Shown here: positions 1 through 64,000 of the stretch, in pieces | How the letters are laid out: every line of letters begins with the position of its first letter | Position numbering within the stretch: the first letter of the stretch is position 1 | NCBI GenBank assembly: GCA_964057225.1 | Contig: OZ059894.1 | Coordinates: 5,022,001-5,086,000, forward strand | Reading direction: 5' to 3' | DNA from: Auanema rhodensis | Lineage: Eukaryota; Animalia; Nematoda | DNA length: 64,000 bases | Translations under genes and position numbers: made by a program | Notes under the pieces: model-generated | Databases searched by the model: none | What the model saw: only the letters and a program-made list of their open reading frames with translations | What the model was told of the DNA's origin: nothing

Positions 1-96
1 GGAAACTCAACATACACTAATGCATCATTTTTCAAACGATCATAACTAATTTTTGTATTAAGCGTTCCTCAATGTAGTATAGTGCATTCGATGCGG

Positions 97-147
97 ATTT
101 TTAAGCTGCGTCGATCTGTGTTATCAGATTTGCGCTAGCTTAAAAAT
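97..147. other. Intra-monomer inverted repeat 1 (long imperfect hairpin; one per monomer)
   Basis: ATTTTTAAGCT (97-107) pairs with AGCTTAAAAAT (137-147). Inside it GCG (108-110) pairs with CGC (133-135) and ATCTG (114-118) with CAGAT (125-129), leaving a 6-nt loop. The 11-bp stem is perfect only in TTTTTAAG-allele monomers. Confidence 0.9.
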
Positions 148-164
148 GCACCGAGATATCAACT

Positions 165-186
165 GATATAAGTTCACACTTATATC
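165..186. other. Intra-monomer inverted repeat 2 (9-bp perfect stem, 4-nt loop)
   Basis: GATATAAGT (165-173), TCAC loop, ACTTATATC (178-186). It overlaps the dyad ATATCA-AC-TGATAT (156-169). Confidence 0.9.
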
Positions 187-288
187 CTTGATTTTCACCC
201 TGAAGAATTAATTTTTTCGTTGAATAACATTGTCCATCGTCTTTGCCTTGAAAAAAGGAATCTAAAAACATCTACTTTTTGCTAAATT

Positions 289-323
289 ATTTTGAAATTT
301 TTCGAAAAAATTTTTGTCAAAAT
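289..323. other. Intra-monomer inverted repeat 3 (A/T-tract palindrome)
   Basis: Perfect TTTTTCGAAAAA (298-309), flanked by ATTTTGA (289-295) and TCAAAAT (317-323). Confidence 0.8.
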
Positions 324-335
324 GTTTTTGGAAGC

Positions 336-365
336 TATGTTGAGTGTACATGGAAACTCAACATA
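336..365. other. Intra-monomer inverted repeat 4 (10-bp perfect stem, 10-nt loop)
   Basis: TATGTTGAGT (336-345), GTACATGGAA loop, ACTCAACATA (356-365). Confidence 0.9.
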
Positions 366-3300
366 CACTAATGCATCATTTTTCAAACGATCATAACTAA
401 TTTTTGTATTAAGCGTTTCTCAAAGTAGTATAGTGCATTCGATGCGGATTTCCAAGCTGCGTCGATCTGTGTTATCAGATTTGCGCTAGCTTAAAAATGC
501 ACCGAGATATCAACTGATATAAGTTCACACTTATATCCTTGATTTTCACCCTGGAGAATTAATTTTTTCGTTGAATAACATTGTCCATCGTCTTTGCCTT
601 GAAAAAAGGAATCTAAAAACATCTACTTTTTGCTAAATTATTTTGAAATTTTTCGAAAAAATTTTTGTCAAAATGTTTTTGGAAGCAATGTTGAGTGTAC
701 ATGGAAACTCAACATACACTAATGCATCATTTTTCAAACGATCATAACTAATTTTTGTATTAAGCGTTTCTCAAAGTAGTATAGTGCATTCGATGCGGAT
801 TTTCAAGTTGCGTCGATCTGTGTTATCAGATTTGCGCTAGCTTAAAAATGCACCGAGATATCAACTGATATAAGTTCACACTTATATCCTCGATTTTCAC
901 CCTGAAGAATTAATTTTTTCGTTGAATAACATTGTCCATCGTCTTTGCCTTGAAAAAAGGAATCTAAAAACATCTACTTTTTGCTAAATTATTTTGAAAT
1001 TTTTCGAAAAAATTTTTGTCAAAATGTTTTTGGAAGCTATGTTGAGTGTACATGGAAACTCAACATACACTTATGCATCATTTTTCAAACGATCATAACT
1101 AATTTTTGTATTAAGCGTTCCTCAATGTAGTATAGTGCATTCGATGCGGATTTTTAAGCTGCGTCGATCTGTGTTATCAGATTTGCGCTAGCTTAAAAAT
1201 GCACCGAGATATCAACTGATATAAGTTCACACTTATATCTTTGATTTTCACCCTGTAGAATTAATTTTTTCGTTGAATAACATTGTCCATCGTCTTTGCC
1301 TTGAAAAAAGGAATCTAAAAACATCTACTTTTTGCTAAATTATTTTGAAATTTTTCGAAAAAATTTTTGTCAAAATGTTTTTGGAAGCTATGTTGAGTGT
1401 ACATGGAAACTCAACATACACTTATGCATCATTTTTCAAACGATCATAACTAATTTTTGTATTAAGCGTTCCTCAATGTAGTATAGTGCATTCGATGCGG
1501 ATTTTTAAGCTGCGTCGATCTGTGTTATCAGATTTGCGCTAGCTTAAAAATGCACCGAGATATCAACTGATATAAGTTCACACTTATATCCTCGATTTTC
1601 ACCCTGAAGAATTAATTTTTTCGTTGAATAACATTGTCCATCGTCTTTGCCTTGAAAAAAGGAATCTAAAAACATCTACTTTTTGCTAAATTGTTTTGAA
1701 ATTTTTCGAAAAAATTTTTGTCAAAATGTTTTTGGAAGCTATGTTGAGTGTACATGGAAACTCAACATACACTAATGCATCATTTTTCAAACGATCATAA
1801 CTAATTTTTGTATTAAGCGTTTCTCAAAGTAGTATAGTGCATTCGATGCGGATTTCCAAGCTGCGTCGATCTGTGTTATCAGATTTGCGCTAGCTTAAAA
1901 ATGCACCGAGATATCAACTGATATAAGTTCACACTTATATCCTTGATTTTCACCCTGGAGAATTAATTTTTTCGTTGAATAACATTGTCCATCGTCTTTG
2001 CCTTGAAAAAAGGAATCTAAAAACATCTACTTTTTGCTAAATTATTTTGAAATTTTTCGAAAAAATTTTTGTCAAAATGTTTTTGGAAGCTATGTTGAGT
2101 GTACATGGAAACTCAACATACACTTATGCATCATTTTTCAAACGATCATAACTAATTTTTGTATTAAGCGTTCCTCAATGTAGTATAGTGCATTCGATGC
2201 GGATTTTTAAGCTGCGTCGATCTGTGTTATCAGATTTGCGCTAGCTTAAAAATGCACCGAGATATCAACTGATATAAGTTCACACTTATATCTTTGATTT
2301 TCACCCTGTAGAATTAATTTTTTCGTTGAATAACATTGTCCATCGTCTTTGCCTTGAAAAAAGGAATCTAAAAACATCTACTTTTTGCTAAATTATTTTG
2401 AAATTTTTCGAAAAAATTTTTGTCAAAATGTTTTTGGAAGCTATGTTGAGTGTACATGGAAACTCAACATACACTTATGCATCATTTTTCAAACGATCAT
2501 AACTAATTTTTGTATTAAGCGTTCCTCAATGTAGTATAGTGCATTCGATGCGGATTTTTAAGCTGCGTCGATCTGTGTTATCAGATTTGCGCTAGCTTAA
2601 AAATGCACCGAGATATCAACTGATATAAGTTCACACTTATATCCTCGATTTTCACCCTGAAGAATTAATTTTTTCGTTGAATAACATTGTCCATCGTCTT
2701 TGCCTTGAAAAAAGGAATCTAAAAACATCTACTTTTTGCTAAATTGTTTTGAAATTTTTCGAAAAAATTTTTGTCAAAATGTTTTTGGAAGCTATGTTGA
2801 GTGTACATGGAAACTCAACATACACTAATGCATCATTTTTCAAACGATCATAACTAATTTTTGTATTAAGCGTTTCTCAAAGTAGTATAGTGCATTCGAT
2901 GCGGATTTCCAAGCTGCGTCGATCTGTGTTATCAGATTTGCGCTAGCTTAAAAATGCACCGAGATATCAACTGATATAAGTTCACACTTATATCCTCCAT
3001 TTTCACCCTGAAGAATTAATTTTTTCGTTGAATAACATTGTCCATCGTCTTTGCCTTGAAAAAAGGAATCTAAAAACATCTACTTTTTGCTAAATTATTT
3101 TGAAATTTTTCGAAAAAATTTTTGTCAAAATGTTTTTGGAAGCTATGTTGAGTGTACATGGAAACTCAACATACACTAATGCATCATTTTTCAAACGATC
3201 ATAACTAATTTTTGTATTAAGCGTTTCTCAAAGTAGTATAGTGCATTCGATGCGGATTTCCAAGCTGCGTCGATCTGTGTTATCAGATTTGCGCTAGCTT

Positions 3301-6300
3301 AAAAATGCACCGAGATATCAACTGATATAAGTTCACACTTATATCCTCCATTTTCACCCTGAAGAATTAATTTTTTCGTTGAATAACATTGTCCATCGTC
3401 TTTGCCTTGAAAAAAGGAATCTAAAAACATCTACTTTTTGCTAAATTATTTTGAAATTTTTCGAAAAAATTTTTGTCAAAATGTTTTTGGAAGCTATGTT
3501 GAGTGTACATGGAAACTCAACATACACTTATGCATCATTTTTCAAACGATCATAACTAATTTTTGTATTAAGCGTTCCTCAATGTAGTATAGTGCATTCG
3601 ATGCGGATTTTTAAGCTGCGTCGATCTGTGTTATCAGATTTGCGCTAGCTTAAAAATGCACCGAGATATCAACTGATATAAGTTCACACTTATATCCTTG
3701 ATTTTCACCCTGGAGAATTAATTTTTTCGTTGAATAACATTGTCCATCGTCTTTGCCTTGAAAAAAGGAATCTAAAAACATCTACTTTTTGCTAAATTAT
3801 TTTGAAATTTTTCGAAAAAATTTTTGTCAAAATGTTTTTGGAAGCTATGTTGAGTGTACATGGAAACTCAACATACACTTATGCATCATTTTTCAAACGA
3901 TCATAACTAATTTTTGTATTAAGCGTTTCTCAAAGTAGTATAGTGCATTCGATGCGGATTTTCAAGTTGCGTCGATCTGTGTTATCAGATTTGCGCTAGC
4001 TTAAAAATGCACCGAGATATCAACTGATATAAGTTCACACTTATATCCTCGATTTTCACCCTGAAGAATTAATTTTTTCGTTGAATAACATTGTCCATCG
4101 TCTTCGCCTTGAAAAAAGGAATCTAATAACATCTACTTTTTGCTAAATTATTTTGAAATTTTTCGAAAAAATTTTTGTCAAAATGTTTTTGGAAGCTATG
4201 TTGAGTGTACATGGAAACTCAACATACACTAATGCATCATTTTTCAAACGATCATAACTAATTTTTGTATTAAGCGTTTCTCAAAGTAGTATAGTGCATT
4301 CGATGCGGATTTCCAAGCTGCGTCGATCTGTGTTATCAGATTTGCGCTAGCTTAAAAATGCACCGAGATATCAACTGATATAAGTTCACACTTATATCCT
4401 CCATTTTCTCCCTGAAGAATTAATTTTTTCGTTGAATAACATTGTCCATCGTCTTTGCCTTGAAAAAAGGAATCTAAAAACATCTACTTTTTGCTAAATT
4501 ATTTTGAAATTTTTCGAAAAAATTTTTGTCAAAATGTTTTTGGAAGCTATGTTGAGTGTACATGGAAACTCAACATACACTAATGCATCATTTTTCAAAC
4601 GATCATAACTAATTTTTGTATTAAGCGTTCCTCAATGTAGTATAGTGCATTCGATGCGGATTTTTAAGCTGCGTCGATCTGTGTTATCAGATTTGCGCTA
4701 GCTTAAAAATGCACCGAGATATCAACTGATATAAGTTCACACTTATATCCTTGATTTTCACCCTGGAGAATTAATTTTTTCGTTGAATAACATTGTCCAT
4801 CGTCTTTGCCTTGAAAAAAGGAATCTAAAAACATCTACTTTTTGCTAAATTATTTTGAAATTTTTCGAAAAAATTTTTGTCAAAATGTTTTTGGAAGCTA
4901 TGTTGAGTGTACATGGAAACTCAACATACACTTATGCATCATTTTTCAAACGATCATAACTAATTTTTGTATTAAGCGTTTCTCAAAGTAGTATAGTGCA
5001 TTCGATGCGGATTTTCAAGTTGCGTCGATCTGTGTTATCAGATTTGCGCTAGCTTAAAAATGCACCGAGATATCAACTGATATAAGTTCACACTTATATC
5101 CTCGATTTTCACCCTGAAGAATTAATTTTTTCGTTGAATAACATTGTCCATCGTCTTCGCCTTGAAAAAAGGAATCTAATAACATCTACTTTTTGCTAAA
5201 TTATTTTGAAATTTTTCGAAAAAATTTTTGTCAAAATGTTTTTGGAAGCTATGTTGAGTGTACATGGAAACTCAACATACACTAATGCATCATTTTTCAA
5301 ACGATCATAACTAATTTTTGTATTAAGCGTTTCTCAAAGTAGTATAGTGCATTCGATGCGGATTTCCAAGCTGCGTCGATCTGTGTTATCAGATTTGCGC
5401 TAGCTTAAAAATGCACCGAGATATCAACTGATATAAGTTCACACTTATATCCTCCATTTTCTCCCTGAAGAATTAATTTTTTCGTTGAATAACATTGTCC
5501 ATCGTCTTTGCCTTGAAAAAAGGAATCTAAAAACATCTACTTTTTGCTAAATTATTTTGAAATTTTTCGAAAAAATTTTTGTCAAAATGTTTTTGGAAGC
5601 TATGTTGAGTGTACATGGAAACTCAACATACACTAATGCATCATTTTTCAAACGATCATAACTAATTTTTGTATTAAGCGTTCCTCAATGTAGTATAGTG
5701 CATTCGATGCGGATTTTTAAGCTGCGTCGATCTGTGTTATCAGATTTGCGCTAGCTTAAAAATGCACCGAGATATCAACTGATATAAGTTCACACTTATA
5801 TCCTTGATTTTCACCCTGAAGAATTAATTTTTTCGTTGAATAACATTGTCCATCGTCTTTGCCTTGAAAAAAGGAATCTAAAAACATCTACTTTTTGCTA
5901 AATTATTTTGAAATTTTTCGAAAAAATTTTTGTCAAAATGTTTTTGGAAGCTATGTTGAGTGTACATGGAAACTCAACATACACTAATGCATCATTTTTC
6001 AAACGATCATAACTAATTTTTGTATTAAGCGTTTCTCAAAGTAGTATAGTGCATTCGATGCGGATTTCCAAGCTGCGTCGATCTGTGTTATCAGATTTGC
6101 GCTAGCTTAAAAATGCACCGAGATATCAACTGATATAAGTTCACACTTATATCCTCCATTTTCACCCTGAAGAATTAATTTTTTCGTTGAATAACATTGT
6201 CCATCGTCTTTGCCTTGAAAAAAGGAATCTAAAAACTTCTACTTTTGCTAAATTATTTTGAAATTTTTCGAAAAAATTTTTGTCAAAATGTTTTTGGAAG

Positions 6301-8072
6301 CTATGTTGAGTGTACATGGAAACTCAACATACACTTATGCATCATTTTTCAAACGATCATAACTAATTTTTGTATTAAGCGTTCCTCAATGTAGTATAGT
6401 GCATTCGATGCGGATTTTTAAGCTGCGTCGATCTGTGTTATCAGATTTGCGCTAGCTTAAAAATGCACCGAGATATCAACTGATATAAGTTCACACTTAT
6501 ATCCTTGATTTTCACCCTGGAGAATTAATTTTTTCGTTGAATAACATTGTCCATCGTCTTTGCCTTGAAAAAAGGAATCTAAAAACATCTACTTTTTGCT
6601 AAATTATTTTGAAATTTTTCGAAAAAATTTTTGTCAAAATGTTTTTGGAAGCTATGTTGAGTGTACATGGAAACTCAACATACACTTATGCATCATTTTT
6701 CAAACGATCATAACTAATTTTTGTATTAAGCGTTTCTCAAAGTAGTATAGTGCATTCGATGCGGATTTTCAAGTTGCGTCGATCTGTGTTATCAGATTTG
6801 CGCTAGCTTAAAAATGCACCGAGATATCAACTGATATAAGTTCACACTTATATCCTCGATTTTCACCCTGAAGAATTAATTTTTTCGTTGAATAACATTG
6901 TCCATCGTCTTTGCCTTGAAAAAAGGAATCTAAAAACATCTACTTTTTGCTAAATTATTTTGAAATTTTTCGAAAAAATTTTTGTCAAAATGTTTTTGGA
7001 AGCTATGTTGAGTGTACATGGAAACTCAACATACACTAATGCATCATTTTTCAAACGATCATAACTAATTTTTGTATTAAGCGTTTCTCAAAGTAGTATA
7101 GTGCATTCGATGCGGATTTCCAAGCTGCGTCGATCTGTGTTATCAGATTTGCGCTAGCTTAAAAATGCACCGAGATATCAACTGATATAAGTTCACACTT
7201 ATATCTTCGATTTTCACCCTGAAGAATTGATTTTTTCGTTGAATAACATTGTCCATCGTCTTTGCCTTGAAAAAAGGAATCTAAAAACATCTACTTTTTG
7301 CTAAATTATTTTGAAATTTTTCGAAAAAATTTTTGTCAAAATGTTTTTGGAAGCTATGTTGAGTGTACATGGAAACTCAACATACACTAATGCATCATTT
7401 TTCAAACGATCATAACTAATTTTTGTATTAAGCGTTTCTCAAAGTAGTATAGTGCATTCGATGCGGATTTCCAAGCTGCGTCGATCTGTGTTATCAGATT
7501 TGCGCTAGCTTAAAAATGCACCGAGATATCAACTGATATAAGTTCACACTTATATCCTCCATTTTCACCCTGAAGAATTAATTTTTTCGTTGAATAACAT
7601 TGTCCATCGTCTTTGCCTTGAAAAAAGGAATCTAAAAACATCTACTTTTTGCTAAATTATTTTGAAATTTTTCGAAAAAATTTTTGTCAAAATGTTTTTG
7701 GAAGCTATGTTGAGTGTACATGGAAACTCAACATACACTTATGCATCATTTTTCAAACGATCATAACTAATTTTTGTATTAAGCGTTTCTCAAAGTAGTA
7801 TAGTGCATTCGATGCGGATTTTCAAGTTGCGTCGATCTGTGTTATCAGATTTGCGCTAGCTTAAAAATGCACCGAGATATCAACTGATATAAGTTCACAC
7901 TTATATCCTCGATTTTCACCCTGAAGAATTAATTTTTTCGTTGAATAACATTGTCCATCGTCTTTGCCTTGAAAAAAGGAATCTAAAAACATCTACTTTT
8001 TGCTAAATTATTTTGAAATTTTTCGAAAAAATTTTTGTCAAAATGTTTTTGGAAGCTATGTTGAGTGTACAT

Positions 8073-8409
8073 GGAAACTCAACATACACTAATGCATCAT
8101 TTTTCAAACGATCATAACTAATTTTTGTATTAAGCGTTTCTCAAAGTAGTATAGTGCATTCGATGCGGATTTCCAAGCTGCGTCGATCTGTGTTATCAGA
8201 TTTGCGCTAGCTTAAAAATGCACCGAGATATCAACTGATATAAGTTCACACTTATATCCTCCATTTTCACCCTGAAGAATTAATTTTTTCGTTGAATAAC
8301 ATTGTCCATCGTCTTTGCCTTGAAAAAAGGAATCTAAAAACATCTACTTTTTGCCAAATTATTTTGAAATTTTTCGAAAAAATTTTTGGAAGCTATGTTG
8401 AGTGTACAT
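8073..8409 (+). repeat. 337-bp deletion-variant monomer (copy 1 of 3; others have junctions at 13287 and 22048)
   Basis: AATTTTTG|GAAGC replaces AATTTTTGTCAAAATGTTTTTGGAAGC. Linked to the GCTAAA>GCCAAA SNP. Confidence 0.95.
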
Positions 8410-11400
8410 GGAAACTCAACATACACTAATGCATCATTTTTCAAACGATCATAACTATTTTTGTATTAAGCGTTCCTCAATGTAGTATAGTGCATTCGAT
8501 GCGGATTTTTAAGCTGCGTCGATCTGTGTTATCAGATTTGCGCTAGCTTAAAAATGCACCGAGATATCAACTGATATAAGTTCACACTTATATCCTTGAT
8601 TTTCACCCTGAAGAATTAATTTTTTCGTTGAATAACATTGTCCATCGTCTTTGCCTTGAAAAAAGGAATCTAAAAACATCTACTTTTTGCTAAATTATTT
8701 TGAAATTTTTCGAAAAAATTTTTGTCAAAATGTTTTTGGAAGCTATGTTGAGTGTACATGGAAACTCAACATACACTTATGCATCATTTTTCAAACGATC
8801 ATAACTAATTTTTGTATTAAGCGTTTCTCAAAGTAGTATAGTGCATTCGATGCGGATTTTCAAGTTGCGTCGATCTGTGTTATCAGATTTGCGCTAGCTT
8901 AAAAATGCACCGAGATATCAACTGATATAAGTTCACACTTATATCCTCGATTTTCACCCTGAAGAATTAATTTTTTCGTTGAATAACATTGTCCATCGTC
9001 TTTGCCTTGAAAAATGGAATCTAAAAACATCTACTTTTTGCTAAATTATTTTGAAATTTTTCGAAACAATTTTTGTCAAAATGTTTTTGGAAGCAATGTT
9101 GAGTGTACATGGAAACTCAACATACACTAATGCATCATTTTTCAAACGATCATAACTAATTTTTGTATCAAGCGTTTCTTAATGTAGTATAGTGCATTCG
9201 ATGCGGATTTTTAAGCTGCGTCGATCTGTGTTATCAGATTTGCGCTAGCTTAAAAATGCACCGAGATATCAACTGATATAAGTTCACACTTATATCCTCG
9301 ATTTTCACCCTGAAGAAATAATTTTTTCGTTGAATAACATTGTCCATCGTCTTTGCCTTGAAAAAAGGAATCTAAAAACATTTAATTTTTGCTGAATTAT
9401 TTTGAAATTTTTCGAAAAAATTTTTGTCAAAATGTTTTTGGAAGCTATGTTGAGTGTACATGGAAACTCAACATACACTTATGCATCATTTTTCAAACGA
9501 TCATAACTAATTTTTGTATTAAGCGTTCCTCAATGTAGTATAGTGCATTCGATGCGGATTTTTAAGCTGCGTCGATCTGTGTTATCAGATTTGCGCTAGC
9601 TTAAAAATGCACCGAGATATCAACTGATATAAGTTCACACTTATATCCTCGATTTTCACCCTGAAGAATTAATTTTTTCGTTGAATAACATTGTCCATCG
9701 TCTTTGCCTTGAAAAAAGGAATCTAAAAACATCTACTTTTTGCTAAATTGTTTTGAAATTTTTCGAAAAAATTTTTGTCAAAATGTTTTTGGAAGCTATG
9801 TTGAGTGTACATGGAAACTCAACATACACTAATGCATCATTTTTCAAACGATCATAACTAATTTTTGTATTAAGCGTTTCTCAAAGTAGTATAGTGCATT
9901 CGATGCGGATTTCCAAGCTGCGTCGATCTGTGTTATCAGATTTGCGCTAGCTTAAAAATGCACCGAGATATCAACTGATATAAGTTCACACTTATATCCT
10001 CCATTTTCACCCTGAAGAATTAATTTTTTCGTTGAATAACATTGTCCATCGTCTTTGCCTTGAAAAAAGGAATCTAAAAACATCTACTTTTTGCTAAATT
10101 ATTTTGAAATTTTTCGAAAAAATTTTTGTCAAAATGTTTTTGGAAGCTATGTTGAGTGTACATGGAAACTCAACATACACTAATGCATCATTTTTCAAAC
10201 GATCATAACTAATTTTTGTATTAAGCGTTTCTCAAAGTAGTATAGTGCATTCGATGCGGATTTCCAAGCTGCGTCGATCTGTGTTATCAGATTTGCGCTA
10301 GCTTAAAAATGCACCGAGATATCAACTGATATAAGTTCACACTTATATCCTTGATTTTCACCCTGGAGAATTAATTTTTTCGTTGAATAACATTGTCCAT
10401 CGTCTTTGCCTTGAAAAAAGGAATCTAAAAACATCTACTTTTTGCTAAATTATTTTGAAATTTTTCGAAAAAATTTTTGTCAAAATGTTTTTGGAAGCTA
10501 TGTTGAGTGTACATGGAAACTCAACATACACTTATGCATCATTTTTCAAACGATCATAACTAATTTTTGTATTAAGCGTTTCTCAAAGTAGTATAGTGCA
10601 TTCGATGCGGATTTTCAAGTTGCGTCGATCTGTGTTATCAGATTTGCGCTAGCTTAAAAATGCACCGAGATATCAACTGATATAAGTTCACACTTATATC
10701 CTCGATTTTCACCCTGAAGAATTAATTTTTTCGTTGAATAACATTGTCCATCGTCTTTGCCTTGAAAAAAGGAATCTAAAAACATCTACTTTTTGCTAAA
10801 TTATTTTGAAATTTTTCGAAAAAATTTTTGTCAAAATGTTTTTGGAAGCTATGTTGAGTGTACATGGAAACTCAACATACACTAATGCATCATTTTTCAA
10901 ACGATCATAACTAATTTTTGTATTAAGCGTTTCTCAAAGTAGTATAGTGCATTCGATGCGGATTTCCAAGCTGCGTCGATCTGTGTTATCAGATTTGCGC
11001 TAGCTTAAAAATGCACCGAGATATCAACTGATATAAGTTCACACTTATATCCTCGATTTTCACCCTGAAGAATTAATTTTTTCGTTGAATAACATTGTCC
11101 ATCGTCTTTGCCTTGAAAAAAGGAATCTAAAAACATCTACTTTTTGCTAAATTATTTTGAAATTTTTCGAAAAAATTTTTGTCAAAATGTTTTTGGAAGC
11201 TATGTTGAGTGTACATGGAAACTCAACATACACTAATGCATCATTTTTCAAACGATCATAACTAATTTTTGTATTAAGCGTTTCTCAAAGTAGTATAGTG
11301 CATTCGATGCGGATTTCCAAGCTGCGTCGATCTGTGTTATCAGATTTGCGCTAGCTTAAAAATGCACCGAGATATCAACTGATATAAGTTCACACTTATA

Positions 11401-14400
11401 TCCTTGATTTTCACCCTGGAGAATTAATTTTTTCGTTGAATAACATTGTCCATCGTCTTTGCCTTGAAAAAAGGAATCTAAAAACATCTACTTTTTGCTA
11501 AATTATTTTGAAATTTTTCGAAAAAATTTTTGTCAAAATGTTTTTGGAAGCTATGTTGAGTGTACATGGAAACTCAACATACACTTATGCATCATTTTTC
11601 AAACGATCATAACTAATTTTTGTATTAAGCGTTTCTCAAAGTAGTATAGTGCATTCGATGCGGATTTTCAAGTTGCGTCGATCTGTGTTATCAGATTTGC
11701 GCTAGCTTAAAAATGCACCGAGATATCAACTGATATAAGTTCACACTTATATCCTCGATTTTCACCCTGAAGAATTAATTTTTTCGTTGAATAACATTGT
11801 CCATCGTCTTTGCCTTGAAAAAAGAAATCTAAAAACATCTACTTTTTGCTAAATTATTTTGAAATTTTTCGAAAAAATTTTTGTCAAAATGTTTTTGGAA
11901 GCTATGTTGAGTGTACATGGAAACTCAACATACACTAATGCATCATTTTTCAAACGATCATAACTAATTTTTGTATTAAGCGTTTCTCAAAGTAGTATAG
12001 TGCATTCGATGCGGATTTCCAAGCTGCGTCGATCTGTGTTATCAGATTTGCGCTAGCTTAAAAATGCACCGAGATATCAACTGATATAAGTTCACACTTA
12101 TATCTTCGATTTTCACCCTGAAGAATTGATTTTTTCGTTGAATAACATTGTCCATCGTCTTTGCCTTGAAAAAAGGAATCTAAAAACATCTACTTTTTGC
12201 TAAATTATTTTGAAATTTTTCGAAAAAATTTTTGTCAAAATGTTTTTGGAAGCTATGTTGAGTGTACATGGAAACTCAACATACACTAATGCATCATTTT
12301 TCAAACGATCATAACTAATTTTTGTATTAAGCGTTTCTCAAAGTAGTATAGTGCATTCGATGCGGATTTCCAAGCTGCGTCGATCTGTGTTATCAGATTT
12401 GCGCTAGCTTAAAAATGCACCGAGATATCAACTGATATAAGTTCACACTTATATCCTCCATTTTCACCCTGAAGAATTAATTTTTTCGTTGAATAACATT
12501 GTCCATCGTCTTTGCCTTGAAAAAAGGAATCTAAAAACATCTACTTTTTGCTAAATTATTTTGAAATTTTTCGAAAAAATTTTTGTCAAAATGTTTTTGG
12601 AAGCTATGTTGAGTGTACATGGAAACTCAACATACACTTATGCATCATTTTTCAAACGATCATAACTAATTTTTGTATTAAGCGTTTCTCAAAGTAGTAT
12701 AGTGCATTCGATGCGGATTTTCAAGTTGCGTCGATCTGTGTTATCAGATTTGCGCTAGCTTAAAAATGCACCGAGATATCAACTGATATAAGTTCACACT
12801 TATATCCTCGATTTTCACCCTGAAGAATTAATTTTTTCGTTGAATAACATTGTCCATCGTCTTTGCCTTGAAAAAAGGAATCTAAAAACATCTACTTTTT
12901 GCTAAATTATTTTGAAATTTTTCGAAAAAATTTTTGTCAAAATGTTTTTGGAAGCTATGTTGAGTGTACATGGAAACTCAACATACACTAATGCATCATT
13001 TTTCAAACGATCATAACTAATTTTTGTATTAAGCGTTTCTCAAAGTAGTATAGTGCATTCGATGCGGATTTCCAAGCTGCGTCGATCTGTGTTATCAGAT
13101 TTGCGCTAGCTTAAAAATGCACCGAGATATCAACTGATATAAGTTCACACTTATATCCTCCATTTTCACCCTGAAGAATTAATTTTTTCGTTGAATAACA
13201 TTGTCCATCGTCTTTGCCTTGAAAAAAGGAATCTAAAAACATCTACTTTTTGCCAAATTATTTTGAAATTTTTCGAAAAAATTTTTGGAAGCTATGTTGA
13301 GTGTACATGGAAACTCAACATACACTAATGCATCATTTTTCAAACGATCATAACTAATTTTTGTATTAAGCGTTCCTCAATGTAGTATAGTGCATTCGAT
13401 GCGGATTTTTAAGCTGCGTCGATCTGTGTTATCAGATTTGCGCTAGCTTAAAAATGCACCGAGATATCAACTGATATAAGTTCACACTTATATCCTTGAT
13501 TTTCACCCTGAAGAATTAATTTTTTCGTTGAATAACATTGTCCATCGTCTTTGCCTTGAAAAAAGGAATCTAAAAACATCTACTTTTTGCTAAATTATTT
13601 TGAAATTTTTCGAAAAAATTTTTGTCAAAATGTTTTTGGAAGCTATGTTGAGTGTACATGGAAACTCAACATACACTTATGCATCATTTTTCAAACGATC
13701 ATAACTAATTTTTGTATTAAGCGTTTCTCAAAGTAGTATAGTGCATTCGATGCGGATTTTCAAGTTGCGTCGATCTGTGTTATCAGATTTGCGCTAGCTT
13801 AAAAATGCACCGAGATATCAACTGATATAAGTTCACACTTATATCCTCGATTTTCACCCTGAAGAATTAATTTTTTCGTTGAATAACATTGTCCATCGTC
13901 TTTGCCTTGAAAAAAGGAATCTAAAAACATCTACTTTTTGCTAAATTATTTTGAAATTTTTCGAAAAAATTTTTGTCAAAATGTTTTTGGAAGCTATGTT
14001 GAGTGTACATGGAAACTCAACATACACTTATGCATCATTTTTCAAACGATCATAACTAATTTTTGTATTAAGCGTTCCTCAATGTAGTATAGTGCATTCG
14101 ATGCGGATTTTTAAGCTGCGTCGATCTGTGTTATCAGATTTGCGCTAGCTTAAAAATGCACCGAGATATCAACTGATATAAGTTCACACTTATATCCTCG
14201 ATTTTCACCCTGAAGAATTAATTTTTTCGTTGAATAACATTGTCCATCGTCTTTGCCTTGAAAAAAGGAATCTAAAAACATCTACTTTTTGCTAAATTGT
14301 TTTGAAATTTTTCGAAAAAATTTTTGTCAAAATGTTTTTGGAAGCTATGTTGAGTGTACATGGAAACTCAACATACACTAATGCATCATTTTTCAAACGA

Positions 14401-17400
14401 TCATAACTAATTTTTGTATTAAGCGTTTCTCAAAGTAGTATAGTGCATTCGATGCGGATTTCCAAGCTGCGTCGATCTGTGTTATCAGATTTGCGCTAGC
14501 TTAAAAATGCACCGAGATATCAACTGATATAAGTTCACACTTATATCCTCCATTTTCACCCTGAAGAATTAATTTTTTCGTTGAATAACATTGTCCATCG
14601 TCTTTGCCTTGAAAAAAGGAATCTAAAAACATCTACTTTTTGCTAAATTATTTTGAAATTTTTCGAAAAAATTTTTGTCAAAATGTTTTTGGAAGCTATG
14701 TTGAGTGTACATGGAAACTCAACATACACTAATGCATCATTTTTCAAACGATCATAACTAATTTTTGTATTAAGCGTTTCTCAAAGTAGTATAGTGCATT
14801 CGATGCGGATTTCCAAGCTGCGTCGATCTGTGTTATCAGATTTGCGCTAGCTTAAAAATGCACCGAGATATCAACTGATATAAGTTCACACTTATATCCT
14901 CCATTTTCACCCTGAAGAATTAATTTTTTCGTTGAATAACATTGTCCATCGTCTTTGCCTTGAAAAAAGGAATCTAAAAACATCTACTTTTTGCTAAATT
15001 ATTTTGAAATTTTTCGAAAAAATTTTTGTCAAAATGTTTTTGGAAGCTATGTTGAGTGTACATGGAAACTCAACATACACTTATGCATCATTTTTCAAAC
15101 GATCATAACTAATTTTTGTATTAAGCGTTCCTCAATGTAGTATAGTGCATTCGATGCGGATTTTTAAGCTGCGTCGATCTGTGTTATCAGATTTGCGCTA
15201 GCTTAAAAATGCACCGAGATATCAACTGATATAAGTTCACACTTATATCCTTGATTTTCACCCTGGAGAATTAATTTTTTCGTTGAATAACATTGTCCAT
15301 CGTCTTTGCCTTGAAAAAAGGAATCTAAAAACATCTACTTTTTGCTAAATTATTTTGAAATTTTTCGAAAAAATTTTTGTCAAAATGTTTTTGGAAGCTA
15401 TGTTGAGTGTACATGGAAACTCAACATACACTTATGCATCATTTTTCAAACGATCATAACTAATTTTTGTATTAAGCGTTTCTCAAAGTAGTATAGTGCA
15501 TTCGATGCGGATTTTCAAGTTGCGTCGATCTGTGTTATCAGATTTGCGCTAGCTTAAAAATGCACCGAGATATCAACTGATATAAGTTCACACTTATATC
15601 CTCGATTTTCACCCTGAAGAATTAATTTTTTCGTTGAATAACATTGTCCATCGTCTTCGCCTTGAAAAAAGGAATCTAATAACATCTACTTTTTGCTAAA
15701 TTATTTTGAAATTTTTCGAAAAAATTTTTGTCAAAATGTTTTTGGAAGCTATGTTGAGTGTACATGGAAACTCAACATACACTAATGCATCATTTTTCAA
15801 ACGATCATAACTAATTTTTGTATTAAGCGTTTCTCAAAGTAGTATAGTGCATTCGATGCGGATTTCCAAGCTGCGTCGATCTGTGTTATCAGATTTGCGC
15901 TAGCTTAAAAATGCACCGAGATATCAACTGATATAAGTTCACACTTATATCCTCCATTTTCTCCCTGAAGAATTAATTTTTTCGTTGAATAACATTGTCC
16001 ATCGTCTTTGCCTTGAAAAAAGGAATCTAAAAACATCTACTTTTTGCTAAATTGTTTTGAAATTTTTCGAAAAAATTTTTGTCAAAATGTTTTTGGAAGC
16101 TATGTTGAGTGTACATGGAAACTCAACATACACTAATGCATCATTTTTCAAACGATCATAACTAATTTTTGTATTAAGCGTTCCTCAATGTAGTATAGTG
16201 CATTCGATGCGGATTTTTAAGCTGCGTCGATCTGTGTTATCAGATTTGCGCTAGCTTAAAAATGCACCGAGATATCAACTGATATAAGTTCACACTTATA
16301 TCCTTGATTTTCACCCTGAAGAATTAATTTTTTCGTTGAATAACATTGTCCATCGTCTTTGCCTTGAAAAAAGGAATCTAAAAACATCTACTTTTTGCTA
16401 AATTATTTTGAAATTTTTCGAAAAAATTTTTGTCAAAATGTTTTTGGAAGCTATGTTGAGTGTACATGGAAACTCAACATACACTTATGCATCATTTTTC
16501 AAACGATCATAACTAATTTTTGTATTAAGCGTTTCTCAAAGTAGTATAGTGCATTCGATGCGGATTTTCAAGTTGCGTCGATCTGTGTTATCAGATTTGC
16601 GCTAGCTTAAAAATGCACCGAGATATCAACTGATATAAGTTCACACTTATATCCTCGATTTTCACCCTGAAGAATTAATTTTTTCGTTGAATAACATTGT
16701 CCATCGTCTTTGCCTTGAAAAAAGGAATCTAAAAACATCTACTTTTTGCTAAATTATTTTGAAATTTTTCGAAAAAATTTTTGTCAAAATGTTTTTGGAA
16801 GCTATGTTGAGTGTACATGGAAACTCAACATACACTAATGCATCATTTTTCAAACGATCATAACTAATTTTTGTATTAAGCGTTCCTCAATGTAGTATAG
16901 TGCATTCGATGCGGATTTTTAAGCTGCGTCGATCTGTGTTATCAGATTTGCGCTAGCTTAAAAATGCACCGAGATATCAACTGATATAAGTTCACACTTA
17001 TATCTTTGATTTTCACCCTGTAGAATTAATTTTTTCGTTGAATAACATTGTCCATCGTCTTTGCCTTGAAAAAAGGAATCTAAAAACATCTACTTTTTGC
17101 TAAATTATTTTGAAATTTTTCGAAAAAATTTTTGTCAAAATGTTTTTGGAAGCTATGTTGAGTGTACATGGAAACTCAACATACACTTATGCATCATTTT
17201 TCAAACGATCATAACTAATTTTTGTATTAAGCGTTCCTCAATGTAGTATAGTGCATTCGATGCGGATTTTTAAGCTGCGTCGATCTGTGTTATCAGATTT
17301 GCGCTAGCTGAAAAATGCACCGAGATATCAACTGATATAAGTTCACACTTATATCCTCGATTTTCACCCTGAAGAATTAATTTTTTCGTTGAATAACATT

Positions 17401-20400
17401 GTCCATCGTCTTTGCCTTGAAAAAAGGAATCTAAAAACATCTACTTTTTGCTAAATTGTTTTGAAATTTTTCGAAAAAATTTTTGTCAAAATGTTTTTGG
17501 AAGCTATGTTGAGTGTACATGGAAACTCAACATACACTAATGCATCATTTTTCAAACGATCATAACTAATTTTTGTATTAAGCGTTTCTCAAAGTAGTAT
17601 AGTGCATTCGATGCGGATTTCCAAGCTGCGTCGATCTGTGTTATCAGATTTGCGCTAGCTTAAAAATGCACCGAGATATCAACTGATATAAGTTCACACT
17701 TATATCCTCCATTTTCACCCTGAAGAATTAATTTTTTCGTTGAATAACATTGTCCATCGTCTTTGCCTTGAAAAAAGGAATCTAAAAACATCTACTTTTT
17801 GCTAAATTATTTTGAAATTTTTCGAAAAAATTTTTGTCAAAATGTTTTTGGAAGCTATGTTGAGTGTACATGGAAACTCAACATACACTAATGCATCATT
17901 TTTCAAACGATCATAACTAATTTTTGTATTAAGCGTTTCTCAAAGTAGTATAGTGCATTCGATGCGGATTTCCAAGCTGCGTCGATCTGTGTTATCAGAT
18001 TTGCGCTAGCTTAAAAATGCACCGAGATATCAACTGATATAAGTTCACACTTATATCCTCGATTTTCACCCTGAAGAATTAATTTTTTCGTTGAATAACA
18101 TTGTCCATCGTCTTTGCCTTGAAAAAAGGAATCTAAAAACATCTACTTTTTGCTAAATTATTTTGAAATTTTTCGAAAAAATTTTTGTCAAAATGTTTTT
18201 GGAAGCTATGTTGAGTGTACATGGAAACTCAACATACACTTATGCATCATTTTTCAAACGATCATAACTAATTTTTGTATTAAGCGTTCTTCAATGTAGT
18301 ATAGTGCATTCGATGCGGATTTTTAAGCTGCGTCGATCTGTGTTATCAGATTTGCGCTAGCTTAAAAATGCACCGAGATATCAACTGATATAAGTTCACA
18401 CTTATATCCTTGATTTTCACCCTGGAGAATTAATTTTTTCGTTGAATAACATTGTCCATCGTCTTTGCCTTGAAAAAAGGAATCTAAAAACATCTACTTT
18501 TTGCTAAATTATTATGAAATTTTTCGAAAAAATTTTTGTCAAAATGTTTTTGGAAGCTATGTTGAGTGTACATGGAAACTCAACATACACTTATGCATCA
18601 TTTTTCAAACGATCATAACTAATTTTTGTATTAAGCGTTTCTCAAAGTAGTATAGTGCATTCGATGCGGATTTTCAAGTTGCGTCGATCTGTGTTATCAG
18701 ATTTGCGCTAGCTTAAAAATGCACCGAGATATCAACTGATATAAGTTCACACTTATATCCTCGATTTTCACCCTGAAGAATTAATTTTTTCGTTGAATAA
18801 CATTGTCCATCGTCTTCGCCTTGAAAAAAGGAATCTAATAACATCTACTTTTTGCTAAATTATTTTGAAATTTTTCGAAAAAATTTTTGTCAAAATGTTT
18901 TTGGAAGCTATGTTGAGTGTACATGGAAACTCAACATACACTAATGCATCATTTTTCAAACGATCATAACTAATTTTTGTATTAAGCGTTTCTCAAAGTA
19001 GTATAGTGCATTCGATGCGGATTTCCAAGCTGCGTCGATCTGTGTTATCAGATTTGCGCTAGCTTAAAAATGCACCGAGATATCAACTGATATAAGTTCA
19101 CACTTATATCCTCCATTTTCTCCCTGAAGAATTAATTTTTTCGTTGAATAACATTGTCCATCGTCTTTGCCTTGAAAAAAGGAATCTAAAAACATCTACT
19201 TTTTGCTAAATTATTTTGAAATTTTTCGAAAAAATTTTTGTCAAAATGTTTTTGGAAGCTATGTTGAGTGTACATGGAAACTCAACATACACTAATGCAT
19301 CATTTTTCAAACGATCATAACTAATTTTTGTATTAAGCGTTCTTCAATGTAGTATAGTGCATTCGATGCGGATTTTTAAGCTGCGTCGATCTGTGTTATC
19401 AGATTTGCGCTAGCTTAAAAATGCACCGAGATATCAACTGATATAAGTTCACACTTATATCCTTGATTTTCACCCTGGAGAATTAATTTTTTCGTTGAAT
19501 AACATTGTCCATCGTCTTTGCCTTGAAAAAAGGAATCTAAAAACATCTACTTTTTGCTAAATTATTTTGAAATTTTTCGAAAAAATTTTTGTCAAAATGT
19601 TTTTGGAAGCTATGTTGAGTGTACATGGAAACTCAACATACACTTATGCATCATTTTTCAAACGATCATAACTAATTTTTGTATTAAGCGTTTCTCAAAG
19701 TAGTATAGTGCATTCGATGCGGATTTTCAAGTTGCGTCGATCTGTGTTATCAGATTTGCGCTAGCTTAAAAATGCACCGAGATATCAACTGATATAAGTT
19801 CACACTTATATCCTCGATTTTCACCCTGAAGAATTAATTTTTTCGTTGAATAACATTGTCCATCGTCTTCGCCTTGAAAAAAGGAATCTAATAACATCTA
19901 CTTTTTGCTAAATTATTTTGAAATTTTTCGAAAAAATTTTTGTCAAAATGTTTTTGGAAGCTATGTTGAGTGTACATGGAAACTCAACATACACTAATGC
20001 ATCATTTTTCAAACGATCATAACTAATTTTTGTATTAAGCGTTTCTCAAAGTAGTATAGTGCATTCGATGCGGATTTCCAAGCTGCGTCGATCTGTGTTA
20101 TCAGATTTGCGCTAGCTTAAAAATGCACCGAGATATCAACTGATATAAGTTCACACTTATATCCTCCATTTTCTCCCTGAAGAATTAATTTTTTCGTTGA
20201 ATAACATTGTCCATCGTCTTTGCCTTGAAAAAAGGAATCTAAAAACATCTACTTTTTGCTAAATTATTTTGAAATTTTTCGAAAAAATTTTTGTCAAAAT
20301 GTTTTTGGAAGCTATGTTGAGTGTACATGGAAACTCAACATACACTAATGCATCATTTTTCAAACGATCATAACTAATTTTTGTATTAAGCGTTCCTCAA

Positions 20401-23400
20401 TGTAGTATAGTGCATTCGATGCGGATTTTTAAGCTGCGTCGATCTGTGTTATCAGATTTGCGCTAGCTTAAAAATGCACCGAGATATCAACTGATATAAG
20501 TTCACACTTATATCCTTGATTTTCACCCTGAAGAATTAATTTTTTCGTTGAATAACATTGTCCATCGTCTTTGCCTTGAAAAAAGGAATCTAAAAACATC
20601 TACTTTTTGCTAAATTATTTTGAAATTTTTCGAAAAAATTTTTGTCAAAATGTTTTTGGAAGCTATGTTGAGTGTACATGGAAACTCAACATACACTAAT
20701 GCATCATTTTTCAAACGATCATAACTAATTTTTGTATTAAGCGTTCCTCAATGTAGTATAGTGCATTCGATGCGGATTTTTAAGCTGCGTCGATCTGTGT
20801 TATCAGATTTGCGCTAGCTTAAAAATGCACCGAGATATCAACTGATATAAGTTCACACTTATATCCTTGATTTTCACCCTGGAGAATTAATTTTTTCGTT
20901 GAATAACATTGTCCATCGTCTTTGCCTTGAAAAAAGGAATCTAAAAACATCTACTTTTTGCTAAATTATTTTGAAATTTTTCGAAAAAATTTTTGTCAAA
21001 ATGTTTTTGGAAGCTATGTTGAGTGTACATGGAAACTCAACATACACTTATGCATCATTTTTCAAACGATCATAACTAATTTTTGTATTAAGCGTTTCTC
21101 AAAGTAGTATAGTGCATTCGATGCGGATTTTCAAGTTGCGTCGATCTGTGTTATCAGATTTGCGCTAGCTTAAAAATGCACCGAGATATCAACTGATATA
21201 AGTTCACACTTATATCCTCCATTTTCACCCTGAAGAATTAATTTTTTCGTTGAATAACATTGTCCATCGTCTTTGCCTTGAAAAAAGGAATCTAAAAACA
21301 TTTACTTTTTGCTAAATTATTTTGAAATTTTTCGAAAAAATTTTTGTCAAAATGTTTTTGGAAGCTATGTTGAGTGTACATGGAAACTCAACATACACTT
21401 ATGCATCATTTTTCAAACGATCATAACTAATTTTTGTATTAAGCGTTTCTCAAAGTAATATAGTGCATTCGATGCGGATTTTCAAGTTGCGTCGATCTGT
21501 GTTATCAGATTTGCGCTAGCTTAAAAATGCACCGAGATATCAACTGATATAAGTTCACACTTATATCCTCGATTTTCACCCTGAAGAATTAATTTTTTCG
21601 TTGAATAACATTGTCCATCGTCTTTGCCTTGAAAAAAGGAATCTAAAAACATTTACTTTTTGCTAAATTATTTTGAAATTTTTCGAAAAAATTTTTGTCA
21701 AAATGTTTTTGGAAGCTATGTTGAGTGTACATGGAAACTCAACATACACTAATGCATCATTTTTCAAACGATCATAACTAATTTTTGTATTAAGCGTTTC
21801 TCAAAGTAGTATAGTGCATTCGATGCGGATTTCCAAGCTGCGTCGATCTGTGTTATCAGATTTGCGCTAGCTTAAAAATGCACCGAGATATCAACTGATA
21901 TAAGTTCACACTTATATCCTCCATTTTCACCCTGAAGAATTAATTTTTTCGTTGAATAACATTGTCCATCGTCTTTGCCTTGAAAAAAGGAATCTAAAAA
22001 CATCTACTTTTTGCCAAATTATTTTGAAATTTTTCGAAAAAATTTTTGGAAGCTATGTTGAGTGTACATGGAAACTCAACATACACTAATGCATCATTTT
22101 TCAAACGATCATAACTAATTTTTGTATTAAGCGTTCCTCAATGTAGTATAGTGCATTCGATGCGGATTTTTAAGCTGCGTCGATCTGTGTTATCAGATTT
22201 GCGCTAGCTTAAAAATGCACCGAGATATCAACTGATATAAGTTCACACTTATATCCTTGATTTTCACCCTGAAGAATTAATTTTTTCGTTGAATAACATT
22301 GTCCATCGTCTTTGCCTTGAAAAAAGGAATCTAAAAACATCTACTTTTTGCTAAATTATTTTGAAATTTTTCGAAAAAATTTTTGTCAAAATGTTTTTGG
22401 AAGCTATGTTGAGTGTACATGGAAACTCAACATACACTTATGCATCATTTTTCAAACGATCATAACTAATTTTTGTATTAAGCGTTTCTCAAAGTAGTAT
22501 AGTGCATTCGATGCGGATTTTTAAGCTGCGTCGATCTGTGTTATCAGATTTGCGCTAGCTTAAAAATGCACCGAGATATCAACTGATATAAGTTCACACT
22601 TATATCCTCGATTTTCACCCTGAAGAATTAATTTTTTCGTTGAATAACATTGTCCATCGTCTTAGCCTTGAAAAAAGGAATCTAAAAACATCTACTTTTT
22701 GCTAAATTATTTTGAAATTTTTCGAAAAAATTTTTGTCAAAATGTTTTTGGAAGCTATGTTGAGTGTACATGGAAACTCAACATACACTAATGCATCATT
22801 TTTCAAACGATCATAACTAATTTTTGTATTAAGCGTTTCTCAAAGTAGTATAGTGCATTCGATGCGGATTTCCAAGCTGCGTCGATCTGTGTTATCAGAT
22901 TTGCGCTAGCTTAAAAATGCACCGAGATATCAACTGATATAAGTTCACACTTATATCCTCCATTTTCACCCTGAAGAATTAATTTTTTCGTTGAATAACA
23001 TTGTCCATCGTCTTTGCCTTGAAAAAAGGAATCTAAAAACATCTACTTTTTGCCAAATTATTTTGAAATTTTTCGAAAAAATTTTTGTCAAAATGTTTTT
23101 GGAAGCTATGTTGAGTGTACATGGAAACTCAACATACACTAATGCATCATTTTTCAAACGATCATAACTAATTTTTGTATTAAGCGTTCCTCAATGTAGT
23201 ATAGTGCATTCGATGCGGATTTTTAAGCTGCGTCGATCTGTGTTATCAGATTTGCGCTAGCTTAAAAATGCACCGAGATATCAACTGATATAAGTTCACA
23301 CTTATATCCTTGATTTTCACCCTGAAGAATTAATTTTTTCGTTGAATAACATTGTCCATCGTCTTTGCCTTGAAAAAAGGAATCTAAAAACATCTACTTT

Positions 23401-26400
23401 TTGCTAAATTATTTTGAAATTTTTCGAAAAAATTTTTGTCAAAATGTTTTTGGAAGCTATGTTGAGTGTACATGGAAACTCAACATACACTTATGCATCA
23501 TTTTTCAAACGATCATAACTAATTTTTGTATTAAGCGTTTCTCAAAGTAGTATAGTGCATTCGATGCGGATTTTCAAGTTGCGTCGATCTGTGTTATCAG
23601 ATTTGCGCTAGCTTAAAAATGCACCGAGATATCAACTGATATAAGTTCACACTTATATCCTCGATTTTCACCCTGAAGAATTAATTTTTTCGTTGAATAA
23701 CATTGTCCATCGTCTTTGCCTTGAAAAAAGGAATCTAAAAACATCTACTTTTTGCTAAATTATTTTGAAATTTTTCGAAAAAATTTTTGTCAAAATGTTT
23801 TTGGAAGCTATGTTGAGTGTACATGGAAACTCAACATACACTAATGCATCATTTTTCAAACGATCATAACTAATTTTTGTATTAAGCGTTTCTCAAAGTA
23901 GTATAGTGCATTCGATGCGGATTTCCAAGCTGCGTCGATCTGTGTTATCAGATTTGCGCTAGCTTAAAAATGCACCGAGATATCAACTGATATAAGTTCA
24001 CACTTATATCCTCCATTTTCACCCTGAAGAATTAATTTTTTCGTTGAATAACATTGTCCATCGTCTTTGCCTTGAAAAAAGGAATCTAAAAACATCTACT
24101 TTTTGCTAAATTATTTTGAAATTTTTCGAAAAAATTTTTGTCAAAATGTTTTTGGAAGCTATGTTGAGTGTACATGGAAACTCAACATACACTAATGCAT
24201 CATTTTTCAAACGATCATAACTAATTTTTGTATTAAGCGTTCCTCAATGAAGTATAGTGCATTCGATGCGGATTTTTAAGCTGCGTCGATCTGTGTTATC
24301 AGATTTGCGCTAGCTTAAAAATGCACCGAGATATCAACTGATATAAATTCACACTTATATCCTTGATTTTCACCCTGAAGAATTAATTTTTTCGTTGAAT
24401 AACATTGTCCATCGTCTTTGCCTTGAAAAAAGGAATCTAAAAACATCTACTTTTTGCTAAATTATTTTGAAATTTTTCGAAAAAATTTTTGTCAAAATGT
24501 TTTTGGAAGCTATGTTGAGTGTACATGGAAACTCAACATACACTAATGCATCATTTTTCAAACGATCATAACTAATTTTTGTATTAAGCGTTCCTCAATG
24601 TAGTATAGTGCATTCGATGCGGATTTTTAAGCTGCGTCGATCTGTGTTATCAGATTTGCGCTAGCTTAAAAATGCACCGAGATATCAACTGATATAAGTT
24701 CACACTTATATCCTTGATTTTCACCCTGAAGAATTAATTTTTTCGTTGAATAACATTGTCCATCGTCTTTGCCTTGAAAAAAGGAATCTAAAAACATCTA
24801 CTTTTTGCTAAATTATTTTGAAATTTTTCGAAAAAATTTTTGTCAAAATGTTTTTGGAAGCTATGTTGAGTGTACATGGAAACTCAACATACACTAATGC
24901 ATCATTTTTCAAACGATCATAACTAATTTTTGTATTAAGCGTTTCTCAAAGTAGTATAGTGCATTCGATGCGGATTTCCCAGCTGCGTCGATCTGTGTTA
25001 TCAGATTTGCGCTAGCTTAAAAATGCACCGAGATATCAACTGATATAAGTTCACACTTATATCCTTGATTTTCACCCTGAAGAATTAATTTTTTCGTTGA
25101 ATAACATTGTCCATCGTCTTTGCCTTGAAAAAAGGAATCTAAAAACATCTACTTTTTGCTAAATTATTTTGAAATTTTTCGAAAAAATTTTTGTCAAAAT
25201 GTTTTTGGAAGCTATGTTGAGTGTACATGGAAACTCAACATACACTAATGCATCATTTTTCAAACGATCATAACTAATTTTTGTATTAAGCGTTCCTCAA
25301 TGTAGTATAGTGCATTCGATGCGGATTTTTAAGCTGCGTCGATCTGTGTTATCAGATTTGCGCTAGCTTAAAAATGCACCGAGATATCAACTGATATAAG
25401 TTCACACTTATATCCTTGATTTTCACCCTGAAGAATTAATTTTTTCGTTGAATAACATTGTCCATCGTCTTTGCCTTGAAAAAAGGAATCTAAAAACATC
25501 TACTTTTTGCTAAATTATTTTGAAATTTTTCGAAAAAATTTTTGTCAAAATGTTTTTGGAAGCTATGTTGAGTGTACATGGAAACTCAACATACACTAAT
25601 GCATCATTTTTCAAACGATCATAACTAATTTTTGTATTAAGCGTTTCTCAAAGTAGTATAGTGCATTCGATGCGGATTTCCCAGCTGCGTCGATCTGTGT
25701 TATCAGATTTGCGCTAGCTTAAAAATGCACCGAGATATCAACTGATATAAGTTCACACTTATATCCTCCATTTTCACCCTGAAGAATTAATTTTTTCGTT
25801 GAATAACATTGTCCATCGTCTTTGCCTTGAAAAAAGAAAACTAAAAACATCTACTTTTTGCTAAATTATTTTGAAATTTTTCGAAAAAATTTTTGTCAAA
25901 ATGTTTTTGGAAGCTATGTTGAGTGTACATGGAAACTCAACATACACTTATGCATCATTTTTCAAACGATCATAACTAATTTTTGTATTAAGCGTTCCTC
26001 AATGTAGTATAGTGCATTCGATGCGGATTTTTAAGCTGCGTCGATCTGTGTTATCAGATTTGCGCTAGCTTAAAAATGCACCGAGATATCAACTGATATA
26101 AGTTCACACTTATATCCTTGATTTTCACCCTGTAGAATTAATTTTTTCGTTGAATAACATTGTCCATCGTCTTTGCCTTGAAAAAAGGAATCTAAAAACA
26201 TCTACTTTTTGCTAAATTGTTTTGAAATTTTCCGAAAAAATTTTTGTCAAAATGTTTTTGGAAGCTATGTTGAGTGTACATGGAAACTCAACATACACTT
26301 ATGCATCATTTTTCAAACGATCATAACTAATTTTTGTATTAAGCGTTCCTCAATGTAGTATAGTGCATTCGATGCGGATTTTTAAGCTGCGTCGATCTGT

Positions 26401-29400
26401 GTTATCAGATTTGCGCTAGCTTAAAAATGCACCGAGATATCAACTGATATAAGTTCACACTTATATCCTTGATTTTCACCCTGTAGAATTAATTTTTTCG
26501 TTGAATAACATTGTCCATCGTCTTTGCCTTGAAAAAAGGAATCTAAAAACATCTACTTTTTGCTAAATTATTTTGAAATTTTTCGAAAAAATTTTTGTCA
26601 AAATGTTTTTGGAAGCTATGTTGAGTGTACATGGAAACTCAACATACACTTATGCATCATTTTTCAAACGATCATAACTAATTTTTGTATTAAGCGTTCC
26701 TCAATGTAGTATAGTGCATTCGATGCGGATTTTTAAGCTGCGTCGATCTGTGTTATCAGATTTGCGCTAGCTTAAAAATGCACCGAGATATCAACTGATA
26801 TAAGTTCACACTTATATCCTTGATTTTCACCCTGGAGAATTAATTTTTTCGTTGAATAACATTGTCCATCGTCTTTGCCTTGAAAAAAGGAATCTAAAAA
26901 CATCTACTTTTTGCTAAATTGTTTTGAAATTTTTCGAAAAAATTTTTGTCAAAATGTTTTTGGAAGCTATGTTGAGTGTACATGGAAACTCAACATACAC
27001 TTATGCATCATTTTTCAAACGATCATAACTAATTTTTGTATTAAGCGTTCCTCAATGTAGTATAGTGCATTCGATGCGGATTTTTAAGCTGCGTCGATCT
27101 GTGTTATCAGATTTGCGCTAGCTTAAAAATGCACCGAGATATCAACTGATATAAGTTCACACTTATATCCTTGATTTTCACCCTGTAGAATTAATTTTTT
27201 CGTTGAATAACATTGTCCATCGTCTTTGCCTTGAAAAAAGGAATCTAAAAACATCTACTTTTTGCTAAATTATTTTGAAATTTTTCGAAAAAATTTTTGT
27301 CAAAATGTTTTTGGAAGCTATGTTGAGTGTACATGGAAACTCAACATACACTTATGCATCATTTTTCAAACGATCATAACTAATTTTTGTATTAAGCGTT
27401 CCTCAATGTAGTATAGTGCATTCGATGCGGATTTTTAAGCTGCGTCGATCTGTGTTATCAGATTTGCGCTAGCTTAAAAATGCACCGAGATATCAACTGA
27501 TATAAGTTCACACTTATATCCTTGATTTTCACCCTGGAGAATTAATTTTTTCGTTGAATAACATTGTCCATCGTCTTTGCCTTGAAAAAAGGAATCTAAA
27601 AACATCTACTTTTTGCTAAATTGTTTTGAAATTTTTCGAAAAAATTTTTGTCAAAATGTTTTTGGAAGCTATGTTGAGTGTACATGGAAACTCAACATAC
27701 ACTTATGCATCATTTTTCAAACGATCATAACTAATTTTTGTATTAAGCGTTCCTCAATGTAGTATAGTGCATTCGATGCGGATTTTTAAGCTGCGTCGAT
27801 CTGTGTTATCAGATTTGCGCTAGCTTAAAAATGCACCGAGATATCAACTGATATAAGTTCACACTTATATCCTTGATTTTCACCCTGTAGAATTAATTTT
27901 TTCGTTGAATAACATTGTCCATCGTCTTTGCCTTGAAAAAAGGAATCTAAAAACATCTACTTTTTGCTAAATTATTTTGAAATTTTTCGAAAAAATTTTT
28001 GTCAAAATGTTTTTGGAAGCTATGTTGAGTGTACATGGAAACTCAACATACACTTATGCATCATTTTTCAAACGATCATAACTAATTTTTGTATTAAGCG
28101 TTTCTCAAAGTAGTATAGTGCATTCGATGCGGATTTCCCAGCTGCGTCGATCTGTGTTATCAGATTTGCGCTAGCTTAAAAATGCACCGAGATATCAACT
28201 GATATAAGTTCACACTTATATCCTCCATTTTCACCCTGAAGAATTAATTTTTTCGTTGAATAACATTGTCCATCGTCTTTGCCTTGAAAAAAGAAAACTA
28301 AAAACATCTACTTTTTGCTAAATTATTTTGAAATTTTTCGAAAAAATTTTTGTCAAAATGTTTTTGGAAGCTATGTTGAGTGTACATGGAAACTCAACAT
28401 ACACTTATGCATCATTTTTCAAACGATCATAACTAATTTTTGTATTAAGCGTTCCTCAATGTAGTATAGTGCATTCGATGCGGATTTTTAAGCTGCGTCG
28501 ATCTGTGTTATCAGATTTGCGCTAGCTTAAAAATGCACCGAGATATCAACTGATATAAGTTCACACTTATATCCTTGATTTTCACCCTGTAGAATTAATT
28601 TTTTCGTTGAATAACATTGTCCATCGTCTTTGCCTTGAAAAAAGGAATCTAAAAACATCTACTTTTTGCTAAATTGTTTTGAAATTTTTCGAAAAAATTT
28701 TTGTCAAAATGTTTTTGGAAGCTATGTTGAGTGTACATGGAAACTCAACATACACTTATGCATCATTTTTCAAACGATCATAACTAATTTTTGTATTAAG
28801 CGTTCCTCAATGTAGTATAGTGCATTCGATGCGGATTTTTAAGCTGCGTCGATCTGTGTTATCAGATTTGCGCTAGCTTAAAAATGCACCGAGATATCAA
28901 CTGATATAAGTTCACACTTATATCCTTGATTTTCACCCTGTAGAATTAATTTTTTCGTTGAATAACATTGTCCATCGTCTTTGCCTTGAAAAAAGGAATC
29001 TAAAAACATCTACTTTTTGCTAAATTGTTTTGAAATTTTTCGAAAAAATTTTTGTCAAAATGTTTTTGGAAGCTATGTTGAGTGTACATGGAAACTCAAC
29101 ATACACTTATGCATCATTTTTCAAACGATCATAACTAATTTTTGTATTAAGCGTTCCTCAATGTAGTATAGTGCATTCGATGCGGATTTTTAAGCTGCGT
29201 CGATCTGTGTTATCAGATTTGCGCTAGCTTAAAAATGCACCGAGATATCAACTGATATAAGTTCACACTTATATCCTTGATTTTCACCCTGTAGAATTAA
29301 TTTTTTCGTTGAATAACATTGTCCATCGTCTTTGCCTTGAAAAAAGGAATCTAAAAACATCTACTTTTTGCTAAATTATTTTGAAATTTTTCGAAAAAAT

Positions 29401-32400
29401 TTTTGTCAAAATGTTTTTGGAAGCTATGTTGAGTGTACATGGAAACTCAACATACACTTATGCATCATTTTTCAAACGATCATAACTAATTTTTGTATTA
29501 AGCGTTTCTCAAAGTAGTATAGTGCATTCGATGCGGATTTCCCAGCTGCGTCGATCTGTGTTATCAGATTTGCGCTAGCTTAAAAATGCACCGAGATATC
29601 AACTGATATAAGTTCACACTTATATCCTCCATTTTCACCCTGAAGAATTAATTTTTTCGTTGAATAACATTGTCCATCGTCTTTGCCTTGAAAAAAGAAA
29701 ACTAAAAACATCTACTTTTTGCTAAATTATTTTGAAATTTTTCGAAAAAATTTTTGTCAAAATGTTTTTGGAAGCTATGTTGAGTGTACATGGAAACTCA
29801 ACATACACTTATGCATCATTTTTCAAACGATCATAACTAATTTTTGTATTAAGCGTTCCTCAATGTAGTATAGTGCATTCGATGCGGATTTTTAAGCTGC
29901 GTCGATCTGTGTTATCAGATTTGCGCTAGCTTAAAAATGCACCGAGATATCAACTGATATAAGTTCACACTTATATCCTTGATTTTCACCCTGTAGAATT
30001 AATTTTTTCGTTGAATAACATTGTCCATCGTCTTTGCCTTGAAAAAAGGAATCTAAAAACATCTACTTTTTGCTAAATTGTTTTGAAATTTTTCGAAAAA
30101 ATTTTTGTCAAAATGTTTTTGGAAGCTATGTTGAGTGTACATGGAAACTCAACATACACTTATGCATCATTTTTCAAACGATCATAACTAATTTTTGTAT
30201 TAAGCGTTCCTCAATGTAGTATAGTGCATTCGATGCGGATTTTTAAGCTGCGTCGATCTGTGTTATCAGATTTGCGCTAGCTTAAAAATGCACCGAGATA
30301 TCAACTGATATAAGTTCACACTTATATCCTTGATTTTCACCCTGTAGAATTAATTTTTTCGTTGAATAACATTGTCCATCGTCTTTGCCTTGAAAAAAGG
30401 AATCTAAAAACATCTACTTTTTGCTAAATTATTTTGAAATTTTTCGAAAAAATTTTTGTCAAAATGTTTTTGGAAGCTATGTTGAGTGTACATGGAAACT
30501 CAACATACACTTATGCATCATTTTTCAAACGATCATAACTAATTTTTGTATTAAGCGTTTCTCAAAGTAGTATAGTGCATTCGATGCGGATTTCCCAGCT
30601 GCGTCGATCTGTGTTATCAGATTTGCGCTAGCTTAAAAATGCACCGAGATATCAACTGATATAAGTTCACACTTATATCCTCCATTTTCACCCTGAAGAA
30701 TTAATTTTTTCGTTGAATAACATTGTCCATCGTCTTTGCCTTGAAAAAAGAAAACTAAAAACATCTACTTTTTGCTAAATTATTTTGAAATTTTTCGAAA
30801 AAATTTTTGTCAAAATGTTTTTGGAAGCTATGTTGAGTGTACATGGAAACTCAACATACACTTATGCATCATTTTTCAAACGATCATAACTAATTTTTGT
30901 ATTAAGCGTTCCTCAATGTAGTATAGTGCATTCGATGCGGATTTTTAAGCTGCGTCGATCTGTGTTATCAGATTTGCGCTAGCTTAAAAATGCACCGAGA
31001 TATCAACTGATATAAGTTCACACTTATATCCTTGATTTTCACCCTGTAGAATTAATTTTTTCGTTGAATAACATTGTCCATCGTCTTTGCCTTGAAAAAA
31101 GGAATCTAAAAACATCTACTTTTTGCTAAATTGTTTTGAAATTTTTCGAAAAAATTTTTGTCAAAATGTTTTTGGAAGCTATGTTGAGTGTACATGGAAA
31201 CTCAACATACACTTATGCATCATTTTTCAAACGATCATAACTAATTTTTGTATTAAGCGTTCCTCAATGTAGTATAGTGCATTCGATGCGGATTTTTAAG
31301 CTGCGTCGATCTGTGTTATCAGATTTGCGCTAGCTTAAAAATGCACCGAGATATCAACTGATATAAGTTCACACTTATATCCTTGATTTTCACCCTGTAG
31401 AATTAATTTTTTCGTTGAATAACATTGTCCATCGTCTTTGCCTTGAAAAAAGGAATCTAAAAACATCTACTTTTTGCTAAATTATTTTGAAATTTTTCGA
31501 AAAAATTTTTGTCAAAATGTTTTTGGAAGCTATGTTGAGTGTACATGGAAACTCAACATACACTTATGCATCATTTTTCAAACGATCATAACTAATTTTT
31601 GTATTAAGCGTTCCTCAATGTAGTATAGTGCATTCGATGCGGATTTTTAAGCTGCGTCGATCTGTGTTATCAGATTTGCGCTAGCTTAAAAATGCACCGA
31701 GATATCAACTGATATAAGTTCACACTTATATCCTTGATTTTCACCCTGGAGAATTAATTTTTTCGTTGAATAACATTGTCCATCGTCTTTGCCTTGAAAA
31801 AAGGAATCTAAAAACATCTACTTTTTGCTAAATTGTTTTGAAATTTTTCGAAAAAATTTTTGTCAAAATGTTTTTGGAAGCTATGTTGAGTGTACATGGA
31901 AACTCAACATACACTTATGCATCATTTTTCAAACGATCATAACTAATTTTTGTATTAAGCGTTCCTCAATGTAGTATAGTGCATTCGATGCGGATTTTTA
32001 AGCTGCGTCGATCTGTGTTATCAGATTTGCGCTAGCTTAAAAATGCACCGAGATATCAACTGATATAAGTTCACACTTATATCCTTGATTTTCACCCTGT
32101 AGAATTAATTTTTTCGTTGAATAACATTGTCCATCGTCTTTGCCTTGAAAAAAGGAATCTAAAAACATCTACTTTTTGCTAAATTATTTTGAAATTTTTC
32201 GAAAAAATTTTTGTCAAAATGTTTTTGGAAGCTATGTTGAGTGTACATGGAAACTCAACATACACTTATGCATCATTTTTCAAACGATCATAACTAATTT
32301 TTGTATTAAGCGTTCCTCAATGTAGTATAGTGCATTCGATGCGGATTTTTAAGCTGCGTCGATCTGTGTTATCAGATTTGCGCTAGCTTAAAAATGCACC

Positions 32401-35400
32401 GAGATATCAACTGATATAAGTTCACACTTATATCCTTGATTTTCACCCTGGAGAATTAATTTTTTCGTTGAATAACATTGTCCATCGTCTTTGCTTTGAA
32501 AAAAGGAATCTAAAAACATCTACTTTTTGCTAAATTATTTTGAAATTTTTCGAAAAAATTTTTGTCAAAATGTTTTTGGAAGCTATGTTGAGTGTACATG
32601 GAAACTCAACATACACTAATGCATCATTTTTCAAACGATCATAACTAATTTTTGTATTAAGCGTTCCTCAATGTAGTATAGTGCATTCGATGCGGATTTT
32701 TAAGCTGCGTCGATCTGTGTTATCAGATTTGCGCTAGCTTAAAAATGCACCGAGATATCAACTGATATAAGTTCACACTTATATCCTTGATTTTCACCCT
32801 GAAAAATTAATTTTTTCGTTGAATAACATTGTCCATCGTCTTTGCCTTGAAAAAAGGAATCTAAAAACATCTACTTTTTGCTAAATTATTTTGAAATTTT
32901 TCGAAAAAATTTTTGTCAAAATGTTTTTGGAAGCTATGTTGAGTGTACATGGAAACTCAACATACACTAATGCATCATTTTTCAAACGATCATAACTAAT
33001 TTTTGTATTAAGCGTTTCTCAAAGTAGTATAGTGCATTCGATGCGGATTTCCCAGCTGCGTCGATCTGTGTTATCAGATTTGCGCTAGCTTAAAAATGCA
33101 CCGAGATATCAACTGATATAAGTTCACACTTATATCCTCCATTTTCACCCTGAAGAATTAATTTTTTCGTTGAATAACATTGTCCATCGTCTTTGCCTTG
33201 AAAAAAGGAATCTAAAAACATCTACTTTTTGCTAAATTATTTTGAAATTTTTCGAAAAAATTTTTGTCAAAATGTTTTTGGAAGCTATGTTGAGTATACA
33301 TGGAAACTCAACATACACTAATGCATCATTTTTCAAACGATCATAACTAATTTTTGTATTAAGCGTTTCTCAAAGTAGTATAGTGCATTCGATGCGGATT
33401 TTTAAGCTGCGTCGATCTGTGTTATCAGATTTGCGCTAGCTTAAAAATGCACCGAGATATCAACTGATATAAGTTCACACTTATATCCTTGATTTTCACC
33501 CTGTAGAATTAATTTTTTCGTTGAATAACATTGTCCATCGTCTTTGCCTTGAAAAAAGGAATCTAAAAACATCTACTTTTTGCTAAATTATTTTGAAATT
33601 TTTCGAAAAAATTTTTGTCAAAATGTTTTTGGAAGCTATGTTGAGTGTACATGGAAACTCAACATACACTTATGCATCATTTTTCAAACGATCATAACTA
33701 ATTTTTGTATTAAGCGTTCCTCAATGTAGTATAGTGCATTCGATGCGGATTTCCAAGCTGCGTCGATCTGTGTTATCAGATTTGCGCTAGCTTAAAAATG
33801 CACCGAGATATCAACTGATATAAGTTCACACTTATATCCTCCATTTTCACCCTGAAGAATTAATTTTTTCGTTGAATAACATTGTCCATCGTCTTTGCCT
33901 TGAAAAAAGGAATCTAAAAACATCTACTTTTTGCTAAATTATTTTGAAATTTTTCGAAAAAATTTTTGTCAAAATGTTTTTGGAAGCTATGTTGAGTGTA
34001 CATGGAAACTCAACATACACTAATGCATCATTTTTCAAACGATCATAACTAATTTTTGTATTAATCGTTCCTCAATGTAGTATAGTGCATTCGATGCGGA
34101 TTTTTAAGCTGCGTCGATCTGTGTTATCAGATTTGCGCTAGCTTAAAAATGCACCGAGATATCAACTGATATAAGTTCACACTTATATCCTTGATTTTCA
34201 CCCTGAAGAATTAATTTTTTCGTTGAATAACATTGTCCATCGTCTTTGCCTTGAAAAAAGGAATCTAAAAACATCTACTTTTTGCTAAATTATTTTGAAA
34301 TTTTTCGAAAAAATTTTTGTCAAAATGTTTTTGGAAGCTATGTTGAGTGTACATGGAAACTCAACATACACTAATGCATCATTTTTCAAACGATCATAAC
34401 TAATTTTTGTATTAAGCGTTCCTCAATGTAGTATAGTGCATTCGATGCGGATTTTTAAGCTGCGTCGATCTGTGTTATCAGATTTGCGCTAGCTTAAAAA
34501 TGCACCGAGATATCAACTGATATAAGTTCACACTTATATCCTTGATTTTCACCCTGTAGAATTAATTTTTTCGTTGAATAACATTGTCCATCGTCTTTGC
34601 CTTGAAAAAAGGAATCTAAAAACATCTACTTTTTGCTAAATTATTTTGAAATTTTTCGAAAAAATTTTTGTCAAAATGTTTTTGGAAGCTATGTTGAGTG
34701 TACATGGAAACTCAACATACACTTATGCATCATTTTTCAAACGATCATAACTAATTTTTGTATTAAGCGTTCCTCAATGTAGTATAGTGCATTCGATGCG
34801 GATTTCCAAGCTGCCTCGATCTGTGTTATCAGATTTGCGCTAGCTTAAAAATGCACCGAGATATCAACTGATATAAGTTCACACTTATATCCTCCATTTT
34901 CACCCTGAAGAATTAATTTTTTCGTTGAATAACATTGTCCATCGTCTTTGCCTTGAAAAAAGGAATCTAAAAACATCTACTTTTTGCTAAATTATTTTGA
35001 AATTTTTCGAAAAAATTTTTGTCAAAATGTTTTTGGAAGCTATGTTGAGTGTACATGGAAACTCAACATACACTAATGCATCATTTTTCAAACGATCATA
35101 ACTAATTTTTGTATTAATCGTTCCTCAATGTAGTATAGTGCATTCGATGCGGATTTTTAAGCTGCGTCGATCTGTGTTATCAGATTTGCGCTAGCTTAAA
35201 AATGCACCGAGATATCAACTGATATAAGTTCACACTTATATCCTTGATTTTCACCCTGAAGAATTAATTTTTTCGTTGAATAACATTGTCCATCGTCTTT
35301 GCCTTGAAAAAAGTAATCTAAAAACATCTACTTTTTGCTAAATTATTTTGAAATTTTTCGAAAAAATTTTTGTCAAAATGTTTTTGGAAGCTATGTTGAG

Positions 35401-38400
35401 TGTACATGGAAACTCAACATACACTAATGCATCATTTTTCAAACGATCATAACTAATTTTTGTATTAAGCGTTCCTCAATGTAGTATAGTGCATTCGATG
35501 CGGATTTTTAAGCTGCGTCGATCTGTGTTATCAGATTTGCGCTAGCTTAAAAATGCACCGAGATATCAACTGATATAAGTTCACACTTATATCCTTGATT
35601 TTCACCCTGAAGAATTAATTTTTTCGTTGAATAACATTGTCCATCGTCTTTGCCTTGAAAAAAGGAATCTAAAAACATCTACTTTTTGCTAAATTATTTT
35701 GAAATTTTTCGAAAAAATTTTTGTCAAAATGTTTTTGGAAGCTATGTTGAGTGTACATGGAAACTCAACATACACTTATGCATCATTTTTCAAACGATCA
35801 TAACTAATTTTTGTATTAAGCGTTCCTCAATGTAGTATAGTGCATTCGATGCGGATTTCCAAGCTGCGTCGATCTGTGTTATCAGATTTGCGCTAGCTTA
35901 AAAATGCACCGAGATATCAACTGATATAAGTTCACACTTATATCCTTGATTTTCACCCTGAAGAATTAATTTTTTCGTTGAATAACATTGTCCATCGTCT
36001 TTGCCTTGAAAAATGAAATCTAAAAACATCTACTCTTTGCTAAATTATTTCGAAATTTTTCGAAAAAATTTTTGTCAAAATGTTTTTGGAAGCAATATTG
36101 AGTTTACATGGAAACTCAACATACACTAATGCATCATTTTTCAAACGATCATAACTAATTTTTGTATTAAGCGTTCCTCAATGTAGTATAGTGCATTCGA
36201 TGCGGATTTCCAAGCTGCCTCGATCTGTGTTATCAGATTTGCGCTAGCTTAAAAATGCACCGAGATATCAACTGATATAAGTTCACACTTATATCCTCCA
36301 TTTTCACCCTGAAGAATTAATTTTTTCGTTGAATAACATTGTCCATCGTCTTTGCCTTGAAAAAAGGAATCTAAAAACATCTACTTTTTGCTAAATTATT
36401 TTGAAATTTTTCGAAAAAATTTTTGTCAAAATGTTTTTGGAAGCTATGTTGAGTGTACATGGAAACTCAACATACACTAATGCATCATTTTTCAAACGAT
36501 CATAACTAATTTTTGTATTAATCGTTCCTCAATGTAGTATAGTGCATTCGATGCGGATTTTTAAGCTGCGTCGATCTGTGTTATCAGATTTGCGCTAGCT
36601 TAAAAATGCACCGAGATATCAACTGATATAAGTTCACACTTATATCCTTGATTTTCACCCTGAAGAATTAATTTTTTCGTTGAATAACATTGTCCATCGT
36701 CTTTGCCTTGAAAAAAGGAATCTAAAAACATCTACTTTTTGCTAAATTATTTTGAAATTTTTCGAAAAAATTTTTGTCAAAATGTTTTTGGAAGCTATGT
36801 TGAGTGTACATGGAAACTCAACATACACTAATGCATCATTTTTCAAACGATCATAACTAATTTTTGTATTAAGCGTTCCTCAATGTAGTATAGTGCATTC
36901 GATGCGGATTTTTAAGCTGCGTCGATCTGTGTTATCAGATTTGCGCTAGCTTAAAAATGCACCGAGATATCAACTGATATAAGTTCACACTTATATCCTT
37001 GATTTTCACCCTGAAGAATTAATTTTTTCGTTGAATAACATTGTCCATCGTCTTTGCCTTGAAAAAAGGAATCTAAAAACATCTACTTTTTGCTAAATTA
37101 TTTTGAAATTTTTCGAAAAAATTTTTGTCAAAATGTTTTTGGAAGCTATGTTGAGTGTACATGGAAACTCAACATACACTTATGCATCATTTTTCAAACG
37201 ATCATAACTAATTTTTGTATTAAGCGTTCCTCAATGTAGTATAGTGCATTCGATGCGGATTTCCAAGCTGCGTCGATCTGTGTTATCAGATTTGCGCTAG
37301 CTTAAAAATGCACCGAGATATCAACTGATATAAGTTCACACTTATATCCTCCATTTTCACCCTGAAGAATTAATTTTTTCGTTGAATAACATTGTCCATC
37401 GTCTTTGCCTTGAAAAAAGGAATTTAAAAACATCTACTTTTTGCTAAATTATTTTGAAATTTTTCGAAAAAATTTTTGTCAAAATGTTTTTGGAAGCTAT
37501 GTTGAGTGTACATGGAAACTCAACATACACTAATGCATCATTTTTCAAACGATCATAACTAATTTTTGTATTAAGCGTTCCTCAATGTAGTATAGTGCAT
37601 TCGATGCGGATTTTTAAGCTGCGTCGATCTGTGTTATCAGATTTGCGCTAGCTTAAAAATGCACCGAGATATCAACTGATATAAGTTCACACTTATATCC
37701 TTGATTTTCACCCTGAAGAATTAATTTTTTCGTTGAATAACATTGTCCATCGTCTTTGCCTTGAAAAAAGGAATCTAAAAACATCTACTTTTTGCTAAAT
37801 TATTTTGAAATTTTTCGAAAAAATTTTTGTCAAAATGTTTTTGGAAGCTATGTTGAGTGTACATGGAAACTCAACATACACTTATGCATCATTTTTCAAA
37901 CGATCATAACTAATTTTTGTATTAAGCGTTCCTCAATGTAGTATAGTGCATTCGATGCGGATTTCCAAGCTGCGTCGATCTGTGTTATCAGATTTGCGCT
38001 AGCTTAAAAATGCACCGAGATATCAACTGATATAAGTTCACACTTATATCCTCCATTTTCACCCTGAAGAATTAATTTTTTCGTTGAATAACATTGTCCA
38101 TCGTCTTTGCCTTGAAAAAAGGAATCTAAAAACATCTACTTTTTGCTAAATTATTTTGAAATTTTTCGAAAAAATTTTTGTCAAAATGTTTTTGGAAGCT
38201 ATGTTGAGTGTACATGGAAACTCAACATACACTAATGCATCATTTTTCAAACGATCATAACTAATTTTTGTATTAATCGTTCCTCAATGTAGTATAGTGC
38301 ATTCGATGCGGATTTTTAAGCTGCGTCGATCTGTGTTATCAGATTTGCGCTAGCTTAAAAATGCACCGAGATATCAACTGATATAAGTTCACACTTATAT

Positions 38401-41400
38401 CCTTGATTTTCACCCTGAAGAATTAATTTTTTCGTTGAATAACATTGTCCATCGTCTTTGCCTTGAAAAAAGGAATCTAAAAACATCTACTTTTTGCTAA
38501 ATTATTTTGAAATTTTTCGAAAAAATTTTTGTCAAAATGTTTTTGGAAGCTATGTTGAGTGTACATGGAAACTCAACATACACTAATGCATCATTTTTCA
38601 AACGATCATAACTAATTTTTGTATTAAGCGTTCCTCAATGTAGTATAGTGCATTCGATGCGGATTTTTAAGCTGCGTCGATCTGTGTTATCAGATTTGCG
38701 CTAGCTTAAAAATGCACCGAGATATCAACTGATATAAGTTCACACTTATATCCTTGATTTTCACCCTGAAGAATTAATTTTTTCGTTGAATAACATTGTC
38801 CATCGTCTTTGCCTTGAAAAAAGGAATCCAAAAACATCTACTTTTTGCTAAATTATTTTGAAATTTTTCGAAAAAATTTTTGTCAAAATGTTTTTGGAAG
38901 CTATGTTGAGTGTACATGGAAACTCAACATACACTAATGCATCATTTTTCAAACGATCATAACTAATTTTTGTATTAAGCGTTCCTCAATGTAGTATAGT
39001 GCATTCGATGCGGATTTTTAAGCTGCGTCGATCTGTGTTATCAGATTTGCGCTAGCTTAAAAATGCACCGAGATATCAACTGATATAAGTTCACACTTAT
39101 ATCCTTGATTTTCACCCTGAAGAATTAATTTTTTCGTTGAATAACATTGTCCATCGTCTTTGCCTTGAAAAAAGGAATCTAAAAACATCTACTTTTTGCT
39201 AAATTATTTTGAAATTTTTCGAAAAAATTTTTGTCAAAATGTTTTTGGAAGCTATGTTGAGTGTACATGGAAACTCAACATACACTAATGCATCATTTTT
39301 CAAACGATCATAACTAATTTTTGTATTAAGCGTTTCTCAAAGTAGTATAGTGCATTCGATGCGGATTTCCCAGCTGCGTCGATCTGTGTTATCAGATTTG
39401 CGCTAGCTTAAAAATGCACCGAGATATCAACTGATATAAGTTCACACTTATATCCTCCATTTTCACCCTGAAGAATTAATTTTTTCGTTGAATAACATTG
39501 TCCATCGTCTTTGCCTTGAAAAAAGAAAACTAAAAACATCTACTTTTTGCTAAATTATTTTGAAATTTTTCGAAAAAATTTTTGTCAAAATGTTTTTGGA
39601 AGCTATGTTGAGTGTACATGGAAACTCAACATACACTTATGCATCATTTTTCAAACGATCATAACTAATTTTTGTATTAAGCGTTCCTCAATGTAGTATA
39701 GTGCATTCGATGCGGATTTTTAAGCTGCGTCGATCTGTGTTATCAGATTTGCGCTAGCTTAAAAATGCACCGAGATATCAACTGATATAAGTTCACACTT
39801 ATATCCTTGATTTTCACCCTGTAGAATTAATTTTTTCGTTGAATAACATTGTCCATCGTCTTTGCCTTGAAAAAAGGAATCTAAAAACATCTACTTTTTG
39901 CTAAATTGTTTTGAAATTTTTCGAAAAAATTTTTGTCAAAATGTTTTTGGAAGCTATGTTGAGTGTACATGGAAACTCAACATACACTTATGCATCATTT
40001 TTCAAACGATCATAACTAATTTTTGTATTAAGCGTTCCTCAATGTAGTATAGTGCATTCGATGCGGATTTTTAAGCTGCGTCGATCTGTGTTATCAGATT
40101 TGCGCTAGCTTAAAAATGCACCGAGATATCAACTGATATAAGTTCACACTTATATCCTTGATTTTCACCCTGGAGAATTAATTTTTTCGTTGAATAACAT
40201 TGTCCATCGTCTTTGCTTTGAAAAAAGGAATCTAAAAACATCTACTTTTTGCTAAATTATTTTGAAATTTTTCGAAAAAATTTTTGTCAAAATGTTTTTG
40301 GAAGCTATGTTGAGTGTACATGGAAACTCAACATACACTAATGCATCATTTTTCAAACGATCATAACTAATTTTTGTATTAAGCGTTCCTCAATGTAGTA
40401 TAGTGCATTCGATGCGGATTTTTAAGCTGCGTCGATCTGTGTTATCGGATTTGCGCTAGCTTAAAAATGCACCGAGATATCAACTGATATAAGTTCACAC
40501 TTATATCCTTGATTTTCACCCTGAAAAATTAATTTTTTCGTTGAATAACATTGTCCATCGTCTTTGCCTTGAAAAAAGGAATCTAAAAACATCTACTTTT
40601 TGCTAAATTATTTTGAAATTTTTCGAAAAAATTTTTGTCAAAATGTTTTTGGAAGCTATGTTGAGTGTACATGGAAACTCAACATACACTAATGCATCAT
40701 TTTTCAAACGATCATAACTAATTTTTGTATTAAGCGTTTCTCAAAGTAGTATAGTGCATTCGATGCGGATTTCCCAGCTGCGTCGATCTGTGTTATCAGA
40801 TTTGCGCTAGCTTAAAAATGCACCGAGATATCAACTGATATAAGTTCACACTTATATCCTCCATTTTCACCCTGAAGAATTAATTTTTTCGTTGAATAAC
40901 ATTGTCCATCGTCTTTGCCTTGAAAAAAGAAAACTAAAAACATCTACTTTTTGCTAAATTATTTTGAAATTTTTCGAAAAAATTTTTGTCAAAATGTTTT
41001 TGGAAGCTATGTTGAGTGTACATGGAAACTCAACATACACTTATGCATCATTTTTCAAACGATCATAACTAATTTTTGTATTAAGCGTTCCTCAATGTAG
41101 TATAGTGCATTCGATGCGGATTTTTAAGCTGCGTCGATCTGTGTTATCAGATTTGCGCTAGCTTAAAAATGCACCGAGATATCAACTGATATAAGTTCAC
41201 ACTTATATCCTTGATTTTCACCCTGTAGAATTAATTTTTTCGTTGAATAACATTGTCCATCGTCTTTGCCTTGAAAAAAGGAATCTAAAAACATCTACTT
41301 TTTGCTAAATTGTTTTGAAATTTTTCGAAAAAATTTTTGTCAAAATGTTTTTGGAAGCTATGTTGAGTGTACATGGAAACTCAACATACACTTATGCATC

Positions 41401-41899
41401 ATTTTTCAAACGATCATAACTAATTTTTGTATTAAGCGTTCCTCAATGTAGTATAGTGCATTCGATGCGGATTTTTAAGCTGCGTCGATCTGTGTTATCA
41501 GATTTGCGCTAGCTTAAAAATGCACCGAGATATCAACTGATATAAGTTCACACTTATATCCTTGATTTTCACCCTGGAGAATTAATTTTTTCGTTGAATA
41601 ACATTGTCCATCGTCTTTGCTTTGAAAAAAGGAATCTAAAAACATCTACTTTTTGCTAAATTATTTTGAAATTTTTCGAAAAAATTTTTGTCAAAATGTT
41701 TTTGGAAGCTATGTTGAGTGTACATGGAAACTCAACATACACTAATGCATCATTTTTCAAACGATCATAACTAATTTTTGTATTAAGCGTTCCTCAATGT
41801 AGTATAGTGCATTCGATGCGGATTTTTAAGCTGCGTCGATCTGTGTTATCAGATTTGCGCTAGCTTAAAAATGCACCGAGATATCAACTGATATAAGTT

Positions 41900-44800
41900 C
41901 ACACTTATATCCTTGATTTTCACCCTGAAGAATTAATTTTTTCGTTGAATAACATTGTCCATCGTCTTTGCCTTGAAAGAAGGAATCTAAAAACATCTAC
42001 TTTTTGCTAAATTATTTTGAAATTTTTCGAAAAAATTTTTGTCAAAATGTTTTTGGAAGCTATGTTGAGTGTACATGGAAACTCAACATACACTTATGCA
42101 TCATTTTTCAAACGATCATAACTAATTTTTGTATTAAGCGTTCCTCAATGTAGTATAGTGCATTCGATGCGGATTTTTAAGCTGCGTCGATCTGTGTTAT
42201 CAGATTTGCGCTAGCTTAAAAATGCACCGAGATATCAACTGATATAAGTTCACACTTATATCCTCGATTTTCACCCTGAAGAATTAATTTTTTCGTTGAA
42301 TAACATTGTCCATCGTCTTTGCCTTGAAAAAAGGAATCTAAAAACATCTACTTTTTGCTAAATTATTTTGAAATTTTTCGAAAAAATTTTTGTCAAAATG
42401 TTTTTGGAAGCTATGTTGAGTGTACATGGAAACTCAACATACACTTATGCATCATTTTTCAAACGATCATAACTAATTTTTGTATTAAGCGTTCCTCAAT
42501 GTAGTATAGTGCATTCGATGCGGATTTTTAAGCTGCGTCGATCTGTGTTATCAGATTTGCGCTAGCTTAAAAATGCACCGAGATATCAACTGATATAAGT
42601 TCACACTTATATCCTTGATTTTCACCCTGGAGAATTAATTTTTTCGTTGAATAACATTGTCCATCGTCTTTGCCTTGAAAAAAGGAAACTAAAAACATCT
42701 ACTTTTTGCTAAATTATTTTGAAATTTTTCGAAAAAATTTTTGTCAAAATGTTTTTGGAAGCTATGTTGAGTGTACATGGAAACTCAACATACACTTATG
42801 CATCATTTTTCAAACGATCATAACTAATTTTTGTATTAAGCGTTCTTCAATGTAGTATAGTGCATTCGATGCGGATTTTTAAGCTGCGTCGATCTGTGTT
42901 ATCAGATTTGCGCTAGCTTAAAAATGCACCGAGATATCAACTGATATAAGTTCACACTTATATCCTTGATTTTCACCCTGAAGAATTAATTTTTTCGTTG
43001 AATAACATTGTCCATCGTCTTTGCCTTGAAAAAAGGAATCTAAAAACATCTACTTTTTGCTAAATTATTTTGAAATTTTTCGAAAAAATTTTTGTCAAAA
43101 TGTTTTTGGAAGCTATGTTGAGTGTACATGGAAACTCAACATACACTAATGCATCATTTTTCAAACGATCATAACTAATTTTTGTATTAAGCGTTCCTCA
43201 ATGTAGTATAGTGCATTCGATGCGGATTTTTAAGCTGCGTCGATCTGTGTTATCAGATTTGCGCTAGCTTAAAAATGCACCGAGATATCAACTGATATAA
43301 GTTCACACTTATATCCTTGATTTTCACCCTGAAAAATTAATTTTTTCGTTGAATAACATTGTCCATCGTCTTTGCCTTGAAAAAAGGAATCTAAAAACAT
43401 CTACTTTTTGCTAAATTATTTTGAAATTTTTCGAAAAAATTTTTGTCAACATGTTTTTGGAAGCTATGTTGAGTGTACATGGAAACTCAACATACACTAA
43501 TGCATCATTTTTCAAACGATCATAACTAATTTTTGTATTAAGCGTTTCTCAAAGTAGTATAGTGCATTCGATGCGGATTTCCAAGCTGCGTCGATCTGTG
43601 TTATCAGATTTGCGCTAGCTTAAAAATGCACCGAGATATCAACTGATATAAGTTCACACTTATATCCTCCATTTTCACCCTGAAGAATTAATTTTTTCGT
43701 TGAATAACATTGTCCATCGTCTTTGCCTTGAAAAAAGGAATCTAAAAACATCTACTTTTTGCTAAATTATTTTGAAATTTTTCGAAAAAATTTTTGTCAA
43801 AATGTTTTTGGAAGCTATGTTGAGTGTACATGGAAACTCAACATACACTTATGCATCATTTTTCAAACGATCATAACTAATTTTTGTATTAAGCGTTCCT
43901 CAATGTAGTATAGTGCATTCGATGCGGATTTTTAAGCTGCGTCGATCTGTGTTATCAGATTTGCGCTAGCTTAAAAATGCACCGAGATATCAACTGATAT
44001 AAGTTCACACTTATATCCTTGATTTTCACCCTGGAGAATTAATTTTTTCGTTGAATAACATTGTCCATCGTCTTTGCCTTGAAAAAAGGAATCTAAAAAC
44101 ATCTACTTTTTGCTAAATTATTTTGAAATTTTTCGAAAAAATTTTTGTCAAAATGTTTTTGGAAGCTATGTTGAGTGTACATGGAAACTCAACATACACT
44201 AATGCATCATTTTTCAAACGATCATAACTAATTTTTGTATTAAGCGTTTCTCAAAGTAGTATAGTGCATTCGATGCGGATTTCCAAGCTGCGTCGATCTG
44301 TGTTATCAGATTTGCGCTAGCTTAAAAATGCACCGAGATATCAACTGATATAAGTTCACACTTATATCCTCCATTTTCACCCTGAAGAATTAATTTTTTC
44401 GTTGAATAACATTGTCCATCGTCTTTGCCTTGAAAAAAGGAATCTAAAAACATTTACTTTTTGCTAAATTATTTTGAAATTTTTCGAAAAAATTTTTGTC
44501 AAAATGTTTTTGGAAGCTATGTTGAGTGTACATGGAAACTCAACATACACTTATGCATCATTTTTCAAACGATCATAACTAATTTTTGTATTAAGCGTTC
44601 CTCAATGTAGTATAGTGCATTCGATGCGGATTTTTAAGCTGCGTCGATCTGTGTTATCAGATTTGCGCTAGCTTAAAAATGCACCGAGATATCAACTGAT
44701 ATAAGTTCACACTTATATCCTTGATTTTCACCCTGGAGAATTAATTTTTTCGTTGAATAACATTGTCCATCGTCTTTGCCTTGAAAAAAGGAATCTAAAA

Positions 44801-47300
44801 ACATCTACTTTTTGCTAAATTATTTTGAAATTTTTCGAAAAAATTTTTGTCAAAATGTTTTTGGAAGCTATGTTGAGTGTACATGGAAACTCAACATACA
44901 CTTATGCATCATTTTTCAAACGATCATAACTAATTTTTGTATTAAGCGTTCCTCAATGTAGTATAGTGCATTCGATGCGGATTTTTAAGCTGCGTCGATC
45001 TGTGTTATCAGATTTGCGCTAGCTTAAAAATGCACCGAGATATCAACTGATATAAGTTCACACTTATATCCTCCATTTTCACCCTGAAGAATTAATTTTT
45101 TCGTTGAATAACATTGTCCATCGTCTTTGCCTTGAAAAAAGGAATCTAAAAACATCTACTTTTTGCTAAATTATTTTGAAATTTTTCGAAAAAATTTTTG
45201 TCAAAATGTTTTTGGAAGCTATGTTGAGTGTACATGGAAACTCAACATACACTAATGCATCATTTTTCAAACGATCATAACTAATTTTTGTATTAAGCGT
45301 TTCTCAAAGTAGTATAGTGCATTCGATGCGGATTTCCCAGCTGCGTCGATCTGTGTTATCAGATTTGCGCTAGCTTAAAAATGCACCGAGATATCAACTG
45401 ATATAAGTTCACACTTATATCCTCCATTTTCACCCTGAAGAATTAATTTTTTCGTTGAATAACATTGTCCATCGTCTTTGCCTTGAAAGAAGGAATCTAA
45501 AAACATCTACTTTTTGCTAAATTATTTTGAAATTTTTCGAAAAAATTTTTGTCAAAATGTTTTTGGAAGCTATGTTGAGTGTACATGGAAACTCAACATA
45601 CACTTATGCATCATTTTTCAAACGATCATAACTAATTTTTGTATTAAGCGTTCCTCAATGTAGTATAGTGCATTCGATGCGGATTTTTAAGCTGCGTCGA
45701 TCTGTGTTATCAGATTTGCGCTAGCTTAAAAATGCACCGAGATATCAACTGATATAAGTTCACACTTATATCCTCGATTTTCACCCTGAAGAATTAATTT
45801 TTTCGTTGAATAACATTGTCCATCGTCTTTGCCTTGAAAAAAGGAATCTAAAAACATCTACTTTTTGCTAAATTATTTTGAAATTTTTCGAAAAAATTTT
45901 TGTCAAAATGTTTTTGGAAGCTATGTTGAGTGTACATGGAAACTCAACATACACTTATGCATCATTTTTCAAACGATCATAACTAATTTTTGTATTAAGC
46001 GTTCCTCAATGTAGTATAGTGCATTCGATGCGGATTTTTAAGCTGCGTCGATCTGTGTTATCAGATTTGCGCTAGCTTAAAAATGCACCGAGATATCAAC
46101 TGATATAAGTTCACACTTATATCCTTGATTTTCACCCTGGAGAATTAATTTTTTCGTTGAATAACATTGTCCATCGTCTTTGCCTTGAAAAAAGGAATCT
46201 AAAAACATCTACTTTTTGCTAAATTATTTTGAAATTTTTCGAAAAAATTTTTGTCAAAATGTTTTTGGAAGCTATGTTGAGTGTACATGGAAACTCAACA
46301 TACACTTATGCATCATTTTTCAAACGATCATAACTAATTTTTGTATTAAGCGTTCTTCAATGTAGTATAGTGCATTCGATGCGGATTTTTAAGCTGCGTC
46401 GATCTGTGTTATCAGATTTGCGCTAGCTTAAAAATGCACCGAGATATCAACTGATATAAGTTCACACTTATATCCTTGATTTTCACCCTGAAGAATTAAT
46501 TTTTTCGTTGAATAACATTGTCCATCGTCTTTGCCTTGAAAAAAGGAATCTAAAAACATCTACTTTTTGCTAAATTATTTTGAAATTTTTCGAAAAAATT
46601 TTTGTCAAAATGTTTTTGGAAGCTATGTTGAGTGTACATGGAAACTCAACATACACTAATGCATCATTTTTCAAACGATCATAACTAATTTTTGTATTAA
46701 GCGTTCCTCAATGTAGTATAGTGCATTCGATGCGGATTTTTAAGCTGCGTCGATCTGTGTTATCAGATTTGCGCTAGCTTAAAAATGCACCGAGATATCA
46801 ACTGATATAAGTTCACACTTATATCCTTGATTTTCACCCTGAAAAATTAATTTTTTCGTTGAATAACATTGTCCATCGTCTTTGCCTTGAAAAAAGGAAT
46901 CTAAAAACATCTACTTTTTGCTAAATTATTTTGAAATTTTTCGAAAAAATTTTTGTCAACATGTTTTTGGAAGCTATGTTGAGTGTACATGGAAACTCAA
47001 CATACACTAATGCATCATTTTTCAAACGATCATAACTAATTTTTGTATTAAGCGTTTCTCAAAGTAGTATAGTGCATTCGATGCGGATTTCCAAGCTGCG
47101 TCGATCTGTGTTATCAGATTTGCGCTAGCTTAAAAATGCACCGAGATATCAACTGATATAAGTTCACACTTATATCCTCCATTTTCACCCTGAAGAATTA
47201 ATTTTTTCGTTGAATAACATTGTCCATCGTCTTTGCCTTGAAAAAAGGAATCTAAAAACATCTACTTTTTGCTAAATTATTTTGAAATTTTTCGAAAAAA
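41900..47300 (+). repeat. Higher-order duplication with 10-monomer (3510-bp) offset; boundaries approximate
   Basis: Marker pairs 3510 bp apart: GAAAGAAGG 41979/45489, GTTCTTCAAT 42846/46356, GTCAAC 43450/46960. Confidence 0.85.
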
Positions 47301-50300
47301 TTTTTGTCAAAATGTTTTTGGAAGCTATGTTGAGTGTACATGGAAACTCAACATACACTAATGCATCATTTTTCAAACGATCATAACTAATTTTTGTATT
47401 AAGCGTTTCTCAAAGTAGTATAGTGCATTCGATGCGGATTTCCAAGCTGCGTCGATCTGTGTTATCAGATTTGCGCTAGCTTAAAAATGCACCGAGATAT
47501 CAACTGATATAAGTTCACACTTATATCCTCCATTTTCACCCTGAAGAATTAATTTTTTCGTTGAATAACATTGTCCATCGTCTTTGCCTTGAAAAAAGAA
47601 ATCTAAAAACATTTACTTTTTGCTAAATTATTTTGAAATTTTTCGAAAAAATTTTTGTCAAAATGTTTTTGGAAGCTATGTTGAGTGTACATGGAAACTC
47701 AACATACACTTATGCATCATTTTTCAAACGATCATAACTAATTTTTGTATTAAGCGTTCCTCAATGTAGTATAGTGCATTCGATGCGGATTTTTAAGCTG
47801 CGTCGATCTGTGTTATCAGATTTGCGCTAGCTTAAAAATGCACCGAGATATCAACTGATATAAGTTCACACTTATATCCTTGATTTTCACCCTGGAGAAT
47901 TAATTTTTTCGTTGAATAACATTGTCCATCGTCTTTGCCTTGAAAAAAGGAATCTAAAAACATCTACTTTTTGCTAAATTATTTTGAAATTTTTCGAAAA
48001 AATTTTTGTCAAAATGTTTTTGGAAGCTATGTTGAGTGTACATGGAAACTCAACATACACTAATGCATCATTTTTCAAACGATCATAACTAATTTTTGTA
48101 TTAAGCGTTTCTCAAAGTAGTATAGTGCATTCGATGCGGATTTCCAAGCTGCGTCGATCTGTGTTATCAGATTTGCGCTAGCTTAAAAATGCACCGAGAT
48201 ATCAACTGATATAAGTTCACACTTATATCCTCCATTTTCACCCTGAAGAATTAATTTTTTCGTTGAATAACATTGTCCATCGTCTTTGCCTTGAAAAAAG
48301 GAATCTAAAAACATTTACTTTTTGCTAAATTATTTTGAAATTTTTCGAAAAAATTTTTGTCAAAATGTTTTTGGAAGCTATGTTGAGTGTACATGGAAAC
48401 TCAACATACACTTATGCATCATTTTTCAAACGATCATAACTAATTTTTGTATTAAGCGTTCCTCAATGTAGTATAGTGCATTCGATGCGGATTTTTAAGC
48501 TGCGTCGATCTGTGTTATCAGATTTGCGCTAGCTTAAAAATGCACCGAGATATCAACTGATATAAGTTCACACTTATATCCTTGATTTTCACCCTGGAGA
48601 ATTAATTTTTTCGTTGAATAACATTGTCCATCGTCTTTGCCTTGAAAAAAGGAATCTAAAAACATCTACTTTTTGCTAAATTATTTTGAAATTTTTCGAA
48701 AAAATTTTTGTCAAAATGTTTTTGGAAGCTATGTTGAGTGTACATGGAAACTCAACATACACTTATGCATCATTTTTCAAACGATCATAACTAATTTTTG
48801 TATTAAGCGTTCCTCAATGTAGTATAGTGCATTCGATGCGGATTTTTAAGCTGCGTCGATCTGTGTTATCAGATTTGCGCTAGCTTAAAAATGCACCGAG
48901 ATATCAACTGATATAAGTTCACACTTATATCCTTGATTTTCACCCTGTAGAATTAATTTTTTCGTTGAATAACATTGTCCATCGTCTTTGCCTTGAAAAA
49001 AGGAATCTAAAAACATCTACTTTTTGCTAAATTATTTTGAAATTTTTCGAAAAAATTTTTGTCAAAATGTTTTTGGAAGCTATGTTGAGTGTACATGGAA
49101 ACTCAACATACACTTATGCATCATTTTTCAAACGATCATAACTAATTTTTGTATTAAGCGTTCCTCAATGTAGTATAGTGCATTCGATGCGGATTTTTAA
49201 GCTGCGTCGATCTGTGTTATCAGATTTGCGCTAGCTTAAAAATGCACCGAGATATCAACTGATATAAGTTCACACTTATATCCTTGATTTTCACCCTGGA
49301 GAATTAATTTTTTCGTTGAATAACATTGTCCATCGTCTTTGCCTTGAAAAAAGGAATCTAAAAACATCTACTTTTTGCTAAATTATTTTGAAATTTTTCG
49401 AAAAAATTTTTGTCAAAATGTTTTTGGAAGCTATGTTGAGTGTACATGGAAACTCAACATACACTTATGCATCATTTTTCAAACGATCATAACTAATTTT
49501 TGTATTAAGCGTTCTTCAATGTAGTATAGTGCATTCGATGCGGATTTTTAAGCTGCGTCGATCTGTGTTATCAGATTTGCGCTAGCTTAAAAATGCACCG
49601 AGATATCAACTGATATAAGTTCACACTTATATCCTTGATTTTCACCCTGAAGAATTAATTTTTTCGTTGAATAACATTGTCCATCGTCTTTGCCTTGAAA
49701 AAAGGAATCTAAAAACATCTACTTTTTGCTAAATTATTTTGAAATTTTTCGAAAAAATTTTTGTCAAAATGTTTTTGGAAGCTATGTTGAGTGTACATGG
49801 AAACTCAACATACACTAATGCATCATTTTTCAAACGATCATAACTAATTTTTGTATTAAGCGTTCCTCAATGTAGTATAGTGCATTCGATGCGGATTTTT
49901 AAGCTGCGTCGATCTGTGTTATCAGATTTGCGCTAGCTTAAAAATGCACCGAGATATCAACTGATATAAGTTCACACTTATATCCTTGATTTTCACCCTG
50001 AAAAATTAATTTTTTCGTTGAATAACATTGTCCATCGTCTTTGCCTTAAAAAAAGGAATCTAAAAACATCTACTTTTTGCTAAATTATTTTGAAATTTTT
50101 TGAAAAAATTTTTGTCAAAATGTTTTTGGAAGCTATGTTGAGTGTACATGGAAACTCAACATACACTAATGCATCATTTTTCAAACGATCATAACTAATT
50201 TTTGTATTAAGCGTTTCTCAAAGTAGTATAGTGCATTCGATGCGGATTTCCAAGCTGCGTCGATCTGTGTTATCAGATTTGCGCTAGCTTAAAAATGCAC

Positions 50301-52099
50301 CGAGATATCAACTGATATAAGTTCACACTTATATCCTCCATTTTCACCCTGAAGAATTAATTTTTTCGTTGAATAACATTGTCCATCGTCTTTGCCTTGA
50401 AAAAAGGAATCTAAAAACATCTACTTTTTGCTAAATTATTTTGAAATTTTTCGAAAAAATTTTTGTCAAAATGTTTTTGGAAGCTATGTTGAGTGTACAT
50501 GGAAACTCAACATACACTAATGCATCATTTTTCAAACGATCATAACTAATTTTTGTATTAAGCGTTTCTCAAAGTAGTATAGTGCATTCGATGCGGATTT
50601 CCAAGCTGCGTCGATCTGTGTTATCAGATTTGCGCTAGCTTAAAAATGCACCGAGATATCAACTGATATAAGTTCACACTTATATCCTCCATTTTCACCC
50701 TGAAGAATTAATTTTTTCGTTGAATAACATTGTCCATCGTCTTTGCCTTGAAAAAAGGAATCTAAAAACATCTACTTTTTGCTAAATTATTTTGAAATTT
50801 TTCGAAAAAATTTTTGTCAAAATGTTTTTGGAAGCTATGTTGAGTGTACATGGAAACTCAACATACACTAATGCATCATTTTTCAAACGATCATAACTAA
50901 TTTTTGTATTAAGCGTTTCTCAAAGTAGTATAAAGCATTCGATGCGGATTTCCAAGCTGCGTCGATCTGTGTTATCAGATTTGCGCTAGCTTAAAAATGC
51001 ACCGAGATATCAACTGATATAAGTTCACACTTATATCCTCCATTTTCACCCTGAAGAATTAATTTTTTCGTTGAATAACATTGTCCATCGTCTTTGCCTT
51101 GAAAAAAGGAATCTAAAAACATTTACTTTTTGCTAAATTATTTTGAAATTTTTCGAAAAAATTTTTGTCAAAATGTTTTTGGAAGCTATGTTGAGTGTAC
51201 ATGGAAACTCAACATACACTTATGCATCATTTTTCAAACGATCATAACTAATTTTTGTATTAAGCGTTCCTCAATGTAGTATAGTGCATTCGATGCGGAT
51301 TTTTAAGCTGCGTCGATCTGTGTTATCAGATTTGCGCTAGCTTAAAAATGCACCGAGATATCAACTGATATAAGTTCACACTTATATCCTTGATTTTCAC
51401 CCTGGAGAATTAATTTTTTCGTTGAATAACATTGTCCATCGTCTTTGCCTTGAAAAAAGGAATCTAAAAACATCTACTTTTTGCTAAATTATTTTGAAAT
51501 TTTTCGAAAAAATTTTTGTCAAAATGTTTTTGGAAGCTATGTTGAGTGTACATGGAAACTCAACATACACTTATGCATCATTTTTCAAACGATCATAACT
51601 AATTTTTGTATTAAGCGTTCCTCAATGTAGTATAGTGCATTCGATGCGGATTTTTAAGCTGCGTCGATCTGTGTTATCAGATTTGCGCTAGCTTAAAAAT
51701 GCACCGAGATATCAACTGATATAAGTTCACACTTATATCCTTGATTTTCACCCTGGAGAATTAATTTTTTCGTTGAATAACATTGTCCATCGTCTTTGCC
51801 TTGAAAAAAGGAATCTAAAAACATCTACTTTTTGCTAAATTATTTTGAAATTTTTCGAAAAAATTTTTGTCAAAATGTTTTTGGAAGCAATGTTGAGTGT
51901 ACATGGAAACTCAACATACACTAATGCATCATTTTTCAAACGATCAAAACTAATTTTTGTATTAAGCGTTTCTCAAAGTAGTATAGTGCATTCGATGCGG
52001 ATTTTCAAGCTGCGTCGATCTGTGTTATCAGATTTGCGCTAGCTTAAAAATGCACCGAGATATCAACTGATATAAGTTCACACTTATATCCTCGATTTT

Positions 52100-55000
52100 C
52101 ACCCTGAAGAATTAATTTTTTCGTTGAATAACATTGTCCATCGTCTTTGCCTTGAAAAAAGGAATCTAAAAACATCTACTTTTTGCTAAATTATTTTGAA
52201 ATTTTTCGAAAAAATTTTTGTCAAAATGTTTTTGGAAGCTATGTTGAGTGTACATGGAAACTCAACATACACTAATGCATCATTTTTCAAACGATCATAA
52301 CTAATTTTTGTATTAAGCGTTTCTCAAAGTAGTATAGTGCATTCGATGCGGATTTTCAAGTTGCGTCGATCTGTGTTATCAGATTTGCGCTAGCTTAAAA
52401 ATGCACCGAGATATCAACTGATATAAGTTCACACTTATATCCTCGATTTTCACCCTGAAGAATTAATTTTTTCGTTGAATAACATTGTCCATCGTCTTTG
52501 CCTTGAAAAAAGGAATCTAAAAACATCTACTTTTTGCTAAATTATTTTGAAATTTTTCGAAAAAATTTTTGTCAAAATGTTTTTGGAAGCTATGTTGAGT
52601 GTACATGGAAACTCAACATACACTAATGCATCATTTTTCAAACGATCATAACTAATTTTTGTATTAAGCGTTTCTCAAAGTAGTATAGTGCATTCGATGC
52701 GGATTTCCAAGCTGCGTCGATCTGTGTTATCAGATTTGCGCTAGCTTAAAAATGCACCGAGATATCAACTGATATAAGTTCACACTTATATCCTCCATTT
52801 TCACCCTGAAGAATTAATTTTTTCGTTGAATAACATTGTCCATCGTCTTTGCCTTGAAAGAAGGAATCTAAAAACATCTACTTTTTGCTAAATTATTTTG
52901 AAATTTTTCGAAAAAATTTTTGTCAAAATGTTTTTGGAAGCTATGTTGAGTGTACATGGAAACTCAACATACACTTATGCATCATTTTTCAAACGATCAT
53001 AACTAATTTTTGTATTAAGCGTTCCTCAATGTAGTATAGTGCATTCGATGCGGATTTTTAAGCTGCGTCGATCTGTGTTATCAGATTTGCGCTAGCTTAA
53101 AAATGCACCGAGATATCAACTGATATAAGTTCACACTTATATCCTCGATTTTCACCCTGAAGAATTAATTTTTTCGTTGAATAACATTGTCCATCGTCTT
53201 TGCCTTGAAAAAAGGAATCTAAAAACATCTACTTTTTGCTAAATTATTTTGAAATTTTTCGAAAAAATTTTTGTCAAAATGTTTTTGGAAGCTATGTTGA
53301 GTGTACATGGAAACTCAACATACACTTATGCATCATTTTTCAAACGATCATAACTAATTTTTGTATTAAGCGTTCCTCAATGTAGTATAGTGCATTCAAT
53401 GCGGATTTTTGAGCTGCGTCGATCTGTGTTATCAGATTTGCGCTAGCTTAAAAATGCACCGAGATATCAACTGATATAAGTTCACACTTATATCCTTGAT
53501 TTTCACCCTGGAGAATTAATTTTTTCGTTGAATAACATTGTCCATCGTCTTTGCCTTGAAAAAAGGAATCTAAAAACATCTACTTTTTGCTAAATTATTT
53601 TGAAATTTTTCGAAAAAATTTTTGTCAAAATGTTTTTGGAAGCAATGTTGAGTGTACATGGAAACTCAACATACACTAATGCATTATTTTTCAAACGATC
53701 ATAACTAATTTTTGTATTAAGCGTTTCTCAAAGTAGTATAGTGCATTCGATGCGGATTTTTAAGCTGCGTCGATCTGTGTTATCAGATTTGCGCTAGCTT
53801 AAAAATGCACCGAGATATCAACTGATATAAGTTCACACTTATATCCTCGATTTTCACCCTGAAGAATTAATTTTTTCGTTGAATAACATTGTCCATCGTC
53901 TTTGCCTTGAAAAAAGGAATCTAAAAACATCTACTTTTTGCTAAATTATTTTGAAATTTTTCGAAAAAATTTTTGTCAAAATGTTTTTGGAAGCTATGTT
54001 GAGTGTACATGGAAACTCAACATACACTAATGCATCATTTTTCAAACGATCATAACTAATTTTTGTATTAAGCGTTTCTCAAAGTAGTATAGTGCATTCG
54101 ATGCGGATTTTCAAGTTGCGTCGATCTGTGTTATCAGATTTGCGCTAGCTTAAAAATGCACCGAGATATCAACTGATATAAGTTCACACTTATATCCTCG
54201 ATTTTCACCCTGAAGAATTAATTTTTTCGTTGAATAACATTGTCCATCGTCTTTGCCTTGAAAAAAGAAATCTAAAAACATCTACTTTTTGCTAAATTAT
54301 TTTGAAATTTTTCGAAAAAATTTTTGTCAAAATGTTTTTGGAAGCTATGTTGAGTGTACATGGAAACTCAACATACACTAATGCATTATTTTTCAAACGA
54401 TCATAACTAATTTTTGTATTAAGCGTTCCTCAATGTAGTATAGTGCATTCGATGCGGATTTTTAAGCTGCGTCGATCTGTGTTATCAGATTTGCGCTAGC
54501 TTAAAAATGCACCGAGATATCAACTGATATAAGTTCACACTTATATCCTTGATTTTCACCCTGGAGAATTAATTTTTTCGTTGAATAACATTGTCGATCG
54601 TCTTTGTCTTGAAAAAAGGAATCTAAAAACATCTACTTTTTGCTAAATTATTTTGAAATTTTTCGAAAAAATTTTTGTCAAAATGTTTTTGGAAGCAATG
54701 TTGAGTGTACATGGAAACTCAACATACACTAATGCATCATTTTTCAAACGATCATAACTAATTTTTGTATTAAGCGTTCCTCAATGTAGTATAGTGCATT
54801 CGATGCGGATTTTCAAGCTGTGTCGATCTGTGTTATCAGATTTGCGCTAGCTTAAAAATGCACCGAGATATCAACTGATATAAGTTCACACTTATATCCT
54901 CGATTTTCACCCTGAAGAATTAATTTTTTCGTTGAATAACATTGTCCATCGTCTTTGCCTTGAAAAAAGGAATCTAAAAACATCTACTTTTTGCTAAATT

Positions 55001-57720
55001 ATTTTGAAATTTTTCGAAAAAATTTTTGTCAAAATGTTTTTGGAAGCTATGTTGAGTGTACATGGAAACTCAACATACACTAATGCATCATTTTTCAAAC
55101 GATCATAACTAATTTTTGTATTAAGCGTTTCTCAAAGTAGTATAGTGCATTCGATGCGGATTTTCAAGTTGCGTCGATCTGTGTTATCAGATTTGCGCTA
55201 GCTTAAAAATGCACCGAGATATCAACTGATATAAGTTCACACTTATATCCTCGATTTTCACCCTGAAGAATTAATTTTTTCGTTGAATAACATTGTCCAT
55301 CGTCTTTGCCTTGAAAAAAGGAATCTAAAAACATCTACTTTTTGCTAAATTATTTTGAAATTTTTCGAAAAAATTTTTGTCAAAATGTTTTTGGAAGCTA
55401 TGTTGAGTGTACATGGAAACTCAACATACACTAATGCATCATTTTTCAAACGATCATAACTAATTTTTGTATTAAGCGTTTCTCAAAGTAGTATAGTGCA
55501 TTCGATGCGGATTTCCAAGCTGCGTCGATCTGTGTTATCAGATTTGCGCTAGCTTAAAAATGCACCGAGATATCAACTGATATAAGTTCACACTTATATC
55601 CTCCATTTTCACCCTGAAGAATTAATTTTTTCGTTGAATAACATTGTCCATCGTCTTTGCCTTGAAAGAAGGAATCTAAAAACATCTACTTTTTGCTAAA
55701 TTATTTTGAAATTTTTCGAAAAAATTTTTGTCAAAATGTTTTTGGAAGCTATGTTGAGTGTACATGGAAACTCAACATACACTTATGCATCATTTTTCAA
55801 ACGATCATAACTAATTTTTGTATTAAGCGTTCCTCAATGTAGTATAGTGCATTCGATGCGGATTTTTAAGCTGCGTCGATCTGTGTTATCAGATTTGCGC
55901 TAGCTTAAAAATGCACCGAGATATCAACTGATATAAGTTCACACTTATATCCTCGATTTTCACCCTGAAGAATTAATTTTTTCGTTGAATAACATTGTCC
56001 ATCGTCTTTGCCTTGAAAAAAGGAATCTAAAAACATCTACTTTTTGCTAAATTATTTTGAAATTTTTCGAAAAAATTTTTGTCAAAATGTTTTTGGAAGC
56101 TATGTTGAGTGTACATGGAAACTCAACATACACTTATGCATCATTTTTCAAACGATCATAACTAATTTTTGTATTAAGCGTTCCTCAATGTAGTATAGTG
56201 CATTCAATGCGGATTTTTGAGCTGCGTCGATCTGTGTTATCAGATTTGCGCTAGCTTAAAAATGCACCGAGATATCAACTGATATAAGTTCACACTTATA
56301 TCCTTGATTTTCACCCTGGAGAATTAATTTTTTCGTTGAATAACATTGTCCATCGTCTTTGCCTTGAAAAAAGGAATCTAAAAACATCTACTTTTTGCTA
56401 AATTATTTTGAAATTTTTCGAAAAAATTTTTGTCAAAATGTTTTTGGAAGCAATGTTGAGTGTACATGGAAACTCAACATACACTAATGCATTATTTTTC
56501 AAACGATCATAACTAATTTTTGTATTAAGCGTTTCTCAAAGTAGTATAGTGCATTCGATGCGGATTTTTAAGCTGCGTCGATCTGTGTTATCAGATTTGC
56601 GCTAGCTTAAAAATGCACCGAGATATCAACTGATATAAGTTCACACTTATATCCTCGATTTTCACCCTGAAGAATTAATTTTTTCGTTGAATAACATTGT
56701 CCATCGTCTTTGCCTTGAAAAAAGGAATCTAAAAACATCTACTTTTTGCTAAATTATTTTGAAATTTTTCGAAAAAATTTTTGTCAAAATGTTTTTGGAA
56801 GCTATGTTGAGTGTACATGGAAACTCAACATACACTAATGCATCATTTTTCAAACGATCATAACTAATTTTTGTATTAAGCGTTTCTCAAAGTAGTATAG
56901 TGCATTCGATGCGGATTTTCAAGTTGCGTCGATCTGTGTTATCAGATTTGCGCTAGCTTAAAAATGCACCGAGATATCAACTGATATAAGTTCACACTTA
57001 TATCCTCGATTTTCACCCTGAAGAATTAATTTTTTCGTTGAATAACATTGTCCATCGTCTTTGCCTTGAAAAAAGAAATCTAAAAACATCTACTTTTTGC
57101 TAAATTATTTTGAAATTTTTCGAAAAAATTTTTGTCAAAATGTTTTTGGAAGCTATGTTGAGTGTACATGGAAACTCAACATACACTAATGCATTATTTT
57201 TCAAACGATCATAACTAATTTTTGTATTAAGCGTTCCTCAATGTAGTATAGTGCATTCGATGCGGATTTTTAAGCTGCGTCGATCTGTGTTATCAGATTT
57301 GCGCTAGCTTAAAAATGCACCGAGATATCAACTGATATAAGTTCACACTTATATCCTTGATTTTCACCCTGGAGAATTAATTTTTTCGTTGAATAACATT
57401 GTCGATCGTCTTTGTCTTGAAAAAAGGAATCTAAAAACATCTACTTTTTGCTAAATTATTTTGAAATTTTTCGAAAAAATTTTTGTCAAAATGTTTTTGG
57501 AAGCAATGTTGAGTGTACATGGAAACTCAACATACACTAATGCATCATTTTTCAAACGATCATAACTAATTTTTGTATTAAGCGTTCCTCAATGTAGTAT
57601 AGTGCATTCGATGCGGATTTTCAAGCTGTGTCGATCTGTGTTATCAGATTTGCGCTAGCTTAAAAATGCACCGAGATATCAACTGATATAAGTTCACACT
57701 TATATCCTCGATTTTCACCC
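52100..57720 (+). repeat. Tandem higher-order repeat: 2 x 8 monomers (2808-bp unit); boundaries approximate
   Basis: Markers repeat at +2808: GAAAGAAGG 52860/55668, CATTCAAT 53398/56206, TTTGAGC 53411/56219, GTCGATCG 54596/57404, GCTGTGTC 54821/57629. Confidence 0.92.
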
Positions 57721-59479
57721 TGAAGAATTGATTTTTTCGTTGAATAACATTGTCCATCGTCTTTGCCTTGAAAAAAGGAATCTAAAAACATCTACTTTTT
57801 GCTAAATTATTCTGAAATTTTTCGAAAAAATTTTTGTCAAAATGTTTTTGGAAGCAATGTTGAGTGTACATGGAAACTCAACATACACTAATGCATCATT
57901 TTTCAAACGATCATAACTAATTTTTGTATCAAGCGTTTCTCAAAGTAGTATAGTGCATTCGATGCGGATTTTCAAGCTGCGTCGATCTGTGTTATCAGAT
58001 TTGCGCTAGCTTAAAAATGCACCGAGATATCAACTGATATAAGTTCACACTTATATCCTCGATTTTCACCCTGAAGAATTAATTTTTTCGTTGAATAACA
58101 TTGTCCATCGTCTTTGCCTTAAAAAAAGGAATCTAAAAACATCTACTTTCTGCTAAATTATTTCGAAATTTTTCGAAAAAAGTTTTGTCAAAATGTTTTT
58201 GGAAGCAATGTTGAGTGTACATGGAAACTCAACATACACTAATGCATCATTTTTCAAACGATCATAACTAATTTTTGTATTAAGCGTTTCTCAAAGTAGT
58301 ATAGTGCATTCGATGCGGATTTTCAAGCTGCGTCGATCTGTGTTATCAGATTTGCGCTAGCTTAAAAATGCACCGAGATATCAACTGATATAAGTTCACA
58401 CTTATATCCTCCATTTTCACCCTGAAGAATTAATTTTTTCGTTGAATAACATTGTCCATCGTCTTTGCCTTGAAAAAAGGAATCTAAAAACATCTACTTT
58501 TTGCTAAATTATTTTGAAATTTTTCGAAAAAATTTTTGTCAAAATGTTTTTGGAAGCTATGTTGAGTGTACATGGAAACTCAACATACACTAATGCATCA
58601 TTTTTCAAACGATCATAACTAATTTTTGTATTAAGCGTTTCTCAAAGTAGTATAAAGCATTCGATGCGGATTTCCAAGCTGCGTCGATCTGTGTTATCAG
58701 ATTTGCGCTAGCTTAAAAATGCACCGAGATATCAACTGATATAAGTTCACACTTATATCCTCCATTTTCACCCTGAAGAATTAATTTTTTCGTTGAATAA
58801 CATTGTCCATCGTCTTTGCCTTGAAAAAAGGAATCTAAAAACATTTACTTTTTGCTAAATTATTTTGAAATTTTTCGAAAAAATTTTTGTCAAAATGTTT
58901 TTGGAAGCTATGTTGAGTGTACATGGAAACTCAACATACACTTATGCATCATTTTTCAAACGATCATAACTAATTTTTGTATTAAGCGTTCCTCAATGTA
59001 GTATAGTGCATTCGATGCGGATTTTTAAGCTGCGTCGATCTGTGTTATCAGATTTGCGCTAGCTTAAAAATGCACCGAGATATCAACTGATATAAGTTCA
59101 CACTTATATCCTTGATTTTCACCCTGGAGAATTAATTTTTTCGTTGAATAACATTGTCCATCGTCTTTGCCTTGAAAAAAGGAATCTAAAAACATCTACT
59201 TTTTGCTAAATTATTTTGAAATTTTTCGAAAAAATTTTTGTCAAAATGTTTTTGGAAGCTATGTTGAGTGTACATGGAAACTCAACATACACTTATGCAT
59301 CATTTTTCAAACGATCATAACTAATTTTTGTATTAAGCGTTCCTCAATGTAGTATAGTGCATTCGATGCGGATTTTTAAGCTGCGTCGATCTGTGTTATC
59401 AGATTTGCGCTAGCTTAAAAATGCACCGAGATATCAACTGATATAAGTTCACACTTATATCCTTGATTTTCACCCTGGA

Positions 59480-61600
59480 GAATTAATTTTTTCGTTGAAT
59501 AACATTGTCCATCGTCTTTGCCTTGAAAAAAGGAATCTAAAAACATCTACTTTTTGCTAAATTATTTTGAAATTTTTCGAAAAAATTTTTGTCAAAATGT
59601 TTTTGGAAGCAATGTTGAGTGTACATGGAAACTCAACATACACTAATGCATCATTTTTCAAACGATCAAAACTAATTTTTGTATTAAGCGTTTCTCAAAG
59701 AAGTATAGTGCATTCGATGCGGATTTTCAAGCTGCGTCGATCTGTGTTATCAGATTTGCGCTAGCTTAAAAATGCACCGAGATATCAACTGATATAAGTT
59801 CACACTTATATCCTCGATTTTCACCCTGAAGAATTAATTTTTTCGTTGAATAACATTGTCCATCGTCTTTGCCTTGAAAAAAGGAATCTAAAAACATCTA
59901 CTTTTTGCTAAATTATTTTGAAATTTTTCGAAAAAATTTTTGTCAAAATGTTTTTGGAAGCTATGTTGAGTGTACATGGAAACTCAACATACACTAATGC
60001 ATCATTTTTCAAACGATCATAACTAATTTTTGTATTAAGCGTTTCTCAAAGTAGTATAGTGCATTCGATGCGGATTTTCAAGTTGCGTCGATCTGTGTTA
60101 TCAGATTTGCGCTAGCTTAAAAATGCACCGAGATATCAACTGATATAAGTTCACACTTATATCCTCGATTTTCACCCTGAAGAATTAATTTTTTCGTTGA
60201 ATAACATTGTCCATCGTCTTTGCCTTGAAAAAAGGAATCTAAAAACATCTACTTTTTGCTAAATTATTTTGAAATTTTTCGAAAAAATTTTTGTCAAAAT
60301 GTTTTTGGAAGCTATGTTGAGTGTACATGGAAACTCAACATACACTAATGCATCATTTTTCAAACGATCATAACTAATTTTTGTATTAAGCGTTTCTCAA
60401 AGTAGTATAGTGCATTCGATGCGGATTTCCAAGCTGCGTCGATCTGTGTTATCAGATTTGCGCTAGCTTAAAAATGCACCGAGATATCAACTGATATAAG
60501 TTCACACTTATATCCTCCATTTTCACCCTGAAGAATTAATTTTTTCGTTGAATAACATTGTCCATCGTCTTTGCCTTGAAAAAAGGAATCTAAAAACATC
60601 TACTTTTTGCTAAATTATTTTGAAATTTTTCGAAAAAATTTTTGTCAAAATGTTTTTGGAAGCAATGTTGAGTGTACATGGAAACTCAACATACACTAAT
60701 GCATCATTTTTCAAACGATCAAAACTAATTTTTGTATTAAGCGTTTCTCAAAGAAGTATAGTGCATTCGATGCGGATTTTCAAGCTGCGTCGATCTGTGT
60801 TATCAGATTTGCGCTAGCTTAAAAATGCACCGAGATATCAACTGATATAAGTTCACACTTATATCCTCGATTTTCACCCTGAAGAATTAATTTTTTCGTT
60901 GAATAACATTGTCCATCGTCTTTGCCTTGAAAAAAGGAATCTAAAAACATCTACTTTTTGCTAAATTATTTTGAAATTTTTCGAAAAAATTTTTGTCAAA
61001 ATGTTTTTGGAAGCTATGTTGAGTGTACATGGAAACTCAACATACACTAATGCATCATTTTTCAAACGATCATAACTAATTTTTGTATTAAGCGTTTCTC
61101 AAAGTAGTATAGTGCATTCGATGCGGATTTTCAAGTTGCGTCGATCTGTGTTATCAGATTTGCGCTAGCTTAAAAATGCACCGAGATATCAACTGATATA
61201 AGTTCACACTTATATCCTCGATTTTCACCCTGAAGAATTAATTTTTTCGTTGAATAACATTGTCCATCGTCTTTGCCTTGAAAAAAGGAATCTAAAAACA
61301 TCTACTTTTTGCTAAATTATTTTGAAATTTTTCGAAAAAATTTTTGTCAAAATGTTTTTGGAAGCTATGTTGAGTGTACATGGAAACTCAACATACACTA
61401 ATGCATCATTTTTCAAACGATCATAACTAATTTTTGTATTAAGCGTTTCTCAAAGTAGTATAGTGCATTCGATGCGGATTTCCAAGCTGCGTCGATCTGT
61501 GTTATCAGATTTGCGCTAGCTTAAAAATGCACCGAGATATCAACTGATATAAGTTCACACTTATATCCTCCATTTTCACCCTGAAGAATTAATTTTTTCG
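59480..61600 (+). repeat. Tandem higher-order repeat: 2 x 3 monomers (1053-bp unit); boundaries approximate
   Basis: The GCAATG / GATCAAAAC / CAAAGAAG monomer occurs at 59567 and 60620 (ORF track, +1053), each followed by the same two monomer types. Confidence 0.9.
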
Positions 61601-63869
61601 TTGAATAACATTGTCCATCGTCTTTGCCTTGAAAGAAGGAATCTAAAAACATCTACTTTTTGCTAAATTATTTTGAAATTTTTCGAAAAAATTTTTGTCA
61701 AAATGTTTTTGGAAGCTATGTTGAGTGTACATGGAAACTCAACATACACTAATGCATCATTTTTCAAACGATCATAACTAATTTTTGTATTAAGCGTTTC
61801 TCAAAGTAGTATAGTGCATTCGATGCGGATTTCCAAGCTGCGTCGATCTGTGTTATCAGATTTGCGCTAGCTTAAAAATGCACCGAGATATCAACTGATA
61901 TAAGTTCACACTTATATCCTCCATTTTCACCCTGAAGAATTAATTTTTTCGTTGAATAACATTGTCCATCGTCTTTGCCTTGAAAGAAGGAATCTAAAAA
62001 CATCTACTTTTTGCTAAATTATTTTGAAATTTTTCGAAAAAATTTTTGTCAAAATGTTTTTGGAAGCTATGTTGAGTGTACATGGAAACTCAACATACAC
62101 TAATGCATCATTTTTCAAACGATCATAACTAATTTTTGTATTAAGCGTTTCTCAAAGTAGTATAAAGCATTCGATGCGGATTTCCAAGCTGCGTCGATCT
62201 GTGTTATCAGATTTGCGCTAGCTTAAAAATGCACCGAGATATCAACTGATATAAGTTTAATACAAAAATTAGTTATGATCGTTTGAAAAATGATGCATTA
62301 GTGTATGTTGAGTTTCCATGTACACTCAACATAGCTTCCAAAAACATTTTGACAAAAATTTTTTCGAAAAATTTCAAAATAATTTAGCAAAAAGTAGATG
62401 TTTTTAGATTCCTTCTTTCAAGGCAAAGACGATGGACAATGTTATTCAACGAAAAAATTAATTCTTCAGGGTGAAAATGGAGGATATAAGTGTGAACTTA
62501 TATCAGTTGATATCTCGGTGCATTTTTAAGCTAGCGCAAATCTGATAACACAGATCGACGCAGCTTGGAAATCCGCATCGAATGCACTATACTACTTTGA
62601 GAAACGCTTAATACAAAAATTAGTTATGATCGTTTGAAAAATGATGCATTAGTGTATGTTGAGTTTCCATGTACACTCAACATAGCTTCCAAAAACATTT
62701 TGACAAAAATTTTTTCGAAAAATTTCAAAATAATTTAGCAAAAAGTAGATGTTTTTAGATTCCTTCTTTCAAGGCAAAGACGATGGACAATGTTATTCAA
62801 CGAAAAAATTAATTCTTCAGGGTGAAAATGGAGGATATAAGTGTGAACTTATATCAGTTGATATCTCGGTGCATTTTTAAGCTAGCGCAAATCTGATAAC
62901 ACAGATCGACGCAGCTTGGAAATCCGCATCGAATGCACTATACTACTTTGAGAAACGCTTAATACAAAAATTAGTTATGATCGTTTGAAAAATGATGCAT
63001 TAGTGTATGTTGAGTTTCCATGTACACTCAACATAGCTTCCAAAAACATTTTGACAAAAATTTTTTCGAAAAATTTCAAAATAATTTAGCAAAAAGTAGA
63101 TGTTTTTAGATTCCTTTTTTCAAGGCAAAGACGATGGACAATGTTATTTAACGAAAAAATTAATTCTTCAGGGTGAAAATCGAGGATATAAGTGTGAACT
63201 TATATCAGTTGATATCTCGGTGCATTTTTAAGCTAGCGCAAATCTGATAACACAGATCGACGCAACTTGAAAATCCGCATCGAATGCACTATACTACTTT
63301 GAGAAACGCTTAATACAAAAATTAGTTATGATCGTTTGAAAAATGATGCATTAGTGTATGTTGAGTTTCCATGTACACTCAACATAGCTTCCAAAAACAT
63401 TTTGACAAAAATTTTTTCGAAAAATTTCAAAATAATTTAGCAAAAAGTAGATGTTTTTAGATTCCTTTTTTCAAGGCAAAGACGATGGACAATGTTATTC
63501 AACGAAAAAATTAATTCTTCAGGGTGAAAATCGAGGATATAAGTGTGAACTTATATCAGTTGATATCTCTGTGCATTTTTAAGCTAGCGCAAATCTGATA
63601 ACACAGATCGACGCAGCTTGAAAATCCGCATCGAATGCACTATACTTCTTTGAGAAACGCTTAATACAAAAATTAGTTTTGATCGTTTGAAAAATGATGC
63701 ATTAGTGTATGTTGAGTTTCCATGTACACTCAACATTGCTTCCAAAAACATTTTGACAAAAATTTTTTCGAAAAATTTCAAAATAATTTAGCAAAAAGTA
63801 GATGTTTTTAGATTCCTTTTTTCAAGGCAAAGACGATGGACAATGTTATTCAACGAAAAAATTAATTCT
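60532..63869. repeat. Fold-back inverted duplication (palindrome): arms 60532-62144 and 62257-63869, 112-bp spacer 62145-62256
   Basis: Rare variants mirror at coordinate sum 124401: G61986/C62415, G61635/C62766, and ORF-track entries 60620..60817(+) and 63584..63781(-). Two mismatches seen, at 63149 and 63570. Confidence 0.95.
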
Positions 63870-64000
63870 CCAGGGTGAAAATCAAGGATATAAGTGTGAA
63901 CTTATATCAGTTGATATCTCGGTGCATTTTTAAGCTAGCGCAAATCTGATAACACAGATCGACGCAGCTTAAAAATCCGCATCGAATGCACTATACTACA
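62257..64000 (-). repeat. Same 351-bp satellite in inverted orientation (~5 monomers, runs off window edge)
   Basis: From 62257 the sequence reads TTAATACAAAAATTAGTTATGATCG..., the reverse complement of monomer position 61 backwards, and keeps the 351-bp period (next copy at 62608). Confidence 0.99.

Follow-up and report, generated by a model that had tools for sequence, protein, structure and literature searches.

The 64,000-nt stretch of Auanema rhodensis DNA analyzed here (contig OZ059894.1, positions 5,022,001 to 5,086,000; hereafter, the window) consists of a single 351-bp satellite that changes orientation close to its right end, and the monomers that follow the switch are a near-perfect mirror image of those that immediately precede it, with a spacer of 112 nt between the two arms. 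We consider that this structure is probably, with a likelihood of about 0.6, a real and inherited inverted duplication within the satellite array, generated through one break and one U-turn. The type of rearrangement is already known, the U-turn being the mark ordinarily left when a broken DNA end copies back on itself.

Organization of the Satellite Array

The window contains 177 monomers in the plus orientation, followed by about five in the minus orientation from position 62257 onward. Tandem Repeats Finder delimited the same two blocks, both with a 351-bp period (plus, 1-62257, 177.5 copies; minus, 62257-63999, 5 copies), and the sign flip of both the GC skew and the AT skew falls in the last bin of the window. 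The plus array is highly regular: 173 monomers are 351 nt long, three share an identical 14-nt deletion (at 8383, 13282 and 22043) and one measures 350 nt. It also includes exact block duplications of 2908 nt (starting at 52014 and 54822) and 2191 nt (2310 and 13863). A search of positions 60000-64000 for Rfam families and tRNAs gave no match, the monomer strings that were searched for in the literature were found in no paper, and the articles consulted on DNA elimination in nematodes and on Mesorhabditis made no mention of a 351-bp unit. The elements that define the switch are the following:

1-62256, plus strand: 351-bp satellite array, with 178 anchor sites
60532-62144, plus strand: left palindrome arm; outward from the axis, its monomers are of types A, A, B, C
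62145-62256, plus strand: spacer of 112 nt, an in-phase continuation of the left-arm monomer; template strand
62257-63869, minus strand: right arm, reverse-complementary to 60532-62144; its monomers are of types A, A, B*, C*

The Block beyond the Switch Mirrors the Adjacent Monomers

The core of the right arm (62258-63869) differs from the reverse complement of 60532-62143 at only two positions out of 1612 nt, 63149 and 63570. When the comparison was extended to the whole interval 62258-64000 at a coordinate sum of 124401, eight mismatches were counted in 1743 nt, versus about 1200 when the sum was shifted by one to three units. The adjacent register was also the best of the 160 possible in-phase registers, the next one presenting 9 mismatches and the median being 29. 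Using the direct array as a null, two or fewer mismatches were found in only 19 of 12,126 non-overlapping pairs of 1612-nt segments (0.16%). The individual variants follow the same order: GAAAGAAGG, found at 61982 and 61631, has exact mirror copies at 62411 and 62762; TTCAAGTT at 61130 has its own at 63264; GATCAAAAC at 60717 is mirrored at 63676; and CAAAGAAG at 60749 is mirrored at 63645. A preliminary description of this DNA had proposed that the switch is a fold-back of the neighboring monomers, with arms of about 1.6 kb in register around the sum of 124401 and diagnostic alleles in mirrored order, and each of these points was borne out by the above figures. The same description suggested that the switch may be the axis of a much larger inverted duplication, of which the window would contain only 1.74 kb of the right arm.

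Spacer, Junction and Monomer Hairpin

The length of 112 nt that had been given for the spacer proved correct, with the addition of T62257, a single ambiguous nucleotide common to both sides of the junction. The sequence is identical to that of the preceding monomer up to 62164, and the spacer carries a rare TATAAAGCA allele, present three times in the window. The whole structure requires just one new adjacency, 62257|62258, which contains no inserted bases and displays an overlap of 1 nt (T62257/A62144). An inverted microhomology of at least 2 bp was absent from the junction between the spacer and the inverted copy, position 62256 being unable to pair with 62145. The 1-nt homology is no more than expected by chance. 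The 23-mer spanning the junction occurs once in the window, and no open reading frame crosses it.

Each monomer contains three perfect inverted repeats, and the break coincides with the stem/loop boundary of one of them:

61897-61918, plus strand: intact native hairpin in the neighboring monomer (9-bp stem, 4-nt loop, -5.6 kcal/mol, z = -5.85)
62248-62257, plus strand: truncated native hairpin, GATATAAGT plus T, broken where the 5' stem meets the loop

This hairpin is present in 176 plus and 5 minus monomers. Positions inside any of the three loops represent about 6% of the total, and those inside the loop of the broken hairpin only 1.4%. The center of symmetry (62200/62201) is located about 50 nt away from the hairpin, that is, the center of the palindrome is not the short inverted repeat. 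A folding of the spacer on itself that would prime its own extension was also considered and rejected: the homology is limited to 1 nt and the 3' end of the predicted fold is unpaired (z = -1.37). The proposal of a fold-back event is upheld in what concerns the architecture (adjacent mirror, short continuous spacer and single junction).

Differences between the Two Arms

The substitutions T63149 and T63570 are found in the right arm and nowhere else in the window, at sites that are invariant in the other 181 monomers. The density of such singletons in the right arm is within the background of the array (0.51 per kb). That both fall on the right arm would also fit a stretch of lower quality or derived from the other haplotype. 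Beyond 63869, the correspondence between arms is governed by the following features:

63870-64000, minus strand: right-arm tail; 6 mismatches in 131 nt with its mirror partner, exact match to 59348-59478 (type E), 1053 nt further out
59479-60531, plus strand: extra 1053-nt (three-monomer) unit, exclusive to the left arm; 59479-60581 and 60532-61634 have the same sequence
60389-60739, plus strand: hybrid monomer D, unique in the window; first 143 nt of type A, last part of type E

It had been claimed that the mirror continues in a shifted register, and indeed, a shift of 1053 nt lowers the mismatches in the tail from 6 to 0 over 131 nt; the register is shifted because the left arm contains the extra 1053-bp unit, which carries the hybrid monomer. 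The 131-nt tail alone is also perfectly matched in 26 of about 177 left monomers, and the last 339 nt match two places only. The crossover in hybrid monomer D maps inside a 50-nt identical stretch, and this monomer is the scar of an unequal exchange. Counted from the junction, differences between the arms appear at 892, 1313 and 1612 nt; they consist of substitutions and the change of a whole unit, not of homopolymer errors. This lack of identity argues against a chimeric read derived from both strands of one molecule, whose arms should match.

Searches in Sequencing Reads and Metagenomes

The junction query was sampled as 16 words; none of the 19 sequencing runs examined contained the full set, and the best contained 14. 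The non-junction 31-mers of this query occur between 48 and 181 times each in the window, so the missing words are probably those of the junction; nevertheless, their absence is weak evidence, because contig building drops rare branches. For the interval 62058-63657, four runs yielded between 7,000 and 93,000 short collapsed satellite contigs each, with ties assigned to the first monomer that matched. The JGI metagenome contigs, searched for exact copies of the junction 30-mer, gave no match.

Origin of the Switch and Alternative Explanations

The mirroring of adjacent monomers, a short spacer that extends one arm without interruption and the presence of only one new junction together support, as far as sequence organization can tell, a fold-back or U-turn architecture. 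According to the model that we favor, the plus array would have been broken, or a nascent strand would have ended, at T62256/62257, on the margin of the loop in the 9-bp hairpin common to the monomers. The resulting 3' end would then have paired through one nucleotide with A62144, either 112 nt behind it on its own strand or at the equivalent site of the sister chromatid, and synthesis would have copied the array backward to yield the mirrored right arm, leaving the 112-nt loop as an unduplicated spacer. Later, the right arm would have acquired two substitutions, and the left arm its three-monomer unit by unequal exchange. We infer that the break took place in vivo, and likewise the template (same strand versus sister) and the sequence in which the later events followed; with respect to the enzymes, our preferred guess would be the nicking of the loop by a structure-specific nuclease, followed by one-nucleotide priming of the polymerase theta type.

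A less probable, albeit serious, explanation is that the switch originated in the library or in the assembly. In such a case, a fold-back chimeric molecule or read, arising from snap-back in the course of end repair or amplification, or from read-through of the template into its complement, would have led the assembler to walk back along the same array or the other haplotype's copy, and the right arm would not correspond to genomic DNA of its own. Scaffold ends are places prone to such hairpin joins. The 112 nt between the arm ends fall within the class of recurrent nanopore fold-back artefacts, with ends less than 200 bp apart (PMC12240814); the junction words and the collapsed contigs mentioned above did not confirm the junction in any run; one arm holds both substitutions; and a perfect 1053-nt tandem duplication that lacks one of its units resembles the collapse of a repeat or a length difference between alleles. 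Against this, a fold-back read of a single molecule should have identical arms, and the three differences described, which are not of the homopolymer kind, appear within the first 1612 nt. Moreover, the mirrored order is not expected from a random ligation chimera (0.16%), and the break lies in a hairpin loop and not at a random shear point.

Other origins are far more difficult to sustain. The inversion of a part of the array through two breaks, or a chance resemblance to monomers further away, could invoke the near-identical distant blocks of 2908 and 2191 nt described above. However, the adjacent register is the sole best of 160 (2 versus 9 mismatches), equally close matches were restricted to the 19 random pairs, and a second break would have had to hit a copy of the same block exactly. 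The preliminary description had disfavored a simple two-break inversion on the grounds that it would bring in distant monomers, and we concur, as the block mirrors its neighbors and the odds of this by chance are about 0.2%; this origin is thus very improbable. Slightly less credible still is a palindrome seeded by a native short inverted repeat, or a Foldback-type transposon. In the amplification of Tetrahymena rDNA and in that of yeast palindromes, a break beside a short inverted repeat leads to a large palindrome with a non-palindromic center, and the break described here does touch a native 9-bp inverted repeat. Yet, the center of symmetry is some 50 nt from that hairpin, whose second arm has been lost, and pairing begins at 62144/62257, outside the inverted repeat: in Tetrahymena and yeast the short inverted repeat forms the center, while here it would only mark the break, with the pairing site 112 nt away. 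As for transposons, Foldback elements have arms built of tandem repeats, but no element ends were found along the 62 kb of the left array.

Comparison with Known Systems

The inherited U-turn that we favor has a close parallel in the human constitutional fold-back inverted duplications, with spacers of 766-70,466 bp and homologies of 2-8 bp (Hermetz et al. 2014, PMC3907307). In both, the inverted copy mirrors the sequence next to it, the spacer is unduplicated and runs on from one of the arms, and spacer and inverted copy meet at one seamless junction. In contrast with the human cases, the Auanema spacer is only 112 nt long, the homology is reduced to 1 nt, the site lies within a satellite array and neither a terminal deletion nor a healed telomere is visible in the 64-kb window.

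A second parallel is provided by the end joining mediated by polymerase theta (polq-1) in Caenorhabditis elegans, whose footprint combines a homology of a single nucleotide with a size of 50-200 bp (Roerink et al. 2014, PMC4032859). The 1-nt homology, the 112-nt offset, the nematode germline and the link to a replication obstacle, here the hairpin, are reminiscent of that footprint. However, the C. elegans events are direct deletions, some of them with a short templated insert (PMC4032859), whereas the present case involves an inverted copy of kilobase scale without a templated insert. Finally, the arm ends resemble, in their proximity, the fold-back-like inversion artefacts of long reads described with SAVANA, which appear as alignments in opposite orientation with ends less than 200 bp apart (PMC12240814); in these artefacts both arms come from a single molecule, as its two strands, and are identical and equally long, while here they are distinguished by two substitutions and a 1053-nt unit within 1.7 kb.

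Implications

Should the switch be an artefact, it would draw attention to a type of mis-join that could be present in many of the assembly's satellite arrays. If it is real, it would provide a base-resolution example of a satellite array changing its orientation, by means of a break in a hairpin loop, a U-turn and a single-nucleotide homology, followed by datable later events (two substitutions and one unequal exchange), and it would offer a concrete mechanism for the strand switches found in many complete assemblies. A bolder and, in our opinion, unlikely extension would be that fold-back at monomer hairpins constitutes a recurrent and heritable route by which the satellite arrays of this nematode grow and flip, the head-to-head junctions acting as sources of hairpin RNA for the small-RNA silencing of the satellite family or representing scars of the breaks of programmed DNA elimination. 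A real switch would, in addition, supply a marker with which to follow how arrays turn over in a nematode that may eliminate its satellites from somatic cells.

The Satellite Array

The window consists entirely of one 351-bp satellite with a G+C content of about 32%, and both GC and AT skew reverse their sign in its last 2 kb. In the direct-orientation ('+') part, 173 of the 177 monomers have exactly 351 nt, three share an identical 14-nt deletion and one has 350 nt. The relevant features are as follows:

1–62257, + strand: '+' satellite array, 177.5 copies (Tandem Repeats Finder)
62257–63999, − strand: inverted satellite array, 5 copies (Tandem Repeats Finder)
8383, 13282 and 22043: monomers with the 14-nt deletion (TTTTTGTCAAAATG)
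6017–6367: monomer lacking one T
52014–54921 and 54822–57729: exact direct duplicate of 2908 nt, spaced by 2808 nt (8 monomers)
2310–4500 and 13863–16053: exact direct duplicate of 2191 nt, 11,553 nt apart
60532–62144, + strand: left arm of the palindrome
62145–62256: spacer, 112 nt
62257–63869, − strand: right arm

The 2908-nt duplicate represents a higher-order block duplication of very recent date within the array, and the distance between the 2191-nt copies indicates that block copying is long-range as well as local. Rfam and tRNA searches over 60000–64000 gave no match, no reading frame near the junction exceeds 34 codons, and a literature search did not find the 351-bp satellite. Satellite 31-mers were matched exactly in sequencing runs carrying eight different organism labels, with summed word depths of up to millions and variant contigs in the tens of thousands; the satellite family is thus very abundant and common to close relatives or strains.

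Mirrored Order of the Monomers

The preliminary description had proposed that the monomers adjacent to a symmetry axis are repeated in reverse order beyond it, in arms of about 1.6 kb separated by a 112-bp spacer, and the analysis confirms this, the arms and spacer listed here agreeing with those sizes. When 62258–64000 was aligned with 60401–62143 in mirror register (coordinate sum 124401), 8 mismatches were found in 1743 nt, and moving the sum by 1–3 raised them to about 1200. The core (62258–63869 versus 60532–62143) shows only 2 mismatches in 1612 nt, this adjacent register being the unique best of 160 in-phase '+' registers (runner-up 9 mismatches, median 29). Single monomers discriminate poorly, several others differing by just 1 mismatch, and the informative signal is the monomer order. 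Among 12,126 non-overlapping 1612-nt pairs taken from the array itself, 19 (0.16%) had 2 mismatches or fewer, so that the mirror order matches far better than random array segments. The diagnostic alleles, which are rare, are all mirrored exactly: GAAAGAAGG occurs in six '+' monomers, whose sole adjacent pair adjoins the axis, and CAAAGAAG and GATCAAAAC occur in two and three, respectively. Given the unique register and the scarcity of equally close pairs, a two-break inversion, already rejected in the preliminary description, or a chance resemblance is very unlikely.

Divergence of the Arms and Likely Order of Events

Outward from the axis, the monomers of the left arm follow the order A A B C D B C E and those of the right arm the order A A B* C* E, where B* and C* are the right-arm versions of B and C. 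Each of these carries one substitution (T63149 and T63570, respectively), singletons at positions that do not vary among the other 181 monomers, and the right-arm singleton density is within the array background, 0.51 singletons per kb. The left arm contains an exact tandem duplication with a period of 1053 nt, 59479–60581 being identical to 60532–61634 (1103 nt, 0 mismatches), and one monomer unique in the window:

60389–60739: monomer D, an exact hybrid, first 143 nt type A, last part type E

Its crossover falls in a 50-nt identical stretch, and monomer D marks where A and E underwent unequal exchange, an event by which the left arm gained three monomers. This three-monomer unit is absent from the right arm, whose order is E C B A A, so the arms have diverged by the unit and the two substitutions. 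This also explains the shifted register noticed beyond the exact arms: past 63869, the mirror register gives 6 mismatches in 131 nt and the register 1053 nt further out gives none (this tail by itself has a perfect counterpart in 26 left monomers; for the last 339 nt there are only two matching places), because the right arm is without the left arm's 1053-nt unit.

The two monomers adjoining the axis (61442–62143) are identical, within a 529-nt exact run (61285–61813 versus 61636–62164), and the presence of the A-A pair in both arms indicates that its duplication is older than the fold-back. The most economical sequence of events would be the A-A duplication, then the fold-back, followed by the two substitutions in the right arm and the duplication in the left. 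Alternatively, the left-arm duplication may have come first, with the right arm later losing one unit, at the cost of one extra event.

The Junction and Its Possible Origin

The '+' array continues unbroken through 62144 into 62145–62256, and is identical to the preceding monomer as far as 62164; the boundary between left arm and spacer is therefore not a breakpoint but merely the end of the symmetry. The sole new adjacency is 62257|62258, with 0 inserted bases. T62257 is assignable to either side, which sets the homology at 1 nt, and 62256 does not pair with 62145.

An adjacent mirror copy, a spacer that is not duplicated and runs on from one arm, and a single seamless junction bear out the fold-back reading, and the structure is most likely an inverted duplication of the fold-back (U-turn) type. 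It might have arisen by resection followed by intrastrand fold-back priming, by stalling of a fork at which the nascent strand switched to the sister, or by fusion of sister chromatids with unequally trimmed ends; these routes would yield the same sequence and are indistinguishable here. The same three features characterize the human constitutional rearrangements documented by Hermetz et al. (PMC3907307), although the spacers there span 766 bp–70 kb (112 nt here) and the homologies 2–8 bp (1 nt here). The 112 nt and 1-nt homology also recall, by resemblance only, polymerase-theta end joining at replication-associated breaks in C. elegans, characterized by 50–200 bp and single-nucleotide homology (PMC4032859).

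Each monomer contains just three perfect inverted repeats:

e.g., 61717–61746: 10-bp stem, 10-nt loop
e.g., 61897–61918: 9-bp stem, 4-nt loop, kept in 176 of about 177 '+' monomers
e.g., 62027–62045: 8-bp stem, 3-nt loop

The '+' array ends exactly at the 5' stem/loop boundary of the 9-bp hairpin, whose predicted fold as single-stranded DNA is −5.6 kcal/mol (z = −5.85). As about 6% of monomer positions lie within any of the three loops, this location is suggestive, not proof. The proposed involvement of a hairpin loop holds for the break position and fails for self-priming, since the spacer fold shows no special capacity to place its 3' end on 62144 (the minimum-energy fold leaves that end free, z = −1.37). 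Seeding of the palindrome by the native hairpin was excluded, as the symmetry centre (62200/62201) is about 50 nt off the hairpin, whose second arm was lost.

Real Structure or Artefact

We consider the palindrome to be a real structure with a probability of roughly 0.6. An assembly or library artefact appears less likely; the 112-nt gap between arm ends is of a size also seen in nanopore fold-back artefacts that recur (PMC12240814). The divergence of the arms, at distances from the junction of 892, 1313 and 1612 nt and through substitutions and a whole-unit change and not homopolymer errors, argues against a chimeric read from a single molecule, and the mirror order argues against a random ligation chimera; the possible forms that remain are a join to the copy on the other haplotype or a collapsed repeat. 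Explanations of any other kind are highly improbable.

A run search with a junction query returned 19 runs, the best two containing 14 of the 16 sampled words. Only the 29 query 31-mers spanning the junction are unique, the remainder occurring 48–181 times each in the window, so the absent words are probably junction words. However, where an extremely abundant satellite dominates the graph, the contigs built from it are expected to lose a single-copy branch. Per run, 7,000–93,000 short contigs matched the junction region, ties being placed on the first matching monomer, a pattern compatible with either the presence or the absence of the junction and of the private alleles.

The palindrome of this window would be a further example of an already known kind of rearrangement.
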